Assembly (NCBI GenBank): GCA_025284135.1 | Contig: GCA_025284135.1_3646.1 | Origin: a phage | Strand: one strand, 5' to 3' | Length of the DNA: 64,000 nucleotides | In this document: positions 1-64,000 of the stretch, in pieces | How positions within the stretch are numbered: position 1 is the stretch's first letter | How the letters are laid out: each line of letters starts with the position of its first letter | Translations under genes and position numbers: made by a program | Notes under the pieces: model-generated | What the model saw: only the letters and a program-made list of their open reading frames with translations | Databases searched by the model: none | Told to the model about the DNA's origin: nothing

Positions 1-127
1 AACTAAAATAACTAAATAATAAAAAAAAATAAAAGATCTAGTACTTATGGTACTAAGTACATATACTTAACTTATGTAGAATATACTAGATCCTAAGTAC
101 CATGTTTTAAATTTATTACTTTCTATA

Positions 128-365
128 GGTAGTGTCGGCCCTTCATTGGCACTCGCCTACGAGGGGCGAGATGCCGGGCCTCCATAGTGCACACAATAAC
201 AGAAGTGCATACATGCAGGACTGTTAACATGTGTGGGAGCGAAGCGATAGCGCAGGCCAAAGGCCGAGCACTAATGTGGACCACCGACGAAAGCTTGCCA
301 GCGCCGGAAGGAGTCGGTTGAGAGCCTCCCGCGCGAGTTCGGATAAAGTTTATGTGTGGAAACTG
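128..365 (+). other. GC-rich noncoding element A (candidate structured RNA or cis element), homologous to 1640-1875
   Basis: Locally GC-rich with no convincing ORF; multiple hairpins (e.g. CTCGCC..GGCGAG); shares ordered motifs ATAGTGCAC, ACATG, GTTAACA, GAGCGAAGCG, AGGCC with element B. Confidence 0.35.
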
Positions 366-495
366 ACAAGAAGGTCCCTAAATCGCTCCACAGCTATATA
401 AACTATACCAAGTAAGGCAATCGCACCAGTTTGATAGAAAAGCTCGTTACAAAGCGATACAGTGAGTTTTTCTATAACTTGAAGAGGAGGCTGCT

Positions 496-1074
496 ATGAG
501 TTCACGCAAAGATGCCCGTGAAAAGATTGCAAAACGTTATCAGGATGAAGAACAGATGGAGAAAACTTTCAAGTGGAAGCCAGGTTTCCAGCGTAATCAT
601 TCTAACGCTCGTGATCGTAAGCATCCGGATAAGTGGTTAACACCGCCAAATGATGGCATGCAGGTTGGTGATGAGAAGGAGCTGTCACCTGGAAAAGATG
701 GCAACTACATTCGCACTAAGGAAGCAGGTCCAAAGGATGACAGCTATCTTGTAGATAAGGTTCTTGATGGTATTGATGTGGATGTTGACACTGCACGAAA
801 CCTTTTTCTTGGTTGGTATCGTACAGGGTTTTTCGACATCAAGGCTATTCGTCGTGTTTGCGATATTAAAAAGTCTGCCTATGATGATGACTCTCTACAT
901 CGCACTCTGAGACAATACTCAGAGAGATACGGTCATCCAGTCATCACTCTTGACGATATTAACGAAGTGATGTATCATGCAGAGGTTGTTGCAGGTAGAT
1001 TCGGTGATGCATATCTCGGTATTCTTTCTGCAAAAGATGAGGTAATGTTAAATAAAATTTACTATGAACGCTGA
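496..1074 (+). CDS. hypothetical protein (192 aa)
   Basis: ORF with strong RBS GAGGAGG about 7 nt upstream of ATG; no recognisable motif. Confidence 0.5.
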   Translation: MSSRKDAREKIAKRYQDEEQMEKTFKWKPGFQRNHSNARDRKHPDKWLTPPNDGMQVGDEKELSPGKDGNYIRTKEAGPKDDSYLVDKVLDGIDVDVDTARNLFLGWYRTGFFDIKAIRRVCDIKKSAYDDDSLHRTLRQYSERYGHPVITLDDINEVMYHAEVVAGRFGDAYLGILSAKDEVMLNKIYYER

Positions 1075-1084
1075 GGAGCGCTTA

Positions 1085-1273
1085 ATGAACAACCCGGTAG
1101 CAAAGAACTGTAATAAGTTCAACAAGTCTGCAATTCACACTGACAGGAAAAAGAGCTGGTCTCCTGACATTGACGAGGAGCTTGAGAGTTACTTTGAAGA
1201 CCTGGTCACTAATGCAGATGAGGTTGCGATTAAAGAATACGCAGACAGGAAGGATAAGGCCGGAATCTGTTGA
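1085..1273 (+). CDS. hypothetical small protein (start moved to ATG 1085)
   Basis: Track ORF 1064-1273; internal ATG at 1085 is preceded by GAGGAG. Confidence 0.35.
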   Translation: MNNPVAKNCNKFNKSAIHTDRKKSWSPDIDEELESYFEDLVTNADEVAIKEYADRKDKAGIC

Positions 1274-1298
1274 CAAAAATAGTGTTACCTGATAAGAT
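1270..1298 (+). promoter_or_regulatory. sigma70-like promoter TTGACA-N17-TAAGAT
   Basis: Consensus -35 and near-consensus -10 with 17-nt spacer upstream of ORF 1350. Confidence 0.45.
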
Positions 1299-1349
1299 CT
1301 GCAATACGATGTGATGCAATTTTAACTTACGAGGTCTACAGGTAATGCT

Positions 1350-1592
1350 ATGTTTAAGGTTAAGCTCGTTTTTCGTTCCATGAATGAGGATTATTTAGAA
1401 GATGAAGGTGAATTTCGTGCACTGGATGATGCAATAGATTTTGCCAACGACTTAGCTTGTATGAATACTGGTTATGGGTTATGCTGTTGGGATGGTGGTG
1501 TTCAGATCGGTGATAGCAAGATCTTCTACTTCTACCCTGAGCCTGATAACAAACAAATTAAGTATGTTTTATTTATTTGTGCTTTACAATGA
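1350..1592 (+). CDS. hypothetical small protein (80 aa)
   Basis: ORF downstream of promoter-like element; no known motif. Confidence 0.4.
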   Translation: MFKVKLVFRSMNEDYLEDEGEFRALDDAIDFANDLACMNTGYGLCCWDGGVQIGDSKIFYFYPEPDNKQIKYVLFICALQ

Positions 1593-1639
1593 GGTTGTTT
1601 TCGTGTATCATGATGAATATCCAATTTAAAGATGAATTT

Positions 1640-1875
1640 GATGGCTTTATCTCCGGATGCTTTGAAACAGGGTTCGGAGAAGGCTGAGTTCCCCTTAGAG
1701 GGCTTGATAGTGCACCACACTTAAAATGGTAGGGGGCAGCCAGCACATGACGATGTGACCCCAGCCAACCTGTAACAAGGTCGAGCCGAAGCGCGGGTAA
1801 TAGGCCTCTGGTAACCCACTTGTTGGGTCTTGCTGGTCCAGGACGCTGGACAAGTCGCAGGGAATATCTCCCTGC
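1640..1875 (+). other. GC-rich noncoding element B (candidate structured RNA or cis element), homologous to 128-365
   Basis: Same ordered motifs as element A (ATAGTGCACCACAC, ACATG, GTAACA, GAGCCGAAGCG, AGGCC); minus-strand ORFs here look compositional only. Confidence 0.35.
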
Positions 1876-1882
1876 GGCGAAC

Positions 1883-1911
1883 TTGACAATCAGTATTTGC
1901 TATGATAAAAT
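1883..1911 (+). promoter_or_regulatory. sigma70-like promoter TTGACA-N17-TAAAAT
   Basis: Consensus -35, 17-nt spacer, TAAAAT -10, about 30 nt upstream of ATG 1940. Confidence 0.5.
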
Positions 1912-1939
1912 CCACCTATCACGTGATAATGGAGGAAAC

Positions 1940-2278
1940 ATGGCGGATACAACTAAAAAGCGTCGCCGTAGAGGCAGACCTCTGAAAGAGGAGTCCAACG
2001 CCATTCAGCTAGAGAAGAACATCCTTGATATGAAGGAATCTTTTATAGCGATGGTTCCAGAAGCTCACAAAGTTTTAAGAGAGCTGATGTTGGACCCGAA
2101 AACCAAACAAAATATTCGTCAAAGCATTGCAGAGTATGTTCTTGATAAGGCAGACCGAATGCAGGAAGAATATGATGAGATGTTTGGTGAAGAGGAAGAG
2201 GTGGTAGTGGAAGAGGCTGAAAAACCAGCACCTTTTATGCCATTTACTACAGAAATACAGCCTGTTAGCAATAGCTAA
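1940..2278 (+). CDS. small AT-hook-like protein with basic N-terminus and acidic C-terminus (start moved to ATG 1940)
   Basis: Track ORF 1820-2278 runs through the promoter; ATG 1940 has RBS GGAGG; N-terminus KKRRRRGRPLKEE contains an RGRP AT-hook-like core; C-terminus EEEEVVVEEAE. Confidence 0.5.
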   Translation: MADTTKKRRRRGRPLKEESNAIQLEKNILDMKESFIAMVPEAHKVLRELMLDPKTKQNIRQSIAEYVLDKADRMQEEYDEMFGEEEEVVVEEAEKPAPFMPFTTEIQPVSNS

Positions 2279-2287
2279 AATATTTTC

Positions 2288-2316
2288 TTGACAAACTTTG
2301 CTTAACAGTGTAATAT
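2288..2316 (+). promoter_or_regulatory. sigma70-like promoter TTGACA-N17-TAATAT upstream of tRNA cluster
   Basis: Consensus -35 with 17-nt spacer and TAATAT -10 about 60 nt before the first tRNA. Confidence 0.5.
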
Positions 2317-2374
2317 TGTAAACATGGTCTCCCACCTTTTCTGGCGGCTCAGGTGTAAAAGAAAGCCACCCAGT

Positions 2375-2449
2375 GCCCTGTTAGCTTAGTGGATAAAGCA
2401 GCGGCCTTCTAAGCCGTTGACACTGGTTCGAGTCCAGTACGGGGTGCCA
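2375..2449 (+). tRNA. tRNA-Arg (anticodon TCT)
   Basis: Hand-folded cloverleaf: acceptor GCCCTGT/ACGGGGT (2 GU pairs), anticodon stem GCGGC/GCCGT with loop CTTCTAA, T-arm ACTGG-TTCGAGT-CCAGT, encoded CCA. Confidence 0.6.
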
Positions 2450-2579
2450 AGTTCTTTTTAATGTAGCTTACTTTAGCAGAGTAAATCTTCGGCAAGTGGC
2501 GGTAACCACTTTACCGATACCTCATAGTTAGTGGTGAGAACACTAGCTATTTTAAAAAGAATTTAAATATTAGTATTTA

Positions 2580-2667
2580 GGTGAGTTAATTCCGTAGGGG
2601 TAGCGGGGCAGACTGTAAATCTGTTATCATTGCGATTCGGGTGGTTCGACTCCATCACTCACCACCA
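2580..2667 (+). tRNA. tRNA-Tyr (anticodon GTA), long variable arm
   Basis: Acceptor GGTGAGT/ACTCACC, anticodon loop CTGTAAA, T-loop TTCGACT, encoded CCA. Confidence 0.6.
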
Positions 2668-2781
2668 AATTTATATTTTTAGATGCATAAATCATACAGA
2701 TAATGGCATTGATATTTATCGTCGTTTATACTAGTCACTAACTGCTCGAAAATCAGTGTCATTATCAGTATTGTTTATAAA

Positions 2782-2872
2782 AGAGGGTAGGGAGCAATGG
2801 TGCTCAAGCGGTCTTGAAAACCGTCCCGTTGAGGATGACTCGATGATGGTTCGATTCCATTACCCTCTGCCA
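2782..2872 (+). tRNA. tRNA-Ser (anticodon TGA), long variable arm
   Basis: Acceptor AGAGGGT/ACCCTCT, anticodon loop CTTGAAA, T-arm GATGG-TTCGATT-CCATT, encoded CCA. Confidence 0.6.
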
Positions 2873-2970
2873 TATTGTTGACCTTGTAATTAAGCGAAAG
2901 CCGGAAGCAGAACCGGATTATCAAATGTTACAGTCGTCATCGCCGACTAGCAACATGGTCAACATGCTGA

Positions 2971-3067
2971 GCTAGGTAAGCCCTTTGGCAAGGGCGAGGA
3001 TTTTTAATCCTGAAAATAGACGAGGTAGTCGTTGAATACATAGATGGTTCGATTCCATCACCTAGCA
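2971..3067 (+). tRNA. atypical tRNA-like gene (about 97 nt; anticodon-loop candidate TTTTTAA = UUU/Lys; about 30-nt variable region)
   Basis: Perfect acceptor pairing GCTAGGT/ACCTAGC, D-arm GCCC-TTTGGCAA-GGGC, T-arm GATGG-TTCGATT-CCATC, but only a 4-bp anticodon stem and an extra hairpin ACGA-GGTAG-TCGT; no encoded CCA. Confidence 0.35.
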
Positions 3068-3074
3068 CCTTTTT

Positions 3075-3150
3075 GCTGATGTAGCACAATTGGTAGTGCA
3101 ATTGATTTGTAATCAATAGGTTGCAGGTTCAAGTCCTGCCATCAGCACCA
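3075..3150 (+). tRNA. tRNA-Thr (anticodon TGT)
   Basis: Acceptor GCTGATG/CATCAGC, D-stem GCAC/GTGC, anticodon stem ATTGA/TCAAT with loop TTTGTAA, T-arm GCAGG-TTCAAGT-CCTGC, encoded CCA. Confidence 0.7.
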
Positions 3151-3151
3151 A

Positions 3152-3226
3152 GGCCCTGTAGCTGGAAGGTTCAAGCAAGCGACTCATAATCGCCAGACGG
3201 TGGTTCAATTCCACCCAGGGCCACCA
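3152..3226 (+). tRNA. tRNA-Met or Ile2 (anticodon CAT)
   Basis: Acceptor GGCCCTG/CAGGGCC, anticodon loop CTCATAA, T-arm GGTGG-TTCAATT-CCACC, encoded CCA. Confidence 0.65.
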
Positions 3227-3237
3227 AATAGTAGATA

Positions 3238-3314
3238 CTCCGCGTAGCTCAGCTTGGTAGAGCGCCTGATTTGGGATCAGGAGGTCGAGTGTTCGAATCA
3301 CTCCGTGGAGACCA
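3238..3314 (+). tRNA. tRNA-Pro (anticodon TGG)
   Basis: Acceptor CTCCGCG/CGTGGAG (1 GU), D-arm TAGCTCAGCTTGGTAGAGCG, anticodon stem CCTGA/TCAGG with loop TTTGGGA, T-loop TTCGAAT, encoded CCA. Confidence 0.65.
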
Positions 3315-3360
3315 CTTTCAGTTATACTTTAAACATATATAAACAAAAGGAACCTTTAAA

Positions 3361-3630
3361 ATGTATACACTTAAAATTGTAGAGCGTGTGAATCCAACCC
3401 ATACCGTAGATTTTCGTGACGATTTCAATCCTCTGGCTGTAAATCTTCGAGAGTCATATCATGAACTCAGCTGCGATGCAGTGGTGGTCTTTTTTGAAGA
3501 CAACTCTGAAGGGGCGGTAGCTTGTGTTGTTGATAGTGAGCAGAAGTTTTATATTTACAGAGATGTAGATGCATACTTGATGAATGAAAATGCAGTTACT
3601 GTTAGAATCATCCACCGAGTGCCTCGATAA
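3361..3630 (+). CDS. hypothetical protein (89 aa)
   Basis: ORF with AAGGA RBS; followed by a terminator-like hairpin. Confidence 0.45.
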   Translation: MYTLKIVERVNPTHTVDFRDDFNPLAVNLRESYHELSCDAVVVFFEDNSEGAVACVVDSEQKFYIYRDVDAYLMNENAVTVRIIHRVPR

Positions 3631-3686
3631 GTATTAGTCTCCTTTTAGTTAGTTTCGATCTATTTAGGTTACTCAATTTTAACCCG

Positions 3687-3717
3687 CCCCGTTAGCTGTA
3701 TAGCTGCGGGGTTTTTT
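3687..3717 (+). terminator. rho-independent terminator-like hairpin
   Basis: CCCCG..CGGGG stem followed by TTTTTT. Confidence 0.45.
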
Positions 3718-3735
3718 CGTTTCTGGAGCCTTAAA

Positions 3736-4134
3736 ATGATTTCAGGTTTAACATGGCTTAGTAGGTATAGAGGGATCATAAAAGGTTTAGTTTTTGCAGC
3801 GGCTATAGGTACAGCTTATCTTGGGGCCGTGTATTGGTTTAACTCTAAGCTCAATGATGCTTATCAGGAAGGTGTGTCAGCAACAGAGTTAAAGTGGGAA
3901 CGGATCCTTGACCAACAACAAAAGCAGGCCGACAAAATTAAAATGGGCCACGCAGAGGAGGTTAAAAACCTTGAAAAATCCCTTTCTGATCTACAGGATA
4001 AATTAAATATAGCTGAGAGGGCAGGTAGAGAAAAGCAGATTATCTACCTCCAATCACCTGAAGGTAAGAAGTCAACACTTCCTGATCAGCTTATAGATAT
4101 TTATAATGAGAGTATCAATCAGGAGGATCGATGA
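3736..4134 (+). CDS. i-spanin-like protein (N-terminal TM helix plus periplasmic coiled coil)
   Basis: N-terminal hydrophobic segment GLVFAAAIGTAYLGAVYWF then a charged helical region; start of next gene overlaps its stop. Confidence 0.5.
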   Translation: MISGLTWLSRYRGIIKGLVFAAAIGTAYLGAVYWFNSKLNDAYQEGVSATELKWERILDQQQKQADKIKMGHAEEVKNLEKSLSDLQDKLNIAERAGREKQIIYLQSPEGKKSTLPDQLIDIYNESINQEDR

Positions 4135-4418
4135 GAGTTGCCACACTGTTTATTGCGTGCTTGTTATTATGTGGGTGTGCAACCAGCGTTGAGAGAGAAT
4201 ACAAGATTGACCCTCCGGATGTAGGAAGGTTGATTGTTAAACCCCCAGAAGGTGCCATGAAACCACCTGCTAAAGCTATGCCTTTGAAGAAAGGTGCGCC
4301 AGATGCAGTGAATTCTGGCATTATGAGGGATAATAATCTGTCTTGTAGCAATGATAGAGCTAAATTGATCATTTTGCAAGACTATATTAGAACACTGTTT
4401 CCAAAGGAGAGAGGTTAA
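4131..4418 (+). CDS. o-spanin-like lipoprotein (proline-rich)
   Basis: Signal-like N-terminus MRVATLFIACLLLCGCA with Cys at lipobox-like position; Pro-rich mature region (KPPEGAMKPPAKAMP); overlaps upstream gene by 4 nt. Confidence 0.5.
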   Translation: MRVATLFIACLLLCGCATSVEREYKIDPPDVGRLIVKPPEGAMKPPAKAMPLKKGAPDAVNSGIMRDNNLSCSNDRAKLIILQDYIRTLFPKERG

Positions 4419-5965
4419 TGTCTAAGATTTACGGACCGTGTTCTGAAAAGCAGAAGATGATCCTCGAAAACGATGCAGATATCTTGGTAATCGGCGGTGC
4501 CGCAGGGTCTGGCAAGTCGTTCCTCTTGCAGTTGATGCCACTTAAAATTATTGATGACCCCCACAGCTCTGTGGTTATGTTCCGAAGAACAACCCCACAG
4601 TTAGAAGGTGAGGGTGGACTATGGCCTAAAGCAGTAGCTATTTATAGTGATCTGCCTGAAAACATTAAGCCAAAGTTCAGAGAGAAGGATCATAAGTTCA
4701 TTTTTCCACGGTTTGATCCGAACACTGGTAAGTGGGATAGAAGCAAAAAGGGAGCTGTTGTAAAATACTGCCATATGGAGTATGTACAAGATAAGCTTAA
4801 CCATCAGGGGCTTGAGTACACCATGGTTTGCTTCGATGAGGGCACGCAGTTCGAATGGGAGCAGATAGACTACCTGATGTCTCGTCTGCGATCTCAGTCA
4901 AAGTATCCATCAAGAATGGTTATCAGCTGTAACCCCGATTCAGAACACATGCTTGCCAAACTGGTTAGATGGTGGTTGGACGATGAAGGGTATCCAGATC
5001 CGGAGAAATGCGGTAAGAAAAGATATTTTATCCGACGCGACGGTGAATTTATCTGGGGGGACTCTAAAGAAGAGTTGATAGAGAAATACACCACGGTTAA
5101 CGGACTTGGTGTGGAGATCAAGCCAAGACCGTTGTCATTCTCGTTTATAGGCGCAACAATATTCGATAATCCTGTTTGCTTAAGAGACAACCCAGAATAC
5201 CTTGCTTTCCTTGAAGGTCTGCCGGAACTGGAAAAAGCTCAGCTTCTTCATGGTAACTGGTTTGCAAAGCCTGAGGGCGCAAACTATTTTCAAAGATCTT
5301 TCCTTCGTGATGCCGATAGAGTACCCCTTGGATCAGTATCTTGCAGGGCATGGGATAAGGCAGGAACCGAGAGAACTTCCGGTAATAAATTTCCTGACTT
5401 TACCGCCAGTGTTAAGGTAAGTAAAGATAGCGACGGCTTTTATTACCTGTCCGGTGATTATTGTCCTGAGAACGTGGATGACGGGAGGTATTCCACAGGC
5501 CTGGAAGGCAAGTTCTGTAAAAAGGCTGGTGAACGAGATGTGATCATCAGGAAACAGGCGCAGTTTGATGGTGATGATTGTATAATCGTATTCTCTGTGG
5601 ACCCCGGTCAGGCAGGTAAGAGTGAGTTCTTAACCTCATCCAGATCCTTGCTCGCAGAAGGGTTCAGGGTTGAAGAAGACCCAATGCCTTCCAACAAGTC
5701 TAAACTGACAAGGTTCTCACCTTTTGCCAATCTTGCCCAACAAGGGATGGTGAGGATTGTAAAATCCAGTTTCCATCCTGATACTCTGGAAGCATTTCTG
5801 ACCGAACTTGAAAAATTCAACGGGGAAAGATCAACATTTAACAGAAAAGACGACTGGGCCGACTGTGTAGCTTCTGCGATTAATTTCCTGGAGAAAGAGG
5901 AGGTAGCACTTCCTTGTGTGATTCCATCAATCTCCTCACCTTCTATGTTCAAGCGTTTTATCTAA
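4418..5965 (+). CDS. terL: terminase large subunit
   Basis: Walker A GGAAGSGKS, Walker B-like MVCFDEGTQ, C-terminal nuclease-like region with acidic residues (VFSVDPGQAGKSEF); sits immediately before the portal gene. Confidence 0.85.
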   Translation: MSKIYGPCSEKQKMILENDADILVIGGAAGSGKSFLLQLMPLKIIDDPHSSVVMFRRTTPQLEGEGGLWPKAVAIYSDLPENIKPKFREKDHKFIFPRFDPNTGKWDRSKKGAVVKYCHMEYVQDKLNHQGLEYTMVCFDEGTQFEWEQIDYLMSRLRSQSKYPSRMVISCNPDSEHMLAKLVRWWLDDEGYPDPEKCGKKRYFIRRDGEFIWGDSKEELIEKYTTVNGLGVEIKPRPLSFSFIGATIFDNPVCLRDNPEYLAFLEGLPELEKAQLLHGNWFAKPEGANYFQRSFLRDADRVPLGSVSCRAWDKAGTERTSGNKFPDFTASVKVSKDSDGFYYLSGDYCPENVDDGRYSTGLEGKFCKKAGERDVIIRKQAQFDGDDCIIVFSVDPGQAGKSEFLTSSRSLLAEGFRVEEDPMPSNKSKLTRFSPFANLAQQGMVRIVKSSFHPDTLEAFLTELEKFNGERSTFNRKDDWADCVASAINFLEKEEVALPCVIPSISSPSMFKRFI

Positions 5966-6014
5966 GTGTTGCCAATCTTAATTAGATGTGGTAGAATAGA
6001 GTAATCGGAGATAC

Positions 6015-6045
6015 TAGCCCTCTAACACGAGGGCTATTTTGTTAT
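6015..6045 (+). terminator. terminator-like hairpin
   Basis: AGCCCTC-N6-GAGGGCT followed by ATTTTGTT. Confidence 0.4.
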
Positions 6046-6067
6046 ACTGTTTTGAGGGGTAAAGCTT

Positions 6068-7624
6068 GTGTCCAAAAAGAACCGCAGGAAACACAACGCC
6101 ACAGCCAAAACTGTGAATAAATCTGGGAACGCAGGCGCACCAACTCATAATGTTCGTATGAGTGAGATCGGTTCTGGCGCACTTTCCCAAATTATGGCAG
6201 AATCGCAATCTATGATGGTTGAGGAATTGCGTTGGCCTCAGCTGATTGCCACAGTGGAGACTATGAAATGTGATTCCACAGTTGCTACTGCCTTAGATAC
6301 AAAATATGTTTTCATCACGAAAGCATTCAATGATTTTAAGATCCTTTATAATGTTAAAAGTGAAGACTCTAAGAAAGCTGCCGAGCTTATAGAGTATTCT
6401 TTGCGTAATTTGGCAAACCAACAAACTCTTCGAGATATTGCAAGAAGCGCAGCTACCTTTAACGAGTATGGTTTTTCACTGTTTGAGAAAGTATACCGCA
6501 GAGAGAAAGAAGGTAAATATGCCGGGATGCTTCTTATTGATAAAATTGCATTCCGACCTCAGGCCAGTCTGTCCAGATCAGAGCCGTTTGTCTTTGACAA
6601 GAATAGCAGAACACTGACAGGTATTTATCAGTCACCTAATGCATTTCTAAACACTCAGAATGCACGCTGGGCTGGACCTCTTGCTGCAATGCCTTCAAAA
6701 GGCTTTAATGAGCCTGAAATTTTCATCCCTGCTAAAAAGCTTATGCTCATGACCCTGTCAGGAACAGAATCTAACCCTGCAGGTGTGTCACCTATGATAG
6801 GTTGCTACAGATCTTTCCGTGAGAAAGTTCTGATTGAAAACCTTGAGGTTGTTGGCTGTTCCAAAGACCTTGGTGGTGTGCTTGAGCTGAAAATTCCTTC
6901 CAATATTTTGAACAAGGCCAGCATTGACCCTAATTCAATGGAAGGGAGAATGGTTGCAGACCTTATGCTTGACGCAGCAAACGCCCATAGTGGTGAGCAA
7001 AGTTTCTTTATACTTCCGTCTGATAGAGATAAGTCTGGTAAAGAGCTTTACTCCATGACCCTGAAGGGGGTTGACGGTATGGGTAAGCAGTATTCCACTA
7101 AAGATTTGATTGATGCCCGTAAGAAGGCGATTCTTGACCGTTTCGGTGCTGGCTTTATTAACCTCGGTAACGATAACGTTGGATCCTTCTCTCTGTCTGA
7201 GTCAAAACAGTCTATCCATGGTCATTTTGTTCAGCGTGATATAGATATTATCACTGAAGCCTTCAATAAAGATCTTATTCCACAGCTTCTGGCATTGAAT
7301 GGTATCATCCTTGAAGATGATGATATGCCTAAACTGAAACCTGGTCTGATTGAAGAAGTGGATATGGAGAGCTTCTCCAAGTTTGTCCAGAGGATCGGTG
7401 CTGTAGGTTACTTGCCAAAAACTCCTGCAGTAATTAATAAGATTCTTGAAGTAGGTGGGTTTGATGAAAGATTTGACGAGGACATGGATCAGGAAGAGCT
7501 GATGAAGCTCTTGGGCCAGGACATCAGTAGGGCTGGTGATGGAATGGCTGCAGGATCCACTGGTAACGGCACTTCTAAGATGTCATCAACCAGAGATAAT
7601 TCCATATCCAACATGGAAAATTAA
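6068..7624 (+). CDS. portal protein (518 aa)
   Basis: Large ORF directly after terminase; size and position typical of a portal; GTG start with GAGGGG RBS. Confidence 0.65.
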   Translation: MSKKNRRKHNATAKTVNKSGNAGAPTHNVRMSEIGSGALSQIMAESQSMMVEELRWPQLIATVETMKCDSTVATALDTKYVFITKAFNDFKILYNVKSEDSKKAAELIEYSLRNLANQQTLRDIARSAATFNEYGFSLFEKVYRREKEGKYAGMLLIDKIAFRPQASLSRSEPFVFDKNSRTLTGIYQSPNAFLNTQNARWAGPLAAMPSKGFNEPEIFIPAKKLMLMTLSGTESNPAGVSPMIGCYRSFREKVLIENLEVVGCSKDLGGVLELKIPSNILNKASIDPNSMEGRMVADLMLDAANAHSGEQSFFILPSDRDKSGKELYSMTLKGVDGMGKQYSTKDLIDARKKAILDRFGAGFINLGNDNVGSFSLSESKQSIHGHFVQRDIDIITEAFNKDLIPQLLALNGIILEDDDMPKLKPGLIEEVDMESFSKFVQRIGAVGYLPKTPAVINKILEVGGFDERFDEDMDQEELMKLLGQDISRAGDGMAAGSTGNGTSKMSSTRDNSISNMEN

Positions 7625-7691
7625 AAATTATCAACACAGGGGGTTGCAAAACCTCCTTTGGCGTGATAAAATAATCCACATGGGGAATAAT

Positions 7692-8111
7692 ATGCCACAG
7701 GAAGAAATGATTTCCTACGAAATCATCTACGAGCCTGACACTAAAGATGCTCACGGTGAGTGGATGAGTAAAGACACCATCAAAAAGGCTAAAGATAACT
7801 GGGACGCAGCATACGCCGCAGGCCTAGTTTCTGAGAACCTTTTCCACTTGACCTCTACAGATGCTTTCACCATTGAAAAGACGTGGATTCAAGAAGAGTT
7901 TGATGTTGTAGTAATTGGCACTGAGCAGGTCATCAAGGCTGGCTCTTGGGTTGCTAAAGTTAAATACAATAATCCTGAACTATGGGAAGCTAAGAAGGCT
8001 GGCATTGTTGGTGGCCTAAGCATTCAGGCAACAGGTAATGTTGATGAAGAAACTGGTGAAATTACCAACGTAAACTTCGGGATCAGTGTTGTAGAAGAGG
8101 GCAATGAATAA
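7692..8111 (+). CDS. head morphogenesis protein, function unknown (start moved to ATG 7692)
   Basis: Track ORF 7536-8111 overlaps the portal by about 90 nt; the internal ATG avoids the overlap. Confidence 0.4.
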   Translation: MPQEEMISYEIIYEPDTKDAHGEWMSKDTIKKAKDNWDAAYAAGLVSENLFHLTSTDAFTIEKTWIQEEFDVVVIGTEQVIKAGSWVAKVKYNNPELWEAKKAGIVGGLSIQATGNVDEETGEITNVNFGISVVEEGNE

Positions 8112-9088
8112 TGTCTGAAAAAACGATTACTATTAAAGAGAAGGGGATTGCCCTGTGCCATAAGGCGCAAGGCTATAGCGCTAACAACAGACCTGTATCT
8201 CTTTTGATGAAGAGTGATCTTAAGCCTGAGCAGTTAACAGACGATATTGTTAAGGCACTTCGCCAAGTTACTGTGGAGCTTAGTTTTGAAGAATACCTGC
8301 GTCGTTTCTTCGATATGTGGTATGATGATGCTAAAGCACTTGCACACATGCTTGGTTTTGAGATTGAAGAGGAGGCTTGGGCTAAAGAGCATCCTGATTG
8401 GGAATGGGCGCAAGCTGACGCAGAGTCTTGTATTGCATGGCTGGAAGAGCGTTGTGATAACGTGACCATTCATAAGGCTGCAAAAGAAGGCAAGCAGCTT
8501 AGTGTGGTAGATCAGTACAGCCTGTTAAAAACACAACAGATTTTTGAACAAGTAACCGCTGATCTCTTCGATAAAGAAGGGAACCTGATCAAGGCGGTAC
8601 AGGAACCTGCTGAGGTGGATAAAACTACCGAGGTGGATGATGTTGCAAAATCCGCAAATACCGAGGAGAATCCGGTGGACGTAACCAAAACTAAAGAGTA
8701 TCTGGATCTGCTGAAGCAAGTAGAAGAGCTGAAAGCAACCCAGAGTAAAGCTGAAGAAATCATCAAGGCCCAGGTTGAAGTTGAAAAAGCTAAAATGCTG
8801 ACTAAGGCTCAAGCTTTAAGCTTTGTTGGTGAAGAAGATCACGCAACCCTGGTTGACTTCATGCTGGAGAAAGCTAACGAACCTATCGTAGCTATGCTGG
8901 AGAAAGCTCAAGCAAAAATTGAAGAGCTGGAAGCAGAGGTGCATAAAACTAAAGAAGAGTTTGCCACCACTGAACATGGTAATGATGGCGAACCTGTTGT
9001 GGATGATATTGCAAAATCCGCAGAAGAAATTCTTGCTGAAAACGTTGCAAAAGCACTTGCTCGTGCACGTGCAGAATCTAACAAATAA
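8111..9088 (+). CDS. scaffolding protein-like (acidic, helical)
   Basis: Highly charged, helix-prone 325-aa protein between portal and capsid genes. Confidence 0.5.
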   Translation: MSEKTITIKEKGIALCHKAQGYSANNRPVSLLMKSDLKPEQLTDDIVKALRQVTVELSFEEYLRRFFDMWYDDAKALAHMLGFEIEEEAWAKEHPDWEWAQADAESCIAWLEERCDNVTIHKAAKEGKQLSVVDQYSLLKTQQIFEQVTADLFDKEGNLIKAVQEPAEVDKTTEVDDVAKSANTEENPVDVTKTKEYLDLLKQVEELKATQSKAEEIIKAQVEVEKAKMLTKAQALSFVGEEDHATLVDFMLEKANEPIVAMLEKAQAKIEELEAEVHKTKEEFATTEHGNDGEPVVDDIAKSAEEILAENVAKALARARAESNK

Positions 9089-9108
9089 GACATTAACGGG
9101 GGAAATAA

Positions 9109-9495
9109 ATGATTACCGCTCAATATTCTGATATCGTGCTCGGCAAAGTTGATTCTAGCGATGCTGGCTACAATTTTAAAGAGATTAAGGTAACACTGAC
9201 AGAGCATCACCACGCTGGTACTGTTGTAACAAAAACAGGTACCATCGCTAACGCAGACGGTTCTGATGTGTACGGCGTTCTTGTTGACCGTGCTCTTGTC
9301 AAAGATGCTGGTACGGTTCATCTTGCAAAACCTTTAGAAGTAGGTCAATCCTATAACCTGGTTGTTGCCGTCCATGGTGTTACCTTTGCAAAAGATATGC
9401 TGTTAGGTGCAGATGGAGCTAAAGCAGACCAAAGAATTCTGGATAAGTTGGAAGCTTTAGGTAACAAAGTTCACGTCCAGACTCTTGGTGAATAA
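9109..9495 (+). CDS. head protein (possible decoration or accessory capsid protein)
   Basis: 128-aa ORF immediately upstream of the major capsid gene. Confidence 0.35.
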   Translation: MITAQYSDIVLGKVDSSDAGYNFKEIKVTLTEHHHAGTVVTKTGTIANADGSDVYGVLVDRALVKDAGTVHLAKPLEVGQSYNLVVAVHGVTFAKDMLLGADGAKADQRILDKLEALGNKVHVQTLGE

Positions 9496-9546
9496 TAAGC
9501 CCTAAATTGTTCGGGAAAATATTTAAGTTTTACTTTGGAGAAATAA

Positions 9547-10557
9547 ATGATTACTCGTAAAGATGAATTTGGCATTGTCGATTTAGGTGCTACTCTGGAC
9601 CTTGTTCCGCGCCAATTCCGACTGATCACCGGTATGGATCTGTTCGAAACCCGTCTCGGCACCTCAACAATTGCTCAGATCGAGCGTGTTGATGAAGTTG
9701 TAACCGACATTCCGGCACGCCGTCGTGGTGGTGAACGTAACTATGTTGGTAGTGAACGTGCTCAGGTTAAAAACCTGAACATCCCGTTCTTCCCTCTGGA
9801 CAAAGGCATCACTGCCGCAGATGTTCAGAACTTCCGTCGTTACTTCACTCCTGATGCTCCGAAAACTGTTCAGGACGTAGTAACCCGCGTTGTTCGTCGT
9901 ATCCGTGTTTCTCATGAAGCACTGCGTGAGAAAGCTCTGTTCCAGGCTATTCTGGGTAAATCCTATGCACCTGGTGACGCTACCTGCCAGTATGATTACT
10001 ACACTCTGTGGGGTGTGTCTCAGAAATCTGTTGAGATCGACCCTGCAAAAGCAGATCAGGATCCTATGGAGGTTCTGGAAGAAGCTCGTCTGCACATCGC
10101 ACTGCAAGCTGGCGATAATGCAGCTGGCTATCGCATCGTAGCCCTGTGCTCACCAGAGTTCTTCAGTGCTATTACCCATCACCCGCTGGTAGAACTGGCA
10201 TACACCTATTACGGCTCTGCTCAGGAACCTCTGCGTCGCCGTCTGGGTGCGGGTGGTCAAGACAGCGTATACCGTGTGTTTGAGCATAAAGGTATCACCT
10301 TTATCGAAGATATCTCTGGCAATATTCCGAAGAAAGAAGCTCGCATTCTGCCTATGGGTATTGATCAGATGTTCCAGCTGCACTTTGCTCCAGCAGATGA
10401 TGTTAACGAAGCAAATACCCCAGCTCAGGAACTGTACATGTGGTATAAACACTCTGCATACCTGCGTGAAGAGAAGATTGAATCTGAAACTTCCATGCTG
10501 GCAGTTAACACCCGTCCAGAGCTGGTTGTTAAAGTAACTCTGAAAAACGGTGGCTAA
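9547..10557 (+). CDS. major capsid protein
   Basis: 336-aa ORF after the scaffold gene; visibly enriched in CTG/CGT/CCG-type codons; followed by a strong terminator. Confidence 0.65.
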   Translation: MITRKDEFGIVDLGATLDLVPRQFRLITGMDLFETRLGTSTIAQIERVDEVVTDIPARRRGGERNYVGSERAQVKNLNIPFFPLDKGITAADVQNFRRYFTPDAPKTVQDVVTRVVRRIRVSHEALREKALFQAILGKSYAPGDATCQYDYYTLWGVSQKSVEIDPAKADQDPMEVLEEARLHIALQAGDNAAGYRIVALCSPEFFSAITHHPLVELAYTYYGSAQEPLRRRLGAGGQDSVYRVFEHKGITFIEDISGNIPKKEARILPMGIDQMFQLHFAPADDVNEANTPAQELYMWYKHSAYLREEKIESETSMLAVNTRPELVVKVTLKNGG

Positions 10558-10579
10558 TCACTGATGTGATTCATCCCAT

Positions 10580-10612
10580 ATGGGGAGGGGGTTCTCCCCC
10601 TCCCCTTTTTAC
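10580..10612 (+). terminator. rho-independent terminator
   Basis: GGGGAGGGGG-TTCT-CCCCCTCCCC followed by TTTTT. Confidence 0.7.
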
Positions 10613-10638
10613 TTATTAGGGTTTAACAGGAGTGTCCC

Positions 10639-11484
10639 GTGAAGCGAACCGTCTACCCAGTCGAGTATGATCCTCTATTAAGAGTTTTCAACAATCAGTT
10701 AAGTTTTTATCAATTTTTAGCACAATATAACCCAGAAATCAATGTTGGTTTATCAGCCCTGCTGCCGCCAACAGAATTCGTTATTGGCAGTGTGCACTAT
10801 CCATGCAGAACGATTGTAGACTTCTTCCAGAAGATTGCAAAACACACAGGCCTGCCAATTGATACTGGTATTTCAACTATCCGTATGGGTGTTATTCTTC
10901 TGTTCTTCACAGAGAACCTTGATGAAAGCACTTTAACACTGCAAAGTGGGGATGTCAATATCACACTCACCCCGTCAGTGTTTAAAGAGGTAGATGCGGC
11001 TTTCCAAGTTTCCGTGGCAGAGGGCCATCTATGGGACCCTGTAGGGATGCCTAAAAAGGTGACCATAAACGATGAGCAATGCAACGTTGTTTATGAAGAA
11101 GATACCCAAACTTTCACCATTGAGTGGCCTAAGAAACGTTCTCAGGTTGTAAATCTTGGGCTGGTCTCTACGATAGCTCCACCGCCTCAACCAGAGCCGG
11201 AGCCGCCTGTAGGTCCTACTGAACCTGGTGGTGGTGAAGAATCCCAAGGTCCGACTGTACCGGAGGGAGGCACTGAGCAGGATCCTGAACAGGCACAAGA
11301 ATCAAGATCTTCTCGCAGTGATGTTGATGCCCTACTACAGCAGGCCGCAGCTCTTAACAACGAAGATGACAAAAGTGGTTCAAAAGATGCACTCCAAACC
11401 TTCGCCAAAGAGCACGGTGTTACCTTAAGTAAGGCAAAAACTTTCCAAAATATGATGAAAGATTTTGAGGCTGCACTGGCATAA
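10639..11484 (+). CDS. hypothetical virion-associated protein with Pro/Glu-rich linker
   Basis: GTG start with AGGAG RBS; linker PPPQPEPEPPVGPTEPGGGEE. Confidence 0.4.
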   Translation: MKRTVYPVEYDPLLRVFNNQLSFYQFLAQYNPEINVGLSALLPPTEFVIGSVHYPCRTIVDFFQKIAKHTGLPIDTGISTIRMGVILLFFTENLDESTLTLQSGDVNITLTPSVFKEVDAAFQVSVAEGHLWDPVGMPKKVTINDEQCNVVYEEDTQTFTIEWPKKRSQVVNLGLVSTIAPPPQPEPEPPVGPTEPGGGEESQGPTVPEGGTEQDPEQAQESRSSRSDVDALLQQAAALNNEDDKSGSKDALQTFAKEHGVTLSKAKTFQNMMKDFEAALA

Positions 11485-11493
11485 TTTTGTTAA

Positions 11494-11530
11494 GGCCCCT
11501 TCCAAATTAGGAATGGGGCTTTATTTTTAC
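11494..11530 (+). terminator. terminator-like hairpin
   Basis: GCCCC..GGGGC stem followed by TTTATTTTT. Confidence 0.45.
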
Positions 11531-11543
11531 GAGGTATTTTCAA

Positions 11544-12164
11544 ATGGCATGGTATGAAGATGAAGAGATTATCCCGTCCCCGCCTAACCATGATGGTGCA
11601 GTAGATACCCCAGAAGAACCACCAAAAGAAGATCCTGTACCTCCGGAACCTGATCCAGACCAACCTCTTATTAATATTATGAGGTTGTTGCTTGGCAATG
11701 TTGATGAGGAAACCCTCCCTGACGAGGTAATTAAAACATTCCTTGACATGGAGAAGTTGAAACTAAATTATCCGGCAGATCCTGATAAGCTGCCTCTGCT
11801 TAAGTACAATGTGCTTGTGCAGCTTGTGCGGTGGCTGATGATGCAGGAAGTGTCCAGCGGTAATGCAAGTATAACTTCCCGTCTGGAAAAAATAGGTGAT
11901 GAGACCATAGAGATTCGTGGTGGATCTTCCTACGCCCAATGGAAAGATTTCCTTGATTGGCTGCTGGCACACCCAGACTATGTAGATTCTGAGTTAGATG
12001 CTTACAGCAGAATGATTATCATTGGTGGTGTTCGTGTAGACGAAGGAATTCGGGTTAAATTTAATGAAAACAGCAACGGACCGTTCGATGTCCAGGGGAT
12101 TACACCTATCAGTGGTCTAAATAACCAACCTCCTCGCCACCCAAGACGCAAACGCAGTTTTTAA
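11544..12164 (+). CDS. head-tail connector or adaptor candidate
   Basis: Position between head and tail genes; no diagnostic motif. Confidence 0.35.
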   Translation: MAWYEDEEIIPSPPNHDGAVDTPEEPPKEDPVPPEPDPDQPLINIMRLLLGNVDEETLPDEVIKTFLDMEKLKLNYPADPDKLPLLKYNVLVQLVRWLMMQEVSSGNASITSRLEKIGDETIEIRGGSSYAQWKDFLDWLLAHPDYVDSELDAYSRMIIIGGVRVDEGIRVKFNENSNGPFDVQGITPISGLNNQPPRHPRRKRSF

Positions 12165-12170
12165 AAATTG

Positions 12171-12199
12171 TTGCTTTTGATGTATCTTTGTGGTAAAAT
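12171..12199 (+). promoter_or_regulatory. sigma70-like promoter TTGCTT-N17-TAAAAT (TGG before -10)
   Basis: Extended -10-like TGGTAAAAT with TTG -35 at 17-nt spacing. Confidence 0.4.
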
Positions 12200-12217
12200 A
12201 CATTAGTGAGGGATATA

Positions 12218-12676
12218 ATGCTAAAGGTTAAATGTCAAACAAGGTTCAACCTAAAGCGTTTAGATCGCTTCTACAAAGAACTTGTGAGACTTGAAAGTAA
12301 AACAATAACCTACGGCTTTTATGACGAACCTCACCCGTCAGGCTTAAATATGGCAACATTGGCAGCCATTCACAACTTCGGTTGGAACGGGCTGCCTGTT
12401 CGCAATTTCATGGAGACAGCCTTTGCATTTCACAGCACTCAACTACAGACCTTGACAGAAAAATTGTTGAGAGCTATGGCTAGAGGATCAAGTGCAGAGG
12501 CTATTCTTAAGCAGATGGGGGACACAGGGGCCAAAGCTATCCAGTTTGTTATTGAGGCTGGGCAGTTTAGTAATCCTACTGTTAGCGAGCAGTGGGCACA
12601 AGAGAAAGGCTTCAACGAGGCTATGCGGCATTACGATGTGCTGCTTGAATCTGCAACCTTTAAAATCGGACAGTAA
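12218..12676 (+). CDS. neck or head completion protein candidate (start moved to ATG 12218)
   Basis: Track start 12206 is GTG; ATG 12218 has GAGGGA RBS. Confidence 0.35.
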   Translation: MLKVKCQTRFNLKRLDRFYKELVRLESKTITYGFYDEPHPSGLNMATLAAIHNFGWNGLPVRNFMETAFAFHSTQLQTLTEKLLRAMARGSSAEAILKQMGDTGAKAIQFVIEAGQFSNPTVSEQWAQEKGFNEAMRHYDVLLESATFKIGQ

Positions 12677-12691
12677 AAATAAGGGGGTTGA

Positions 12692-13117
12692 GTGGCAGCA
12701 GGTTATAAGCTGATAGGAAAGAACAGACTAATACCTCGTAAAACATTCAAAGGTCGCCACAGAGTGTATAACAAAACAGTTGGTGGCCCTTTTGCCAACG
12801 AGGGGTTAGAACTTGAGTATGAAGAGTTTGATGTCTTAGAGTGTGTTGTGCAGCCGTTGACAGGAAGGGCGGCTAAAGATTACTCCTCTCAAATAAACCC
12901 TGAAGGTGACAGACAGTACGAGGCTTTTACAGTTTACTCCTCAACCAAGTTGTATAGTCCGGATGAAGGAACATACGCAATGGCTGATCAAATTCAACTT
13001 CCTGACATCCGTGGTGACTTGAAATGGTTTACCGTTTTAAAATGCGATGCATATGTTACCTCTGGTGGTGGGAGATATAGATTTTTTGTGGTAGAAGAGC
13101 CTGAAGGAGAAAACTAA
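12692..13117 (+). CDS. neck or tail completion protein candidate
   Basis: GTG start with AAGGGGG RBS; positional inference only. Confidence 0.35.
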   Translation: MAAGYKLIGKNRLIPRKTFKGRHRVYNKTVGGPFANEGLELEYEEFDVLECVVQPLTGRAAKDYSSQINPEGDRQYEAFTVYSSTKLYSPDEGTYAMADQIQLPDIRGDLKWFTVLKCDAYVTSGGGRYRFFVVEEPEGEN

Positions 13118-13668
13118 TGGAAGCTTTCGAAAAAGTTTTTTCTGATCTTGAAACAACCATTGCTAAGCTTGTCAAGGTTGCCACAGGAAGAACTGTAGTT
13201 CTGGCAGAAAGCTCTACCATACCGAAGCCGGAAGGTGAGTTTGTACTTTTACAAACCTTGGCGATAAATCCTACCACTTGGGAAGATAATGAGTTTCAAG
13301 ATGCGGAGGGTAATGCTTACGTCACCCACAGCTATACTGTTACCTATCTGCTAACAGCTTATCGTGGCAGGGCATATGCTGCACTTAGCAGAGTATTGCA
13401 AGCAATAAATCTTCCAATGTTTTATGACAAGTATTTCCCTCTGGGGTCGTGCTTTGCCTACTCTAACAATTCAACAATCTCACCTCAAAGAGTGCCGTTG
13501 AATAAGCAGACGTATGAAAATAGAGCCACTGTGATGCTGACATTTAACGTAAGGTTTGTTGAAACAGACATTGGGGCTTTTGAGGATCTTCAGGGAATTA
13601 AGGCTGAAATAACCACACACTTCCCTTCACCCAATTCTGGTAAAGCGGTTACAGACAGTGGTCAGTAA
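13117..13668 (+). CDS. tail completion or sheath-terminator candidate
   Basis: Positional inference; start overlaps the upstream stop. Confidence 0.35.
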   Translation: MEAFEKVFSDLETTIAKLVKVATGRTVVLAESSTIPKPEGEFVLLQTLAINPTTWEDNEFQDAEGNAYVTHSYTVTYLLTAYRGRAYAALSRVLQAINLPMFYDKYFPLGSCFAYSNNSTISPQRVPLNKQTYENRATVMLTFNVRFVETDIGAFEDLQGIKAEITTHFPSPNSGKAVTDSGQ

Positions 13669-13740
13669 TCGTTATAATTGTGTAGTGTAATGATTACACT
13701 GCGTGTTTGATATCCGTGCACAGATATTAAGAGGAAACAA

Positions 13741-15117
13741 ATGCCATATTTAGATAAGGTGGTAGATGTTACAGTTAACCTCGGAACCCAGCCTATTGAC
13801 ACTGTAGGTTTCGAAACTCCCCTGTTCATCGCTATCCACAACAACTTTACTGAGCGAGCTCGCGTATATGCGGAGCTGGATCAGATGGTGGAAGATGGTT
13901 TCGCACAAGGCTCTGCAGCGTATGAGTTTGCAGCAAAAGCTTTTGGTGGTGTATTCCCTCCACAATACGTTATGATCGGCAGACAGGCCAAAGAAAAGAC
14001 CACTGTAGATTTTAAAGGTATTGCTGCCGCAGCTGATACCGATGTCGTAATGACTATTGCAAAAGGTAGCTACAATACTTCTTTGATAGTGCCTATCTCT
14101 GGTGGAACAGGTGCAACTCAGATTGCAGAGTCAATGAAGACTAAAATTGAAGCAGATGATAGCTTGAACGATATCACTGTAGAGGCTGCTGAAGGTGTTC
14201 TCACCATCACTGGTAACTGCACTGTTGGTTATCATACTGGTAACTACACAATCAAAAATATCGCCAATGCTGAAAAACCTTCTACAGTAGTTGATAAGAT
14301 CAATGCTGAGCGTGACAATTGGTACTTCCTGTGCCATGAAGACCACACCGACATTGAAGCATGTGCCAAGTGGGCTCAGGCTAACTATAAGCTGCATGTC
14401 TACTCTACTGCAGAAGATGTGACTGGCAAAGATAATAACATCGCCACCAAACTGATGGCTGCACAGTATGACAGTGTCGGCATGTACGATCCTCGTGCTG
14501 ATAAAGATTTTCCAGAGGGTGGTATCGTAGGCGCTATGGCATCCAACGATCCGTCTTACGGTGACAGCTTGCACTTAAAACAGATGCCGGGTGTGATTGC
14601 ACCATCTCTGACTTTAACTCAGCGCATGGCGATTTGGGAAAACCACGTTAACTTCTATAGAATGATTAACGGTGTTGGTGCTTTCTGGGAAGGTAAGTGT
14701 GCTTCAGGTCAGTATGCAGACGCTATTCGTTTTGCACACTGGATCAAGTTCAGATCTGAAGAATCTATGTTTGGGTACATGCATCGCCGCTCCAACATGG
14801 GTTTAAGCATGAAGATGTCTGATGATGATCTTCCGGTTATCAAGTCTGTCTTGATGAACAACCCAATCAACACTGGCATTAAGAATGGTGCGATCCTGAC
14901 AGGTTTCGACGAAGACAATAATGTATTCTACGACCCGATCATTACAGTTCCTAAACGTGCAGAAATCCCAACTAATCAGTTGGCTGCTCGTGTTCTGGAA
15001 GGTGTGAAAGTAGAACTGGTGTATAACAACGCCCTGCACTTCGTTCGTATCCGGATCAACGTCCTTCTGGACAAAGTTGGTTCTAAATCCACCAATGCTG
15101 TTGCAATGACTGAATAA
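13741..15117 (+). CDS. tail sheath-like protein (458 aa)
   Basis: Gene order 458 aa, 157 aa, chaperone pair, tape measure matches the contractile-tail pattern; N-terminus VDVTVNLGTQPIDTVGFETPLFIA resembles sheath N-terminal pattern. Confidence 0.5.
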   Translation: MPYLDKVVDVTVNLGTQPIDTVGFETPLFIAIHNNFTERARVYAELDQMVEDGFAQGSAAYEFAAKAFGGVFPPQYVMIGRQAKEKTTVDFKGIAAAADTDVVMTIAKGSYNTSLIVPISGGTGATQIAESMKTKIEADDSLNDITVEAAEGVLTITGNCTVGYHTGNYTIKNIANAEKPSTVVDKINAERDNWYFLCHEDHTDIEACAKWAQANYKLHVYSTAEDVTGKDNNIATKLMAAQYDSVGMYDPRADKDFPEGGIVGAMASNDPSYGDSLHLKQMPGVIAPSLTLTQRMAIWENHVNFYRMINGVGAFWEGKCASGQYADAIRFAHWIKFRSEESMFGYMHRRSNMGLSMKMSDDDLPVIKSVLMNNPINTGIKNGAILTGFDEDNNVFYDPIITVPKRAEIPTNQLAARVLEGVKVELVYNNALHFVRIRINVLLDKVGSKSTNAVAMTE

Positions 15118-15127
15118 GGAAGCCTAG

Positions 15128-15601
15128 ATGGAAACTCAAATTTTAACTCCTTATGCGTATGACCCTAAAAAGGTCAAACTGTATCTGATGCAGCAGCGTG
15201 TCACTGGCTTCGCTGCTGACACCAAGATTGTTGTTTCAAGAAACGAAGACAACATTTATCCTCACGTCGGCGTGGATGGTGAAATGTCTGCAGCTCTGTC
15301 CCGTAACCAATCTGGTGTTATGACTGTATCTTTGCAGAACACTTCTGTATGGAACGCTTACCTTTCCGACTGGCAGAAACAGGCATCGATTACTGGCCTG
15401 GTATTCTTCCCGGTTCTGCTGGAAGGTAGCCAGGGCCCTGGTATTTCCACAATCGGTTGGATCCAGAAACAGCCTGACCTGACTTACGGAACCGAAGTAG
15501 GTCAACTGGACTGGGATATCGGTATTCTGGATGCATGGCTCAACCGTGATAACATCACTGGTGCTCTTACTGGCCTCGCAGGTCTTGCAGGTATTATCTA
15601 A
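15128..15601 (+). CDS. tail tube-like protein (157 aa)
   Basis: Size and position between the sheath-like gene and the chaperones. Confidence 0.45.
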   Translation: METQILTPYAYDPKKVKLYLMQQRVTGFAADTKIVVSRNEDNIYPHVGVDGEMSAALSRNQSGVMTVSLQNTSVWNAYLSDWQKQASITGLVFFPVLLEGSQGPGISTIGWIQKQPDLTYGTEVGQLDWDIGILDAWLNRDNITGALTGLAGLAGII

Positions 15602-15620
15602 GGGCACACTTTAGCATAAG

Positions 15621-15655
15621 CCTCACCTTCGGGTGGGGCTTTTTGCTTTTTATGG
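15621..15655 (+). terminator. rho-independent terminator (UUCG-type loop)
   Basis: CCTCACC-TTCG-GGTGGGG followed by CTTTTTGCTTTTT. Confidence 0.6.
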
Positions 15656-15692
15656 TTTTGACACACGTTCTTGAATTGCTTGAAAGGTTAAA

Positions 15693-15721
15693 TTGACAAT
15701 GCACCATAATCATGGTAAAAT
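15693..15721 (+). promoter_or_regulatory. sigma70-like promoter TTGACA-N17-TAAAAT (TGG before -10)
   Basis: Consensus -35, 17-nt spacer, TGGTAAAAT; lies inside the tail module upstream of the chaperone gene. Confidence 0.5.
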
Positions 15722-15764
15722 ACACAAATATGGTGCACAACATGACTAATAAGGATGCTATAAA

Positions 15765-16232
15765 ATGGCTATAAACTTTAGACCTACAACAGAGATTGAT
15801 TTAGCAGGGCACAACTTTGTGATCACCCACTGGGGACCGATGAAAGCAATGAAAAACATGCCTAAAATCGGTAAGATTGTGGCTGTTCCGCTAGGTGCTA
15901 TCGGTGGATCTATTATCTCAGGCGGTCAGAATATGGCAGAGGTACTTCCTACTGCTCTGGCTTACCTGTTCCAAGAACTTGATGATAACTCTATTGAAGA
16001 GTTATTTAAAATCTTGTTCGAAGATATTACCGTGGATGGTGTGGATAAGCTTAACCCGGATGTTGTGTTTGCAGGACATCTGCTGGAGATGATTAAGCTG
16101 GCAGGTAAGGTTCTGGAGGTTAACTACGGCTGTTTTTTCACACAAGACGGTTTAGGAAGCCTTCTGGAGATGTTACAGCAGATGGGTATGATTCAGCAGG
16201 TGAACAACCTGGATCAGACTCCGGAAGAGTAG
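15765..16232 (+). CDS. tail assembly chaperone
   Basis: 155-aa acidic protein immediately upstream of the tape measure gene. Confidence 0.5.
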   Translation: MAINFRPTTEIDLAGHNFVITHWGPMKAMKNMPKIGKIVAVPLGAIGGSIISGGQNMAEVLPTALAYLFQELDDNSIEELFKILFEDITVDGVDKLNPDVVFAGHLLEMIKLAGKVLEVNYGCFFTQDGLGSLLEMLQQMGMIQQVNNLDQTPEE

Positions 16233-16249
16233 GAATAAGCAAGGTTGTT

Positions 16250-16498
16250 GTGAGGGCCAGTGAGTGGGCAGCTAAGAACAGTTCACTCAACTGGTTCGAC
16301 TTTCTTTGGTGCAGGGTGCTCAAGAATTTCAAAGGGGAAAATTTTGAATCGCTAAATCTTGCAGATATGGCGTATTTCCTGAAGCTATGTGAGTATCTTG
16401 ATATCGAAGAATTCCTAGATACCGTCCAAAACAGGGAAATGGAGCGGGAGCAGAAGGCTGCCGCAGCTGCTGCGAAAGCTAAGCGCAGGAGAGGATAA
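16250..16498 (+). CDS. second chaperone-region ORF (possible frameshift extension)
   Basis: Short ORF in a different frame between chaperone and tape measure; basic Ala/Lys-rich C-terminus; no clear slippery site seen. Confidence 0.3.
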   Translation: MRASEWAAKNSSLNWFDFLWCRVLKNFKGENFESLNLADMAYFLKLCEYLDIEEFLDTVQNREMEREQKAAAAAAKAKRRRG

Positions 16499-16502
16499 TC
16501 TA

Positions 16503-16540
16503 AGGGCCGGATTCCTTTTCTGGGATCTGGCCCTTTTTAT
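16503..16540 (+). terminator. terminator-like hairpin
   Basis: GGGCCGGAT..ATCTGGCCC stem followed by TTTTTATT. Confidence 0.4.
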
Positions 16541-16552
16541 TATGAGGAAACC

Positions 16553-18889
16553 ATGGCTACAAACAAAATAGTTGCCACAACAGTCAACAAGATTGGCTTT
16601 GAGATAGAGAACTCCTCCTACAAAAAAGCTGTAGAGAAAATTCGCAGTATTGGGAGGGAGTTCAGGAAACTGGGCGAGGATTTTAACTCAGCCAACCCCA
16701 TGAGTAGATGGCAGGCAGTGGCGGTTAAAACTCAGCAGACAATGCAACGTGTTGCCAGACAACAATCTCAAGCAAATGCTAAACTGCACAGGGAGAGCGT
16801 TGCTCAGGCCAAGAAAGAGGCTGCAGTAAAGGCTGCAATAGAGCGTAGGGAGAATGCAAGACGTAGGCAAGCTGTAGGCAATCTTACCGCCAAAAACCCA
16901 GAGATGGCTAGGATGCGTAAGTTCTACCAGCAGCAAGCTAAAGAGGCTAAAAAAGCTGCCAAATCTGCACCAGTATCCTATGGGGGTTATAAGGCACCTA
17001 AGGCAAGAGTTCTTGCTAACGCCAAGTCTTTCAGATATATTCCAGGCAACCCGAACATGGGTGGGGTGGCTTCAGATCCTAATCTTGTGAAAGCCCAGAC
17101 CGCTGCCATGAATCGTTATCATAGACAGCTAAGAAGAGACAGTAAAGCTGGTATGGATAATAGGCTTATGTCGGATCGTGAGGCAAGGAGAACCCACCTC
17201 TACAACTCCGCGATAAGACTTTCTGCCAAGTATGGGGCCGGATTCCGTGGAAGCTTGCCAGGATACTCAGAGTTAGAGTCTAGGTTTGCTCGCGGGGAGA
17301 TGAAAAAGTCAACCTTTAACGCCCACCTGTCAGCTCTGCAGTCTGGATTTAAAAGCGCCACCAGCCAAACGCTTACACTAGGCGATGCCATGAGAGACTT
17401 ACGTAGATCTGTTATTAATGCAACAGCTGCGTATACAGCTTTTTCTGGATTTGCTGCGGTTAACAGATCCGGTCACATGATGGAGGGGGCAAGTGCTGCT
17501 CTTACTGCTGTTACTGGAGATCCAAACAAAGCCAACAGTGAGGTTGCGTTTGTCCAGCAAGAGGCTATGCGTCTTGGTTTTGATCTCAAATCTGGTCTTC
17601 AAGGTTACGCCCAGATGTCGGTAAACGCCAAAAACCAGATGACAAATCAGGAAGTGCATGAGCTGTTTTCTGCATACTCCCAGTATGCTGCTGCTTATGG
17701 TGCTGATGAGGTAAAATATCAGCGCGGTATCATGGCAATCCAGCAGATGCTTGGCAAGGGACAAGTAATGTCCGAGGAACTGAAGCAACAGCTTGCTGAA
17801 GCATTACCTGGTGCATACGAACCTTTTATCAAGGCCACCAAAGAGGCTTTTGGTCTTTCTGAACTCTCCATGGATCAGTTCATGGACATGATGAAGAAAG
17901 GTGAGGTTAAAACAGCCAAGATCATGAAGTATGTGGCTAAGTACATGAACGAGGCATCTGCAGCTGGTTATGAAAGAATGCAGAAGTCTAACGTGCTGGC
18001 AGAAAACAGACTGAAAACCTTCATCGAACTGACTCGTCAGAAACTGTTCACCCGTTGGTCTGACGAACTGACAGAGTTCTATTATACACTGATCCGCACT
18101 GGTGAGACTCTGCAATTTGTATGGGATGCCTCTGGTGATTTTGTTAGCGGGTTTGTGAGAGGCCTTAACTGGGTAGTTGGTGAACTAAACAACACCATAG
18201 TCAAGATCCGCATGTTTTTCCTTGAATGGGGGATTAAATGGGGATTCATAACAGCTAAGACGAAGGAATATTCTGAAGAGCTTCATGACACCTTTAGCTA
18301 TGCTAAATGGGCAGGGTTTGCTGCTGCCATCATGCTGGTCGTCAACGCTCTAACAAAAGGTTTTGTCATGGCATCCATGCTTGTAAAAACCTTTAAATTC
18401 CTTAACTCTCTAAGAGGTGCAGCTGGAGCAGCAGGTGCCGCTACTGCAGAAGGATCTGGTGGTGGCGCTCCGGCAGGAAAAGGTGGGGGTGGCCTCAAGA
18501 CACCTGGTGGCAAAGTTGGTCTGCTCGGTAAGCTGGGCATTATCGGCACAATACTAAGCGCCGGGGAATTATTTAATGACCGTTACAACCCGCTAAGTGA
18601 AAGAAATCAGCAGCTGGATACTATCAGCGATATGATTCGCAAAGATATCATATCGGGAGGTAACGGGTTTGTTAATCCTTTGGACACCTTACCTGGTGGG
18701 ACTCTTCCGTTGCCAGGTGGCCCTGGTTTTGCTTCTCAATTAAGAACTATGGAAATGCTACCTTTAGAGATCAGTGATGGGAAAATCACGATTTCAATAG
18801 ATGAGGGCGAGTTTAACAAAATATTTGATGCAAAACTTGAGTGGGAGAACAATAAAGATATCAACTTCATGTCTACCGACCTTTGGTAA
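16553..18889 (+). CDS. tail tape measure protein (778 aa)
   Basis: Ala/Lys/Gln-rich helical N-terminal region, central Gly-rich hydrophobic segment, position after chaperone pair. Confidence 0.75.
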   Translation: MATNKIVATTVNKIGFEIENSSYKKAVEKIRSIGREFRKLGEDFNSANPMSRWQAVAVKTQQTMQRVARQQSQANAKLHRESVAQAKKEAAVKAAIERRENARRRQAVGNLTAKNPEMARMRKFYQQQAKEAKKAAKSAPVSYGGYKAPKARVLANAKSFRYIPGNPNMGGVASDPNLVKAQTAAMNRYHRQLRRDSKAGMDNRLMSDREARRTHLYNSAIRLSAKYGAGFRGSLPGYSELESRFARGEMKKSTFNAHLSALQSGFKSATSQTLTLGDAMRDLRRSVINATAAYTAFSGFAAVNRSGHMMEGASAALTAVTGDPNKANSEVAFVQQEAMRLGFDLKSGLQGYAQMSVNAKNQMTNQEVHELFSAYSQYAAAYGADEVKYQRGIMAIQQMLGKGQVMSEELKQQLAEALPGAYEPFIKATKEAFGLSELSMDQFMDMMKKGEVKTAKIMKYVAKYMNEASAAGYERMQKSNVLAENRLKTFIELTRQKLFTRWSDELTEFYYTLIRTGETLQFVWDASGDFVSGFVRGLNWVVGELNNTIVKIRMFFLEWGIKWGFITAKTKEYSEELHDTFSYAKWAGFAAAIMLVVNALTKGFVMASMLVKTFKFLNSLRGAAGAAGAATAEGSGGGAPAGKGGGGLKTPGGKVGLLGKLGIIGTILSAGELFNDRYNPLSERNQQLDTISDMIRKDIISGGNGFVNPLDTLPGGTLPLPGGPGFASQLRTMEMLPLEISDGKITISIDEGEFNKIFDAKLEWENNKDINFMSTDLW

Positions 18890-18897
18890 TAAACTGT

Positions 18898-18932
18898 GCA
18901 GGGGGCTCCGGGCCCCCTTTATTTTATCGGTG
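18898..18932 (+). terminator. rho-independent terminator
   Basis: GGGGGC-TCCG-GGCCCCC followed by TTTATTTTAT. Confidence 0.6.
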
Positions 18933-18961
18933 TTGTAAAAACAGCTATTTTATGATACAAT
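18933..18961 (+). promoter_or_regulatory. sigma70-like promoter TTGTAA-N17-TACAAT
   Basis: Promoter-like hexamers directly after the terminator, upstream of the first post-tape-measure gene. Confidence 0.4.
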
Positions 18962-18994
18962 ATCTAGATGGTATCGGAGTGTCCTGGAGAGGTT

Positions 18995-19879
18995 ATGCCA
19001 AGCAATATAGTTGATGAAAAAGACCTGTACAAGCCTCAAGAGGTTAAATCTCCAAAGGCTGAAAAGGCAGAGCAGCAAACTGAAAGCGATGTAAAGTACA
19101 CTATGTTTGTCAGCGGTCTTAACTATGGTGGTCGCAATACGGAGATGAAGGGTAAAAACTTTACTAACGATCTTGCCATTATCTTCGACCAGGTTGAGAA
19201 CTATTCTTTCAAACATTCTGTTGATAAGACTGATTTTGCAGTGGAAGATAAATCTACCCTGTCAGACCACGCTGTAATTAAAGATGGTGTATTTTCTTTT
19301 ACTGGTAGGGTAAATACATCACCACATATAATCTATGAGCAAAACTACATTGACAGGAATACTGACTCTAAAAACCCTGCAGCATCTATGCGACCGGGCG
19401 CTGCACTGGAGGCTTTGACTGAAATCATTAATAAGCGCCAATTGGTTTCTTTGGTTACCGAGGAAAGACTCCTTGAGAACTACATTATAACCAGCCTTTC
19501 TGCCAGCAAGTCTGTTGGCGAAGGTGCTGCAATGGTTTTTGATGTAGAGCTTACAGAGTTCCGCACATTCTACTTGAACAAGGTTGTTAATGCAACTGTA
19601 TACAGCAATCCTAAGAAAGTAGGCAAGACCCAACAAAAAGGTGCTGTCAACGACTGTAAGAATGGTAGTAACGTAGGTAACAAGAGGGACACAGGAGCAT
19701 TCGCAGACACTGCATCCACAAACGCTGCAGAGGAGTGGCAGCCATACAAATCTATGATGTGGACAGATGAAAACGGTGTTACCCAATCGGCTGCGGATTG
19801 GTATTATCAGGAATATGGAAGACCTTCTACCATAGTCCCATCTGAGCAGGGAAACTACAACAAAGTTAACGGGAAATAA
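18995..19879 (+). CDS. baseplate or distal tail protein candidate (start moved to ATG 18995)
   Basis: ATG 18995 has GGAGAGG RBS; positional inference. Confidence 0.4.
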   Translation: MPSNIVDEKDLYKPQEVKSPKAEKAEQQTESDVKYTMFVSGLNYGGRNTEMKGKNFTNDLAIIFDQVENYSFKHSVDKTDFAVEDKSTLSDHAVIKDGVFSFTGRVNTSPHIIYEQNYIDRNTDSKNPAASMRPGAALEALTEIINKRQLVSLVTEERLLENYIITSLSASKSVGEGAAMVFDVELTEFRTFYLNKVVNATVYSNPKKVGKTQQKGAVNDCKNGSNVGNKRDTGAFADTASTNAAEEWQPYKSMMWTDENGVTQSAADWYYQEYGRPSTIVPSEQGNYNKVNGK

Positions 19880-19891
19880 GGGGAGCGTATA

Positions 19892-20272
19892 ATGGAGCTT
19901 AAAGATTGGTGCATAATCACCTTTGTGTGGGACATTGACGGCTTTCCTGATCAAACCATGCGTGTTGTTTTAGACAACGAAACGTATGAAATGCGTATGC
20001 AATGGAATGAGAGGGATGAGTCTTGGTGGTTATCTCTTGGTCCAGTAGGTGACAGCCCTTTAGTAACCAGAAAAGTAACAGCTTGTCAAGATATCTTAGA
20101 CGGACTGCATTATAGAGACGATTTACCGAAAGGTAGATTGATGGCACTGTCGTTTAAAGATGATCAATATTGGGGCAGGGTTGGAAGATACAACCTTGGA
20201 GCAAGATCCGAGCTACAACTTGTATACGGCACCCCAGTTGATCTTTACAAGGAACAGCAAGGGTTAGAATAA
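19892..20272 (+). CDS. baseplate-associated small protein
   Basis: AAGGGGAG RBS; position. Confidence 0.4.
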   Translation: MELKDWCIITFVWDIDGFPDQTMRVVLDNETYEMRMQWNERDESWWLSLGPVGDSPLVTRKVTACQDILDGLHYRDDLPKGRLMALSFKDDQYWGRVGRYNLGARSELQLVYGTPVDLYKEQQGLE

Positions 20273-21276
20273 TGGCAGAGTACAGACGTAGAACATGGCG
20301 ATTATTGTTTGGTCGTCCTGTAGAACATGGCGGTAAATCAAAAACCAATATCCCAAAATCTGTTGAAAAGAAAGGGGAGAGTGATTCCGGAGTTTATGAA
20401 GTTAGCTCAGACACTGGTGCTGCCAATATAGAGTTTGACATACAAAAGGACAATACCAAAGAGCCAAACAAAGGTTATGTGACAGTTTACAACCTGTCCG
20501 ACGATACAGTTAACTATCTGGATATGCATCAGGCTGATGCTCTTGCAGTTATGTTTGAAGCTGGCTATGATAATGAGAACCAGTTGATATTCTCCGGAAC
20601 TGTGGAGTTTGTTGAAGACAGATGGGAAGGTCCTACCAGAAAAACTAAGTTCATCTTTGGGGATGGCACTGAGAACATCATTAAGTGCCAAAGCACAAGA
20701 TCTTATCAGAAAGGCACACCTCTGAACTCTGTGCTTAATGACTTACTGAAGGATATGAACTTGCCAAAAGGTAGGGTTGTTGGTTTTGGAAACCAGACTT
20801 TGCAATACTCTATGGCTTTCTCTGGAAACACTGCAGAGAACCTCCGCAGGTTTGCAAGGCTGACCAACTCAACATTTAGCGTTCAGGATGGGGCTTTGTA
20901 TTGGACCAAGGTTGGAAAAAGGTTCAAAGACTCTGTGTTTGAAATAAGCGCAGAGTCTGGGATGCACGGATCTCCTACCCCTAAAAACCCAGAACCTGCT
21001 AAAAAACGAAAAGCTAAAGCTGCTGCCAAAGGTGGTTCGACATCTAAAAAGAAAAAGAAAAACCCGAGAGAGGATGTTGGCCTTACTGTAACCACATGCC
21101 TTAACGGAGCTATCCTCCCAGAGTCCACTATTTATCTTAAAAGCAAGCAATATACAGGCTTCTATAAGGTGATCACGGTGCATCATAAGGGCACCATAGA
21201 AGGTGGTGATTACACTACAGAGCTTGGCCTTGGGGAAACAGTGGGTGGAGTTGTTGACAAAACTGAGGAGGTATAA
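20272..21276 (+). CDS. baseplate protein (possible hub component)
   Basis: 334 aa with Lys-rich patch KKRKAKAAAKGGSTSKKKKK; position. Confidence 0.4.
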   Translation: MAEYRRRTWRLLFGRPVEHGGKSKTNIPKSVEKKGESDSGVYEVSSDTGAANIEFDIQKDNTKEPNKGYVTVYNLSDDTVNYLDMHQADALAVMFEAGYDNENQLIFSGTVEFVEDRWEGPTRKTKFIFGDGTENIIKCQSTRSYQKGTPLNSVLNDLLKDMNLPKGRVVGFGNQTLQYSMAFSGNTAENLRRFARLTNSTFSVQDGALYWTKVGKRFKDSVFEISAESGMHGSPTPKNPEPAKKRKAKAAAKGGSTSKKKKKNPREDVGLTVTTCLNGAILPESTIYLKSKQYTGFYKVITVHHKGTIEGGDYTTELGLGETVGGVVDKTEEV

Positions 21277-21953
21277 TGGCAATAAATAGGAAAGATGCTG
21301 CTGTAAGATCCTTCATAGAAAAAATAATGAGGGACTACCACACCAGTATCAGGGCCAGAGTTGTCAGTGTAGACTACAGTATCCCTTCTGCATCTGTGCA
21401 GCCAATAGCTGAAACCACGTTTGATGACGGAGATGTGGAGAGATACCCCCTTATCTATGACGTTCCAATTCAGGTGATGTCTGCAAACAGCGGAAAGGCA
21501 AGGTTAACACTTCCTATTAAGGCCGGAGATGTTGTAGGATTGCAGTTTTCAGAGAGGAATGAAAACAATAACGACGATCAACAAACTCACGGCCTGTTTC
21601 CAGGGTGGGCAATCACCTCCGTTCATTCAGACTCAAACGCTTTACAGATCGATCCTGATAACGTAGAGTTATGGAATGATAGGGTTTATTTTAAACTGAC
21701 ACCTTCTGGCGATTTTGAGCTTCAGACACCGGGTGGAACATTACGGTGCGACAGCAGCGGGGAGTTTTCTTTCACTAACGGTGCTGCCAATTTGCGAGCT
21801 GCTGTGGATGGAAATATCAGAATGAATGGTGCCACAATAGACCCATCTGGTAGAATTATAACTGCTGCTGGCGTGGATTTGGATTCATTCTATGCAGAAT
21901 ATAAAGGTCATACCCACTCTTGCCCTGATGGCGAGACAAGTGGACCGCACTAA
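21276..21953 (+). CDS. baseplate central spike-like protein (gpV-like)
   Basis: N-terminal OB-fold-like region; C-terminal GHTHSCPDGETSGP with HxH metal-binding-like motif typical of spike apex. Confidence 0.45.
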   Translation: MAINRKDAAVRSFIEKIMRDYHTSIRARVVSVDYSIPSASVQPIAETTFDDGDVERYPLIYDVPIQVMSANSGKARLTLPIKAGDVVGLQFSERNENNNDDQQTHGLFPGWAITSVHSDSNALQIDPDNVELWNDRVYFKLTPSGDFELQTPGGTLRCDSSGEFSFTNGAANLRAAVDGNIRMNGATIDPSGRIITAAGVDLDSFYAEYKGHTHSCPDGETSGPH

Positions 21954-21965
21954 TAGAGGGCTTTC

Positions 21966-22682
21966 ATGGCTACGCTTTATAGTGATATATTGATGGACCC
22001 ACAGACAGGCGATTTGGCGATAGACAAAGGTCTTGAGTTGATAGATTCAAACCAGGTGAGTCTGCGCCAGCGCTTGTGGATGAGATTTAATACGTGGAAG
22101 GGGAGCTGGTACTTTGACGAGTTGTTTGGCTTTCCTTATATGGACTTTCTCAGTAAGAAGGTCATGAAGACTGTTCTTGATAACAAGATTATGGAAGTGG
22201 CAAGACAAGAGCCGGATGTGCTAAACATCATAAACTTCCAGTCTACCATGGATCGAAGATCGAGAACATACCAAGCGTTCTTTGAGGTTGTTACCAAAGA
22301 GAACGAGATTGTAAGGCTGGCTTTCGTAGGTCTTGATCAGTTTACCTACCCACAGCCTGATTCTGGGACAACCTCTCTCTGTGATGATGAAGGTTGGATT
22401 AAGTGGGCTAATAAACTGTACTACCTGATCAACTTCAGATTGCCTAGAACCGGAGATGCCACATGGTGGAACCAGTATGCTGGTCCTGAGATGGAAAACC
22501 CGATCCCTGTAGGCTCTCTGTTGACTCAGGATAAAGATCTGCTGATGACCGAGGCAGAACAAACCATTAACCGCAATACCTGGACGCTTGCTCCAGATGA
22601 GCGCGAATACTCTGGTGTTATTGCTACCTCCAATGATGAGGCTATTGCCAACCAGTCTGGTCGTGCTATTGATGTTAACTAA
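21966..22682 (+). CDS. baseplate wedge protein (gp25/gpW-like N-terminal region)
   Basis: N-terminal pattern GDLAIDKGLELIDSNQVSLRQRLWMRFNTWKGSWYFDELFGFPY resembles gp25-like wedge family. Confidence 0.4.
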   Translation: MATLYSDILMDPQTGDLAIDKGLELIDSNQVSLRQRLWMRFNTWKGSWYFDELFGFPYMDFLSKKVMKTVLDNKIMEVARQEPDVLNIINFQSTMDRRSRTYQAFFEVVTKENEIVRLAFVGLDQFTYPQPDSGTTSLCDDEGWIKWANKLYYLINFRLPRTGDATWWNQYAGPEMENPIPVGSLLTQDKDLLMTEAEQTINRNTWTLAPDEREYSGVIATSNDEAIANQSGRAIDVN

Positions 22683-22691
22683 GGAGAAATC

Positions 22692-23360
22692 ATGGCTGTA
22701 GCTTATCCTACAATACCAATTCCAGATCTTGAAGATGCAGAAACAGTCCTGAGTGATGACTTCTTGGTTGTCAACCAGACTGATGGGACAAGAAAGGCTA
22801 AGATTGATGATGTTGTCAACGATCTCAGCATTACTAAAATAGTCTATTTCACAGAGGGTGGTTATCTTAAGAGCAAGAAGGACTTTGCTTATGATCCAGA
22901 GACCAAGCGCTACTACACGTGGAACGGGGACTATCCTAAAATAATCCTCCCAGACTCCACTGTAGAGGGTGCTGGGGGTGTGTCTGCAAATGCCTGGTCT
23001 GTTTTTGGTGAGCTTGCTGCAACTTCTTCTGGCAGAATAGTTGATTACGGATCTATCGGTGGTCAGCTTAATATGGATCTTGAAGTTGCGGATACCTTTA
23101 AGGTTCGACTAACTTCAAATACCACAATCTCTTTTGAAAATCAAACAGAAGGTCTTGAAGGGGTGGCGAGAACTATAACCGTATGCATTACTCAGACCTC
23201 TGGCGGCAACAAAGTCTATTGGCCCGGCAATGTTAAATGGTCCTACGGAAGAGATCCTATCCTAACATTTACAGCTGGTGCAACAGACATTTTCAAGTTG
23301 GAAACCTACGACAACGGGTTAACTTGGTACGGGGCACTGATTATCGCAGGAGCTATCTAA
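22692..23360 (+). CDS. tail fibre/spike N-terminal anchor-domain protein (222 aa)
   Basis: N-terminus is paralogous to the N-terminus of the 25996 fibre. Confidence 0.45.
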   Translation: MAVAYPTIPIPDLEDAETVLSDDFLVVNQTDGTRKAKIDDVVNDLSITKIVYFTEGGYLKSKKDFAYDPETKRYYTWNGDYPKIILPDSTVEGAGGVSANAWSVFGELAATSSGRIVDYGSIGGQLNMDLEVADTFKVRLTSNTTISFENQTEGLEGVARTITVCITQTSGGNKVYWPGNVKWSYGRDPILTFTAGATDIFKLETYDNGLTWYGALIIAGAI

Positions 23361-23361
23361 G

Positions 23362-25959
23362 ATGCGTATTCAACATAACATTGATAACGTATTTCAGATG
23401 ATTGAGGGGCACAGGAAGTGCCTCGATAACAACACAGGTATTACCAACACCCCTACACAAAATAAGCTAGTAAACCCTGATGGTCTTATAGCTGCAGGGT
23501 GGGCAGGTAATAAGATAAATAATGATTGGGCAATGCATGAGTCCCAAGCTGTGTTGATTCTGGGATACATTGAAGCATACAGGGCATCGAAAAGCGATTT
23601 CTATCTGGATAGGGCAAAAGATGCTTGGGAAGCTTACAATAGTCATCTTCTGGGTGCATATGCAGTAGAAAGTAAAATGCAAAGATTGTCCCACTACCCT
23701 CTATCTACAGATGGGGTTCCATCACATGGTGGGTTTAAAGATGTGGTGGTGTCTTTTACCAATGGTAGAGGAAAAATCCCAGCTGGATCTCCGACATGGG
23801 GAGAATACCTGGACAAGGCATTCCAAGCGTATAACGGTGTGTTAGGAAGAAACACGGTAGACTCCGATGTTTACGGTGGCACAGATGCTGACCCAGATTG
23901 GACAACATCCGGATTAAGTTGGTGGGTTGAGTGGTATATAGCATGGGATGGTAACCGCTATTGGGCTAACGGTAGCATAGCCGACAGTGGTCATACGTCT
24001 GTAGAGTTCGGCACAATCCAATTACAAGATAAGGGTGTTACAGGAAGCCACAAGGTAACCTATTGTGTAAGATTACCTCAAGAGCAGGGTGGATCGGTGA
24101 TACCTGCAGGATCCCCTGTAATTGTGAATCCTATAAACGTGGTTGCAGACAATCAAGCCCCAGAGTTGGACGGGGAAGAAATGTGGTGTGACGCTTGTTA
24201 TCAACTCTACACCTTGACAGGTGAGGAAAAGTATTACACCGCGTTTAAACAGTCTTACAACAAGTTGCTTAATTTCAGTGATATAAACGCCTACGACAAA
24301 CTGTTTAGAAAGACCACGTTGATTAAGGCACCATTTACAGATGGTGCTTGTCTTGTTGCAGGAACAGTTCCTGTCATGAGCAGGGATAGTGACGGGTATA
24401 TCAATTTTAGAATGAACGCACGCCAGCCTTGCGAAATAATTCAAAAAGGGACTACATACAAAATAGGCAGAGATGCTGAAATTGTTATGAATTTCGGAGG
24501 AGAAGGGGTTCTGTTCCAGCCACATTTCATCCTTAATGATGGCAACAATAACAAAAAACAGTACAGGATAGGTGTTCCTTTTGGGGGTGCAGAGGTAACA
24601 GAAATAGTTGCCAAGGTTACTGATTTCGTAGAGGTAGTTGGTAAAGACGGTAATCCGTACCTCTTACCTAAAGAGGAAAACATTGCCGTGAGCGGTGGTG
24701 CCAGTGTTAGTATGCAGTACGATACCGACATTTACAACCACTCTGACAACTTCACCCGTTGTAATATAGCAAGGGGCAAAGTAACTTTCAATTTTGGAAG
24801 AGAGATTTCTTTAAACTCAGTAACTTATCGATCAGATGATGAGATGGTAAGGGTCAAATTTCTTGACAAAGACAGGTGGTTATGGTATGCTGATCTATAT
24901 GCCACTAATGGACAATGGATAACAGAAACTCTTACTCTAGGAGATTTCAAACTAGATCCGACACAACCTCATCACACCGAAGAAGAGATTAAACCTTTCT
25001 TTGCTAATCCTAAGGGGCTCACCTCTGTAGATTTCAGCCTAAGCGACAGGCAGATAGGTAATGGCTTGTTTGACCTATATTGCGTCAACACACTGCCACA
25101 ATTTTATATTGCAGATAGAGATGCTTATCTAATCTGGTTTAGCGTATGGATGGCAAGCAAGACAGAATCAACCGCTAGGGTTGGCGATTGCTATGTCAGA
25201 AACTACAAGCAAGGCGCATACAGGCACACACCGGGTGTGTTCCCTGCCGGAAAGGTGATAGATAAGGAAAACTATCTCTTAGAGGAAAAGCCAAATTGGC
25301 CCTACCCTGGCATGCAATATCCAGCAATCTACTGCATGGGTGCAGAAAACATAGATCGCCATAGATTGTCAAATACAATAGGCTTTCTGTATGACGCTCA
25401 AGTCTGGTATAATAATACATTTAAGACAGAGGGTCCAGTTGCCTCGCGTTATGTATGGCAGAGAGGTAATGAAGGGCTGACTGGTTGGTGGGAGATGGTA
25501 GATAACTCTAAACTCCAGTCAAGATCTTTTGTTGCTGCGTGCCGCACAATATATGAGCTCAAGAAACATAAAGAACCTGTTGATGAAAGACTATTCCTGT
25601 TCTGCCAGAAATGGGCATGGTTCCTCAACAGATTCCAGTCATCTCATTCAGGAAATCTGCCCACAGACTTTAACACCTCTGGGGGATATTCTTATCAAGA
25701 CAGAGGAGACAGGATGTGGGTGGTAGGTGAATGGCTTGCAGGTTGCTGCTGGCTAGGTCTGTGCGGGTATTCAGAGACAATACCTCAAATAGATATTGTT
25801 GTGGAAGCCTGTGTGAAGCTACTGCAAAAGCACCACTTCATTAATGGGGATAATATTTTAAACGGCTGCTGGGCAGTTTCTGATCCGGTTGGCTATCACT
25901 CTGGCGAAATCCTTCGCGGTCTGGGCCTTTATGCTCAATACCGTGGATTGTACCTTTAA
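23362..25959 (+). CDS. tailspike-like protein, possible glycanase (865 aa)
   Basis: Starts 1 nt after the anchor ORF stop; large Trp/Tyr-rich protein in the tail-fibre region; enzymatic role is a guess. Confidence 0.35.
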   Translation: MRIQHNIDNVFQMIEGHRKCLDNNTGITNTPTQNKLVNPDGLIAAGWAGNKINNDWAMHESQAVLILGYIEAYRASKSDFYLDRAKDAWEAYNSHLLGAYAVESKMQRLSHYPLSTDGVPSHGGFKDVVVSFTNGRGKIPAGSPTWGEYLDKAFQAYNGVLGRNTVDSDVYGGTDADPDWTTSGLSWWVEWYIAWDGNRYWANGSIADSGHTSVEFGTIQLQDKGVTGSHKVTYCVRLPQEQGGSVIPAGSPVIVNPINVVADNQAPELDGEEMWCDACYQLYTLTGEEKYYTAFKQSYNKLLNFSDINAYDKLFRKTTLIKAPFTDGACLVAGTVPVMSRDSDGYINFRMNARQPCEIIQKGTTYKIGRDAEIVMNFGGEGVLFQPHFILNDGNNNKKQYRIGVPFGGAEVTEIVAKVTDFVEVVGKDGNPYLLPKEENIAVSGGASVSMQYDTDIYNHSDNFTRCNIARGKVTFNFGREISLNSVTYRSDDEMVRVKFLDKDRWLWYADLYATNGQWITETLTLGDFKLDPTQPHHTEEEIKPFFANPKGLTSVDFSLSDRQIGNGLFDLYCVNTLPQFYIADRDAYLIWFSVWMASKTESTARVGDCYVRNYKQGAYRHTPGVFPAGKVIDKENYLLEEKPNWPYPGMQYPAIYCMGAENIDRHRLSNTIGFLYDAQVWYNNTFKTEGPVASRYVWQRGNEGLTGWWEMVDNSKLQSRSFVAACRTIYELKKHKEPVDERLFLFCQKWAWFLNRFQSSHSGNLPTDFNTSGGYSYQDRGDRMWVVGEWLAGCCWLGLCGYSETIPQIDIVVEACVKLLQKHHFINGDNILNGCWAVSDPVGYHSGEILRGLGLYAQYRGLYL

Positions 25960-25965
25960 CATAGG

Positions 25966-25993
25966 GGGGCTGTTTGCCCCCTTTCAGGAGAAA
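25966..25993 (+). terminator. terminator-like hairpin
   Basis: GGGGGC-TGTT-TGCCCCC followed by TTTC. Confidence 0.4.
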
Positions 25994-25995
25994 GA

Positions 25996-28900
25996 ATGGC
26001 TGATATTAAAGTTGTCAGAATTGAATCTCTTCCTGCCACTACCGCAGTGACAGAGGATGATTACCTGGTTGTTCAACAACCAGACCTGACCCGTCGTGTA
26101 AAAATTGGCGATGTTGTCCATGTTGATGGGACTGTTTCTCATGTAATCTCCTTTAAGGAAGGTGGTAAGTTAAACGGCCCAATGGATTTTGCCTACTTCG
26201 AAGAGGAAGACCTCTACCTGCGTTGGAAAGGCGAATTTCCGCACACTGTTCCTGCACTATCTTCACCGTACTCCGATGGCGGGATTACTGACGCTGCATG
26301 GATGGTATATACAGACCCGTCATTAAGGGAGGAGCTGGAATCTACCATTGGCGCATCTATGATCATGACAGCCGAAGGGCAGTCTGTCCAGGATGTAATG
26401 GATGTTACTGTTCAGACAGCTAACGATGCCAAAGCACTTGCACAGCGTGTAGATTTTGGTACAGTGCACACTGTAGGCGATGTTATTCACCTTGATAACT
26501 TTGTTGGCCCTGCAGTTATTGAAGAGGGAAGAACTACCAACTACCCTTCTGCAGCAGCTGGTGAAAAATTTCTGAACGGTGTGGTATCTCGTCGTGATAC
26601 TACAACTGTTGATGGTATTTTCCGTGGCGCTACCTCCGGAGCCATGTATACCATTGCAGTAACCAACGGTGTAGCAACAACAAAAAGAATAGCACTTCGT
26701 GATGAATTTAAACGCCTGGAGGCAAACAACCCAACAAGAACAGTTATCCGTGCTGGAGATGATTTAAACACGGCAGGGTACTTGCAGCTTGATGCAACAG
26801 GCCGTTGGGGTATGTGGAACCAACAAACAGCCTCGTGGCAACCTCTTGCTATAGAGCAAGGCGGTACAGGGGCCAGAGATGCCGCTGGAGTCCGTATCAA
26901 TATCGGGGCTTTCTATAAGCAACGTGCAGCCCTTGAGCCAAATTTCAATATCAATAACTTGACTGGTAATCAGGATGGTGTATACTACCAGCCGATGACT
27001 GCTTATGCAACTGAGGCAAATGGTTATCCTGCAGGTTCTGGTGCTGGTCACTTGATTGTTTGGCAGAACAATGCTAACGGTGGTACAGGTTGTCGTCAGG
27101 AATACTATCCATTCTCTAACGTAGATGTTTGGTATTTGAGAACCTATCAGGCCAATACAAACCAGTGGACTGCATGGCAGCCGATGGTCAGACCTCGTAA
27201 CGATGATACCTTTAGATCGCACATCGGCCTTGGTAAAAACAACTCACCAGCCTTCGGGCACCTTTACTTAGCTCAATACTCTGGAGATGTCAAATCGGCC
27301 TCAGGTATTCTCCATGGAGATAAATATAACACTGATGGTGTTCTTGAGCATGGCTATAGGATCTATTCTGAGGTAAGAAACGACAATAAGGCTTGGTTGA
27401 CAATCCACCTGCACAAAGGTGCAAAAGGATCTGAAACCCATAGATATTTAGGCTTCCGTGAGGATGGGGTCTTAGATTGTCCTAAATATATGCAGGTTGG
27501 TGATCTGAACGGTCAGATGGCAAACTGGGGACTTGGAGAATGGATCCGCAGTTCAGGAGCAGAAAGAGGTTTCTGGGGATCTAAGAAAGCCGCCAAGATG
27601 GTCATCTGGGATGGCGGTATGGACGAGCAAGGTGAAGGAACGCTTGAGTGGGGTGTTTATAACAACCGGAAAGCCAAATGGGAACCACTACCGATAGCTT
27701 GTGGTGGTACCAGTGCCAGGACTGTAGGGGATGCTCAAGCACAATTCAGAATCCCTCTGGCAGCAGGTACTAGACCATATGTAAACCTGCCTAGAACTGC
27801 AGCTATGCAGGACGGTAAGTATTATCCTATTATCGTCAGAACTGACCCCAACTTTGCAGCAACTATCGGGACAGATTTAACCATTGTCACCAGATCTTCT
27901 TCTGGCGGCGACCCAATGAACTGTGCTACACTACAGTGTCACTACAGAACTGGTGGCTGGACAGACAGAGGTGATTCTTTCCAAGGGGTTATTAATTTCT
28001 ACCAAAACGAGAAAGCAATCCTCGGATGTGTATCTCCAACCAGAGGTAAGCAGGAGTATGTTGCATTCTATGTAGAGGCACGTGCATTCCCTGTTACAGT
28101 ATATGCTGGTGCTACTGTAATAGAAGTGTCAACCAGGGAGGTTGATTGGCAGGTAGGCAACGTGACAGGTAACCAAGATGGTGTCAAGTTCTGTGCTCCT
28201 CTGGCATCTGCAGATTTGAGTCTTGCAATCAAAGGTGATGATGTAACAAACACCAGACCTCTGGTTGAGTTCAAAGGAACATCAGGTTTCTACACTGGTG
28301 GTGGAACTATGTGGCACTACCTGGGGACTCCTGAACGCTATGCAGTGATGAGCAAAATGAACATGCCTAAAGTCGAGCTTTGGGCAGACGGTATTGACTA
28401 CATTTGTCCTGGTAGTCAGACCACTAGAAAAGCACTGTTCTCTAACGCAGGGTTCCAAGCTGCATCGGAAGGAACAGAGGATCTGATCAACAACACCTTT
28501 ACCTCTAAATGTGGTAATGGTGCAAGACTGCAAGGCCAGGCAGAGTTCAGATCTACTCCGGAAGCTGGTCAAGTTATCGTTCGCGATGTTGTAGGTACAG
28601 CTCATAAGTTCTACAATTTCAACAAAGACGGCACATTTTTCCCTCCTGGAGGCTATGTTTGCCAGACAGGCGCTGACTGGAACAATCAGTTTGGTAATAC
28701 AAACCCCTCCAAGATAATGGCTGGCAATGTCAACGGGCCGGAAGGTTCGATGGTTGTTGGAGGACTGTCTGTGGCGTTTTCTGGAAACTATGCTTTCCAA
28801 ATGGCTGGTCGCCTTGATCAGTTATACACCAGATCTATCGAGGGTGGTAACCATAGGGCATGGAACAAAGTTATTCAGCACCGTGGTCAAGGTCTGGGGA

Positions 28901-29808
28901 CAGAAGACCTTAATAACTACGATGGTAGCCGTGAAGGTTTCTATCACCAGGGTTCAAACGCTGACGCACTTGTAATAGCTCGTCACTACCCTGCTCCGTA
29001 CGCTGGTACGCTGCTTGTTTACAAAAACACAGCCAACAGACCGCAAGGTTGTGTGCAGGAATACATTACCTATTTTGGTGACAGATATACTCGTGCTGGT
29101 AACTACGTTGGCGATGTCTTTACTTGGGAAGAATGGAGACACGATGCTGGTAAGGGCATTCAGTTAAGACCTAATTACAATTTCGGTGAAAACAGTACTC
29201 AGCTGGAAATTCATGTTGGTGCTAATGGTCTTCCATCCAACGCCGATAACTTACCTACCAACAGTGCTATACTCCATTATTGGGGTAACGGCAGTGCAGG
29301 GACTCGTCCAAACGTGTTAGAGTTTAAGGTTCTTGACGAGTCTCAATCGGCTTATGTATGGCATTGCGGTACCTTGCCGGATAAATCAAGATATCTTTCT
29401 GTAAACGGTGCTGTGAATTGCACATCTGTCAATCAGAGTTCTGACAGAGACCTGAAAGATAACATATCTGTTATTCCTGATGCGTTAGAAGCTATCCGGA
29501 AGATGAAGGGTTATACTTACACTCTTAAAGAGAACGGTATGCCTTATGCAGGTGTTATAGCACAAGAAGTGCTTGAAGCGTTGCCGGAAGCAGTTAGCTC
29601 TTTCGTGCAAAGAAAGGAAATCCCAAACCCTGATCAAGATGGAACTCCTTTGATAACAGAGGAAAGATTCTACAGCGTGGATTACGCAGCCGTAACAGGC
29701 TTGCTTGTCCAGGTTTGCAGGGAACAGGACGATAAAATAACCGCCCTTGAGGAGCAGGTTAAAAAATTGACGGAGGTTGTTACTGGGTTGCAAGAGAAAC
29801 TGAAGTAA
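25996..29808 (+). CDS. tail fibre protein with C-terminal intramolecular chaperone (peptidase S74-type)
   Basis: C-terminal SSDRDLKDNISVIPDALEAIRKMKGYTYTLKENGMPYAGVIAQEV matches the autoproteolytic chaperone signature; N-terminal anchor domain shared with ORF 22692. Confidence 0.8.
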   Translation: MADIKVVRIESLPATTAVTEDDYLVVQQPDLTRRVKIGDVVHVDGTVSHVISFKEGGKLNGPMDFAYFEEEDLYLRWKGEFPHTVPALSSPYSDGGITDAAWMVYTDPSLREELESTIGASMIMTAEGQSVQDVMDVTVQTANDAKALAQRVDFGTVHTVGDVIHLDNFVGPAVIEEGRTTNYPSAAAGEKFLNGVVSRRDTTTVDGIFRGATSGAMYTIAVTNGVATTKRIALRDEFKRLEANNPTRTVIRAGDDLNTAGYLQLDATGRWGMWNQQTASWQPLAIEQGGTGARDAAGVRINIGAFYKQRAALEPNFNINNLTGNQDGVYYQPMTAYATEANGYPAGSGAGHLIVWQNNANGGTGCRQEYYPFSNVDVWYLRTYQANTNQWTAWQPMVRPRNDDTFRSHIGLGKNNSPAFGHLYLAQYSGDVKSASGILHGDKYNTDGVLEHGYRIYSEVRNDNKAWLTIHLHKGAKGSETHRYLGFREDGVLDCPKYMQVGDLNGQMANWGLGEWIRSSGAERGFWGSKKAAKMVIWDGGMDEQGEGTLEWGVYNNRKAKWEPLPIACGGTSARTVGDAQAQFRIPLAAGTRPYVNLPRTAAMQDGKYYPIIVRTDPNFAATIGTDLTIVTRSSSGGDPMNCATLQCHYRTGGWTDRGDSFQGVINFYQNEKAILGCVSPTRGKQEYVAFYVEARAFPVTVYAGATVIEVSTREVDWQVGNVTGNQDGVKFCAPLASADLSLAIKGDDVTNTRPLVEFKGTSGFYTGGGTMWHYLGTPERYAVMSKMNMPKVELWADGIDYICPGSQTTRKALFSNAGFQAASEGTEDLINNTFTSKCGNGARLQGQAEFRSTPEAGQVIVRDVVGTAHKFYNFNKDGTFFPPGGYVCQTGADWNNQFGNTNPSKIMAGNVNGPEGSMVVGGLSVAFSGNYAFQMAGRLDQLYTRSIEGGNHRAWNKVIQHRGQGLGTEDLNNYDGSREGFYHQGSNADALVIARHYPAPYAGTLLVYKNTANRPQGCVQEYITYFGDRYTRAGNYVGDVFTWEEWRHDAGKGIQLRPNYNFGENSTQLEIHVGANGLPSNADNLPTNSAILHYWGNGSAGTRPNVLEFKVLDESQSAYVWHCGTLPDKSRYLSVNGAVNCTSVNQSSDRDLKDNISVIPDALEAIRKMKGYTYTLKENGMPYAGVIAQEVLEALPEAVSSFVQRKEIPNPDQDGTPLITEERFYSVDYAAVTGLLVQVCREQDDKITALEEQVKKLTEVVTGLQEKLK

Positions 29809-29814
29809 CTGTTT

Positions 29815-29842
29815 TGCCCTCGCTTCGGCGGGGGCTTTTTGT
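29815..29842 (+). terminator. rho-independent terminator (CGCTTCGGCG family)
   Basis: GCCCTCGC-TTCG-GCGGGGGC followed by TTTTTGTTTG. Confidence 0.65.
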
Positions 29843-29847
29843 TTGTA

Positions 29848-29876
29848 TTGCGTATTAACTCAAAATCTGGTAAAAT
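29848..29876 (+). promoter_or_regulatory. sigma70-like promoter TTGCGT-N17-TAAAAT (TGG before -10)
   Basis: TGGTAAAAT extended -10-like element 17 nt from a TTG -35. Confidence 0.4.
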
Positions 29877-29907
29877 AACTATCATGATTGTTTAACCTGG
29901 AGGCACA

Positions 29908-30498
29908 ATGTTTTTATGGGAAAGGCCTAGATACCTTCCAGATATTAGATTGGAGCTGCTGGCAGATATTGTTACGTTTAAAAGTCCGTTTACAGGTAAA
30001 ACGCAAAAAGTAACCTATGCCACACCTAACTGGAAAGGCACTTTGACGGTTTCCAATATCAGCGAGTCACAGTTGCTAGAGCTTAAGAGCTTTGTTGATC
30101 AGGTGTATAAAGATGGAAACATCTTTCTTATTAAAACTTACGGTCACTCAGTAACAGCTAATGAGCCAATCGCCCTTGGGCCTACTGGTAACGATGATTT
30201 TTTGAGGACGGTTGGGTGGGAGCCAAACAGAGACATAGCCAGAGTTGGGGATAAAATATCTGTCAATGATGAATTGAAAGTGGTAACAGCTCCAGTGCGT
30301 AGCGATGGTGTTGGGTCTGCTGTTATAAGCATATCTCCAAGACTTAGAAAACCTATTGCCGCAGGGGACACTATGAAGATAATAACTCAATCCCCGAAGG
30401 GTAGGTTTCATATCAGAGATATTTATAAAATTAAGCAAAAAGTCGATGCTATGCAAAAAGGTGATAATATAGTTATCAACTTCTTTGAGGATTTCTAA
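29908..30498 (+). CDS. minor tail protein (tail-tip complex, first of four)
   Basis: Gene order and sizes (196, 184, 142, 1381 aa) resemble lambda/GTA-type tail-tip sets. Confidence 0.4.
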   Translation: MFLWERPRYLPDIRLELLADIVTFKSPFTGKTQKVTYATPNWKGTLTVSNISESQLLELKSFVDQVYKDGNIFLIKTYGHSVTANEPIALGPTGNDDFLRTVGWEPNRDIARVGDKISVNDELKVVTAPVRSDGVGSAVISISPRLRKPIAAGDTMKIITQSPKGRFHIRDIYKIKQKVDAMQKGDNIVINFFEDF

Positions 30499-30499
30499 G

Positions 30500-31051
30500 A
30501 TGATCAGAGCGCCATTAGATAATTTATTTCTTGAAAAGCTGGAGCTTGATGGTGTTGAGATCTTAATTGCTGCAAAGCTGGAGCTACCGACAGGAACTGT
30601 CAGGGTGTGCTCAGGCACTGGTGTTGTAGTAATTGAGGGGCAACATTTTATAGGGATAGGTGGGTCAGCAACATTAACCGCTGTGTCTGAGAAAGATGCC
30701 ACCAACTTCGGATCTGTGGTAGCGACATTGAACGGGTTTGATCCTAAGTATGTGGGTGATCTGCTGAAGACTGAGTATTCTGGTTGTCGTGCCACGTTGT
30801 ACATTACCGCTATGGAGAATGGTCTGCCTGTTACAACTAATGGCTTGTTTGACGGCCTTATAACAGATATGGCTATTCAGACGGGTGAGAATAGCGCTTT
30901 GTCCATATCCATCTCTTCCATCTTCAACAGTTGGTTAAGAGGTTTTCCTTATCGGTACACGGAGGAAAGCCACAGCTCAAGAAACGATAACGACAGATTT
31001 TTTAAATATGTGGATCAGGTGGCGAGCCGCCCGATCATTTGGGAGGTTTAA
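30500..31051 (+). CDS. minor tail protein (start moved to ATG 30500)
   Basis: ATG 30500 has GAGGA RBS; position in four-gene set. Confidence 0.4.
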   Translation: MIRAPLDNLFLEKLELDGVEILIAAKLELPTGTVRVCSGTGVVVIEGQHFIGIGGSATLTAVSEKDATNFGSVVATLNGFDPKYVGDLLKTEYSGCRATLYITAMENGLPVTTNGLFDGLITDMAIQTGENSALSISISSIFNSWLRGFPYRYTEESHSSRNDNDRFFKYVDQVASRPIIWEV

Positions 31052-31476
31052 TGAGCACACATCCTCGTCTAGTGGACTGGCAAGAAAGATTGTGGAAAGT
31101 GTTTGACGAAGAGGCCACCATACCTTTTGAATGGGGATTCCACGATTGTTGCACCTTTGCAGCTAAGTGTGTTGATGCCCAATACGGAACAGATTTTCTT
31201 TCTAACTTCGAAGGAACGTATAAAACAGAGTTGGAAAGCAAAAGATGGTGCATGCTCCGTTTCAAAACCACACACCTGCCTACTATTTTTGATCTCTTTA
31301 TGACTCGGCTGGATACTCCTAAACAGGTTCAGCGTGGAGATATTGTCATTTTCGAAGGTCTGAACGGCCTCACCGCCGGTGTGTTCTGGAACAACCAGAT
31401 TTGGGCGAAAGGTGATAAAGGGGTCTTTATGTTCGATATGAAAGATTCTATCGTTGTTGATGTCTGGAGGTATTAA
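31051..31476 (+). CDS. tail protein with Cys/His motif (NlpC/P60-like) (start moved to ATG 31051)
   Basis: HDCCTF motif plus downstream His; GGGAGG RBS; precedes gpJ-like gene. Confidence 0.45.
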   Translation: MSTHPRLVDWQERLWKVFDEEATIPFEWGFHDCCTFAAKCVDAQYGTDFLSNFEGTYKTELESKRWCMLRFKTTHLPTIFDLFMTRLDTPKQVQRGDIVIFEGLNGLTAGVFWNNQIWAKGDKGVFMFDMKDSIVVDVWRY

Positions 31477-34400
31477 TGCCAATTGCAATGATTGATAACA
31501 TCGTTGCTTCTGCAAGATCTTCAAGTTATGACTGGAACGCATCCAAGGCAGCTCTGGCTGACAGCCTGAACACTGTTACCACCAGAACTCTGGATAAGAT
31601 TTTTGAGGGCAACAAATCTTACAGAAGTCAGCAAGATAGACAAAAGCTTCTCAGATCTTCTGCTGCACCCTGCTCTGTAGTGTATGGAAAGACACGCACA
31701 TCTGGATTGCTTGCGTTTTTGGAGCAGGATAGAGACAAAACCCTCCATTGTGCTATTGTTCTTGCCAATCACCCTCTGGAAGGTATAGAAGATATACTTA
31801 TCGACGGTAATCCGATTTCCTCGTATGGAGATCTGGTATCGTGGGAGCTACATAACGACAGAAAAACATCTGATCCTTTCATGGGTACACACTGCCCATC
31901 ATGGTCACCAGACATGATAGGTAGAGGGATCAGTTGGCTACGTGCCAGCTTCAGGTTTGACCCTAACAAGTTTCCTTTTGGGTTGCCAAACGTTACACTT
32001 GTCAAGGTTGGTAAAAAATGCTATGATCCTCGTATCAGTAAAGAGGTGTATACCAATAACGCGGCCTTGGTGATTCTGGACTATTTAAGAACGTACCTTA
32101 AATGTCCTGACGAAACCATCAACTGGGAGTCCTTCAAGGAGGCTGCCAACATATGCGATGAGGCGGTAAAAAACGCTGACGGAACCAGTGAGCGCCGTTA
32201 CACAATTAATGGCGAGTTCGATATGGATGAGGCTCCAGCAAGTATTATGGCAGAAATGCTGAAAGCTTGTGGAGCAGATCTCAGCTATGTAGCTGGTAAG
32301 TATGGTTTGCTGGTCGGTGCATATTATGGTCCGGCAACAATGACACTGAGTGAGGATTGTGTCTGCGGTGAGGTAAAGATCTATCCGGAAGCCTCATTTG
32401 ACAAAAGATCCAACACAATAACTGGCAGATTCACTAGTCCGACCAAAGGGTATTCTGAAACAGATTTTCCATCAGTGTTTGTCCCAGAGTGGATAGAGAA
32501 GGATGGAGAAAGAAAGATAATCGATATAGACTATCGCTTTGTTACCAGTCCTTATCAAGCTCAACGTGTTTCTGCAATCTTCCTAAGACGTGCCAGAGCT
32601 GGCAGGATTATTGAAGTCACCTGCAATATGCGAGGTTTTAAATTTAAGCCTGGCCGTTACGTTACAATGAATCTTCCAAGTATTGGTATAGTAGGCCAAG
32701 AAATGAGGGTTCTTGAATGGGAGTTCACCAAAAAGGGTGGTGTCAAGGTAAAACTTCGTCAAGATGCTAAAGAGTGGAATGATGCCACAGGGCAACTTCC
32801 GGATTCTGGTGATGTAGATATTCCGATATCTCCATCTGGTGTAGCTCAACCGCAAAACTTCAGATACTCCGTCCTCCAAGCTGGGGAAATAACTCACGGT
32901 GTTCTGGCTTGGGACAACGTTGGGACTTACGCTCAAAATATTGTGCAGGTAAGAAAGAACGGAGAGATTGTTTGGACAGCACAGACAGTTGAGCAGTTTG
33001 TCCGAGTAGAAGGCTTGACCAAGGGGTCATACACAGCAACCGTGGTTGCAACATCTTATAAAGGTGGTGTATCTCCAGAAGCGTACTGCGAGTTTAACAT
33101 TCAGGCACCTGAAGCTCCTGTTTCTGTAGAGGTTAAGCAGGGATACTTTGCTATCACCTTGATTCCACACAGCAGGGATTTAGCAAGTGTAAGCACCCAG
33201 TATGACTTTTGGACATCTGGTATGACAAGGTTGCCCGACACCAGCGATGCAACCGTTACTTCAAACGCCACCCGTATGGGTGTTGGTTCAACTTGGACAT
33301 CCGAAGGTCTGCAGAACGATAAGGTTTATTATTGGTATATTCGAACCACAAACGCTTTTGGTAGCTCTCAGTTTGTAGAGTGTGCTGCACGCTGCTATAC
33401 CTCCATTGAGGATTTGATGCCTCAGATAGATGCTGAATTCAAAAAGACAGAAACTTATAAAGAGTTGATGAGCACTTTGGATTCCTCTATTGAAGAGGTT
33501 GAAAATCGTGTCACAGAACTTAACAGGTACATGGATGGTAGAGTTGACGAGGCTTTTGACCACATGGAAGGTGAGTTCTCTAGAGTAGACAAGCTGTATG
33601 CTCAGTTGGGAGATAGGGTTGGAATATTCATCCAAGAAACCCACGACAACTTCCAGGACGTTAATGGAACGCTTACCACTCTAGATCAGAAACTGGTAGC
33701 CACTCAGAACAAGTTTGCAGATGATCTTTCTAAAGAAAGTGGCAAGCTTGCTTCTCTAATCCAGACCACTAACAAAGCTACAACCGATCTGTTAAATCAG
33801 AAAACTGAAGCTTTGGACGAGAAGATTGTTTCAACCAGGGGTGAGTTGGAAGATGCTTTAGCGCAGGAAAGCTCTGAGCTGAACTCCCTGATTGTATCAA
33901 CCAATAAAACGACTACAGATCTCCTTAATCGGAAAACCGAGGCTTTAGACAATAAGCTGACGGCAACGAAAGGTGAGTTGACCAACAATCTGCAGAATGA
34001 GAGTGCTAAACTATCGTCCTTGATTGAGTCAACCAACAAATCCACCACTGATCTTCTTAATAAGAAAACAGAGGCGTTGGATGAAAAACTGGTTGCTGCA
34101 CAGGGCGAGTTGACTGAGCAGATCGGAGATGTTGAAAAAGGCTATCTGGCTGGTGATAAGAGCCTAGAGGGCAAGTTGAATACTCAAAGATCTGAGTTGG
34201 ATGCGAGCATTCTGAGCACTAACCAGGCCACTGTGGACTTGCTGAACAGAACTTCTGAGACTCTTGACCAGAAGATTAGCCAGACCAACGCCACAGTGTC
34301 CAAAAACTACACCACGCTTGATGGTAAGATAAACACCGCCAAGTCTGATCTTAATACGTTGATTTCTACCACCAACAAGGCCACAACTGACCTGTTGAAT

Positions 34401-35621
34401 CAGAAAACGGCAGCTTTGACTGAGCAGTTAACCACTGCTAAAGGGCAGATTACAACCAACACCAATAATATTACTGGGTTGGACAATAAGCTGACTCAGA
34501 CTAAGAAAGATTTGTCTGCGAATATTTCTGAAACTAATAACGCCACTGTTGATCTGATTAACGGCACAGCGTCAGCTATTCGTCAAGAACTTGCTGTTGC
34601 TAAGCAGGAGATCATTGATGGTGTTGGTGATGTGTCCGAGATCAGGGCTGCAGTAGCTACAACAGCTAAGGCTGTAACCGACTTGGAGGGTAAAGTAAGT
34701 GCTCAATGGGGCACAAAAATACAGGTAGACTCCGCAGGGAATAAATATGTTGCAGGTATCCAGTTGGGGATGGAAGGGTCTGGGGGCCAAGTTCAATCCT
34801 ACTTCATGGTTAGTGCAAACAATTTTGCGGTATACAACCCTGGCAATGGAACAGCAACCCTTGCTTTTGCAATCAAGAACAACCAAGCGTTCTTGAAAGA
34901 CGCTTTTATAGAGAACGGGACGATTTCATCTGCCAAGATCGCACAAGAAATCTCGTCAAACAACTACGATGGCAACGGGTACCATAAATACGGTTGGTAT
35001 ATTAACAAGAACGGGCACGCCCAATTTATGGATGTGTGGGTGAAAGGCAACATCAACGCTAGTTCTGGTAACTTCACAGGGGCAGTTAACGCCACTAGTG
35101 GTACCTTCCGTGGGGATGTTTATGCCAATAATGGTAGCTTTAGAGGCACCATAGATGCAACCGGAGGTACCTTCCGTGGTCGTGTAGAAGCTTCTGTTAT
35201 CCGTGCTAACCAGTTCGAAGGTGCAATTGTTGCGCACAGGACTTATGGGGATTGTGCTCCAGTATATAACTCCCGGCAAAGGGTTTGCCGTTGGAGGTGG
35301 AGATACGTAGATAACGTTTCAGGTCAGGGTAAGAACGTAACATTCTTCTTTAAACTGAATGGTACTCTTGCCAGCTCCCAGCTCAACGTTTGGATAGCCG
35401 GACATCAAATCCTTGCAGGTAAGAAGTACGGAAACGACAACAACGGTATGTGTGCGGTAGGGATAACAGGTCTTGGTGAACAAACCATAGATATTGTTGT
35501 TGAAATCTACACACCATGGTCAACGTCTTCTGTAACAGGGGTCGCAATATCCTGTCCTACTGTTGTGGTAAGCCGTTCTAACTCAAGCTTCCAGGGACCT
35601 TGGAACGAGTCTCACGACTAA
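31476..35621 (+). CDS. central tail fibre / host-specificity protein (gpJ-like N-terminus, coiled-coil repeat shaft, GxFxG C-terminal repeats)
   Basis: N-terminal about 600 aa resemble gpJ-type tail-tip region (HCAIVLANHPLEGIEDILIDGNPI); six or so about 44-aa repeats (TNKATTDLLNQKTEALDEK...); C-terminal SGTFRGDVYANNGSFRGTIDATGGTFRG. Confidence 0.6.
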   Translation: MPIAMIDNIVASARSSSYDWNASKAALADSLNTVTTRTLDKIFEGNKSYRSQQDRQKLLRSSAAPCSVVYGKTRTSGLLAFLEQDRDKTLHCAIVLANHPLEGIEDILIDGNPISSYGDLVSWELHNDRKTSDPFMGTHCPSWSPDMIGRGISWLRASFRFDPNKFPFGLPNVTLVKVGKKCYDPRISKEVYTNNAALVILDYLRTYLKCPDETINWESFKEAANICDEAVKNADGTSERRYTINGEFDMDEAPASIMAEMLKACGADLSYVAGKYGLLVGAYYGPATMTLSEDCVCGEVKIYPEASFDKRSNTITGRFTSPTKGYSETDFPSVFVPEWIEKDGERKIIDIDYRFVTSPYQAQRVSAIFLRRARAGRIIEVTCNMRGFKFKPGRYVTMNLPSIGIVGQEMRVLEWEFTKKGGVKVKLRQDAKEWNDATGQLPDSGDVDIPISPSGVAQPQNFRYSVLQAGEITHGVLAWDNVGTYAQNIVQVRKNGEIVWTAQTVEQFVRVEGLTKGSYTATVVATSYKGGVSPEAYCEFNIQAPEAPVSVEVKQGYFAITLIPHSRDLASVSTQYDFWTSGMTRLPDTSDATVTSNATRMGVGSTWTSEGLQNDKVYYWYIRTTNAFGSSQFVECAARCYTSIEDLMPQIDAEFKKTETYKELMSTLDSSIEEVENRVTELNRYMDGRVDEAFDHMEGEFSRVDKLYAQLGDRVGIFIQETHDNFQDVNGTLTTLDQKLVATQNKFADDLSKESGKLASLIQTTNKATTDLLNQKTEALDEKIVSTRGELEDALAQESSELNSLIVSTNKTTTDLLNRKTEALDNKLTATKGELTNNLQNESAKLSSLIESTNKSTTDLLNKKTEALDEKLVAAQGELTEQIGDVEKGYLAGDKSLEGKLNTQRSELDASILSTNQATVDLLNRTSETLDQKISQTNATVSKNYTTLDGKINTAKSDLNTLISTTNKATTDLLNQKTAALTEQLTTAKGQITTNTNNITGLDNKLTQTKKDLSANISETNNATVDLINGTASAIRQELAVAKQEIIDGVGDVSEIRAAVATTAKAVTDLEGKVSAQWGTKIQVDSAGNKYVAGIQLGMEGSGGQVQSYFMVSANNFAVYNPGNGTATLAFAIKNNQAFLKDAFIENGTISSAKIAQEISSNNYDGNGYHKYGWYINKNGHAQFMDVWVKGNINASSGNFTGAVNATSGTFRGDVYANNGSFRGTIDATGGTFRGRVEASVIRANQFEGAIVAHRTYGDCAPVYNSRQRVCRWRWRYVDNVSGQGKNVTFFFKLNGTLASSQLNVWIAGHQILAGKKYGNDNNGMCAVGITGLGEQTIDIVVEIYTPWSTSSVTGVAISCPTVVVSRSNSSFQGPWNESHD
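33700..34650 (+). repeat. in-frame degenerate tandem repeats (about 132 nt units) encoding coiled-coil shaft of ORF 31476-35621
   Basis: Repeated ACCAACAA(A/G)(G/T)C(C/T)AC(A/T)AC(C/T)GAT CT..T(T/G)AAT..GAAAAC.GA(A/G)GC.TTGGA blocks seen at about 33770, 33900, 34030, 34370. Confidence 0.7.
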
Positions 35622-35628
35622 CCTTTAA

Positions 35629-35656
35629 AGCCCCGCTTCGGCGGGGTTTATTTTTA
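35629..35656 (+). terminator. rho-independent terminator (CGCTTCGGCG family)
   Basis: CCCCGC-TTCG-GCGGGG followed by TTTATTTTTAT. Confidence 0.65.
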
Positions 35657-35664
35657 TGCTCAGA

Positions 35665-35693
35665 TTGACTATTGTTACAAAATTTGGTAAAAT
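35665..35693 (+). promoter_or_regulatory. sigma70-like promoter TTGACT-N17-TAAAAT (TGG before -10)
   Basis: Near-consensus hexamers with extended -10-like TGG. Confidence 0.5.
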
Positions 35694-35726
35694 ACCTTGT
35701 AGAGATTTTCATACCGGAGGAGTGAC

Positions 35727-37217
35727 GTGGCTAAGTATGGATTGACAGAGGCTGGTTTCGTTATACCAACCCTAAATGACCTAATCGTTGAAACTAAGCA
35801 AAGCCTGATCCGTGCTTTTGGCGAAAACTTCAACGTACAGAGTAACTCCGTTGCAGATAAGCTGACCACTATCTTCAACGAGCGAGAGTATCAACTTATT
35901 CTTATGGCAGCATCTGTATATGCATCACAGACGCTGTATGGGGCAGAAGGTATTTACCTAGATGAGCTTCTTGGAAGACAGGGTATTTACCGAAGAGGCC
36001 GTTCTAAATCATCAGGTACCTGCCAGTTGACAATCAACACAACTGTGCCGTACAATATGATTTATGATTCCAAAACTTATACGCTGGACAGTGGCAACTT
36101 TGTTCTTAGCAACGATGTGCAAGTAGCAGGGAATCTTATTGCTCACAGAATAAATGCTCCAGACCTAAGGATTGGGAAATACAACTTCCAAATTACCAAC
36201 CAGACAGATGGAAGTATCAAAACAAAAAGCCTGGTTTTAACAGATAAGTCTCTGGACTCTTCTGATTTGCCAAGCTTTTACGGAGAGATTAAGCAATTCA
36301 TTGTCGATAATACAACTCTGTTGAACGACGATTTGATTCAAATCGATATGTTGACAGGAACGTTGTGGATAGGGTACAATTCGAATCTTGATCAGGTTGG
36401 ACTTAATAGTAGGGTAGATTTCAGAGTATCCCCGATTGTAGGGGAAAGAACTATCACTCTAGATGTTATCGCTAACGAGGCTGGTGAGCTGTCAAGGGAG
36501 GCAGAAACCGTGACAACAATGTCGCCTACCCCCAGCGGATTTATTAAGCTTACCAACCGAGAAAGATTCAATGAGGGAAGGGATGTTGAAAAAGACTCAG
36601 AGTATCGCTTAAGAGCTTCCAGCACAAAACAGTTAACATCGAAGGCTACCCGTCCTGCAATCCTTAGCGCTGTAAGCGAGGTAAAAGGTGTTGAGAAAGT
36701 GAGAGTGTTCTCCAACAACACCGATAAAACTGATGCTAAAGGTATACCTCCTTACAAGTTCCAAGTGGTTGTGTTTGGTGGTGCAACGGAGGACATTTGC
36801 CAAGCACTTTACCAAACTATAGCCTGTACGAACAGGACTTATGGTAATATTTTCTACGATATCGCTACATCTGACGGTCAAACTGAAAGAATTTATTACT
36901 CCAGGGCAAATACCTACCGCCTAGATGTAAGAATTACCTATTCCGGCGCTGCGCTTTCCACAACCGAAAAAGATGCCATTGTAGAGGCTCTTTTGCAGGT
37001 TGTTAACGGACTTGATGTTGCAGATACGTTGTACAATATCCAATTGGTCGGTGCTGCATCCGCTGCTGTGTCGATAGGTAGATTTAATAGACTGGTAATT
37101 CAAGTTAAACCAGTAGGAGCTTCTGATGAAGCTTACACGACAAACGATATTGTTGCGAACATGACCGAGGTGTTTGACCTCGACGAAAGTAATATAACTT
37201 TCCAACAAACTATTTAA
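35727..37217 (+). CDS. virion/tail-fibre module protein (496 aa)
   Basis: GTG start with GGAGG RBS; lies in fibre module; no diagnostic motif. Confidence 0.4.
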   Translation: MAKYGLTEAGFVIPTLNDLIVETKQSLIRAFGENFNVQSNSVADKLTTIFNEREYQLILMAASVYASQTLYGAEGIYLDELLGRQGIYRRGRSKSSGTCQLTINTTVPYNMIYDSKTYTLDSGNFVLSNDVQVAGNLIAHRINAPDLRIGKYNFQITNQTDGSIKTKSLVLTDKSLDSSDLPSFYGEIKQFIVDNTTLLNDDLIQIDMLTGTLWIGYNSNLDQVGLNSRVDFRVSPIVGERTITLDVIANEAGELSREAETVTTMSPTPSGFIKLTNRERFNEGRDVEKDSEYRLRASSTKQLTSKATRPAILSAVSEVKGVEKVRVFSNNTDKTDAKGIPPYKFQVVVFGGATEDICQALYQTIACTNRTYGNIFYDIATSDGQTERIYYSRANTYRLDVRITYSGAALSTTEKDAIVEALLQVVNGLDVADTLYNIQLVGAASAAVSIGRFNRLVIQVKPVGASDEAYTTNDIVANMTEVFDLDESNITFQQTI

Positions 37218-37228
37218 GGCGGCGAGAT

Positions 37229-37915
37229 ATGGCAGAGATTAAGTCGGATGTTAACCACATCCACACTCTGCCAGATTTTGTTCAGGGAGGTCTTGACTAC
37301 CTACCTGGAGATTTTCTGGCTGAGAAGGTTAATTTAGTCACATTCTTAACCGTATACCTTAAAAGGTTGGAGGATGTTGATAAGATGCTGGTAGGTTTGG
37401 CTGAAGGAAGATTGCTTAACAATGCCAGCGGAAGATACCTTGACGAAGTTGGTAATCAACTTGGTATTCTTAGGAATGGACTTTCAGATGCTGATTTTCG
37501 TGCCACACTAATTATTCAGCAGGCCGCAGCATCAAGGGGCGGGACTCGCGAAGATGTCATCTCCACCTTGCGACAATTGTTCGGAAGAGACAATTTCGAT
37601 ACGTGGAAAGGAGACAACTTCAGGTTTGACATAAATATTAGAAAAACTTGCTTTGACATATTGCAGTCTATCGATCAGATCTTAGATATGCTACCATTAC
37701 CTTGTCATTTGCGTCTTACAGAATCGCAAGGGCAAGCTTTTGGTTTTGAAGGGGACTCTACAGCTCTTGGCTTCGGATCAGTGTGGGAAGAAAACCAATT
37801 CGGAGTTGGTGGGCTGGCTACTTTGCTATATGTTCCTGACGTAAGACCTGATTGGGACACCACAACCATTTATTGTGAAAGTATTACAGTAAACGCAACT
37901 AGACAGGAGGGTTAA
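37229..37915 (+). CDS. tail-fibre module protein (228 aa)
   Basis: Position; start of next gene overlaps its stop. Confidence 0.35.
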   Translation: MAEIKSDVNHIHTLPDFVQGGLDYLPGDFLAEKVNLVTFLTVYLKRLEDVDKMLVGLAEGRLLNNASGRYLDEVGNQLGILRNGLSDADFRATLIIQQAAASRGGTREDVISTLRQLFGRDNFDTWKGDNFRFDINIRKTCFDILQSIDQILDMLPLPCHLRLTESQGQAFGFEGDSTALGFGSVWEENQFGVGGLATLLYVPDVRPDWDTTTIYCESITVNATRQEG

Positions 37916-39987
37916 TGGCAACAGCTGTTTTTAAACCTTACCGTGATTACTCTACAATGGCTGCACAGTTTCATTACCGAACAGTTCAGGATACTGCCGT
38001 TCCTGGTAGGGATTATAATCATGTTGAGGGCGATGTAACTATCCCAATTGGGGCAACCAGTATTGAAATCCCAGTGGAAATTGTTGACAAATTACCCAAC
38101 AGGTTACCAAGAAGCTTCTTTATGGAGTTTTCATCAAAATCTCAAGGGGTGATGATTGGGACACAAAGGGCAAAATGTACAATAGTTTCAGATGAGAATC
38201 TTGACAGGATATCTTGGGATACTGTTGAGGAGAGAATGTTTCACCCAAGATATTGGGTTACAAATACTCAGCAGACTGAAAGTACCTGTATTGTTGCAGA
38301 TGACAACTGTTGTATTAACCGTTTAGTGTCAAGAACATATGGAGGTATGGCTGGGTGCATTTGGGAAACAGTTGACAAGTATGACCATTTCGGTATTGGG
38401 TTTGATGATCACTATGAGATGAGAAACACCAAGCTTTGGTTCAGAATGTCAATAACCAATGCCAGCAACTTCTCCACCCCTGAAAAGATGATTATGACTG
38501 TAGACCTTGTCGATGGCACAATCATCTATGTTCCTTTAGCTCAATATGCTGTCAGCATCTCAGAGGATAAGAATGTTGCAGAAATTCATATTGATTTTGA
38601 GGACTGCGTCGGGATGGACCAGAACAACAACATGATGGGTGTTGATCCTCGGCAGGTTAGAAGGATTTTAATACCACTCATGCCTAAAGACTGGGTAAGT
38701 AATAGCACAGACCCGAGAACGGAAAATGTAGAGTGTGAGTTGCGCCTAGATTTGCTTCAGCCAGACACAGGCTGGAAAATGATGCAACTTAACAATATTC
38801 AGGTGAGAGAGCACGACGTTGGGATCTGCACCGCATATGACGATATGTGGAACGTATCCCCTTTAAGGGTGTTGAACAATATCAAGCGTCTGGGCTATAC
38901 CGGAACCATAAACCATTATGTTGGTATGAGTCATTATTATGACTACACATGGTCAGGAACTCAATGGTCTATAAACAGAACAGGAGCGCTAAACGCTGCA
39001 GCTTATAAATGGCATGATGATTTTATGTACAATGCCAAACGACATAACTTCGACGTTATGCAATCTGTAAGTTTTGAGCTTTTCAGCGATGCCTGCCCGT
39101 TGGAATGGACCCAAAGAGACTGGAACGATAACTACGCTAAAACAGGGTATACACCTTGTAGCTACCTCCTGTCTCCAACCATTGAAGAGGGTATGAATTT
39201 CCTTACTGCAGTATTTAAGAATTTTGCATCAGCCGCTATGAGAAACAACCTGCCAGTGATTATGCAGGTTGGTGAACCGTGGTGGTGGTACAATACCGAT
39301 ACTCGTAGACCTTGTATTTATGATTACCCTACAAAACAGGCGTTTTATGATGAGACAGGCGAGTATGCATTAGATATTGGGACTATTGACGATCCTAAAA
39401 CTGGCGGTGTTTACGATAAGTATGTAGCATTTTGTCGTGGTAAGCTTGGCGCTCGTATTGCGGCTATTTCAAAGGCAATAAAGGCACACGCTGCATCAGC
39501 TCAGATGACAGCTCTGCTGTTTTTCCCAACCATTATGGAAACCGAGCTTACGCAAAAGCTTAACCTTGCTGACCAATATAAAAAGGAAGCAGGTGCTCTT
39601 GATTTCTTCTGCACCGAGTGCTACGATTGGGTGATGCAGGGAGGTATTGAAAAGGCAAAAGAGTCTGTAAACATACCTATCGTTAAGTTAGGTTGGCAAC
39701 CGTCTGAAATACAATACCTTGCAGGGTTCGTTCCTAGTAAAGAGCTTGCTCCGGTATATGGCTACGACCCAACCAGGAATTACCAAGAATTTTTATGGAG
39801 ATGTATTTGCGGAAACATGGCAACTATAGAGTATAGATACCCTGAGGTAAAACAGTATGTGTGGGCATACCCGCAAGTAATGTCTGACAGCATCACTGTT
39901 ACCGCTAGAGATTCTACCGTGCTTCATATGGGGCAGGTTGCTCTGAAAGGGTATGTAGAAGATGTTGTCCCGCCAGACTTCTCATAA
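37915..39987 (+). CDS. tail-fibre module protein (690 aa), Trp/Tyr-rich, possible enzymatic domain
   Basis: Position; composition; no confident motif. Confidence 0.4.
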   Translation: MATAVFKPYRDYSTMAAQFHYRTVQDTAVPGRDYNHVEGDVTIPIGATSIEIPVEIVDKLPNRLPRSFFMEFSSKSQGVMIGTQRAKCTIVSDENLDRISWDTVEERMFHPRYWVTNTQQTESTCIVADDNCCINRLVSRTYGGMAGCIWETVDKYDHFGIGFDDHYEMRNTKLWFRMSITNASNFSTPEKMIMTVDLVDGTIIYVPLAQYAVSISEDKNVAEIHIDFEDCVGMDQNNNMMGVDPRQVRRILIPLMPKDWVSNSTDPRTENVECELRLDLLQPDTGWKMMQLNNIQVREHDVGICTAYDDMWNVSPLRVLNNIKRLGYTGTINHYVGMSHYYDYTWSGTQWSINRTGALNAAAYKWHDDFMYNAKRHNFDVMQSVSFELFSDACPLEWTQRDWNDNYAKTGYTPCSYLLSPTIEEGMNFLTAVFKNFASAAMRNNLPVIMQVGEPWWWYNTDTRRPCIYDYPTKQAFYDETGEYALDIGTIDDPKTGGVYDKYVAFCRGKLGARIAAISKAIKAHAASAQMTALLFFPTIMETELTQKLNLADQYKKEAGALDFFCTECYDWVMQGGIEKAKESVNIPIVKLGWQPSEIQYLAGFVPSKELAPVYGYDPTRNYQEFLWRCICGNMATIEYRYPEVKQYVWAYPQVMSDSITVTARDSTVLHMGQVALKGYVEDVVPPDFS

Positions 39988-39999
39988 TCAGGAGATAAA

Positions 40000-41040
40000 A
40001 TGTCAAAACCTAGTTTTCCATTAGAGATTTGGGCAGAGGAGGATCAGGTTCTGCCTAACACCCACAGACAGAACAGGCTACGCCCGATTGATGATTTGTG
40101 GAGAAAAGGTTGGGATCTTGGTCAAAAGCCCTCATGTGAAGAACTTAACTATATTTTCAATATGCTCGGAACTTGGGCAAAATACATTGCTGACGAGCAG
40201 ATCCCCGCTCAAGAAGGCCGTTATCTGGTACGTGATAATAACTTGAGTGATCTTTTGAACATCCCTGTTGCCCGTAGAAACCTTGGGATTATTACCAAGG
40301 AAGAGGCAGACGCCAGGTATGTAAAAGTTACAGGTGATACAATGACAGGCCCATTGGGTTTGCAACGTATCAACTTTAAGGCTGCCGAGACAGATAAGGC
40401 TTGGATAGAGACAACTATTGGCCCAGATAAGACAACTCTCGACTTCGGGTTAAGTGATAATATTGGGTCGTTTGATGATGGTGGTACATCTACAGTAGAT
40501 GCGTTTCGTTGGAGATTCCAGCCAACTCAGCCGGATATTAATCCAGAGTTCACTTTGATGTACCTTAACGCGATCACGGCGAACCGTGCGCTGTTGAAAG
40601 TGGTAGGCAATGTTGAAGTTGTCGATAACATGAGGTGCAATAACCTTACTATCAGCAATACAGCAACATTCACCAACTGTAATGTGGCTAGTCAGTTGAC
40701 GGCTGGGTCAGTATATGTTAATGGTGGTGCAAGTTGTGACAGCATGGTTGTAAGAAGTCAGCACTGTGTTGTCGGTAACAGAAATGTGGTTCGCTCTGTG
40801 AACGGAGTGACGGCTAACGGTAACGGTGATGTAACGATCACTATCCCGCAGACAGGTGTGCAAGACATCAGAATCGGTGCAAGACTTGTTGACGGCGTTT
40901 CTGAATCTCCAATTCGCAACGGCTACGTTGTCACAGGCTGGCATTTCGGTGACAAAAAAGAGATGCGTGGTTCAACCTACTGGGCAGGACCTTTACAAAA
41001 ACTTGTAAATGGTCAATGGATCACTGTTAATTATGCATAG
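40000..41040 (+). CDS. tail fibre / receptor-binding protein (paralog 1)
   Basis: Followed by a Tfa-like chaperone; paralogous throughout to ORF 42055 (shared FRWRFQP, LNAITANRA, C-terminal FVNGQWITVNYA). Confidence 0.6.
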   Translation: MSKPSFPLEIWAEEDQVLPNTHRQNRLRPIDDLWRKGWDLGQKPSCEELNYIFNMLGTWAKYIADEQIPAQEGRYLVRDNNLSDLLNIPVARRNLGIITKEEADARYVKVTGDTMTGPLGLQRINFKAAETDKAWIETTIGPDKTTLDFGLSDNIGSFDDGGTSTVDAFRWRFQPTQPDINPEFTLMYLNAITANRALLKVVGNVEVVDNMRCNNLTISNTATFTNCNVASQLTAGSVYVNGGASCDSMVVRSQHCVVGNRNVVRSVNGVTANGNGDVTITIPQTGVQDIRIGARLVDGVSESPIRNGYVVTGWHFGDKKEMRGSTYWAGPLQKLVNGQWITVNYA

Positions 41041-41054
41041 ATCGGAGGACTAGC

Positions 41055-41639
41055 ATGAAAATACTTCAAGAGTTTAAACTTTACCAACCGGGATCTGGCG
41101 AATACCACGCCAACAAGGAAACCAAAGAGCTGACCCCTCAAGAGGTTGAGGATTACACCGCATACACTGGGTATTTTTTACGTAATGATGATGGCGATTG
41201 GTATGTGCAGTCACGAACATTACGACAAGAAAATCCGGGTTGTATCTTCCTACTTGTTGACGAGAAGGGAATTCTTAAGACATCTACAGAAGAACCTGAT
41301 GCCTTATGGCCTGCTCCAGGTCTTCGTGTGGTTATCGCCAAAAAAGAAGAGGTACCAGAAAACATTATGCTTCACCACGACGCTTTGCGTTTAGTTGGTG
41401 ATGAATTTGTCACAGATAATGAATTCTTTGTTCAACAGGCAGAGGGTGTCATAGAGACAGAACTTGCTTGGGCTACTGCTAGAATTGGTGCCTATCAAGA
41501 CATGATTGACCTTGAATATGATCTTACTGATGACCAGAAACGTAACATCAGGGATTTGAAAATGTACAGGGTAAAACTTCTTGAAATAGATACATCTAAA
41601 GCCCCTGACATTTTCTTCCCGGAGCGACCTACCCTCTAA
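41055..41639 (+). CDS. tail fibre assembly protein (Tfa-like chaperone)
   Basis: C-terminal DDQKRNIRDLKMYRVKLLEIDTSKAPDIFFPERP matches the conserved Tfa C-terminal signature. Confidence 0.7.
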   Translation: MKILQEFKLYQPGSGEYHANKETKELTPQEVEDYTAYTGYFLRNDDGDWYVQSRTLRQENPGCIFLLVDEKGILKTSTEEPDALWPAPGLRVVIAKKEEVPENIMLHHDALRLVGDEFVTDNEFFVQQAEGVIETELAWATARIGAYQDMIDLEYDLTDDQKRNIRDLKMYRVKLLEIDTSKAPDIFFPERPTL

Positions 41640-41650
41640 GAGGAGGTGTT

Positions 41651-41965
41651 GTGGAGTTGGATTTGGCGGCATTGTACGGTATCTGCATGGGTACCGTTGT
41701 CCCGATCTGTGTATGGGCTTTCAACCAGTGGCACACTAAATGGAAAGGTATTTCCAAGAGGTTGGATGAACTGGAGAAAGACCTCATCTTAGTGAAAAAC
41801 AGTATGGTTACAAAAGATAAACTTGATTCCGTTATCGAGACCCGGTTAAGCAAGCTAGAGGCCGATATTAACGACCTTAAGCAGGATGTCAGGACAGATG
41901 TCTCCGGTATCCGAGCTGATGTACAAAAGATTTTGCACATGCTTGTAGAGCATAGTAAAAGGTAA
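41651..41965 (+). CDS. small single-TM protein with C-terminal coiled coil
   Basis: TM segment LAALYGICMGTVVPICVWAF; GTG start with GAGGAGG RBS. Confidence 0.4.
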   Translation: MELDLAALYGICMGTVVPICVWAFNQWHTKWKGISKRLDELEKDLILVKNSMVTKDKLDSVIETRLSKLEADINDLKQDVRTDVSGIRADVQKILHMLVEHSKR

Positions 41966-42054
41966 ACAAAGGTCAGAACGGAAAGGACTCCGTTCTTGCA
42001 TTTTGTTCTCTAAAGTGTTAAAATAGTCCTAAGGAATTTTCTCAGGAGAACGTG

Positions 42055-43098
42055 ATGACTAAACCAGTTATCCCTCTTGATATTTGGGCCAATCAGGATG
42101 TTGTGCTTGAAAATACGGGAGAGTTGAATAAGTCTCAACCAAAAAAAGAAGATAGATTGAAAGGTTGGGATATGACACAAAGAATGGCATGTGAAGTTGT
42201 TAACTTTGAACTTCACATGCTTTCTGCGTGGTTGAAGCATTTAACAGAAGATGTTGTCCCGGGATGGGATAATAGATTCTTAAGGGTCACTAATAATCTA
42301 GCAGACGTTCCAGACAAAGCTGCTGCACGTCAAGTTCTCAATGTATACTCGCCTGAAGAAATGGACGATCTATATGTTGACAAGTCTGGAGACATAATGA
42401 CTCAGACTCAAACTTTAGGTCTTCAAAGAATCGAGTTTGCATCTGCGTCAACAGACAATGCGGCAATATATACCACCATAACTCCAGACAAGACGACAAT
42501 GGACTTCTGGATTATGGACAACATCGGCGGTGCTGACGGCACAGACCTTGATGATCCTTCTCACCAAATAGACGGGTTCCGTTGGAGATTTCAACCTTCT
42601 GGTGGTCAGCCTGTGTTTTCGGCTATGAAGCTCAATGCTATAACTGCCAACCGTGCAAGACTGGCTATCCAAGGAAATCTTGAATGCAACGATGCAAAAA
42701 GTTCCTCTGCAAATGCCAATGCGGTCACGATACCAAGAGCCACTGTTAACGGACAACAGTCCTGCGGAAGCGCTCAAATAGGTGAAAGAGTTGATTGTAA
42801 CGATGAAACCGTTAGGGGCCAATATGCAACAGTCGGTGGAAGAAACGTGGTCCGTAGGGTAAATGGTAGTAGCGCAGACAGTAGTGGTAACCTTACTATT
42901 CCTATGCCTAGTAGGGGTGTTGAAGATGTAAGGATAGCAAACCGTTTCAGAACCACCTACAGAGAATCAAGAGTATACCCTGGGCATGTAATGTGCTCCG
43001 GCAATTACGCCTATAAACACCCGTATCAGGGCGACTATTGGACTGGAGCCATTCAAAAATTTGTAAATGGTCAATGGATCACTATATCTTATGCTTAA
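42055..43098 (+). CDS. tail fibre / receptor-binding protein (paralog 2) (start moved to ATG 42055)
   Basis: Paralogous to 40000-41040 over full length; C-terminal FVNGQWITISYA. Confidence 0.6.
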   Translation: MTKPVIPLDIWANQDVVLENTGELNKSQPKKEDRLKGWDMTQRMACEVVNFELHMLSAWLKHLTEDVVPGWDNRFLRVTNNLADVPDKAAARQVLNVYSPEEMDDLYVDKSGDIMTQTQTLGLQRIEFASASTDNAAIYTTITPDKTTMDFWIMDNIGGADGTDLDDPSHQIDGFRWRFQPSGGQPVFSAMKLNAITANRARLAIQGNLECNDAKSSSANANAVTIPRATVNGQQSCGSAQIGERVDCNDETVRGQYATVGGRNVVRRVNGSSADSSGNLTIPMPSRGVEDVRIANRFRTTYRESRVYPGHVMCSGNYAYKHPYQGDYWTGAIQKFVNGQWITISYA

Positions 43099-43109
43099 AA
43101 AGAGGGTAA

Positions 43110-43376
43110 ATGAAACTAACTCAGTTTTTATGGGGACTGGTTGCGGCATCTGATGACCCTACGAAAGTGTCCCAATCTAAGCTATGGTCGAATATAGGCA
43201 TGGCGGTGATGACTGGGGTGTTTATTCATATGGGGTATAATGATACGCTTCCGGAATGGTATGCGTGGATATACGCACCTTCAGTAGCCTGCCCCCAGCT
43301 TATTAGCAAATTCATCTCGCTCCGGTGGGGTTGCCAGCACCCTGACCACGTTAAAAACGAAGAGCAAAAAGCTTAA
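43110..43376 (+). CDS. small membrane protein (holin candidate)
   Basis: Two hydrophobic segments (LTQFLWGLVAA; IGMAVMTGVFIHMGY), charged C-terminus; 88 aa. Confidence 0.35.
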   Translation: MKLTQFLWGLVAASDDPTKVSQSKLWSNIGMAVMTGVFIHMGYNDTLPEWYAWIYAPSVACPQLISKFISLRWGCQHPDHVKNEEQKA

Positions 43377-43385
43377 GGAGAAATC

Positions 43386-45131
43386 ATGGCGCAAGACATG
43401 ACAAGCTTTGAGCAGGCGGTAGATCAAGTAATTGTTGATTCTGAACGTTTGCACTTGGTTGTCAACGGTAACGCTGTGGATGAAGTTGTCGTAGAGGATG
43501 GGACCACCATCCCTACGGTACGAAAAGCCATGCTTGACAACCTTTATTTTAAAACGCCACCGATCCCTTGGGCGTATGGTGCATCCACAACAGTTTTTAA
43601 CCAGCTGTATGAGTTTAAAGGGGACACAGGCCCTCAATGGTGGTACGCTCCCGCAGCATCAAAATCTAACCCGGTTAGAATGCCAGCAGATCCTTCACAA
43701 TCTCCAAACTGGAGATTATACACCGACTCTGCAGTAATGGCAAAATACTACGCAAAACTTAACAGCCCAAGGTTCGAAGGTGACCCGCGAGTACCTACAC
43801 CTCCAATGGACGATAAGTCTGAGTCTATAGCAAACACAGAGTTTGTTGTTGACTATGTGGATAGCATATTTAAAGCCATGGAGGGGATGAAAGTTACTGT
43901 AGGGTCTTTGGTGGTAAAAGGTCTTACAGAACTAGCTAACACCATAGTTGGGGGCACCCTTACCTTACATGGGCCTGTTAATGGAGCAGATTCTACTGCA
44001 CGCTTCAGGAACCTAATCCTCACGGCAAATACTTCTACACTTACTTTTGCGTGGAGCGATCCTAAGCATGCAGACTGGAGAAGCACAGAGCTGCAACCTC
44101 ATGAAGTGTCCACCCACAGGGTTATAGCTGACACTATAACCTCTGGGAAACCAGTGGCTAATAATAACGATGTACATTTTGATGGTCTGGGTAATAACTT
44201 TTTTGACTACGTGTACATTCGTGGTAATGCCATGAAGGCAGCAACCGAACCTACATTGCAGGTCGATGGGACCGCCAGGGTTAAGAACCTTGAGGTGACA
44301 GGCACCGTTACAGGGATAACCTACTCTGTCGATGGTACCATGATCTACCCTAGCTATATTGAAAGCACGGGTGATGCATTGATAAATGGCGATTTAGAGG
44401 TTGGTGGGTCTGTAGTTATTCGAGGTACAGCCTCTATCCAAAACATAGCTCTGAACACTCTGAGAGTCAATGAGCGTGCAACTTTTGAAGGGGAAGGGCT
44501 TACAGCTAACAAAGGCATAATTACCGAGCTGACAACAACTACTTTAACTGCAACAACTGCAAACTCTGAAAACTGCAACGTTACCAGAAACTTGCAGGTA
44601 AACGGCGATGTTAGCTTAAATGACAACGGCACAGGAACAACACGCCTTCATAACCTTGAAATATCCGGCACAGTGACTGGGTGGCTGCCAGACTTCTCTA
44701 ATGTCAATTTTGTTTGTAATGGTATTAACTCCAGCGGTAAGATAACCACCTCTCAAGGAATTGAGGCTGGTAAAACCATCACTGCCCCTACTTTCCACGC
44801 AGGAAAAGTAGACTTTGACTTAGAGGAGGTTGACGCATCTAGTGGGATATGGACACCTAACGGGCAGGCCAGTATGTATGTTGTCCACGCTAAAGGGGAT
44901 TTTACAATAGGGCAGTGGCCTGGGACATCAGCGGAAGATAAACCTTATCCATTCACTGCAGTTATCTATGTCATTCAGGATGCCGTAGGTCACAACGTGA
45001 CTTTGCACGATAAGTATGCTATCCTGTCGGCAACACCTGTTATTAACAACAAGGCTAACAGTGTTACCCTGCTGCAATTAACATATTGTGGTGTTGGTGA
45101 TATCGTAGACGTGGTAATTGCACAACGTTAA
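43386..45131 (+). CDS. tail fibre-like protein (581 aa)
   Basis: Gly/Thr/Asn/Val-rich beta-type repeats typical of fibre shafts; position. Confidence 0.5.
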   Translation: MAQDMTSFEQAVDQVIVDSERLHLVVNGNAVDEVVVEDGTTIPTVRKAMLDNLYFKTPPIPWAYGASTTVFNQLYEFKGDTGPQWWYAPAASKSNPVRMPADPSQSPNWRLYTDSAVMAKYYAKLNSPRFEGDPRVPTPPMDDKSESIANTEFVVDYVDSIFKAMEGMKVTVGSLVVKGLTELANTIVGGTLTLHGPVNGADSTARFRNLILTANTSTLTFAWSDPKHADWRSTELQPHEVSTHRVIADTITSGKPVANNNDVHFDGLGNNFFDYVYIRGNAMKAATEPTLQVDGTARVKNLEVTGTVTGITYSVDGTMIYPSYIESTGDALINGDLEVGGSVVIRGTASIQNIALNTLRVNERATFEGEGLTANKGIITELTTTTLTATTANSENCNVTRNLQVNGDVSLNDNGTGTTRLHNLEISGTVTGWLPDFSNVNFVCNGINSSGKITTSQGIEAGKTITAPTFHAGKVDFDLEEVDASSGIWTPNGQASMYVVHAKGDFTIGQWPGTSAEDKPYPFTAVIYVIQDAVGHNVTLHDKYAILSATPVINNKANSVTLLQLTYCGVGDIVDVVIAQR

Positions 45132-45138
45132 TATATCT

Positions 45139-45168
45139 AACCGCTCCTGACGGGGCGGTTTTCTTATC
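45139..45168 (+). terminator. terminator-like hairpin
   Basis: ACCGCTCC-TGAC-GGGGCGGT followed by TTTCTTATCT. Confidence 0.45.
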
Positions 45169-45179
45169 TGGAGAACACA

Positions 45180-48100
45180 ATGCTTCCAATCCCTTTGCTA
45201 AAACTTGGTCGTCATTTCCTCGATAAGAGGGGTGGAATTAAGGAACTTGCTGTTCTGTCATACCCAATAGACAACAGTGACGGTACAAGCACTACAGTAT
45301 CCTATGTAAACAGCTTGGCTATACTTTTTGACGATGGTCAACTTAATATTACGGGCTATAACAAGTTCGGGGAGTGTCGCACTGGGGATCGTAACCCTAT
45401 AAACTACCCGAGCGAAACAGCATGGAATGTTGATCATGTGTGGAGAGCAGACCGTGCGTTTGTGATCCGAACTTTTGATAATCAGTTTTTCTACATCGGC
45501 TGCACTGCAGGGCTTATTGGATCTGATGCTGCAGGTGGTAATGATGTTTGTGTAAGGGAGTGGACACCTCTTCCTGAACAGATTGTTAAAGGGTTGCACC
45601 TTGACACCCACCCGGAGCGCCTTGTTGAGGTGATGGGTGGTATTAACAACACTGTCTGGGTTATTGCAGAGGCAGAAGGCACAGGCATACTGAATCTGTA
45701 TGGGTCTGGTAACAACACCTACGGATCTTTGCATGTAGATAAAAATCAGCATGCAACCCCTGTAAAGATTGGTGAGACATCGGAAAATCCTGAAACAGGC
45801 CCTTGGAAAAACCCAAGCATTAACTGCGAGGTGCATGACAACTCTGTTATTTTCGGTGGTCCTAGAGGTTTCTGGATTGCTGGATACGACTTTCTGAGAA
45901 ATAACAGTAGAAACGACCTTGTTTGGCCTCCTGTGCAGATTACTCGTAACGATTTGAGAGGCATTCCTGCAGATGAGGAGTGGAAAGGGTTTATGTGTGG
46001 TCCTAACGGGGCAATAATCGCCACACAGAGGATGCACACACCCAATGACCAGCAGCTTGTTAACGTATTCTACGGGCAAGACGTCTGGGGAGATGACACA
46101 TGGCGTTCCTTAAATATCACCTACACCCATGAGGTGATAATGGCTCGTGGATACGGCACAAGTGGCATTTTCTTCAATAATGGCACTAAGCAGTATCGTG
46201 GATTCTCTCGCAACTTGTGCAATGATATTGGTGCACAATCTGCAAACAATAGCCCTAGGGCTAATTTTATCCACTATCGGGCTCTTGCTACAGCTAAATA
46301 TGTTGAGCAACGCCTGCCAGTTAGCTGGACAGAGAGTGTTTATTTCCAAGGCATTCACAGGGAAGGTTTCTTAGGAACCTTTACTGTTGTTAATGGCAAA
46401 CTTTGGTGGTCAGGCATCCCAAGGGGAAGTTTTGCAGGCTCTAACAACCTGTTTGGCGGCAGACTTAATAGTCAGGGGTTCACAGAGGTTCCTGAGAATT
46501 GGTATAAAAATGTCCCGGTAGATAGTTGGGGTGTTGATGATATTTTCGACGTTAACGGTGTTAGCAGCGTTAGCAATATTTACATTGGTGACACGGTCAA
46601 GATGAAATTGAAGCCTCAGCCAGAGGGGGCTACGTTCATTATTGACAAGATTGAACTGGTAAATGCTGCAGGCACGGTTGTTACAGATGCAAATTACCAA
46701 TTCTCCACCAACTGGAACCACGGCGGGGCCAACGAAGTTGTTGTTACCCAGTATAACAGAAATGTTAACAGACGTGGCCTGTACTCTGTAAAAATAACCT
46801 ATCATGACAAGCATGGCACAGGCAGAACTCACACAACAAGGACTTTGAACTGGAACACCATAGTTCCTGCGTATCCGTCCAACGGCAAGTGGCATACTGT
46901 CGGTAGAAACAAACAGTTCCATGTCAACAACACTGTATACTTTGGACTGAATGGGGCTCAGCCTGTAGTAGAAGGTGATACAGCATACATGGTCAGACTA
47001 CATAGAATGGATGCTGGATCAGCCACGTATGATGTTACCCAAGAGATTTATGATCAGCGACGAAATACTTACAACAACTTGGTGCAGACACAAGCTGTAT
47101 GGGAGTTCAATCCTAACGGCAGAGGTGGTAAAATGTTACAGGTTAACGAGCAAAACGGAACATCGTTGACTGTCCACGAACACCCAGACCCTTGGCGTGA
47201 TCCTGGAAAACCTAACCCAGGCGCTCGTACACTGAAAATTGTCAGCCATGATGTAGGATATTTCGGAATACGCTGGGAAGCTACAGTAAGATATGCCGAC
47301 GGGACGACAAACAATATTGGGATCACCCTTGGTGGCACTAGTGAGGATAACTCACTGAAAATTGCCTATACACCTAGAGGAATCTCTATTGATAGTATGG
47401 ATGTTGTTCGCAACGGTTACGGCGATGTGAATGTCAAAGTTACTCTTGGCGAACATCTTGGTGGGGAAAGGATCATCATGTATGCCTTTGATCATGACCC
47501 TCGCACCAATGGAACCTATGCAGACCAAGCATGGAGTTACCTGATAAGCGCACCTGAGCCAAATACTAAAGAATTCTACTATGGTATGAAACGAGATGTG
47601 TGCAAGAAAACAGGAACACATGACTGGATTGCTATCTGCGTTAAAGATGAACGAACAGCTTGGGATGAGCCTGTTAACAGATGGTTCATAGGAATTCCTG
47701 CCCGAAGTGATAAATATGTTGAAGAATATATTGTGTGCATGGGAGGCACCAACCTGAACTTGTGTTGGAACGAGGATGCAAACAAATACTCTGATTATGA
47801 CTATATGCGGGACTATTCTTGCAATCAGTGGTTTAACCAACCCGGATATGCTGATCGACAGGCAAGGGTGAATCCTGCAATCTTTACAGATACACAGGTT
47901 TTCTTGACAAAACAGGCTAACGAGGTTCAGACCTTCAAGAACAAATACGATCCTAACAAGTGGTTTTATAACTGTTATGGCGCATTTTTCTGGGGTCCTG
48001 GCGAACTACCTAATGGAGGATCTTGCTTCGAGGCTGCAACTTACGCCAGTGACAGGTTTATGGGGCAGGTTAAGAAGTACAAGATAATCCCCGGTCCTGA

Positions 48101-50804
48101 AACTCTGGGCAATGCCGTTGACCCTTATATCGTCATGACTGTGCTGAGATCAAACATGGATGGGACATCCATGTCTATGCAAGTTCCAGTAACAAACGGG
48201 TACAAACGTGTTGTGATGATCATTAAGTGCGACTTAATAGGTAAGCAAGTTCTTGCAGAAAACGGAACCTCAACACATTTATTCGAGACTGCTCTGCATT
48301 ATCAGTTTGCTGATTCACCTTTTGCAGGGGATAAGAGAATATCTGATACAGACAATGCTCGATGCAAGAAATTTATGCTTGGTGGTGGATGGTGGTGGTA
48401 TGAATTTGATTTAACAGACAAATTCACTGACACGTCTAAAGTGGTGACAGGGCTTCGTCTAGATCTTGGCGAAAACATGCACAAAAGTGTTTGTGATGGC
48501 ACCTACGGTGACCCAACAATCTACTTAAAGTATGTTTCTTTTGAGCACCCAGAGGATGTCGTTTATGGTCCAAAACTGAGACTGTTTGGCAATTGGATTG
48601 CTAAAGACAGGGCAGGTATGGGTAAAAAGGTAAGAGGGTTCTTAGTGGATGCAGGAACAGAAGACATGTTGGTTAATGCAGTGTGGCCTGAATTACCGGG
48701 AACTCAGTGGGACAACTCTGCTAAATCTATAAACTGGTTCAACATTCACAGAGCTATGTGGACAACTAACTGCTACCTGTGGAAAGAGTTGAATGACGGC
48801 GCTTTCGGGTTTACAGGTGGCAGAAGAATGGCAATCATCTGCTGGACAACGCTGCAAAGATGTTATGACCATGACTACGAGATTGGAGGTAGGGCATGGA
48901 AAAATATTAGAGATAGAATCATAACTAACTTCGCAGACCCTAATGGTGGTGGAGCGTATGGCTTCGACTGCAGCAGGCTCATCCATTTGAACGGGTCCTC
49001 TGCATATAAGAAAGAGGGTTACTCTGGGTCCATGATTGAGTGGGGTCTGGTGAAAGATGCTCGCGTATTGATGGGTCAACAACTTGCTGCTGCAATAGGA
49101 CCGAACGCAGTACAATCTGTTAAACCAGCGTGGTTCGATATCCCATTATGGTCCTCTGGAACACCAGGAACTGCTGTGATCAACCCTACCACTGGGGATC
49201 TGGAAATCTCTTGGGAGGACTTGAAGCAGGTCGGTGGTTGGGACAAAACAGGGTATCAGGTTCAATGGTGGAGGGCTGATGGATCTTTAGCCGCTGATGA
49301 GTTTGTTAGGGACAATTTCTACACCATGTCCTCTGCAAAAGCACAACAACTGTTCGGTCAGGCTACCCCGTCAACGATCACCATGTCCATGTGCTGTAAA
49401 GACAACAGGACTGGAGCTTTGGGGCCAAGGGTTGCTAAAGTTTTCTCAGGTATCAAATGGAATCTTCCTGTTCAAAGTGTTGCATGGAAGCAAATAGGTG
49501 ATAACAAGCTGCTGGTTACTCCTGCTTGTCAGTTCAACGCAACTCTTAACGTTGATCCTGCTGTTGCGGCAAACTCAGCTAAAGCTTCTGACTTCTCTGT
49601 GTCTAACACTGCTATGGCAGATGTGAGGAAGATTGACACGCTGAACGCCAGAATTACCTGTAAAAACACTTATGGCACATTCCAGATCATCAACAACTTC
49701 ACAGACGCGGACTCTAAGGTAGTGAGGACAGCAAGCCAGACTCTGAGTTTAGGAACTCTGGCCTATGCGGCCCTGATCACTGAACAGTCAGCAACACTCC
49801 AAGGGGGTGGTGTAGGCAAGTCCATTACAACACCTGTGTGGAAGCCAAATGAGTGGGTTGTGTTTGATTTGACTGTAGACTTCTCCAGCGATAATAACTG
49901 GACATGGGTAAGGAATTGTTTGTCACAGTTGATGGGCGGTCCAAGCTCCATTAGCGATAGTCACGACTCTACTGACCCGAGTGTGTTCCAGGTAGGCAAA
50001 ACTCACCCGGAGACTGGAGCAACGTTGCCTGACAGGAAGTATGCTTTGGTTTGCATCTCTTACGGGAAGGCAGATGTCACCTTCTCAGGGACACACACTT
50101 ATAACGGAACCTACAATTTCTCAAGGAAGTATAGTCTCAAAGCGGGAAACATTGTAGACGAGGTTGGTGTGCTGTATAATCCTGGCAACGGCATAGGGAT
50201 TGTGGGTGGTAAACTGCAGATGCAGGAACCTTCTATTACCCCTTCCAATGTGTCTGGGATTAGAAAGACTTGGGAAAGCAGTAATACCAACATTGCAACA
50301 GTGGATGCTACCACAGGGCTGGTAACATTTAAAGCTACTGGGAATGTCACCATAAAGTTTGTAGTTACTGATGATGCAGGGCGCAAAACGTCTTCAACAT
50401 CGTTTACTGTCAGACAGATGGCACCTCAGTGGTTTATTTGGGAAGGAAATCCTCTTGACGGGACTTACCCTAGACCTGCAGGAACGTCCAATATGAGGGT
50501 CTTTACCGGTCCGGTCATGGACAATCCGACCACAACCACCAACCCTACATTTTTTGGTGCTTACATACCTGAAATTATTGGCCTACCAAGGAACCAGATA
50601 CAACTGCTTTTCGGAGCAGGTGTTGATGGCCTAGCCACTTTTGGGTACAGTGACAACATCGATGCAGCCAGAAGCTCGGGTTGGATTGGATTTAAGTTCC
50701 AGTGGAACCCTGGTGGTAGAACATTAGGTCTTGCAAGCATAGGTGTTATGCTACCTGGTAACCAGCAATACCATCTCGAAGCTTATACAAACTTCCCTAG
50801 TTAA
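45180..50804 (+). CDS. giant virion-associated protein (1874 aa) with C-terminal bacterial Ig-like (Big_2-type) domain
   Basis: Single uninterrupted ORF; C-terminal ITPSNVSGIRKTWESSNTNIATVDATTGLVTFKATGNVTIKFVVTDDAGRKTSSTSFTV matches Big_2 pattern; ends at a bidirectional terminator. Confidence 0.55.
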   Translation: MLPIPLLKLGRHFLDKRGGIKELAVLSYPIDNSDGTSTTVSYVNSLAILFDDGQLNITGYNKFGECRTGDRNPINYPSETAWNVDHVWRADRAFVIRTFDNQFFYIGCTAGLIGSDAAGGNDVCVREWTPLPEQIVKGLHLDTHPERLVEVMGGINNTVWVIAEAEGTGILNLYGSGNNTYGSLHVDKNQHATPVKIGETSENPETGPWKNPSINCEVHDNSVIFGGPRGFWIAGYDFLRNNSRNDLVWPPVQITRNDLRGIPADEEWKGFMCGPNGAIIATQRMHTPNDQQLVNVFYGQDVWGDDTWRSLNITYTHEVIMARGYGTSGIFFNNGTKQYRGFSRNLCNDIGAQSANNSPRANFIHYRALATAKYVEQRLPVSWTESVYFQGIHREGFLGTFTVVNGKLWWSGIPRGSFAGSNNLFGGRLNSQGFTEVPENWYKNVPVDSWGVDDIFDVNGVSSVSNIYIGDTVKMKLKPQPEGATFIIDKIELVNAAGTVVTDANYQFSTNWNHGGANEVVVTQYNRNVNRRGLYSVKITYHDKHGTGRTHTTRTLNWNTIVPAYPSNGKWHTVGRNKQFHVNNTVYFGLNGAQPVVEGDTAYMVRLHRMDAGSATYDVTQEIYDQRRNTYNNLVQTQAVWEFNPNGRGGKMLQVNEQNGTSLTVHEHPDPWRDPGKPNPGARTLKIVSHDVGYFGIRWEATVRYADGTTNNIGITLGGTSEDNSLKIAYTPRGISIDSMDVVRNGYGDVNVKVTLGEHLGGERIIMYAFDHDPRTNGTYADQAWSYLISAPEPNTKEFYYGMKRDVCKKTGTHDWIAICVKDERTAWDEPVNRWFIGIPARSDKYVEEYIVCMGGTNLNLCWNEDANKYSDYDYMRDYSCNQWFNQPGYADRQARVNPAIFTDTQVFLTKQANEVQTFKNKYDPNKWFYNCYGAFFWGPGELPNGGSCFEAATYASDRFMGQVKKYKIIPGPETLGNAVDPYIVMTVLRSNMDGTSMSMQVPVTNGYKRVVMIIKCDLIGKQVLAENGTSTHLFETALHYQFADSPFAGDKRISDTDNARCKKFMLGGGWWWYEFDLTDKFTDTSKVVTGLRLDLGENMHKSVCDGTYGDPTIYLKYVSFEHPEDVVYGPKLRLFGNWIAKDRAGMGKKVRGFLVDAGTEDMLVNAVWPELPGTQWDNSAKSINWFNIHRAMWTTNCYLWKELNDGAFGFTGGRRMAIICWTTLQRCYDHDYEIGGRAWKNIRDRIITNFADPNGGGAYGFDCSRLIHLNGSSAYKKEGYSGSMIEWGLVKDARVLMGQQLAAAIGPNAVQSVKPAWFDIPLWSSGTPGTAVINPTTGDLEISWEDLKQVGGWDKTGYQVQWWRADGSLAADEFVRDNFYTMSSAKAQQLFGQATPSTITMSMCCKDNRTGALGPRVAKVFSGIKWNLPVQSVAWKQIGDNKLLVTPACQFNATLNVDPAVAANSAKASDFSVSNTAMADVRKIDTLNARITCKNTYGTFQIINNFTDADSKVVRTASQTLSLGTLAYAALITEQSATLQGGGVGKSITTPVWKPNEWVVFDLTVDFSSDNNWTWVRNCLSQLMGGPSSISDSHDSTDPSVFQVGKTHPETGATLPDRKYALVCISYGKADVTFSGTHTYNGTYNFSRKYSLKAGNIVDEVGVLYNPGNGIGIVGGKLQMQEPSITPSNVSGIRKTWESSNTNIATVDATTGLVTFKATGNVTIKFVVTDDAGRKTSSTSFTVRQMAPQWFIWEGNPLDGTYPRPAGTSNMRVFTGPVMDNPTTTTNPTFFGAYIPEIIGLPRNQIQLLFGAGVDGLATFGYSDNIDAARSSGWIGFKFQWNPGGRTLGLASIGVMLPGNQQYHLEAYTNFPS

Positions 50805-50817
50805 CAGGAGGCAAATA

Positions 50818-50848
50818 AAAAGGGGCCGTTTGGCCCCTTTCTTTTTAT
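50818..50848. terminator. bidirectional rho-independent terminator between convergent transcription units
   Basis: AAAAAGGGGCC-GTTT-GGCCCCTTTCTTTTT; symmetric A/T flanks. Confidence 0.75.
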
Positions 50849-50850
50849 AA

Positions 50851-51051
50851 TTAGTAATATTCCCAACACGACCCATCTTCAGACGGCTGGACACGCTTAC
50901 CTTCATGATCGACATAGGTGTAACCACAGCCTTCACAGATAACAGGTGCCGCGTAACCTTCCTTCCACTGCTTCTCCGTGATCAGTCCTTTCAGATCTCC
51001 GCAGTCACGACCAAACAACTCTTCAGAGCAATCTTTACAAAAATCAGCCAT
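50851..51051 (-). CDS. small Cys-rich zinc-ribbon-like protein (66 aa)
   Basis: CKDC...C...CEGCGY...C pattern. Confidence 0.45.
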   Translation of the reverse strand: MADFCKDCSEELFGRDCGDLKGLITEKQWKEGYAAPVICEGCGYTYVDHEGKRVQPSEDGSCWEYY

Positions 51052-51054
51052 TTC

Positions 51055-51462
51055 TCAGTCCTCGCATTTAACAAATTTTTCTACAGATCCGCCAAGCACA
51101 GCTTGTTGCTTGATGGCACTTCCTTCATCATAGTGGATAGATTTATGCTCCGTTCCACCAAACTTCCCTGTGTGGAAGGTGTGCACCCAAATCTCTTTGG
51201 GAAGGGATTTATTCTCTTCTTCCACCAACTCCCACATTCCCCATAGGTGATCTGTGATATCTCTGATGAAATATCCCTCGCCGAGGTTTGTATTCACACT
51301 ATAGGCCGATTCGTGAACTGGGTGAGTATAACGGAAGGCAGTGTACTCTTTTCCCGGTGTGAAGTGGGTATCCATTAGTATAGCTGTTAAAGAATAAGGG
51401 TCTCGAAAGCCCAAGAACTTTAGTTTAACAATTTCGACATTCACACTTGCAAGATTCTCCAT
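51055..51462 (-). CDS. hypothetical protein, His-rich (135 aa)
   Basis: Strong RBS GAGGAG; own promoter-like TTGACA upstream on minus strand. Confidence 0.45.
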   Translation of the reverse strand: MENLASVNVEIVKLKFLGFRDPYSLTAILMDTHFTPGKEYTAFRYTHPVHESAYSVNTNLGEGYFIRDITDHLWGMWELVEEENKSLPKEIWVHTFHTGKFGGTEHKSIHYDEGSAIKQQAVLGGSVEKFVKCED

Positions 51463-51625
51463 GACAGTCTCCTCTGTTCGGTTGGTGAGATAATCCTATA
51501 CAAATCTGGTATTGGTGTCAAGCTTAATTTTAAGAGATCTGAGATGGTATTTTATTCAGGAAGGCAATCGCACAGGGTGTGGCAATTTATGAAGGCACAG
51601 GCCTCTTTTGAGGCCTTAAAATCGA

Positions 51626-52006
51626 TTATGACACTTTGACGTAGCGCTCTGACAGAGCTGGAAAGCCAAAAGCAGTACCTATACTGCCGTATGCTACCCA
51701 CCATTGAAGTTCATCGTGACACCATTTTCCGATCAGGAAGATGCTGGGGTATCGGGTCAGTATTTTGGCATAAGCTTTAGGGTCTGCATCTTCTGGGATA
51801 ATGATACTTGGAACATCTTTGTTATGACCACAGCAGCAGTTTAGAGTTTTCAATCCTGCCGCCCATAGACTCATGATAGGCTTAGCCATGCACTTATCAA
51901 GGCACACACGTTTTTTGCCGTCACGGAGCTTTTTAGGCACATCAACGATAACATTTTGATGCTTGGCACCTTTCACTTTCCAATTATAGGATTTACACTT
52001 GCACAT
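51626..52006 (-). CDS. Cys-rich putative zinc-binding protein (126 aa)
   Basis: CKCK, CLDKC, NCCCGHN, WCHDE Cys/His clusters. Confidence 0.45.
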   Translation of the reverse strand: MCKCKSYNWKVKGAKHQNVIVDVPKKLRDGKKRVCLDKCMAKPIMSLWAAGLKTLNCCCGHNKDVPSIIIPEDADPKAYAKILTRYPSIFLIGKWCHDELQWWVAYGSIGTAFGFPALSERYVKVS

Positions 52007-52203
52007 TTAATCAGTCTCCATCTAGAAAGCAATACTTTACTTAAAATCTTTGTCACCTATTACGATTGCACGAATCCACTCATTGTGATGTTCGATGGCG
52101 GTAAGGTGCAACATAATGCAGTGATTGTCATTACCAAACACGGTGCGGTAAGCTTTAGCAGCACCATGATATAACTTCCACATCAGGTAATGATATCTTC
52201 GCC

Positions 52204-52683
52204 TCATGGCTCTTTCTCCGGTTCAGGATCTGGGTAATCTTCAATAATAAAAGGCCATCCATTACGCTTTGCTTCAGACTTATACTTAATCTCCTTCATT
52301 GCAAACTCTAATTGATTCTTAGCCGGAATACATGCCGGAGAATCATCAATCCAGATATCTGGGTAGATATCAAACTGCGCCAGATAGGCTGCCTTCTGAA
52401 CACCTCCAGTATAAAACACACCAACATCAAGCTCCTTGCGCCAATACTCAATGTCTACATTGTCTTGAGTAATGAATCGGAAAGTCACAAGGTAGACTGC
52501 CCACCCCTCCTTCTTCAGATCTCTGATCAGGCGGGAGAAGATGAAAGGACTCGCATTAAATGTTCCATCAAAGTCAATGGCAATGATGTGCGTTCCGTGG
52601 CGAGTCTCATATGGATTGCTTGTGGTAAGATTGCTGTAGTTAAAAGGGACCTCTTCCCCGCAGTAGCTGTAGTCCATATTCAC
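52204..52683 (-). CDS. HAD-superfamily phosphatase (nucleotidase-like)
   Basis: HAD motif I IAIDFDGTF, motif II LVTFR, motif IV IWIDDSP. Confidence 0.6.
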   Translation of the reverse strand: MNMDYSYCGEEVPFNYSNLTTSNPYETRHGTHIIAIDFDGTFNASPFIFSRLIRDLKKEGWAVYLVTFRFITQDNVDIEYWRKELDVGVFYTGGVQKAAYLAQFDIYPDIWIDDSPACIPAKNQLEFAMKEIKYKSEAKRNGWPFIIEDYPDPEPEKEP

Positions 52684-52955
52684 ACCTTCTCGTTGATAAA
52701 TTTACGGGCGGTTTGGTGAGTTGTTTCTGCTGTCTTCAGAATGATATTAATTTTATCGTCAAGATCATTCATCTCAGCAGTTAATTCAGGAATCTCCCCG
52801 GCATGCATGGTGAAATCATACATAGACATGCCCAGGATCTCATTGATTCGGCGGTTGCATTCTGCAGCACGTTGGTTCATTTTCCAAGCTAACACCAGAG
52901 CCTCTTGCGTAGCCTCCAGTGCAAAGTCTAATACGTCGGCTTCTTCTTTCGTCAT
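52680..52955 (-). CDS. hypothetical protein (91 aa)
   Basis: ORF with overlapping stop/start to neighbour. Confidence 0.4.
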   Translation of the reverse strand: MTKEEADVLDFALEATQEALVLAWKMNQRAAECNRRINEILGMSMYDFTMHAGEIPELTAEMNDLDDKINIILKTAETTHQTARKFINEKV

Positions 52956-53010
52956 CTCAGTCTCTCTTGTTGTATTGTTAGTAGGTGCATGAACACCTTA
53001 TATCTTACTT

Positions 53011-53577
53011 TTATTCAAACTGCAATAGCAAGTCCACCACCGCACTAGGCCTGTCAACAAATTCCCCAGGCCCACATGCCCATAGAGGGTATCCATCAAC
53101 ATACCGCCATATCCAACCTGCAGTGTGAAGTTCAAGCAGGGCAGTGCCGTCCTTACTGTCAACCACCCTTTCCCACAGTGTTGGGCAGCGAAGCTTGAGA
53201 ATCGGGTCCCCGCCCTTATACCCATCCATGTAGATACCCATTGCAAAGTTCAGCATCATCTTTTTGTGCACTGATCTCTTATTGAGAGTGCTCATCACTT
53301 CCTCTTTGTGAATGTTTGTAAGCTTCTCTCTGGCTACCCGCAGATCGTTGCAACCATTGTTCAGAAGATCTTCCAGGCACTTGATCCGAAGGTCGTGAAT
53401 GTCTTTGTCGTGTACCGTTGGCACAGGGTCGTAGCGGTATAGCACTGTTGATACAAGATTGCTCGGGTGTGGGTCTGACAGCAACCCATAACCCCAATAC
53501 TCTTCTGTATCTGAAAGGACAAGACACCCAATATCTCTGTCAAGCTTTCCTGTGTTGTAAGCCACATTGACAGCCAT
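53011..53577 (-). CDS. hypothetical protein (188 aa)
   Basis: ORF in tightly packed minus-strand operon. Confidence 0.45.
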   Translation of the reverse strand: MAVNVAYNTGKLDRDIGCLVLSDTEEYWGYGLLSDPHPSNLVSTVLYRYDPVPTVHDKDIHDLRIKCLEDLLNNGCNDLRVAREKLTNIHKEEVMSTLNKRSVHKKMMLNFAMGIYMDGYKGGDPILKLRCPTLWERVVDSKDGTALLELHTAGWIWRYVDGYPLWACGPGEFVDRPSAVVDLLLQFE

Positions 53578-53579
53578 GG

Positions 53580-53825
53580 CTATAGCTCCACTAGCAAAGT
53601 GCTTTCAAAGTGCCGTTCATGCAAACCGTTGTAAGGGACCACTTCTACAACGCCATCACGGACATATGGGGCCATCATGGTGGTATAATCTCCAAACGGG
53701 TTGGTATTGTCACTAACCACAACCACCTTCTGCCCTTCCTTGGCAGAGTGCCAAATAGATCTGCACTTCATCAGGTGTTCGAGAGCTCCAGGTAAAATTT
53801 TGTTACGTTCTTTACGGGTCTTCAT
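53580..53825 (-). CDS. hypothetical protein (81 aa)
   Basis: ORF, operon context. Confidence 0.4.
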   Translation of the reverse strand: MKTRKERNKILPGALEHLMKCRSIWHSAKEGQKVVVVSDNTNPFGDYTTMMAPYVRDGVVEVVPYNGLHERHFESTLLVEL

Positions 53826-54271
53826 AACAGATATAGCTCCTTATGAAAGTGGTCTTTTAATTTCTCACTGAGAAACTTCTTGATACCTTCCTCTAAAGTG
53901 TTTTCGATGTAGTCCAGCTTAACTGCCTCGATGGACATATCATAGATCGCCAGCTCTAAGCTGTCAAGTCCCATCATAGCATGAACCATAAGATTTTCAT
54001 CTTCAGATACATTCAGGGGACTCCCTATAACATCTGTAGGTAGGATAGTTTCCCAATTATTCTGGGGGGTAGTTCTCCCGCCATCCACTTTACGGCGCAG
54101 TTCGAAGGTGTTTTTAGTGTAGAACACTTCATAGGAAACGATACGACTGTCGCTCTCATAATAAACGAAGTTCAGGTAGGAGCCTAGCCGCAGTCGGCAA
54201 ACTTCTACCCCAAACCATTGTTTCTTATAAGAATTCAGGCTAATGCTGTCGCATTCACGCTTGCTCAACAC
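53822..54271 (-). CDS. hypothetical protein (149 aa)
   Basis: ORF, operon context. Confidence 0.45.
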   Translation of the reverse strand: MLSKRECDSISLNSYKKQWFGVEVCRLRLGSYLNFVYYESDSRIVSYEVFYTKNTFELRRKVDGGRTTPQNNWETILPTDVIGSPLNVSEDENLMVHAMMGLDSLELAIYDMSIEAVKLDYIENTLEEGIKKFLSEKLKDHFHKELYLL

Positions 54272-54287
54272 GGCTATCTCCTTTTTG

Positions 54288-54521
54288 TTAATCTTCGTAA
54301 ATCAGGATTTCTGCTTTAGGTTTTCGTGCTTTCAGGTCCAGCTCTATCCAGTGCACCATAGCTGTTTCAAGAAAAACAGCTTGGATGCATCCGTCCTCAG
54401 CGTGCCCCACCAACATAACAAGATCTTCACATTCGTCATCTGCATCACGAACATACAGAATCTCTCCAGATTCAAAGTCTTTCACAACCTGATTGCTGGA
54501 TAATTTACGAATTTTTGCCAT
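54288..54521 (-). CDS. hypothetical protein (77 aa)
   Basis: ORF, operon context. Confidence 0.4.
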   Translation of the reverse strand: MAKIRKLSSNQVVKDFESGEILYVRDADDECEDLVMLVGHAEDGCIQAVFLETAMVHWIELDLKARKPKAEILIYED

Positions 54522-54522
54522 A

Positions 54523-54786
54523 TCAGAAACCCTCTAAAAAGCTCTTGTAGAAAATAATTTCAGTGTCCACACCTGTCACGATCTTATCGTTTCGGATCTC
54601 ATCTGTGAGGTAGGTATCGAAACGTAGTACTTGTGTGGTATTGTCACACATCCACTCAGCTGTGACCATTGCGAAAATCTTAGCATCTTCATTATCTGGT
54701 GTGAATGTTACCACCTCGCCGCACTTAAACTTTTCGATAGGTTGAGTGTTAGCTTTCGGTTCTGCGATAGTGATTTTCGTGGTCAT
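54523..54786 (-). CDS. hypothetical protein (87 aa)
   Basis: ORF, operon context. Confidence 0.4.
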   Translation of the reverse strand: MTTKITIAEPKANTQPIEKFKCGEVVTFTPDNEDAKIFAMVTAEWMCDNTTQVLRFDTYLTDEIRNDKIVTGVDTEIIFYKSFLEGF

Positions 54787-55052
54787 TACTCTTCCTCCAT
54801 AGTTTCACCAAATACTTCGATACGAGCATCGAGCTCGGTTGCTTTCAGCTCCCCAACAAAATCTTTTAGTTCTTTCTCGTCCAGATCGTAAGCCCACACA
54901 CAAGAAGAACATGCAGATTTCACAATCAGCAGAGTAGATACCTGTCCTGACTCTGTAATCAGGCTCACAACAGTTCCCACAGGGAACGTGTTGAGAGCTT
55001 TTTTAACCGGGCGCTCAGCTTTAATTACTACCTCTGTTGCCATAAATAACAC
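54786..55052 (-). CDS. hypothetical protein (88 aa)
   Basis: ORF, operon context. Confidence 0.4.
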   Translation of the reverse strand: MLFMATEVVIKAERPVKKALNTFPVGTVVSLITESGQVSTLLIVKSACSSCVWAYDLDEKELKDFVGELKATELDARIEVFGETMEEE

Positions 55053-55058
55053 CCTTTC

Positions 55059-56540
55059 TTACTTAGCGTACTCGATTAATTCCACAGTTTTCCCAAAGCT
55101 CGGGATATAATTTTTATTATACCCTTCGGTGAGAACCCACAAAGTATCGTACTTTTTCCACTTGTTGTCAACAGCCTTTTGTTCAAAGTTATGCTCAAAG
55201 TATAGGTCGGTCAGGACGATGACATCTTTTGCATTCGGTATGTTGGCATCCAAATACTCGAACACGCAAGCAGCTGTTGTGCCCCATGTTGAGTGGACCT
55301 CATAGTTGATCATCTCGTCTATGTTGCCGCGAGTATATACTTTAACCTCTCCGACTTCAGTTGACCAACAGAACATTGTAACCTTAAACTCTTTATACAG
55401 GTTGCACAATCCGGTGATTTCATTGAACATTTTCTTTAAAGTTCTTTGAGAGATCGAGCCAGAAACGTCTAAAGCCACCACAATATCTATAGTGTTTTCC
55501 GGATTACGACCCGGAACAATAACGTGTTGGTTCTTGTTTATAGCTCCAACTTTTCGCATTGTGCTGGTCAAAGACCCAGATCGGCGACCAGGTTTTCTGT
55601 AGGTCAGTTCGGCCTTTCGTTTAGACAACATGCGTTGCTTGATGATGTCTATATAATTGATTACAGGCTTACCTCTGTTCTTGACAAACTCACGAACCGC
55701 CTCAGGGCAACGACCTCCGGAAGCTTGCATTGCTGCCTCCAGCATGTCACCAGAGTCCTGCATGGCCTGATCTTTATCAGATTGGCTGATTACAGGTTGT
55801 GGCTGATCATACCCCATAGCCTTTCCAAGATCATCACTAGTGCCACCGTTCCCACTCATGTGATCATCGGTTTGTCGCTTATCACCTTGAGAGTTCTCAC
55901 CTTTACCGTTCTTACTTTTACCGTTATTTTGATCTCTTTGCTTATCAAGAACTGCATAAACGTTCTCAGCAATCCATCCATGAAACTTCATGTCGCAGTA
56001 GCAGCTGGCTAAGAAGCCAAAAGGCTTACCTTTTACGAACGTAGTGCTTTTCCCTTTTGGGAAGAAAACACAAGGAGGCTTGCTAAAGTCAACCACAAGG
56101 CCTGTGTTGATGACGTGATCACAAGCAATGTTGAACAGTTCCGGTTCAAAGCTTTTACCACGGACCAGGTGATCACAGATAATATGTCCCACCTCATGTG
56201 ACAGAAGAAAGGCCACCTCTTTCACAGATTTGGGGGAATAGAAAACCTCAGCCATCTCAAACTGCCCGTCAGTTAGAGAAGCCTTAAGAATAGCCTTGCG
56301 TTCATCAGCCAACCCCATAATGAACTCAGGACTGTAATAGATGCGTTTATGGTCGGTTGCCATGGTGGAGCACCATGTGTGGTTTTCTACGAACTGCAAC
56401 CCTGACAGTAGCGTGCCATAAAACGGCAGCTTTTCAAGAAGATACATACGTGCAGCTTGCAACATTCTCAGGGCATCATCTTTCTGTGAGGCAATGATTT
56501 CTGAACTTCTGCTATCCATTAAAACTCCAGAAGGGGCCAT
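55059..56540 (-). CDS. vWA-domain protein with N-terminal HExxH metallopeptidase-like domain
   Basis: HExxH in LLSHEVGHIICDHL; MIDAS motif D-x-S-G-S in VVALDVSGSIS; low-complexity acidic/Gly linker between domains. Confidence 0.7.
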   Translation of the reverse strand: MAPSGVLMDSRSSEIIASQKDDALRMLQAARMYLLEKLPFYGTLLSGLQFVENHTWCSTMATDHKRIYYSPEFIMGLADERKAILKASLTDGQFEMAEVFYSPKSVKEVAFLLSHEVGHIICDHLVRGKSFEPELFNIACDHVINTGLVVDFSKPPCVFFPKGKSTTFVKGKPFGFLASCYCDMKFHGWIAENVYAVLDKQRDQNNGKSKNGKGENSQGDKRQTDDHMSGNGGTSDDLGKAMGYDQPQPVISQSDKDQAMQDSGDMLEAAMQASGGRCPEAVREFVKNRGKPVINYIDIIKQRMLSKRKAELTYRKPGRRSGSLTSTMRKVGAINKNQHVIVPGRNPENTIDIVVALDVSGSISQRTLKKMFNEITGLCNLYKEFKVTMFCWSTEVGEVKVYTRGNIDEMINYEVHSTWGTTAACVFEYLDANIPNAKDVIVLTDLYFEHNFEQKAVDNKWKKYDTLWVLTEGYNKNYIPSFGKTVELIEYAK

Positions 56541-56552
56541 TGGCCCCTGTCA

Positions 56553-57530
56553 TTATTTAACGTGTTTGAAAATACCTGCCAACTCGGTCATTGTCATGCG
56601 GGTGGTCTTCATAAGATCTGTCATAGCTTTCTCCATAATTGGAGATACTACCATAAAGTTTCCTTTAGTGAAACCTTTATTCCAGTCGGTCACCAACAGT
56701 GGTTTAAGTCCAGCTCCGAGACGTTCACCAGTTAAAGCACAGCATTTGCGAATATACGAACTCTTAAATTGGCTGAACGACAGATCAACTTTCATACCTG
56801 CATCGTAGAACGTTTGACAATAGAAAGTGTAAGCCTTAGCAATCTCAACATCATCAGGCAGTGCAGGAACTTCTTCTGCAATACCCTCTTCGACCTCCTG
56901 AGGATCTTTTTCCTCTTCAGAGTTCTGTTCTTCAATTTCTTCTGTCACAGTCTCGTTTACGATGTCTGAAATGTGTTTGTTGGCTGCACGATCAGCCATG
57001 AAATTTTTAAAGTCCTGCATTGGTGACATATCTTCCTCCTCTTCGTCAAATAGTGCTAGTTTATCTTCTTCTGTCCCGTATTGCAAGATGAAATCTTCAA
57101 AAGTATAATCACCTTTCAATTTCTCCATACGCTCTTCGCTCAGGTGGAGCATCATCTGCTGGACAATTTTTCGATCAGTTTTGTCTTTTATCAAGATTGC
57201 AGTCTTTTTATCTACCAGACAGTCCTTCAGAGCGTTGCACCTCAATCCCACCACACAACAATTATCAATTGAGTAAGGACCTTCATCATCTATCCGCTCC
57301 AGAGATGGATAGAAAGGATTTCCCAGCCCGTTTTCATCTGTGTGCATGTCAAAAGGTATAAGGGTGTAATCGCACACTCCATCTCCTAAAAGTTTTTTAC
57401 CAAATAGGAGGTATTCTTCCCATGACAGGTTGAACTCTATATCCCGTTTCCGTGCATTATTCTGTTTGCGTCTATATTTTTTGAGCAGGCGCTCTAACTC
57501 TTCTGGTGTATAATATTTTTCAAGATTCAT
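56553..57530 (-). CDS. hypothetical protein with acidic linker and two degenerate HNH_3-like segments (start moved to ATG at 57530)
   Basis: Track start 57596 would overlap the promoter; segments SLERIDDEGPYSIDNCCVV and LVTDWNKGFTKGNFMVV; acidic stretch EEEEDMSPMQDF...EEIEEQNSEEEKDPQEVEE. Confidence 0.45.
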   Translation of the reverse strand: MNLEKYYTPEELERLLKKYRRKQNNARKRDIEFNLSWEEYLLFGKKLLGDGVCDYTLIPFDMHTDENGLGNPFYPSLERIDDEGPYSIDNCCVVGLRCNALKDCLVDKKTAILIKDKTDRKIVQQMMLHLSEERMEKLKGDYTFEDFILQYGTEEDKLALFDEEEEDMSPMQDFKNFMADRAANKHISDIVNETVTEEIEEQNSEEEKDPQEVEEGIAEEVPALPDDVEIAKAYTFYCQTFYDAGMKVDLSFSQFKSSYIRKCCALTGERLGAGLKPLLVTDWNKGFTKGNFMVVSPIMEKAMTDLMKTTRMTMTELAGIFKHVK

Positions 57531-57561
57531 GAGTTGTCTCTTGTGCTCTGTAGGTGAAGAA

Positions 57562-57590
57562 ATCTTATCAAGTGCCTCAACAGATGTCAA
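57562..57590 (-). promoter_or_regulatory. sigma70-like promoter (minus strand) TTGACA-N17-TAAGAT
   Basis: Reverse complement of about 57562-57590 reads TTGACATCTGTTGAGGCACTTGATAAGAT. Confidence 0.45.
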
Positions 57591-57603
57591 CCTCAAAAAC
57601 GTG

Positions 57604-57632
57604 TTGACTTTACCCTAAATCCACGATATAGT
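57604..57632 (+). promoter_or_regulatory. sigma70-like promoter TTGACT-N17-TATAGT
   Basis: Near-consensus hexamers with 17-nt spacer, back-to-back with the minus-strand promoter. Confidence 0.5.
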
Positions 57633-57672
57633 GCACCCATTCGAAAGAAAACGAACACAGGAGTACTTAATC

Positions 57673-58584
57673 ATGGCAAATCTTAACAGCTTTAGCACTC
57701 GGTGGAAACAAGATATCACAACCAATCTCTCAGCAGGCGATATCCTTTCTGCAATTTACGAGGCTTTGGATGATAAAGCTACTTCAAAAGCGGTTTGTAC
57801 CAACCCACTAATTCCTGTAGTGATGAAGGTTATTGAGCGTAGATTGGTATCTGGGTCTGATAAGTGGACATATTTAGATAATGAAGGACACACCTATTCC
57901 AATGGGTACGTCGATATAAAAGTAGAATACGCGGTATCATACCGCCGGAGCGGTTCTGTAACTTTCAACTTCTCTGGAGGTTTTCGATCTCTGGCTACCT
58001 CACCTTTTGTTTCCTCAGAGGAGAAGTATGAGCTTCCATTTCTTTGGATGATGGCTAACGCGACAGGAAAAACCCCCGTTAGCATCCGAGTAAAATACAA
58101 CTACAACGGATCTAGTAAGATCTATGCCGAGAGTGTCTCAGCAAGTTTTTATTTTGTGATGGGGGATGGAATCCTCAAACATATAAAGATGTGCGATATG
58201 CATGATGTTATAAATGAAGTGACTGATAAGAATGTTCTGGTGAAGGATCTCAACAATTTTTATACACCCGGAGACTATTACGTCAGCCGTCCACTGTGCA
58301 TCTTTAATGCCGCACACCCTCTAGGTGAGTATTTGATCGCCAATAGCGATATTGCCAATAACCGCTTCGAGGTAGCAAGAGTACAGAATGAGGTATTGAC
58401 ATCTTGCAAGAGCGGTGATAAGTTTACCGAAGAAGAGATGGGTGTTTTAGAAATGATGGGATATAAGTGTAGCCTTTGGGTAGATGAGGTGTTTAATGAT
58501 TGCATCTATGGACAGGATATTTACCCATTAAAGAAGTATACTGATTCCAGTTTAATATTTGACTATGATGAAGTCATGTGGTAG
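57673..58584 (+). CDS. hypothetical protein (304 aa; start moved to ATG 57673)
   Basis: Track GTG start 57631 lies inside the -10 element; ATG 57673 has AGGAG RBS at 9-nt spacing. Confidence 0.5.
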   Translation: MANLNSFSTRWKQDITTNLSAGDILSAIYEALDDKATSKAVCTNPLIPVVMKVIERRLVSGSDKWTYLDNEGHTYSNGYVDIKVEYAVSYRRSGSVTFNFSGGFRSLATSPFVSSEEKYELPFLWMMANATGKTPVSIRVKYNYNGSSKIYAESVSASFYFVMGDGILKHIKMCDMHDVINEVTDKNVLVKDLNNFYTPGDYYVSRPLCIFNAAHPLGEYLIANSDIANNRFEVARVQNEVLTSCKSGDKFTEEEMGVLEMMGYKCSLWVDEVFNDCIYGQDIYPLKKYTDSSLIFDYDEVMW

Positions 58585-58837
58585 TGTATATTATGTTGGT
58601 GAGAATGTTCAGGCAGATAGTGTGTGGAAATCCATTAAGTCCACCACCGATGATGCCTTTCTGAGCGGGTTATGCTTTCCCAGCCCAGGGGACACTCTCC
58701 CTTACCCTGGAGATTTTGTTGTCAACAAGATGGACGGTTATACCGTGTGCCTGATGGTTGAAAAAATCTTTTTAGACACTAGACACAATCACCGTCTTGT
58801 GTTAAAATTTCAAGAATGTAAAATGACAATTGCCTAA
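58559..58837 (+). CDS. hypothetical small protein
   Basis: ORF overlapping upstream gene by about 26 nt; start uncertain. Confidence 0.3.
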   Translation: MTMMKSCGSVYYVGENVQADSVWKSIKSTTDDAFLSGLCFPSPGDTLPYPGDFVVNKMDGYTVCLMVEKIFLDTRHNHRLVLKFQECKMTIA

Positions 58838-58850
58838 GGAGACCTTGCCG

Positions 58851-59207
58851 ATGTCTAAAGTTACTTATCGTGCAGCTATTTACTGCAATGAACACCCAAT
58901 CTATAATGATGGTCACTGCCTTTTTAAAGAAAATCAATTGGGCTGTATTGTCCTCCCTGATGAAGGTGAAGGTTATCTGATTGCGTTGACAGGGTTTGAA
59001 CCTGAAGCTCTGGAAGCCAATCTTGACTACCTGGTAGAAGAGGGTGCTGCAGACCTGGTTGCCAATGGCCTATCCGTAAGCCTTGATGAAGTGGAGCGCT
59101 TCATGGGCAATTACCGTGTAGTGCGTGAGTTTACTATCGAGGTGGAAACTCCAGAGTGGGGTAGCACTGAAACTAATGCCGAAGAAAAAGAAGAGGAGGT
59201 AGAATAA
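58851..59207 (+). CDS. small acidic protein (start moved to ATG 58851)
   Basis: AAGGAG RBS; C-terminus EEKEEEVE whose codons contain the RBS of the next gene. Confidence 0.4.
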   Translation: MSKVTYRAAIYCNEHPIYNDGHCLFKENQLGCIVLPDEGEGYLIALTGFEPEALEANLDYLVEEGAADLVANGLSVSLDEVERFMGNYRVVREFTIEVETPEWGSTETNAEEKEEEVE

Positions 59208-59464
59208 TGAAAGTGCAGATCTTGACTAATGCCGAGAAGATGTTTATTGAAGATACACCTTTTGAAGCTGGTGAGCTACAGTTCGTTTATTTTGTTGACT
59301 TAGATAAGGTGTTCCCTGCACTGAATCTGGGTCTGGATGAAGTTCCTCATAAGGTTTTGTGCCAAGTTGTTCGTGCCTTAGCGGCAGAGGGGGAGTTCCA
59401 CACCCTTCAAGATATCCAGACCTACGGGTATCTTGAACTACAACGAGAAGAAGAGGTGGACTGA
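59207..59464 (+). CDS. small acidic protein (85 aa)
   Basis: RBS GAGGAGG embedded in upstream coding sequence; C-terminus REEEVD. Confidence 0.45.
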   Translation: MKVQILTNAEKMFIEDTPFEAGELQFVYFVDLDKVFPALNLGLDEVPHKVLCQVVRALAAEGEFHTLQDIQTYGYLELQREEEVD

Positions 59465-59466
59465 TA

Positions 59467-59847
59467 ATGGCTCAGTGGAAGACAACAGTTGACCTTCATG
59501 ATCAGTGGTTAGGACGCATCACTGAAGACGGGAAGTTAGTTGAGTGGGACAATAAGCATGTTAGCGAGTTGGCAAGTATTGTGGCTGGCAAGTTACGATC
59601 CAAGTTCCCTGAACAACTGGATCCTGATAGTTCAAAGTTCGATCCTGAGTTGGAGGATGTTGTATACTACTTCGACACCGTGGATGACTACGATGCGTGG
59701 TTTGCAGCACGGGAGCTTTACCCACAAGGATCTGCTATGCGCCAGATGGAAGAAGATTATCCTCCGTGCGAGCAATTCAATAGTGCAATGACTTGCCTCT
59801 ACGATTGGGCAGATAAGAACCTTGTCTGGATTCGGACTGCATTTTAG
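59467..59847 (+). CDS. hypothetical acidic protein (126 aa)
   Basis: ORF; RBS within upstream EEEVD codons. Confidence 0.45.
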   Translation: MAQWKTTVDLHDQWLGRITEDGKLVEWDNKHVSELASIVAGKLRSKFPEQLDPDSSKFDPELEDVVYYFDTVDDYDAWFAARELYPQGSAMRQMEEDYPPCEQFNSAMTCLYDWADKNLVWIRTAF

Positions 59848-59891
59848 TGGGCAGGAATGGCGGCAAGGATGCTGCTTAAGGAGTAGTAGAG

Positions 59892-60161
59892 ATGTTATAC
59901 CAGCAATATGAACTTCGTGCAGAAAAAGAGTTAAATTTTGACAAAGATATTCACAGATATTATTATGGGAAAGTTAGAGGGCAAGCAAGAAAGTGTACTC
60001 CAACACTCTTTTATGCCAGCAGACGACTAGCGCCAGAAGAGGCAACAGCAGAAAGGGTTGCGTACAACTGGAGAGTCACGTATGATATTGACAGATCCGA
60101 TGTGATATCTGTTTTGGAAAACTTTGAAAACACTTACACACAAGTAGAGGACTTTTACTAA
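59892..60161 (+). CDS. hypothetical protein (89 aa)
   Basis: ORF with AAGGAG RBS. Confidence 0.45.
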   Translation: MLYQQYELRAEKELNFDKDIHRYYYGKVRGQARKCTPTLFYASRRLAPEEATAERVAYNWRVTYDIDRSDVISVLENFENTYTQVEDFY

Positions 60162-61345
60162 TGTCAAGAAACGTATTTGAAAGTGGTCAAATCACTGTCC
60201 GTGAGTTGCCAGCTATCATTCAGTTTGCCCAGCGTCATAACCGATCTGTCCTGATTTTAGGACCAATGGGCGTGGGAAAGAGCCGGGTGATGAAGCAGAT
60301 CGCAGACAATATGTTCGGTGAGCGAGATGACAACTTGGTTGACGTGCGGTTGTCAGATAAAGATCCTGCCGACTTATCTGGGCTACCTATCCCTGTAGAA
60401 GCGGATGGAACTACACGTACAGTGTTTGCAATTCCAGAATTTTGGCCTGCGGATCCTGACTGGAGCGGAATTATCTTTCTGGATGAGCTCACTCATGCAG
60501 ATAACTACCTGCAAAAGGTTGCAATGCAAATTATGCTCGACCACAAGTGCGGTACCTATGCATTCCCTAAAGGTTCTGTTTTTGTGGCTGCTGGTAACCG
60601 TTCTACAGATGGTGCGGTTCTTTCGGCGCTCGAAGCCCCTCTGGCTAACCGTTTTATCATTGTAGAAGTTACAAGCAATGCAGAGGTGTTTATTGAGGAC
60701 TACGCATTCCTTAATGGGGTGCATTCCTCTGTAATTGGATATCTGAAAAGAGTTCCATCAGCTATCGATAATTATGAGGCTATGGCTGAGATTAATTGTC
60801 CATCTTTTGCCACACCGCGATCTTGGGTTGCTGCATCTGATATCTTGCACGATTTTGACAGCGGCATTATTTCTGACGCTATGGCCCGTGTTCTTCTGCA
60901 AGGTGCTATTGGTCACACTGCAGCGGTAGAGATCTGGACTTACCACACCAAGAAACGCAACTTACCGGAAATCGGTCGGATTATGGCAGGAGGTTGCAAA
61001 GAATATGTAGGTCCTAAACAGCCAGACATCTTGTGGATTCTTGGATCTGAAGGTTGTATCGCTATTCGTAATATGATGGAAAATGCAAGTATCTCCGACG
61101 AAGATCTTGTTAGCTGTGTGGCAAACTTCCTCGATTTCCTTTGGGGAAACTTCAAGGATGAGAACCGAGATTTTGTATTCTCAGTCTTTATGGCGATGAT
61201 GAAACCTAATGCCTTAGGAAATGCCTTGCTTATCGGTAAAGGTCGTGACAAGATTGTTGCTCAGCTGATCAAAGCATACCCAAACCTGATGAAGATTGTA
61301 AAAGAGTTTGGTGAAGAGTTTAGCGCCATTTTGGCTAAAGCTTAA
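60161..61345 (+). CDS. MoxR-like AAA+ ATPase
   Basis: Walker A LILGPMGVGKS, Walker B IIFLDELTHA, sensor-1-like VFVAAGNRS, Arg in ALEAPLANRF. Confidence 0.7.
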   Translation: MSRNVFESGQITVRELPAIIQFAQRHNRSVLILGPMGVGKSRVMKQIADNMFGERDDNLVDVRLSDKDPADLSGLPIPVEADGTTRTVFAIPEFWPADPDWSGIIFLDELTHADNYLQKVAMQIMLDHKCGTYAFPKGSVFVAAGNRSTDGAVLSALEAPLANRFIIVEVTSNAEVFIEDYAFLNGVHSSVIGYLKRVPSAIDNYEAMAEINCPSFATPRSWVAASDILHDFDSGIISDAMARVLLQGAIGHTAAVEIWTYHTKKRNLPEIGRIMAGGCKEYVGPKQPDILWILGSEGCIAIRNMMENASISDEDLVSCVANFLDFLWGNFKDENRDFVFSVFMAMMKPNALGNALLIGKGRDKIVAQLIKAYPNLMKIVKEFGEEFSAILAKA

Positions 61346-61354
61346 GGAGGTTGT

Positions 61355-61735
61355 ATGGCTAAAGTAGGTAAGCGGGGAAACTACCTAGTGGTATTGACCG
61401 AGGAGCCCGAGAAGGAGTACGAATGCAGCTCCACTTGCGTGATCGATATCCGAGAAAAAGATGTAGATGAAATCTGGTTTGAAATATTGGACGCTTGCGA
61501 TAGCAGTGATTATTTCTTCATCTATGTCAACGATAAGGCTGGGTTCTTCCATGACGACGGAGAGTTGCCGTATGAAATCTATGAACTTGTAGAGGCTTGC
61601 CATCGTGGAGATGCGGAGTTGTTTGGCTTACGGCTGAAAAGCGGTAAATTCTTCTATCAAGATGAGTGCATGAATCTTCATAACTTTGTAGAGGGAACTT
61701 GCAACGATGGAGAGATTCTGGCACACTACGATTAA
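61355..61735 (+). CDS. hypothetical Cys-containing acidic protein (126 aa)
   Basis: ORF with AAGGAGG RBS; followed by terminator. Confidence 0.45.
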   Translation: MAKVGKRGNYLVVLTEEPEKEYECSSTCVIDIREKDVDEIWFEILDACDSSDYFFIYVNDKAGFFHDDGELPYEIYELVEACHRGDAELFGLRLKSGKFFYQDECMNLHNFVEGTCNDGEILAHYD

Positions 61736-61743
61736 TTTCTAAG

Positions 61744-61772
61744 ACCACCCCGCTTCGGCGGGGATTTTCTAT
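61744..61772 (+). terminator. rho-independent terminator (CGCTTCGGCG family)
   Basis: CCCCGC-TTCG-GCGGGG followed by ATTTTCTATTT. Confidence 0.6.
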
Positions 61773-61783
61773 TTGGAGTTATT

Positions 61784-62284
61784 GTGAAAATTAAGATCTT
61801 TGCTATTATTTTGAGCGCATTTTTATCGCTGCCTGTTGTTGCAGCACCAAAACAAAAAGTATACCATACTTGCAAGCCATCAGATACTAAGGAAAACATT
61901 CTAGCATGCAATATCTACAGGGAAGCTAGAGGAGATGGCACGATGGGTATGCTGGCATCTGGGTTTGCCACCCTAAACAGAAAATCTCATCCCAAATACC
62001 CAGACACTATAAGAAAGATTGTCTACCAACCTAATCAGTTTTCGTGGACAAACTACGGCAAAACTTTTAAGGTGACAGAAAAAGATTCATGGGATCACGC
62101 TAAAAGTCTTGCAAAGATGCTTCTAAAGGTCTATAATAACAACCATGTTGCATACATGGCTATGGATATAACAGGTGGAGCAACACACTACCATACAACC
62201 AAAGTACGACCGAAATGGGCAAAAAAGATGCAGAGGACAGCTCAATTCGGGAGCCATATCTACTACAAGGAGCGCAATAAATGA
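61784..62284 (+). CDS. secreted SleB/CwlJ-type cell-wall hydrolase (endolysin candidate)
   Basis: Signal peptide MKIKIFAIILSAFLSLPVVAAP; hydrolase motifs NIYREARGDG, ATLNR, YPDTIRKIVYQPNQFSW. Confidence 0.65.
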   Translation: MKIKIFAIILSAFLSLPVVAAPKQKVYHTCKPSDTKENILACNIYREARGDGTMGMLASGFATLNRKSHPKYPDTIRKIVYQPNQFSWTNYGKTFKVTEKDSWDHAKSLAKMLLKVYNNNHVAYMAMDITGGATHYHTTKVRPKWAKKMQRTAQFGSHIYYKERNK

Positions 62285-64000
62285 TCGTAAACAGTAATGA
62301 AACTAAAGCGGTACTAACCGGGAATATGGAGGTCACCAGGGGCTCAATTTCTCTGAACAAAGAGACTTTTGGGCTAATCATTAAAGGGATTTACGAAGAT
62401 AAGGTGCTGGCAAGCTGCCGTGAACCAATCTTCAACGCCGTGGACTCCCATGTTGAGTCTGGACGGGGTGATGTACCGATCATTATTCACTCTCCTACAG
62501 ACCTTGAACCGTACTTCTTTGTGCAGGACGTCGGATTGGGCATGTCAGAAGAGATGGTCCGCAACACTTTCATGAACCTCGGGGAGTCAACCAAGCGCAA
62601 CAGCAACGCTCTGGTAGGTAATAAAGGTGTTGGTTCAAAGGCTCCGTTCAGCATGGTGGACACTTTCGATGTGATCAGTGTGCATAATGGTGTTGAAAGC
62701 ACATATCTATTGTTCTTGGATCAGGGTATCCCAAACGTTACCAAGATTCGCGAGCGGAAGACTGAAGAGCACAACGGGGTAAAAGTTCAGTTCCATGTTA
62801 AGAAAGAGCATGTCCTGAAATATCGCACTGCTATTGCATCGTGCTTACGCTATGCGAAGTTTCCGTTCACCGTCACCGATCCCATGACCAGTAAGATGTT
62901 AGAAGGTGACAAGGTTGAGGCACAGTATCATTACGAGAAGGATGGCTGGAAAATGACCATCCTGAAAGGTTATACCAGTTCTGATGAGAGCCGTGTTGTG
63001 ATGGGTCACCAACCTTACCGCTCTAAGTTCCTGGAGACATTGACCGATTACCCTGCAATCTGCGTGGAAATTCCTATTGGGGATTGCAATATTAACCCTG
63101 GGCGTGAATGGACCATAGAGGGCCATGACGACGGTGGATTCCAGGATCGCCTGGAGGCCTTTGTCAAAGAAGGTATACGTCTTCGCGGGGCAGAAGTTGT
63201 TGCAGAACTGGAGACGGCAAAAACCTCCGCAGAAGCACGTGAAATGATGAAGAATAGTGGAGTGTTCGGGCACATCTTCGGTAAGAATTTTATGTATGAC
63301 CGCTGGGAAGAAACAGGGCTAGGGAATTTGGGGGACTGCGAGATCTTCGCTGGCGGCTTAAATAAAGGCCGCATAGGTTACGCCTGCTACGGAAAGGTAG
63401 AATTCTTACGGGGAGTTTATTTAGTATTTAACGACGGAGACGGCAAATATAACCGGAATAAGTGTAACTACTTAAGCGAGATCACCGGACGCAACGTTTT
63501 CTATTGCCGTAACACGGATCTGGTGAAAGAGTTTAAAGAGGCGGCACACCATCCGTTTTTTGCAGATACGGTCAAATTGTTATCTGAGCTTCCACGCCGA
63601 CCTACGAAGAAAGGTGAAACCAAAACCCGTTACGAACCAGGCTATTGGGTTAAAAAACTTGAGAAGGATGGTTACTTCCGGCGTGAGCGTATTACTAAGG
63701 CAGAGTTCAGGAAGATTAAGTACTGCATTCCCTACGAGGGGGATATCCAACGTGGAAGTTGTTGGCTGGGACAGCTGAGTAACATCTACCAGCAAAATTA
63801 TGACCGTGTGCGTGCGGCACTCCAGATTCCTGAAGGGGAAGATCTGTACCTGGTATCGGAATCTCGTCTGCTTTGGACTGATCCTGATTGCCAGTATGTT
63901 ACAGAGAAGAATGTGGAACATTTGTTGAAAGAGGATGCTTGGAAATTCTTACTGACTCGCGCAGCAAATGAAACTTCATATGACAGCCTGTATAGACAAT
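62281..64000 (+). CDS. rIIA: rIIA-like GHKL-ATPase-domain protein (5' partial; ORF continues past window end)
   Basis: Not in ORF track because no stop in window; read in frame from ATG 62281 (ATGA overlap with upstream stop). N box EPIFNAVDSH, G1 box VQDVGLGMS, G2 box GNKGVGSKAPFS. Confidence 0.55.
   Translation, partial: MIVNSNETKAVLTGNMEVTRGSISLNKETFGLIIKGIYEDKVLASCREPIFNAVDSHVESGRGDVPIIIHSPTDLEPYFFVQDVGLGMSEEMVRNTFMNLGESTKRNSNALVGNKGVGSKAPFSMVDTFDVISVHNGVESTYLLFLDQGIPNVTKIRERKTEEHNGVKVQFHVKKEHVLKYRTAIASCLRYAKFPFTVTDPMTSKMLEGDKVEAQYHYEKDGWKMTILKGYTSSDESRVVMGHQPYRSKFLETLTDYPAICVEIPIGDCNINPGREWTIEGHDDGGFQDRLEAFVKEGIRLRGAEVVAELETAKTSAEAREMMKNSGVFGHIFGKNFMYDRWEETGLGNLGDCEIFAGGLNKGRIGYACYGKVEFLRGVYLVFNDGDGKYNRNKCNYLSEITGRNVFYCRNTDLVKEFKEAAHHPFFADTVKLLSELPRRPTKKGETKTRYEPGYWVKKLEKDGYFRRERITKAEFRKIKYCIPYEGDIQRGSCWLGQLSNIYQQNYDRVRAALQIPEGEDLYLVSESRLLWTDPDCQYVTEKNVEHLLKEDAWKFLLTRAANETSYDSLYRQ

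Follow-up and report, generated by a model that had tools for sequence, protein, structure and literature searches.

Gene neighbourhood and limits of block A

The 64,000-nucleotide stretch of DNA analysed here (the window) originates from a Vequintavirus, an rV5-like myovirus of E. coli, and about 120 phage records match its first 2.4 kb at 95–99% identity. Essentially all of these records are Vequintavirus, some of them labelled as Campylobacter phages. The genes located 5' of the window start in annotated relatives, on the same strand, encode a P-loop kinase-like ATPase, a metallophosphoesterase, and a 116-aa helix-turn-helix protein (ORF79), which is annotated as a 'replication initiation protein' in some relatives and as a 'transcriptional regulator' in others. 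A gene for an RnlA-type RNA ligase also lies upstream of the window in relatives and is transcribed divergently. Within the window, block A (128–365) is followed by ORF77, ORF76, ORF75, block B, ORF74, and a tRNA cluster (2375–3314), with A positioned 2 kb upstream of the first tRNA and protein genes between them. The plus strand, to which all coordinates given here refer, is the coding strand for every gene neighbouring A. ORF77 (496–1074), the first gene 3' of A, encodes 192 residues with no assigned function, and its variable columns fall mainly at third codon positions (38/22/96 at positions 1/2/3). A search for distant homologues via the neighbouring proteins found ORF77 and ORF79 confined to the genus within the phage collection, in which A itself is present only in the genus, at 90–99.6% identity. 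No A-like element lies beside the single 50%-identical relative of ORF77, the locus of which is tightly packed and of unrelated context.

The region between ORF79 and A is occupied by repeats and by an AT-rich tract. Four 21-bp repeats, each with the palindrome TGTCCGTnnnACGGACA, are sited just outside the window (positions 1406–1489 in the relative L001). They are adjoined on their 3' side by the AT-rich tract (1–122, 21–31% GC), which carries an imperfect long inverted repeat with arms 24–57 and 84–117. A hypervariable junction follows (123–133), which is 29–100% identical among close relatives, compared with 88–100% for the core of A. The order on one strand in the phage is therefore ORF79, a winged-helix, initiator-like protein, the four repeats, the AT-rich tract, and the core of A. 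The combination of an initiator-type gene, direct repeats, and an AT-rich tract that characterises iteron-type modules is present, and the module around A shows the features typical of an iteron-type origin, at which initiation of replication is predicted from this arrangement. A cis-acting replication element, one of the alternatives offered in an earlier, sequence-only reading of this DNA, fits the position beside the iterons and the AT-rich tract. The skew analysis in the rV5 genome paper did not place an origin and identified only switches in transcription direction (PMC3606486). Between ORF79 and ORF77 the sequence has neither a predicted sigma-70 promoter nor a predicted intrinsic terminator, and in the simplest model A would therefore belong to an early operon with its promoter upstream of ORF79.

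The same reading had described A as much more GC-rich than its surroundings and as lacking a credible open reading frame, and both descriptions hold. The GC content of A is 56.7%, as compared to 44.4% for the window and 21–31% in the 150 nt upstream. In an alignment of 17 relatives, the conserved core (134–337) is narrower than 128–365, with a sharp onset at GTCGGCC (134) and a fading of conservation after CGCGCGAG (~337). Regions 141–180 and 221–340 are very conserved, 281–320 especially, and 181–220 is variable. The frame annotated in rV5 as ORF78 (231–401) has 7/14/9 variable columns at codon positions 1/2/3, most of its substitutions alter the amino acid, and a stop interrupts it in the IMG/VR contig L002, the most divergent relative; the codon-position pattern and this stop rule out A as an ORF78 coding gene. 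An excess of third-position changes is absent in every plus-strand frame of A. A 53-aa open reading frame on the minus strand is also ruled out, being frameshifted or interrupted in several genomes. A is conserved and structured with no coding constraint, which disposes of the idea that it might be a decayed protein gene.

Comparison with L002 separates the core from what precedes it. The core of L002 is 87.5% identical to that of the window, slightly more than the neighbouring ORF77 (84.5% nucleotide identity), and the 122 nt upstream are unalignable (38%). The initiator-like gene of L002 is 27% identical to ORF79, and its repeats consist of another palindromic unit, 20 nt long and present in five copies. 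Gene and repeats have been replaced together, with an unalignable AT-rich spacer, and the core of A has been retained.

The sequence-only reading did not place A in a named RNA family, and a search of Rfam 15 returned no match in 128–365 or 1640–1880 either at gathering score or at E ≤ 10; the classes covered include tRNA-like RNAs, 6S, tmRNA, phi29 pRNA, RNAI, C4 antisense RNA, twister, and other ribozymes. Resemblances to a DnaA box, a type I-E CRISPR repeat, and domain IV of SRP RNA were unsupported and were dropped. No tandem or long direct repeats occur within positions 1–500, in which only 8-mers recur. We found no paper on A or on the plasmid-like elements described below, and annotation is limited to the spurious ORF78. 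As a conserved structured element, A is new and has no counterpart in Rfam.

Fold of block A and the plasmid-like elements that share it

The plus strand of A folds with a free energy of −92.4 kcal/mol (z = −3.0), a stability reached by none of 200 dinucleotide shuffles, in agreement with the hairpins noted earlier; for the minus strand, z = −2.6. The 5' hairpin domain (137–180) consists of an outer helix (137–141/176–180) and an inner one (148–157/165–175) with one bulged A and the loop UACGA. All of its cells are paired in nine distinct sequences, and slid-register controls pair at 34–47%. A hypervariable linker, CCAUAGUG, leads to a variable hairpin with pairs 190–195/230–235, 197–202/221–226, and 206–209/214–217; nowhere is A more variable than in this region (181–235). 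In rV5, Murica, A135, and A6-1, the hairpin has lost its tip through an 18-nt deletion, and an 8-bp hairpin, CACACAUG/CAUGUGUG, is left; the indels in A fall at hairpin tips. The segment 229–273 comprises the motif AUGUGUGGGAGC followed by two small hairpins, GCG-AUAG-CGC and GGCC-AAA-GGCC.

The constant 3' core (274–335) starts with AAUGUGGACC, continues with a 6-bp stem (283–288/313–318) that closes a 24-nt loop (289–312, GAAAGCUUGCCAGCGCCGGAAGGA), and ends with the tail UGAGAGCCUCCCGCGCG. The loop contains a mini-hairpin, CC-GNAA-GG. On the 3' side of the core, a second copy of ATGTGTGG is found at 352–359, and the same motif delimits cassettes in the plasmid-like elements; no enrichment of TGTGTGGG was found across the whole window. 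A strongly conserved hairpin with 12-bp arms (434–475) is located just 5' of the ribosome-binding site of ORF77, with a variable-column fraction of 0.05–0.2, and is kept in L002 as well.

Both the minimum-free-energy and the alifold predictions include an alternative long-range pairing of 130–140 with 262–273, which competes with the local fold, and the pair 130–273 is observed in the states U-A, U-G, and C-G. GGGAG (235–239) could alternatively pair with CUCCC (326–330), the corresponding segments in L002 being GGAAG and CUUCC. The cassettes of the plasmid-like elements suggest that the local mini-hairpin model, rather than the long-range one, may apply to A.

A search of complete E. coli genomes yielded partial matches to A on small E. 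coli 'plasmids', and the set was extended via PLSDB, metagenomes, and a protein-cluster database. The plasmid-like elements with the core include CP020521, CP035869, CP148565, CP178698, CP043822, and two metagenome contigs, among others; CP043822 is a head-to-tail trimer of a 13.5-kb unit. All are circular elements of E. coli, 13.3–13.9 kb long, with one gene plan. This plan comprises a 298-aa Rep (PHROG replication-initiation and O-like families, HTH_36 domain), a small HTH_7 protein, an HK97-type major capsid protein, a neck/tail-completion protein, a Dit-like protein, and a tape-measure protein, as well as 2.2–2.3 kb of non-coding DNA, in which Rfam finds no relevant match. By tblastx, three plasmid genes match the window at 34–54% amino-acid identity, none of them being a counterpart of ORF77, and outside the genes the phage window and the plasmid unit resemble each other in the core alone. 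For the plasmid Dit-like protein, the best matches are Vequintavirus proteins (50–52% identity), followed by those of other Vequintavirinae. The several hundred sequences in the family of the capsid protein form a tight group and come from E. coli contigs of 13.4–14.3 kb. Among the proteins scanned, none was recognised as a terminase, portal, sheath, or tube protein, and we therefore take these elements as candidate satellites of rV5-like phages, with a putative dependence on the phage as helper. At least one of them carries antibiotic-resistance genes.

The 3' core is present in all plasmid-like elements with the same AAUGUGGACC, 6-bp stem, and 24-nt loop GAAAGCUUGCCAGCGCCGGAAGGA, and with the tail AGAGUCUCCCGCGC. 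The 5' hairpin domain is additionally present in one plasmid, CP020521. Between the constant parts, phages have one variable hairpin and plasmids have zero to three cassettes, which start with (U)GUGUGUGGG and consist of two or three mini-hairpins with compensatory stem differences and with loops that include cUUCGg. A pattern scan with a 25-nt loop motif identified only the known IMG/VR phage among viral contigs, three phage and three plasmid-like contigs in metagenomes, and nothing in GTDB genomes. Two collection scans for divergent plasmid-like elements via the capsid protein gave no new locus. A search with the capsid protein together with contig look-ups added five more loci, of which only L033 has the core; the contigs of capsid relatives at 51% and 82% identity lack it in their available sequence.

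The plasmids have 23-bp iterons, with a sequence that varies between elements, about 270 nt upstream of the core, and a near-consensus sigma-70 promoter followed by the rep operon about 270 nt downstream. The N-terminal DNA-binding part of the plasmid Rep can be aligned with ORF79 (27% over 94 aa, E = 1e-6, pairwise), and both proteins match the PHROG 'replication initiation protein' families 8102 and 428. The order of initiator-type gene, iterons, spacer, and A thus recurs in three settings (the phage, L002, and the plasmids), in which the parts that confer specificity are exchangeable and A is constant.

Compensatory changes have kept three of the six base pairs in the 3' hairpin and two of the ten in the 5' hairpin, which bears out the earlier suspicion of a structured element; most of these changes trace to one split between phages and plasmids and may reflect a single divergence event. 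The 3' stem reads ACCGAC/GUCGGU in phages and GCUGCC/GGCAGC in plasmids, the three altered pairs being changed on both sides with pairing at 100%, and its first pair is G-U in two phage sequences. Its covariation score was reached by none of 500 shuffles, and slid registers pair at 33–58%. In the 5' hairpin, the two compensatory pairs are G-C to U-A replacements in CP020521. The 24-nt loop is invariant apart from G or U at the N of CC-GNAA-GG (GGAA/GUAA) and one adjacent C-G to U-G change in phage WM, a pattern as expected of a GNRA tetraloop. R1, a covariance model restricted to the 3' domain, gives A a score of 108.6 bits and detects a single copy in each phage window and in each plasmid unit; three inner pairs are misplaced in this model, but their columns are invariant, so that the search result is unaffected.

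The G-U pairs and the identity of the tetraloops disfavour the minus strand as the functional one. All single-sided changes in supported helices yield G-U on the plus strand, and the GNRA (GGAA/GUAA) and cUUCGg loops read correctly on the plus strand only. Terminator-like hairpins predicted near the plasmid core are in the minus-strand orientation and point the other way, although the minus strand remains disfavoured. A is a conserved, non-coding, strand-specific folded element, and its RNA-typical tetraloops lean towards an RNA form, with DNA also compatible.

Possible roles of block A

We tentatively favour, while assigning it somewhat less than an even chance, a role of A within a replication-origin-type module, of which it would be the constant, folded, and strand-specific component. 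The region would become single-stranded, either as a plus-strand transcript or as a displaced plus strand, and would then fold. A factor that the phage and the plasmid-like elements have in common, possibly one that takes part in priming, helicase loading, or primer maturation during replication, might dock at the invariant loops or process the element there, and the folded element could in this way direct the start of replication next to the iterons. The plasmid-like elements, as candidate satellites, would keep the core in order to use the phage machinery. This reading rests on the compensatory changes in both conserved hairpins combined with the identity of the 24-nt loop and its flanks; on the likeness of ORF79 and Rep and the presence of repeats upstream of A in the phage and of the core in plasmids; on the swap in L002, where initiator, repeats, and flank have changed around a retained core; and on the core being the only non-coding similarity to plasmids whose Dit-like protein is closest to Vequintavirus. 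Several points stand against it. ORF79, with 116 aa, comprises no more than a DNA-binding domain and might just as well be a repressor acting on operators. Transcription of the plus strand is assumed in the model, and no sigma-70 promoter is predicted directly 5' of A in the phage or of the core in plasmids. The phage encodes a primase-helicase of the T7 type, and this kind of enzyme is not known to need folded recognition sites.

Folded elements associated with origins include the ssi (primosome assembly) sites, such as ssiA and ssiB of RSF1010 and ssiA of pAMbeta1, and primer RNAs, such as RNA II of ColE1. Like A, these systems combine an initiator gene, iterons, and an AT-rich tract with a strand-specific hairpin element 100–300 nt away. 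They are active only when single-stranded, and their stems are kept by compensatory change; A is likened to them by its position and its strand-specific folding. However, A has no sequence or Rfam similarity to the ssi sites or to ColE1, and it resides in a 137-kb lytic myovirus with its own T7-type replisome. The kind of element is already known, either as a folded element beside an origin or as a phage non-coding RNA, and it is the family, as well as its sharing between a lytic myovirus and capsid-bearing plasmids, that is new.

The presence of the core in both phage and plasmids suggests a signal shared by the phage and a likely parasite. The cos site of phage P2, which is carried by its satellite P4, is an example of a cis element common to a helper phage and a satellite. 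As in that pair, A is a short non-coding element better conserved than the shared proteins (85% nucleotide identity with an identical loop, compared to 34–54% amino-acid identity); in contrast, P2/P4 cos is a duplex DNA site for terminase, whereas A is a folded single strand in a replication region, and the helper dependence of the plasmids is putative. We can speculate, as an unlikely extension, that A is the shared handle of an undescribed helper–satellite system, in which the Vequintavirus replication machinery would recognise the folded origin RNA or displaced strand, and the 13.5-kb plasmids with capsid, neck, Dit, and tape-measure genes would copy it to be replicated, and then packaged, upon infection by rV5-like phages. 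Phages of this group are widely used candidates for therapy and biocontrol, and A marks a candidate origin module in them. If the extension were true, rV5-like phages would be tied to a common, undescribed class of E. coli plasmids with phage capsid and tail genes, a new helper–satellite pair could be recognised by one folded element, and there would be a route for therapeutic phages to mobilise plasmids.

Alternatively, A may itself be, or may give rise to, a stable non-coding RNA acting in trans as a decoy, as a sponge, or as the partner of a phage or host protein, which would be cut from the early polycistronic transcript in the manner of the T4 stable RNAs and of benefit to both the phage and the plasmid-like elements; we regard this as possible, though not likely. 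The compact, tetraloop-rich fold and the invariant loops are consistent with such an RNA, as is an early region centred on RNA, with the tRNA cluster downstream and genes for the RnlA ligase, the Pnk-like kinase, and the phosphoesterase upstream. The T4 stable RNAs C and D (rnaC, rnaD), small non-coding RNAs encoded in the early region beside a tRNA cluster, are co-transcribed and then processed, in a setting similar to that of A; however, they are directly adjacent to a tRNA gene, and A is separated from its cluster by protein genes. No match to A was found in T4 68–77 kb, where B has only short, chance-level matches (E ≥ 0.2), none of them in rnaC/rnaD. The variable number of cassettes that precedes the plasmid core, with single-stranded UGUGUGGG delimiters, resembles a multi-site sponge. 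Moreover, an RNA decoy, pseudo-ToxI, is known from the rV5-like phage PhiTE (PMC3475682). Pseudo-ToxI, too, is carried by a phage from this broad group; it is a non-coding RNA that interacts with a second genetic element, and it evolves by recombination and by repeat gain and loss, as do the cassettes of the plasmid elements. ToxI-type RNAs, though, are tandem 36-nt repeats (near-identical units of about 34–36 nt in type III antitoxin-like RNAs), while A has no tandem repeats and no sequence resemblance to them was found. A trans-acting RNA would also leave unexplained the constant position after iterons in three settings. No promoter and terminator pair marks a discrete gene, and no complement to the invariant loop exists in the window, the weak site in one plasmid being at chance level.

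A rather unlikely explanation is that A acts in cis as a leader or intercistronic RNA for the genes downstream, through processive antitermination, processing, stability, or translation, with ORF79 as a repressor and the palindromes as its operators. A does lie within an apparently uninterrupted early unit from ORF79 to ORF77, a second conserved hairpin (434–475) occurs just before the ribosome-binding site of ORF77, and the core precedes the rep operon in plasmids. The sigma-70 promoter between the core and the rep operon, however, means that this operon need not include the core, and phage and plasmid have unrelated genes 3' of the element. Retention of the core when the presumed regulator and its operators are swapped fits a leader without favouring it.

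Satellites commonly carry the packaging signal of their helper, and the plasmid-like elements might accordingly have copied A as a pac site, or another terminase recognition site, for their packaging; this we consider highly improbable. Among the proteins scanned, the elements have no terminase genes of their own that could be recognised, and related rV5-like phages are reported to be terminally redundant and circularly permuted (PMC3475682), implying that a pac site exists somewhere. Yet changes that preserve pairing and strand-specific G-U pairs are unexpected in a site read as a duplex, A is far from any terminase gene in annotated relatives, and no genome record in the collection starts at A.

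Block B and its relation to block A

The sequence-only reading had treated A and a second GC-rich block, B (1640–1875), as two paralogous copies of one RNA family, and this view is exceedingly improbable: both are conserved, GC-rich, non-coding islands on the same strand of the same early region, each covarying and with the 9-mer ATAGTGCAC in common, yet every measure of similarity is at shuffle level, their relatives differ, and so do their architectures. Against dinucleotide-preserving shuffles of B, the local alignment of A with B has z = 0.83, with 99 of 500 shuffles at or above the observed score, and the semi-global alignment has z = 0.62. The chain of collinear 5-mers was equalled in 26 of 300 shuffles, and the chains of 6-mers and 7-mers do not exceed the shuffle mean. 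ATAGTGCAC is the longest common word, and a word of at least nine letters occurs in 43 of 300 shuffles. BLASTN (word size 7, E ≤ 10) finds no match between A and B, and model R1 does not detect B at E ≤ 10. The ordered motifs listed for the two blocks are literally present in both, but are no more than chance gives. Similarly, conserved blocks separated by variable spacers, which had been taken as the mark of a family, exist within the A family, between phages and plasmid-like elements, and not between A and B.

B is structured as well, as an element distinct from A. In nine relatives, four of its predicted pairs have changed on both sides, and several changes lead to G-U on the plus strand. 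Its first 48 nt (1640–1687), as well as its first hairpin (1650–1681), lie inside a conserved 32-codon open reading frame (1589–1687) joined to ORF75 by an ATGA overlap. The variable columns of this frame number 2/2/10 at codon positions 1/2/3, a third-position bias that places the start of B proper at about 1688. A resemblance of B to a twister ribozyme was unsupported and was dropped. The part of B at 1761–1804 is almost identical to an intergenic stretch in about 700 T4-like phages, where the flanking genes are unrelated; T4 itself lacks this region. With the core of A found in plasmid-like elements and part of B in T4-like phages, the two blocks belong to different families. The hairpin located 5' of the stretch corresponding to 1761–1804 shows compensatory changes in the T4-like phages, GGGG/CCCC being replaced by GGGAA/UUCCC and CACAU/AUGUG by CCUCA/UGAGG.

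Block B and the micro-ORF at its start

Block B (1688-1880) is a conserved structured element in its own right that carries four compensatory pairs. A possible drawing of its core is a four-way junction in which the helix GGCUUG/CGAGCC is arranged around three hairpins. At its 3' end the block abuts a near-consensus promoter (1883-1911), meeting it directly at the -35 box. The first hairpin of the block as delimited in the sequence-only reading is covered by a 32-codon ORF (MRLFSCIMMNIQFKDEFDGFISGCFETGFGEG, 1589-1687), which forms an ATGA overlap with the stop of ORF75. Since variation in this ORF falls mainly at third codon positions (2/2/10), its codon pattern indicates that it is probably a real micro-protein.

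A stretch of about 40 nt within block B (CCAACCTGTAAYAAGGTCGAGCCSAAGCGCGG..., window 1761-1804; 2960-3045 in the retrieved locus L018) is nearly identical to an intergenic stretch of T4-like phages, where it is flanked by a 157-aa gene on one side and by a vs.8-like gene on the other. Roughly 700 T4-like phages have this stretch, which is absent from T4 itself, and the hairpin located just upstream of it covaries. The near-identity of the stretch, together with the covariation of the upstream hairpin, points to this part of block B being a small RNA domain common to unrelated phage families.

Plasmid-like elements with capsid and tail genes

The plasmid-like elements form a family of circular E. 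coli elements of 13.3-13.9 kb (retrieved loci L017, L019, L021-L024, L026, L033, and L035), comprising plasmids CP020521, CP043822, CP148565, CP035869, and CP178698, as well as metagenome or assembly contigs; in CP043822 the unit is present as a trimer. Their gene set includes Rep, an HK97-type capsid protein belonging to a family of several hundred members, and neck, Dit-like, and tape-measure proteins that are closest to those of Vequintavirus; 2.2-2.3 kb of the DNA is non-coding. These elements are probably phage satellites kept as plasmids and undescribed so far. Such an element can carry or join resistance cargo, as the copy found on a 30-kb contig (L033, 13452-21041) adjoins aminoglycoside phosphotransferase genes, a DDE transposase, and TetR-type genes.

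In these elements, the constant core of block A (274-335) is preceded on its upstream side by hairpin cassettes (6900-7030 in L021, with corresponding regions in L017, L022, L023, L024, and L026), the number (0-3 per element) and order of which vary from one element to another. Each cassette starts with (U)GUGUGUGGG and comprises two or three mini-hairpins; cUUCGg loops occur in some of these, and the differences found in the mini-hairpin stems are compensatory changes.

Surroundings of block A and related phages

Two short segments located on either side of the 5' hairpin domain of block A, 123-133 and 182-189, are hypervariable among genomes that are near-identical elsewhere. Their changes look correlated and resemble those of direct repeats, as exemplified by UAUAGG...CAUAGU versus UACGGG...CCGGGU in V18. 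Further downstream, a hairpin with 12-nt arms (ATAGAAAAGCTC / GAGTTTTTCTAT, 434-475), positioned just upstream of the ribosome-binding site of ORF77, is strongly conserved, including in the divergent phage L002. The latter has an additional ORF of some 280 codons (3590-4432 of L002), which lies as an insertion between its ORF77 and DUF7230 genes and is absent from the window.

Ahead of the start of the window, directly upstream of the initiator-like gene and where divergent transcription units switch, lies an RNA-repair-like gene set that consists of an RnlA-type ligase, a Pnk-like P-loop kinase, and a metallophosphoesterase (retrieved loci L003, 1-1512, and L012, 1-1440). Eighteen "Campylobacter phage" records from a phage collection (MG0656xx, one fetched record bearing an UNVERIFIED mark) are about 91-98.5% identical in the region of block A to the E. 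coli phage of the window, and judged by this identity their host label looks doubtful.

Calls in the tRNA cluster

The tRNA callers are at odds at three positions. The tRNA at 2580-2664 is called by Rfam and missed by ARAGORN, and is annotated as tRNA-Tyr in relatives, whereas the tRNA-Ser at 2782-2872 is called by ARAGORN only. For the gene of 97-99 nt at 2971-3069, ARAGORN gives a four-base anticodon, and its 97-nt equivalent is annotated as tRNA-Lys in one relative.

Follow-up and report, generated by a model that had tools for sequence, protein, structure and literature searches.

A conserved, structured noncoding RNA with a three-way-junction core near the tRNA genes of vequintaviruses and other phages

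Background

Comparative discovery has brought to light many covarying motifs in the intergenic DNA of phages to which no function has been assigned. A 2023 catalogue lists 10,006 csRNAs of viruses and phages (PMC10690425), and Rfam contains phage motifs of the same kind. For a stable RNA in the place of a tRNA gene, the nearest analogue is provided by rnaC and rnaD of T4 (species 1 and 2), structured non-tRNA RNAs of 120-140 nt that are co-transcribed with the phage tRNAs; the function of both is still unknown. The tRNA regions of phages are themselves counter-defence loci (PMC13096335). Further points of comparison are the Y RNAs (YrlA) and decoy ncRNAs, which are modular, with a conserved protein-binding module and a variable periphery, are sometimes encoded by phages and have tRNA-like associations, and the RNA anti-CRISPRs and solitary repeats, which are small noncoding hairpin decoys in phage intergenic regions. 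Finally, the hammerhead and the purine aptamer are built from three short covarying helices with conserved junction strands and an invariant core.

Here we report on a GC-rich element, in the following element B, in a phage DNA of 64,000 nt (the whole stretch analysed, below called the window). By its sequence the window is that of an rV5-like coliphage of the genus Vequintavirus: over positions 1300-2300 it shares 99.7% identity with Escherichia phage BP9 and ~98.7% with rV5. Element B is a conserved, structured noncoding RNA of the plus strand and belongs to an undescribed phage family found near tRNA genes; it is unrelated to a second GC-rich block of the window, element A. In this paper we document its noncoding status, its conservation, its strand and helices, its distribution, its association with tRNA genes and its lack of relation to A.

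Results

Comparison with described RNAs

Element B resembles the catalogued csRNAs and the phage motifs of Rfam in being a covarying motif of phage intergenic DNA that was found by comparison and has no function assigned. A B-type element could be among the 10,006 csRNAs of the catalogue (PMC10690425); from the Rfam motifs it differs in being absent from Rfam 15. With the 4,227 models of that release, which include tRNA, RNase P, tmRNA, 6S, YrlA, known ribozymes, riboswitches and TwoAYGGAY, no match to B was obtained at E <= 1 (window positions 1-6000 scanned), and none at E <= 1 for the T4, Psg and Vibrio types of the element; at E <= 10 the interval 1600-1920 returned only traJ_5, with 16.5 bits on the minus strand. 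In the literature we found no paper that contains the core sequence or describes the element.

With the phage tRNAs, B has in common its neighbourhood, its orientation and a putative early sigma-70 expression, and tRNA genes hold its slot in sister genera. It is nevertheless not a tRNA, either by ARAGORN, which places tRNAs only from 2375 on, or by RF00005 (0 matches in 1600-1920 at E <= 10). A decayed tRNA was considered on account of a 12/13 match between B and the tRNA at 2580-2664, which is not significant because 61 of 1000 shuffles score as well. That tRNA (Tyr in the rV5 annotation) is detected by Rfam and missed by ARAGORN. The CUGUAA common to the core and the tRNA-Tyr anticodon loop is at chance level. 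To rnaC and rnaD there is no relation in sequence or structure: the best score of our covariance model of the core (R1) in the tRNA region of T4 is 8.9 bits, the T4 copy of the family lies ~6 kb away from them, between denV and vs.8, and rnaC has, by reading of its sequence, a tRNA-like 3' T-arm that B lacks.

A scaffold or decoy of the Y RNA type is the working model that we propose for B, which differs from YrlA in lacking a tRNA-like domain and a Ro/Rsr or RtcB context and in failing to match the Rfam YrlA model. As to the hairpin decoys, the sequence GAGUUCCCC of B equals the first 9 nt of the E. coli type I-E CRISPR repeat. Mimicry of this repeat was rejected: the likeness ends after 9 nt and is equalled by 32 of 1000 shuffles, with many comparisons uncorrected, the 6-bp hairpin of the repeat is not kept in B, and GAGUUCCCC is absent from the second copy of module M1 (see below) and from the rest of the family. 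The I-F repeat has no match to B.

Compared with the hammerhead and the purine aptamer, B has an unrelated core (no CUGAUGA/GAAA), no model match and no apparent expression platform. Of the features of a riboswitch, a terminator is absent, a platform sequestering the Shine-Dalgarno (SD) sequence was not seen by eye, and a promoter stands between B and ORF74. Several other candidates were likewise discarded. A twister-like CCCAAGC..CGG..UAA and a hammerhead core have no model support. A TwoAYGGAY element or CsrA sponge, suggested by GGA-loop hairpins in the 3' half of T4-type copies, has no Rfam match, and the feature is absent from B. The ncRNA arrays of UG27 reverse transcriptases (bioRxiv 10.64898/2026.09.22.753630) have different motifs, and these phages carry no reverse transcriptase.

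Setting and coding status of block B

A preliminary description of this DNA had delimited a GC-rich noncoding block at 1640-1875, between ORF 1350-1592 and a promoter TTGACA-N17-TAAAAT, and both the block and its location are borne out. GC content is 0.53-0.59 over ~1650-1900 against 0.25-0.45 in the flanks, ORF 1350-1592 is gp071 of rV5, and the promoter is real, with an 11/12 match and an extended -10 TG; it is annotated in rV5 as P74 and is the best sigma-70 match within the first 3.5 kb of the window (coordinates of all features are given in Table 1). In the rV5 annotation, block B thus falls between gp071 and P74, which is followed by ORF74 (1940-2278); the tRNA cluster (2375-3314) lies farther downstream. 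The boundaries of the block need correction, its first 48 nt (1640-1687) being the 3' end of a probable micro-ORF and the body of the RNA extending over ~1686-1884.

Table 1. Features of block B and its borders in the window
Feature	Position	Strand	Sequence or parts	Basis and remarks
Promoter-like site	1583-1611	+	TTTACA-N17-TATCAT	10/12 match
Probable 32-aa micro-ORF	1589-1687	+	MRLFSCIMMNIQFKDEFDGFISGCFETGFGEG, then stop	annotated CDS in phages B9-1 and NHEP1
5' hairpin	1652-1681	+	CUCCGGAU...(G)UUCGGAG	MFE fold; rV5 clade only
Body of noncoding RNA B	1686-1884	+	GAGUUCCCC to GCGAAC	abuts the -35 of P74
Module M1	1691-1731	+		predicted structure; vequintavirus-specific
Stem Pa with enclosed hairpin Pb	1732-1762	+	Pa GGGG/CCCC; Pb CACAU-GACG-AUGUG	between-clade compensation
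Family-defining three-way junction	1756-1812	+		model R1, 60.6 bits, E = 9e-16
3' hairpins, rV5 clade	1814-1876	+		stems kept, loops vary; U-A/U-G and C-G/U-G changes
3' hairpin	1814-1828	+	ACCCA-CUUGU-UGGGU	
3' hairpin	1829-1854	+	CUUG...UCCAG-GACG-CUGGA...CAAG	
3' hairpin	1856-1876	+	CGCAGGGA-AUAUC-UCCCUGCG	
Consensus sigma-70 promoter P74 of ORF74	1883-1911	+		bounds RNA B, not part of the RNA

Block B was kept in all of the Vequintavirus records found (119/119). Its body aligns with syntenic elements in a sister clade of divergent vequintaviruses, known from metagenomic and IMG/VR contigs (L029, L041, L052, L087, L170, L175, L178 and L188), in which the order is as in rV5: gp071 homologue, element, promoter and ORF74 homologue.

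The block is noncoding because three 1-nt indels, each at its own place in the block, distinguish close strains and, in the sister clade, every frame across it is interrupted by stops, so that no open frame survives. Five overlapping ORFs across the block had no Pfam match at E <= 1, and no protein homology was found there for any ORF spanning the block. The minus-strand ORFs 1695-1889 and 1721-1915, earlier taken to be compositional only, are indeed not genes, having no Pfam match and carrying indels between strains; the same holds for the upstream part of ORF 1820-2278, which is noncoding, the real start of ORF74 being at 1940.

The ORF at 1589-1687 probably encodes a genuine micro-protein or leader peptide immediately 5' of RNA B, as judged from its sequence, and is outside the body of the RNA. 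Its start overlaps the stop of gp071 (ATGA), substitutions among strains are mostly synonymous in its frame (by reading of the sequences), and its KDEFDGF core persists in the sister clade as an 8-aa peptide, MKDEFDGF followed by a stop. A 21-mer at 1629-1649, AAAGATGAATTTGATGGCTTT, is identical in both vequintavirus clades, while its flanks have diverged by ~33%; it lies 3' of the putative promoter in one clade and 5' of the promoter in the other. The coding of KDEFDGF may be the cause of this identity; the nucleotide conservation is unusually high.

Promoters and transcript ends

Two sites could, by their sequence, lead transcription into B. The promoter-like site that precedes the micro-ORF could start a transcript running into the element, and readthrough could come from promoter P75 (1270-1298), farther upstream. 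In the sister clade, a promoter TTGACA-N17-TATACT (11/12 match and TG) stands immediately before GUUCCCC, the conserved 5' end of the RNA (L087, 453-481), and is stronger than the site of the rV5 clade.

On the plus strand no terminator-like site was found in 1300-2400, and B has no GC-rich hairpin followed by a U-tract (PeSL-type). The 3' hairpins are not an intrinsic terminator because a U-tract is absent after them, and since B is without a 3' terminator, a discrete RNA would require processing.

Near-consensus TTGACA-N17 promoters occur at 1270-1298, 1883-1911 and 2288-2316, two of the three with an extended -10 TG. Each stands ahead of a small early gene or of the tRNA cluster, a modular arrangement of promoter and gene that the sister clade shares.

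The three-way-junction core

The family is defined by a core of ACCUGUAAnAAGGUCGAG, which is invariant, followed by a 3-bp hairpin and GGUAA; a short helix, P1, closes it. This signature is found in B. Here P1 is formed by CCA (1765-1767) with U-GG (1801, 1803-1804), and P2 by ACCU (1768-1771) with AGGU (1778-1781) around the loop GUAACA; J2/3 is CGA (1782-1784), P3 is GCC/GC (1785-1794) and J3/1 is GGGUAA (1795-1800), with one G more than the GGUAA of the family. The alignment of 37 distinct copies reveals a common plan of P1, P2 (ACCU/AGGU with GUAAnA), CGA, a 3-bp P3, GGUAA and the 3' strand of P1, in which P1 is made of A-U, U-A, U-G and C-G pairs and P3 of C-G, U-A, G-C and A-U pairs.

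Covariation among the 37 copies is 0.147, compared to 0.064 in shuffled alignments, and none of 500 shuffles reaches the value. With 56 distinct sequences, realigned and thereby fitted to model R1, it is 0.197 versus 0.067 (again 0/500), 86% of the cells are paired and six of the ten pairs have changed on both sides, the covariation of P2 resting on one compensatory change. This sole compensation in P2 (GCCU/AGGC, A-U to G-C) is found in the degenerate second copy of a 177-kb T4-like contig (L144). With the exception of that copy, a relaxed pattern scan found P2 (ACC...GGU) and the junction strands unchanged in all true members. The U-G and G-U pairs fit the plus strand only, being A-C mismatches on the other strand.

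In every lineage examined, a stem ends 0-4 nt 5' of P1 and has a different sequence each time: GGGAA/UUCCC in T4, GAAUGU/ACAUUC in Psg, UGUGUAU/AUACACA in L091, GCGGC/GCCGC in L046, and Pa/Pb in B. A pseudoknot between the GUAA of the loop and a downstream UUAC was rejected as a family feature, since by inspection it is present in some lineages and absent from T4 and rV5. Some T4-like phages have the element twice, either in tandem or on both sides of an internal-protein gene, as in L144 (5089-5255, minus strand) and L015 (1009-1586); the degenerate second copy of L144 has J2/3 = CA and P2 = GCCU/AGGC.

Structures outside the core

Block B folds better than its shuffles on the plus strand (z = -2.5) and less so on the minus strand (z = -1.7). 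The helices around the core are specific to B and rest on two clades only. The place of the 5' hairpin is taken by the promoter in the sister clade. Within the rV5 clade, both bases of one pair of this hairpin differ in L042 (C-G to U-A), and L067 shows G-C to G-U and U-G to U-A changes. Module M1 comprises, in order, a hairpin CCC(C)-UUAGA-GGG, CUUGAUAGUGC with a hairpin AGUG-CACCA-CACU, and AAAAUGGUA; its structure is predicted only, as covariation is unavailable. The sister clade has a second copy of M1 3' of the core. Matches to M1 in IMG/VR outside the vequintavirus clades were dismissed as chance matches in coding DNA.

Stem Pa carries an asymmetric internal loop. In the sister clade Pa is GGAAC/GUUCC and Pb is CUACG-GACG-CGUAG, which amounts to four double compensatory changes in Pb between the clades and to four or more in Pa and Pb together. 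Of the 3' hairpins, the one at 1814-1828 is missing from L081 (10-nt deletion). A helix closing B between its 5' and 3' ends was suggested by L052 and contradicted by L175.

Distribution of the family

Related sequence occurs in roughly 700-1,100 phage genome records. A blastn search with B returned 855 phage records. The full-length matches, 119 in number, are to the Vequintavirus records, and those remaining are mostly to T4-like phages, in which the similarity comprises the ~45-nt core only (window 1757-1804) at 85-89% identity; in all, the core is 85-93% identical in T4-like phages. The T4 element as query matched 1,142 records, from phages of Klebsiella, Enterobacter, Yersinia, Citrobacter, Vibrio, Pseudomonas and other hosts. 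The core is also present in Pseudomonas phage PsgM04F, Vibrio phage F100 and Klebsiella phage PKO111 (two copies in the latter), as well as in metagenomic and IMG/VR contigs, some of them ~47-kb and siphovirus-like. Exact-pattern scans gave 113 matches; the 54 that also have the downstream GGTAA are true members and the remainder are due to chance.

Among 185,579 bacterial species genomes, 21 exact matches to the 18-mer were found, none of them convincing as a bacterial or prophage copy; the downstream GGTAA accompanies only one (L098), which scores 27 bits. A host-derived origin was discarded on the basis of 0 matches in 5,426 complete E. coli genomes, with a method (BLAST) that cannot report very short complementarity.

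In T4 the element lies on the transcribed strand in the gap between denV and vs.8, and in T4-like phages in the gap from denV/Ip to vs.8. In phage JK38 a stop closes the frame of the vs.8 start annotated in T4, and the gene is annotated from a later ATG; the element is therefore intergenic in T4-like phages too. In T4 itself (NC_000866, 64,792-64,912; L002 5293-5413, minus strand) the frame opened at the vs.8 start as annotated runs through the element, and the sequence suggests that the true start is likely the ATG at 64,792, giving 179 aa and not 219 aa.

Vibrio phage F100 (L013) has, at ~1000-2720, a 1.7-kb stretch in which only tiny ORFs are annotated, on both strands, with a single three-way junction (1494-1548) and several promoter-like sequences of the TTGAC type; the stretch is a possible island of noncoding RNAs. 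Eighteen GenBank records of 'Campylobacter phage' (MG0656xx) are ~99% identical to rV5-like coliphages over window 1300-2300, which looks like a labelling or host-assignment problem.

tRNA genes and downstream genes

The element is co-oriented with tRNA clusters, inside or near them, in at least 8 lineages. This applies to L020, L049, L065, L091, L064, L127, L134, L160 and all vequintavirus copies; in PsgM04F it stands between tRNA-Thr and tRNA-Gly. In five genera (Mydovirus, Seunavirus, Henunavirus, Avunavirus and Certrevirus) the ORF74 homologue lies inside a tRNA cluster, with a tRNA-Cys ~85 nt 5' of it and, in four of the five, further tRNAs upstream; the three-way junction is absent from that slot. 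Since these genera have tRNA-Cys, and not B, 5' of the ORF74 homologue, B occupies the position of a tRNA gene.

The downstream genes are unrelated among lineages and include vs.8 (P-loop family, phrog_1488), an internal virion protein, phrog_3330 and tRNAs, and many copies of the family lie among tRNA genes with no ORF nearby. A leader of one conserved gene was rejected, as the downstream genes differ by lineage. The preliminary suggestion of a regulatory leader of the early gene likewise fits poorly: the promoter separates B from ORF74, downstream genes vary and there are copies without an ORF.

At 2971-3069 of the window, ARAGORN reports a 99-nt 'tRNA-???' with a 4-base anticodon (atcc), which scores 37.5 bits with the Rfam tRNA model. 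Odd tRNAs with 4-base anticodons also occur in L034, L091 and PVP-SE1.

Elements A and B

Element A (window 125-400) is GC-rich, with z = -2.6, and overlaps the 'gp074' ORF of rV5 at 231-401, which is probably spurious. Block B had been described as a second, homologous copy of A, and the two as diverged copies of a functional element maintained in duplicate (regulatory leader, sRNA or protein-binding site array). The functional element stands: B is a maintained noncoding element, for which 'sRNA' comes nearest, given its presence in 119/119 records, its covarying helices and its family in unrelated phages. The duplication does not. Local alignment of A and B scores 19 against 17.6 +/- 2.3 for dinucleotide shuffles, 287 of 1000 of which align as well, and the only shared sequence is the 9-mer ATAGTGCAC; the two are not detectably related. 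Model R1 has a single match in the 64-kb window, that in B, and none in A. Element A is confined to Vequintavirus, being absent from the sister clade that keeps B and having no relatives outside the genus, whereas the core of B has them. An origin of A and B by duplication of one regulatory element, with either copy acting on the early gene that follows it, thus appears highly improbable: the two blocks are alike in their high GC content, their scarcity of ORFs, a folding slightly better than that of shuffles, a location upstream of early genes and the 9-mer, but their alignment is at chance level and A lacks the three-way junction as well as a counterpart in the clade that keeps B. Being related neither to B nor to a family in Rfam, A may, from its predicted properties, be a separate ncRNA. 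A resemblance of its CCGGGCCUCCAUAGUGCA to CR-I of RNase P was rejected, no Rfam RNase P model matching A or B.

Discussion

We regard element B as an RNA that would be transcribed early, be stable and act as RNA, probably by binding a protein or as a decoy, and we assign to this reading of the sequence comparisons a probability of roughly one half. Host RNA polymerase would transcribe B early from sigma-70 promoters, within the tRNA-gene region of the phage, and B would be released, or persist, as a stable RNA. Its functional centre would be the ~45-nt three-way junction, whose helices hold the GUAAnA loop, CGA and GGUAA unpaired, with the upstream stem-loop stacked on it, and the invariant unpaired bases would offer a sequence-specific binding surface for a protein, which could come from the phage or be a host factor shared among gamma-proteobacteria; an example would be an RNA- or tRNA-targeting enzyme with B as its decoy. 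We infer, in the same vein, that B accumulates as a discrete RNA, acts in trans and has a protein partner. Against a free stable RNA stands the T4-like element, which lies ~25 nt before a start codon and is leader-like in this respect.

The most attractive specific idea is that of a decoy or inhibitor, because phage tRNA regions are counter-defence loci (PMC13096335). The CUGUAA loop and the mini-hairpin would in this case mimic part of a tRNA, e.g. the anticodon and variable arms of tRNA-Tyr, and the mimicry would absorb or block the tRNA-cleaving immune nucleases of the host. Either a new counter-defence decoy or inhibitor RNA of this kind or a new self-cleaving ribozyme for tRNA-cluster transcripts is, in our estimation, unlikely; the invariance of P2 and the junction strands would also be expected of a ribozyme core or ligand pocket.

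The main rival is a role in cis, in the processing, stability or antitermination of polycistronic early and tRNA transcripts, in which B would be a processing site, a nuclease barrier or a put-like antiterminator with no function as a free RNA. Copies that are always co-oriented with their neighbours and never have a terminator of their own would suit such a role, as would the 5'-UTR-like copies of T4-like phages, with two GGA-loop hairpins ahead of the start codon, and the position directly 5' of a promoter or of tRNA genes in three lineages. We hold it to be possible and rather doubtful: one clade has a dedicated strong promoter exactly at the 5' end of the element and another promoter after it, known nuclease barriers need far less constraint than is seen in the invariant 18-mer, and the neighbouring genes are wholly different between lineages. 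The short, variable, covarying helices with invariant junction and loop bases across very distant phages could alternatively belong to a small catalytic or ligand-binding RNA, be it a self-cleaving ribozyme that cuts tRNA or early precursors or a metabolite aptamer. Junction strands of 0, 3 and 5 nt, which fit a compact three-way junction of the family-C type, point the same way. We nonetheless think this quite improbable, as no known model matches, neither a terminator nor (by eye) a pairing that would sequester the SD sequence is present, copies among tRNA genes have no ORF to regulate, and helices of 3-4 bp are very short for autonomous catalysis.

An action at the level of DNA, as a protein-binding array, a recombination or homing site or a mobile cassette, is very unlikely. 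It would account for an invariant 18-mer in the hyperplastic regions of T4-like genomes, sometimes in two copies, and for a patchy distribution that suggests horizontal transfer, but not for compensatory changes that keep pairing, for strand-specific G-U pairs or for a constant orientation to transcription, and no inverted or direct-repeat termini were seen. Hardly any weight falls on the idea that block B is a compositional artefact, a short protein gene or a set of decayed tRNA genes without present function. A minus-strand frame without stops runs through the block in all rV5-clade strains examined, some annotators call ORFs in it, and the sister genera have tRNA genes in this slot; yet protein homology is lacking, the three 1-nt indels would put any frame out of register and in the sister clade all frames contain stops, no tRNA model matches even at E <= 10, and decay is incompatible with the near-identity of the core across phage families.

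Conclusions

Within the window, blocks A and B are different things. For annotation, the findings allow spurious ORFs to be removed, among them 'hypothetical proteins' of the rV5 clade and the first 40 codons of T4 vs.8, and covariance model R1 is available to mark the element, which in T4 is at present hidden inside the apparently mis-started ORF vs.8. If a stable RNA acting as such is the correct reading of B, an RNA with an almost invariant 45-nt core has been left unannotated in several hundred sequenced phage genomes; should the more specific counter-defence or ribozyme reading hold, T4 would carry an unannotated functional RNA. That the element lies in tRNA regions of virulent phages unrelated to one another deserves attention, since these regions are now recognised as counter-defence loci, and on the reading preferred here B would be a concrete candidate, accessible to testing, for a role played at the RNA level in taking over the host or evading its immunity.

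Follow-up and report, generated by a model that had tools for sequence, protein, structure and literature searches.

The window, the whole 64,000-nt stretch of DNA analysed here, belongs to a Vequintavirus, an rV5-like myophage (coliphage), and carries in succession homologues of rV5 gp43, gp42 and gp41 (Table 1), all three of which were listed as detected in total virion proteomics of rV5 (PMC3606486). Matches to phrog_7760 (E=2e-119) and phrog_6578 cover the full lengths of gp43 and gp41, respectively. Direct reading of the letters confirms the layout given by an earlier sequence-only reading, an 865-aa ORF beginning 1 nt past the stop of a 222-aa ORF and in another frame; the junction is ...GCAGGAGCTATC TAA g ATG..., and gp42 lies in the +1 frame relative to gp43. 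The description of gp42 as Trp/Tyr-rich holds only to a modest degree, W and Y making up 3.1% and 5.5% of its 865 residues.

Table 1. Features of the gp43-gp42-gp41 locus (positions in the window).
Feature	Position (nt)	Strand	Basis
gp43 homologue of rV5, 222 aa, proposed adaptor	22692..23360	+	ORF; phrog_7760
gp43 N-terminal module common with gp41, aa 1-105 (PF18668 Tail_spike_N, aa 51-105)	22692..23006	+	BLASTP, Pfam, PDB hits
gp43C, gp43 C-terminal domain, aa ~118-222, proposed gp42 docking domain, predicted all-beta	23043..23357	+	Homology, AF2
AGGAG Shine-Dalgarno for gp42, within gp43 3' end	23348..23352	+	Read from sequence
gp42 homologue of rV5, 865 aa, anchorless tail protein, six-hairpin glycosidase-type fold	23362..25959	+	ORF
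gp42 conserved N-terminal segment, aa 1-50, candidate adaptor-binding peptide	23362..23511	+	Alignment, 15 lineages
gp42 beta-rich insert, aa ~330-615, including CBM-like module, aa ~480-581	24349..25206	+	AF2, phrog_23426
gp41 homologue of rV5, 1270 aa, long fibre with shared N-terminal anchor	25996..29808	+	phrog_6578
gp41 N-terminal module common with gp43, aa 1-105 (PF18668, aa 46-103)	25996..26310	+	BLASTP, Pfam
gp41 S74 intramolecular chaperone domain, aa 1149-1270, from SDRDLK	29440..29805	+	PF13884, PDB 6f45

The N-terminal domain said to be common to the first and third genes is well supported, as the N-termini of gp43 and gp41 align with 38/99 identities (38%; BLASTP, 71.2 bits, E=3e-18) and PF18668 scores above its gathering score of 25 in both (41.0 bits in gp43, 42.1 bits in gp41). 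Both proteins also match the PDB sequences 4oj5, 5w6f, 5w6h and 4qnl, which for the gp43 module correspond to the N-terminal parts of CBA120 TSP1/3/4 and G7C gp63.1, and no other ORF of the window carries the domain at E<0.01. By homology, gp43 thus has a virion anchor at its N-terminus, as the first protein of an adaptor system does. The S74-type chaperone predicted at the end of gp41 was likewise found: PF13884 (Peptidase_S74) matches aa 1149-1200 (50.9 bits against a cut-off of 22, E=1.9e-13), aa 1137-1263 match PDB 6f45 (the distal subunit of the S16 long tail fibre), and the motif SDRDLKDNIS opens the last 122 residues. This domain start, S1149-D-R-D-L-K1154, contains the Ser...Lys motif, with a dyad spacing that we take to agree with that of K1F endosialidase. 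In Bas54, the S74-bearing fibre RBP11, probably the gp41 homologue, has a peptidase domain without density in the cryo-EM map (PMC12143355), which bears indirectly on a possible autoproteolytic loss of the C-terminal ~120 aa once the trimer has formed.

Behind its anchor, gp43 carries a second domain, gp43C, for which the AF2 model places beta strands over residues 116-221 (pLDDT about 52-78). Accordingly, the view of gp43 as a bare anchor has to be given up, since a specific domain at the C-terminus, inherited together with gp42, makes up half of the protein.

A glycoside hydrolase or lyase fold, which the sequence-only reading proposed to look for in the 865-aa protein, was recovered as a six-hairpin glycosidase-type fold, in that the AF2 model of gp42 is an (alpha/alpha)6 barrel of this superfamily, interrupted by beta inserts of about 160 aa and 285 aa, by which it differs from the six-hairpin (alpha/alpha)6 glycoside hydrolases. 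Identity with the six-hairpin enzymes (GH8, GH48, GH76, GH88, GH105 and AGE-type epimerases) is only 8-13%, and matches to PDB profiles reach only E~2e-3, on one helix hairpin. Searches of Pfam and NCBIfam gave no match for gp42, and neither a defined CAZy family nor a defined catalytic acid/base was found; E60, D270, D678, E732 and E849 are invariant in the family and are the candidate catalytic acids. Within the larger insert, the CBM-like module (phrog_23426, aa 482-581) has a homologue in phiEa104, at the C-terminus of the neighbouring fibre (40% identity over 174 aa, E=2e-36). A classical beta-helix tailspike, with a right-handed parallel beta-helix as catalytic body after the N-terminal domain in one chain, was also considered for gp42 and rejected, its body being the (alpha/alpha)6 barrel.

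The gp42 family, which at least 525 phage genomes carry, nearly always lacks an anchor: in an exhaustive phmmer search, 30 clusters had a match that includes the gp42 N-terminus, and about 28 of these begin no more than 20 aa from their own Met, so that members begin within about 20 aa of a conserved N-terminal motif, ..IEGH..FL.RNTG.T.D...QHY..N, in which G16, T25 and G26 are invariant across the alignment. Hence gp42 combines the absence of an anchor with a conserved N-terminal peptide, as the second protein of an adaptor system does, and this segment may well be what binds the adaptor.

Two genes one nucleotide apart and in adjacent frames could also be read as a single tailspike gene that a recent or sequencing indel has broken, or whose parts become one protein through programmed +1 frameshifting at the gp43 end, the more so as four gp42-family clusters (P0029, P0040, P0037 and P0066) have an N-terminal extension of ~230-290 aa in one polypeptide. 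However, hhalign finds no significant similarity of these extensions to gp43C (probability 2%), and more than 100 genomes and metagenome assemblies, all sequenced independently, show exactly this arrangement. The same junction and ORF lengths recur in rV5, Bas54 and Bas59, where the gp43 homologue is an annotated 669-nt CDS, in IMG/VR contigs and in Logan, where clusters with matching lengths hold 657 members (865 aa) and 152 members (222 aa), which refutes the recent or sequencing frameshift considered in the sequence-only reading. Moreover, the gp42 frame is open for just 7 codons before its ATG, which has its own AGGAG 9 nt upstream, the 17-nt interval concerned contains no slippery motif obvious by eye, and distant lineages likewise have two ORFs, whose junctions differ in relative frame. 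The single-gene explanation is therefore extremely improbable, and the wording that gp43 had been split from its catalytic body is misleading, because separate ORFs recur and nothing was split; on comparative grounds, the separate ORFs are the ancestral state, an old two-gene unit.

This unit extends to myo-, podo- and prophage lineages with gp42 proteins 23-36% identical, in which an anchorless gp42 homologue is stop-start coupled behind a short protein whose last ~100 aa match gp43C and whose N-terminal part is unrelated between lineages. For instance, in a jumbo-phage-like contig, an Erwinia phiEa21-4-like phage and a Burkholderia prophage (gp42 homologues of 26-28% identity), the ORF directly before gp42 matches gp43 aa ~120-222 at its C-terminus (E=1e-20, 4e-20 and 3e-12), and the N-terminal parts differ (153, 244 and 473 aa). 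A gp43C HMM also detects the upstream ORFs of SE13, phiEa104 and the Aeromonas phage (E 3e-45 to 3e-30), and each of the distant gp42 homologues examined has a gp43C-bearing ORF directly before it. Scanning IMG/VR with a gp43C alignment gave 73 loci, and at 43 of them, comprising all strong matches but one together with L077 and L079, a gp42-family ORF of 915-1169 aa was found (complete ORFs, hmmsearch E below 1e-260). Its script-called start lies -47 to +11 nt from the adaptor stop, with the exception of L038 (+171), and gp43C always lies within 11 residues of the adaptor C-terminus. Across lineages, the junctions are of the classic coupled stop/start types TAAgATG, TAATG, ATGA and TAAATG. 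Weaker gp43C-like domains also occur with other downstream genes.

What precedes gp43C varies with the phage. The adaptor N-terminus is PF18668 in the window phage and phAPEC8-like phages, PF03906 (T7 tail-fibre N-terminus) in an Aeromonas T7-like podophage, and elsewhere PF12571 (tail-collar), SPRY, a coiled coil or a 561-aa repeat fibre; in Erwinia phiEa104, the N-terminal ~150 aa of the 244-aa adaptor are shared with the adjacent 502-aa fibre (31%, E=3e-14), which repeats the design of gp43 and gp41. Between lineages these N-termini are 10-22% identical, which is noise level, whereas homology is kept in gp43C (21-54%) and gp42 (23-58%), and the identity matrices of these two are correlated (r=0.80, Mantel p about 5e-4). 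The breakpoints of recombination separate the adaptor N-terminus from gp43C, but never gp43C from gp42.

Based on the observed homology, conserved synteny, coupling, fold and swapping of adaptor N-termini, and on virion presence taken from the literature, we propose, at a probability of roughly 0.65, that gp43 and gp42 are two subunits of one receptor-binding appendage, in which gp43 is the adaptor carrying the anchorless gp42 and [gp43C + gp42] forms a mobile cassette. First, gp43 would be a short stalk, fixed to the baseplate periphery by its ~105-aa N-terminus, a copy of the gp41 anchor, and offering its ~100-aa beta domain gp43C as docking platform. Upon separate, translationally coupled synthesis, gp42 would bind gp43C, probably via its conserved N-terminal ~50 residues, and could present its six-hairpin glycosidase-type domain and beta/CBM-like modules to a glycan of the host surface that is conserved. 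In evolution, phages of different morphotypes would have fused their own fibre anchor before gp43C of an old cassette. The gp43C-gp42 contact and its stoichiometry, as well as the catalytic activity and substrate of gp42, are what we infer from this arrangement. Enzymes of the (alpha/alpha)6 type are usually monomers, which fits poorly with a gp43 stalk that is presumably trimeric. The two-polypeptide tailspike of anchor plus enzymatic body, one of the options of the sequence-only reading, is supported by the glycosidase-type fold, the anchorless gp42, the constant upstream position of a gp43C protein and the rV5 virion proteomics.

Genetic data for Bas54 count against this proposal. In the HIDEN-SEQ preprint, a transposon screen, the gp43 homologue was classed 'Essential' (7/47 TA sites hit) and the gp42 homologue 'Intermediate' (94/189 TA sites hit), the latter tolerating insertions as close as 29 and 62 nt to its start. 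Since a pure carrier should not outrank its cargo in importance, gp43 probably has a further role in the baseplate. These data would suit an autonomous gp43, a short baseplate fibre or structural protein whose beta domain is its own trimerisation or receptor-binding tip, with gp42 a co-inherited virion enzyme attached elsewhere or loosely and the synteny a matter of co-regulation; likewise, gp43C-like ends occur on small fibre proteins before unrelated genes (LamG-like, propeller-repeat or small assembly-like), and PHROG families with this type of C-terminal domain are annotated simply 'tail fiber protein'. However, the lack of a recognisable anchor in nearly all gp42 clusters and the breakpoints that spare the gp43C-gp42 junction speak against it, as does the Aeromonas podophage, in which the annotated stretch from internal virion protein D to holin has as its only fibre-type genes those for the 283-aa 'tail fiber' with T7 anchor and gp43C and for the gp42 homologue, so that no other obvious route of gp42 attachment is left. 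We consider an autonomous gp43 rather unlikely.

Its position directly downstream of a fibre gene, its translational coupling and the tolerance of its disruption on K-12 plates would also be in keeping with gp42 acting on gp43 mainly as a large assembly factor or as its transient cap, like Tfa/gpU or the 'chaperone caps' of Alteromonas phages, and not as a subunit that itself binds receptors or works as an enzyme. Yet with its 865-1169 aa, a complete six-hairpin glycosidase fold and CBM-like modules, it is far above the size of known fibre chaperones, it was reported among the rV5 virion proteins (PMC3606486), and folding an essential gp43 would make gp42 itself essential, which it is not; such a function is thus very unlikely.

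The gp43/gp42 pair is a variant of known adaptor and branched receptor-binding systems and is itself new. In the K1-5/K1E/SP6 podophages, the gp37 adapter carries tailspikes that have no anchor and attach through short N-terminal peptides (Latka et al., 2019, PMC6872550). Both systems have a short virion-anchored protein without receptor-binding body and an anchorless enzymatic partner with a conserved N-terminal segment, and the Aeromonas T7-like adaptor even has a T7-type tail-fibre N-terminal domain. However, the podophage T4 gp10-like docking domain holds two beta-helix or beta-propeller-type spikes, whereas gp43 would hold one (alpha/alpha)6-barrel cargo, through an interaction deduced here from genes; no T4 gp10-like domain was recognisable in gp43 at the level of the searches made, Pfam among them. 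As with gp43 and gp41, PF18668 stands in the N-terminal region of CBA120 TSP1, TSP3 and TSP4 and of G7C gp63.1, and CBA120 (TSP1-4) and G7C (gp66/gp63.1) also build several fibres from proteins with common attachment modules, but there PF18668 is followed by a catalytic beta-helix in the same chain, and in gp43 by a docking-type domain of ~100 aa and a stop codon. In the T-even-type (S16/T2) gp37-gp38 system, the separately encoded adhesin gp38, of about 260 aa, sits at the fibre tip and recognises outer-membrane proteins. There too, as proposed for gp42, the distal module is a separate polypeptide, encoded directly downstream and bound to the fibre C-terminal tip, although gp38 is a small adhesin against the 865-aa glycosidase-fold gp42 on a very short gp43 stalk, and the sequences are unrelated.

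More tentatively, and at less than even odds, gp43C may be a previously unrecognised portable docking domain, not gp10-like, that forms with the anchorless six-hairpin glycosidase a self-contained plug-in cassette, transferred among myo-, podo- and temperate phages and installed merely by fusion of a local fibre anchor; the rV5-like adaptor would then also be a load-bearing, essential part of the baseplate, and a gp43C-like superfamily might serve as a general junction for LamG-like, propeller and RCC1 modules.

In conclusion, gp43 and gp42 as one appendage offer a testable piece for the fibre densities still unassigned in cryo-EM of phi92 and Bas49/Bas54, and gp42, a putative enzyme, flags an unusual family of (alpha/alpha)6-barrel tail enzymes. 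The compact adaptor domain of gp43 could graft gp42, and possibly other cargo, onto other phage chassis for host-range engineering, and the contrast of an 'essential' adaptor with a cargo that is dispensable indicates that a structural role in the baseplate has gone unrecognised.

The window derives from a Vequintavirus, an rV5-like myophage. Megablast with positions 22000-30000 matched 124 phage records, 116 of which cover at least 80% of the query, and the top matches are BP9 and VB-EcoM-WM (98.1% identity) and EduardKellenberger/Bas59 (97.8%). Judged from position and length, the three ORFs correspond to rV5 gp43 (222 aa), gp42 (865 aa) and gp41 (1270-1272 aa), and the trio has a baseplate protein of sheath-initiator-like type on one side and, on the other, a lambda-like module running from Dit to J. 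The latter is a siphovirus-type tail-tip module within the baseplate/fibre cluster of this contractile-tailed phage, encoding a Dit-like protein (196 aa, phrog_1302), a 188-aa protein, a DUF6950 protein (145 aa) and a lambda-J-like protein (1381 aa, PF09327/PF24489), and its homologues in Bas54, bas54_0028-0031, are non-essential except bas54_0029, which is classed as 'Intermediate' (HIDEN-SEQ preprint). In a further fibre, the homologue of rV5 gp34, domains of the N4 non-contractile tail sheath protein (PF23844 and PF23845, E=4e-80) occur together with Calx-beta, and this fibre probably corresponds to the deacetylase that published work describes as binding NGR (N4-glycan-receptor). About 18-23 'Campylobacter phage' records (MG065646, MG065647, MG065661, MG065662, MG065666 and others) that list Campylobacter jejuni as host share 93-99% identity at the trio locus with rV5-like or phAPEC8-like phages of E. 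coli, and these host labels look doubtful.

Coordinates of the features discussed (+ strand)
Feature	Position	Length	Remark
gp43, proposed adaptor	22692-23360	222 aa	C-terminal domain gp43C at aa ~118-222
AGGAG	23348-23352	5 nt	precedes gp42 ATG
gp43 stop codon	23358-23360	3 nt	TAA
gp42, proposed cargo	23362-25959	865 aa	begins with ATG at 23362, +1 frame
gp41, long fibre	25996-29808	1270 aa	Peptidase_S74 from S1149
Tail-tip module	29908-35621		Dit-like to lambda-J-like
Fibre, rV5 gp34 homologue	37915-39987	690 aa	N4 sheath domains, Calx-beta

The sequence-only reading had offered two explanations for the short ORF and its neighbour, either a tailspike made of two polypeptides or a single tailspike split by a recent or sequencing frameshift. 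The junction that raised the question is as it had described, with gp42 starting 1 nt past the gp43 stop in another frame. A recent or artefactual frameshift is nevertheless refuted, because the identical two-gene split is annotated in the relatives and kept in distant lineages: genes of 669 nt and ~2598 nt are annotated alike in rV5, Bas59 and Bas54 and recur in IMG/VR contigs, and Logan protein clusters fit these lengths, with 657 sequences at 865 aa and 152 at 222 aa. A programmed frameshift between the two genes is unsupported as well, since the gp42 frame is open for just seven codons 5' of its ATG. As judged from these comparisons, the gp43/gp42 split is neither an artefact nor recent.

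Remote gp42 homologues from a word-indexed protein-cluster search (26-28% identity) all start like gp42, without an anchor. This search was too insensitive for both proteins of the pair, returning 6 and 4 clusters, to which a profile query added nothing; exhaustive phmmer against 1.84 billion representatives yielded 91 gp42-family clusters, and among the 30 with a match extending over the gp42 N-terminus, about 28 begin at most 20 residues from their own Met. Four gp42-family clusters (P0029, P0040, P0037 and P0066) carry an N-terminal extension of ~230-290 aa ending in a short F.T.D.G.TW.G-like motif. Considered as natural adaptor-gp42 'Rosetta stone' fusions, they were rejected and not counted as gp43C fusions, because hhalign found no significant similarity between the extensions and gp43C, the match spanning just 18 columns at a probability of 2%. 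In another cluster, P0069 (293 aa), a gp42 N-terminal fragment is joined with a C-terminal gp43C-like domain, an odd combination.

The key finding of the sequence comparison is a conserved two-gene cassette, consisting of gp43C and gp42. At three remote loci, the ORF directly 5' of the gp42 homologue ends in a homologue of gp43 residues ~120-222 (E 1e-20, 4e-20 and 3e-12), while the remaining portions of these upstream proteins differ (153, 244 and 473 aa, with SPRY in the longest). Scanning the gp43C alignment against IMG/VR gave 73 loci. A gp42-family ORF of 915-1169 aa is present at 43 loci, comprising all strong gp43C matches but one plus loci L077/L079 (hmmsearch E <1e-260 for the complete ORFs). 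Its script-called start lies -47 to +11 nt from the adaptor stop, with the exception of locus L038 (+171), and gp43C lies at most 11 residues from the adaptor C-terminus in every case. The adaptor/gp42 junctions are coupled stop/starts of several forms, TAAgATG, TAATG, ATGA and TAAATG. Among the named phages, an Aeromonas T7-like podophage encodes a 283-aa 'tail fiber' (PF03906 T7 N-terminal domain plus gp43C) and then a 'glycosidase superfamily protein', the pair being flanked by internal virion protein D and holin; in Salmonella Rosemountvirus SE13 the adaptor is a coiled-coil protein of 207 aa and the next one has 985 aa, and in Erwinia phage phiEa104 a 244-aa adaptor precedes a 1157-aa gp42 homologue. 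By tblastn, the gp42 family extends to 525 phage records, with Escherichia, Salmonella, Vibrio, Erwinia, Cronobacter and Aeromonas among the sources. Between lineages, the adaptor N-termini are unrelated (10-22% identity), whereas gp43C (21-54%) and gp42 (23-58%) are both still homologous, and the pairwise identity matrices of the latter two correlate (r=0.80, Mantel p about 5e-4). Therefore, recombination has cut repeatedly between anchor and gp43C, and never between gp43C and gp42. The literature searched contains no account of gp43C as an adaptor domain or of its pairing with gp42.

The N-terminal domain common to gp43 and gp41 was confirmed, as the first ~105 residues align with 38/99 identical (E=3e-18) and both proteins exceed the Pfam threshold for PF18668 Tail_spike_N; on this alignment, the anchors of gp43 and gp41 are paralogues. 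The domain is absent from all other ORFs of the 64-kb window. According to the literature, G7C gp63.1 and CBA120 TSP1 dock through PF18668-type N-termini onto a T4 gp10-like domain of another receptor-binding protein, and Pfam detected no such acceptor among the other tail proteins of the window. The S74 end assigned to gp41 also holds, with PF13884 beginning at the SDRDLK motif, and the 122 residues from there onward are the portion predicted to be removed. In the Bas54 cryo-EM study, an S74-bearing fibre, RBP11, probably the gp41 homologue, was fitted at the baseplate wedge, its peptidase domain being without density.

The same anchor arrangement occurs with another anchor type in phiEa104 (locus L082, 1550-7275), where the adaptor adjoins a 502-aa fibre and the two have their N-terminal ~150 aa in common (31% identity, E=3e-14). 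Because the design recurs in the window and in phiEa104, it suggests that the cassette is installed by placing a copy of the resident fibre's anchor ahead of gp43C. The C-terminus of the 502-aa fibre and the gp42 homologue also have a CBM-like module in common (40% identity over 174 aa, E=2e-36). Beyond the cassette, small fibre proteins at IMG/VR loci L045 and L048-L076 end in a weaker gp43C-like domain (...TWP.N[VI]KW..G..P.L......D...F.T.DGG..W.G), with non-gp42 partners downstream, namely LamG-like or propeller-repeat proteins and ~150-aa assembly-like proteins; at L051/L055/L069, a downstream ORF of ~610-740 aa has a similar motif and then RCC1-like repeats in the same chain. The gp43C-like domain may be a general junction domain, a reading for which the statistics are weak.

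For gp42, neither Pfam nor NCBIfam nor a direct sequence search of the PDB gave a match, and NCBIfam gave none for gp43 or gp41 either. The enrichment of gp42 in Trp and Tyr is real but modest (W 3.1%, Y 5.5%). Its family profile weakly matches GH76 mannanases and cellobiose 2-epimerases at helix hairpins (E~2e-3). In an AF2 model from a 7-sequence alignment (pLDDT 71.4, pTM 0.56), residues 59-95, 269-319 and 655-860 form paired helices, and the stretches ~100-260 and ~330-615 are beta inserts. The acidic residues E60, D270, D678, E732 and E849, invariant in the family, could be candidate catalytic residues.

Total phage proteomics of the rV5 virion detected gp41, gp42 and gp43 (PMC3606486), so that the possibility of the 865-aa protein not being virion-associated does not hold for rV5. 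These three proteins are not dealt with in the phi92 and Bas63 cryo-EM papers. In Bas54 (locus L083), the HIDEN-SEQ preprint classes the gp43 homologue as 'Essential' (7/47 TA sites), the gp42 homologue as 'Intermediate' (94/189, hits 29 and 62 nt from the gene start among them) and the gp41 homologue as 'Intermediate' (154/238), and in liquid competition on K-12 insertions were found at 0/47 sites in gp43, sparsely in gp42 and very sparsely in gp41. By this screen a gp42 knockout is viable, and on some clinical strains fibre genes were conditionally essential. A simple adaptor model leaves unexplained this mismatch between an essential adaptor and its presumed cargo; probably gp43 is a structural baseplate element as well, or else it needs its C-domain in order to trimerise.

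Based on the strong comparative evidence of a conserved, coupled cassette, which backs the reading of an anchor plus an enzymatic body, we propose, at a probability of roughly 0.65, that gp43 and gp42 form a two-polypeptide receptor-binding unit. By sequence comparison, it would work like the adaptor/branched receptor-binding systems of K1-5 gp37, G7C, CBA120 and KP32-type phages, but differ from them in a docking domain without a detectable T4 gp10-like module and in a cargo predicted to be an (alpha/alpha)6 barrel. Across about 120 Vequintavirus records, gp42 protein identity is 97-99.5% (tblastn), whereas gp41 is the variable one of the three: rV5, like many relatives, aligns in two pieces with 95-96% coverage (Megablast). 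This pattern fits a gp42 target glycan that would be conserved and a gp41 target glycan that would vary.
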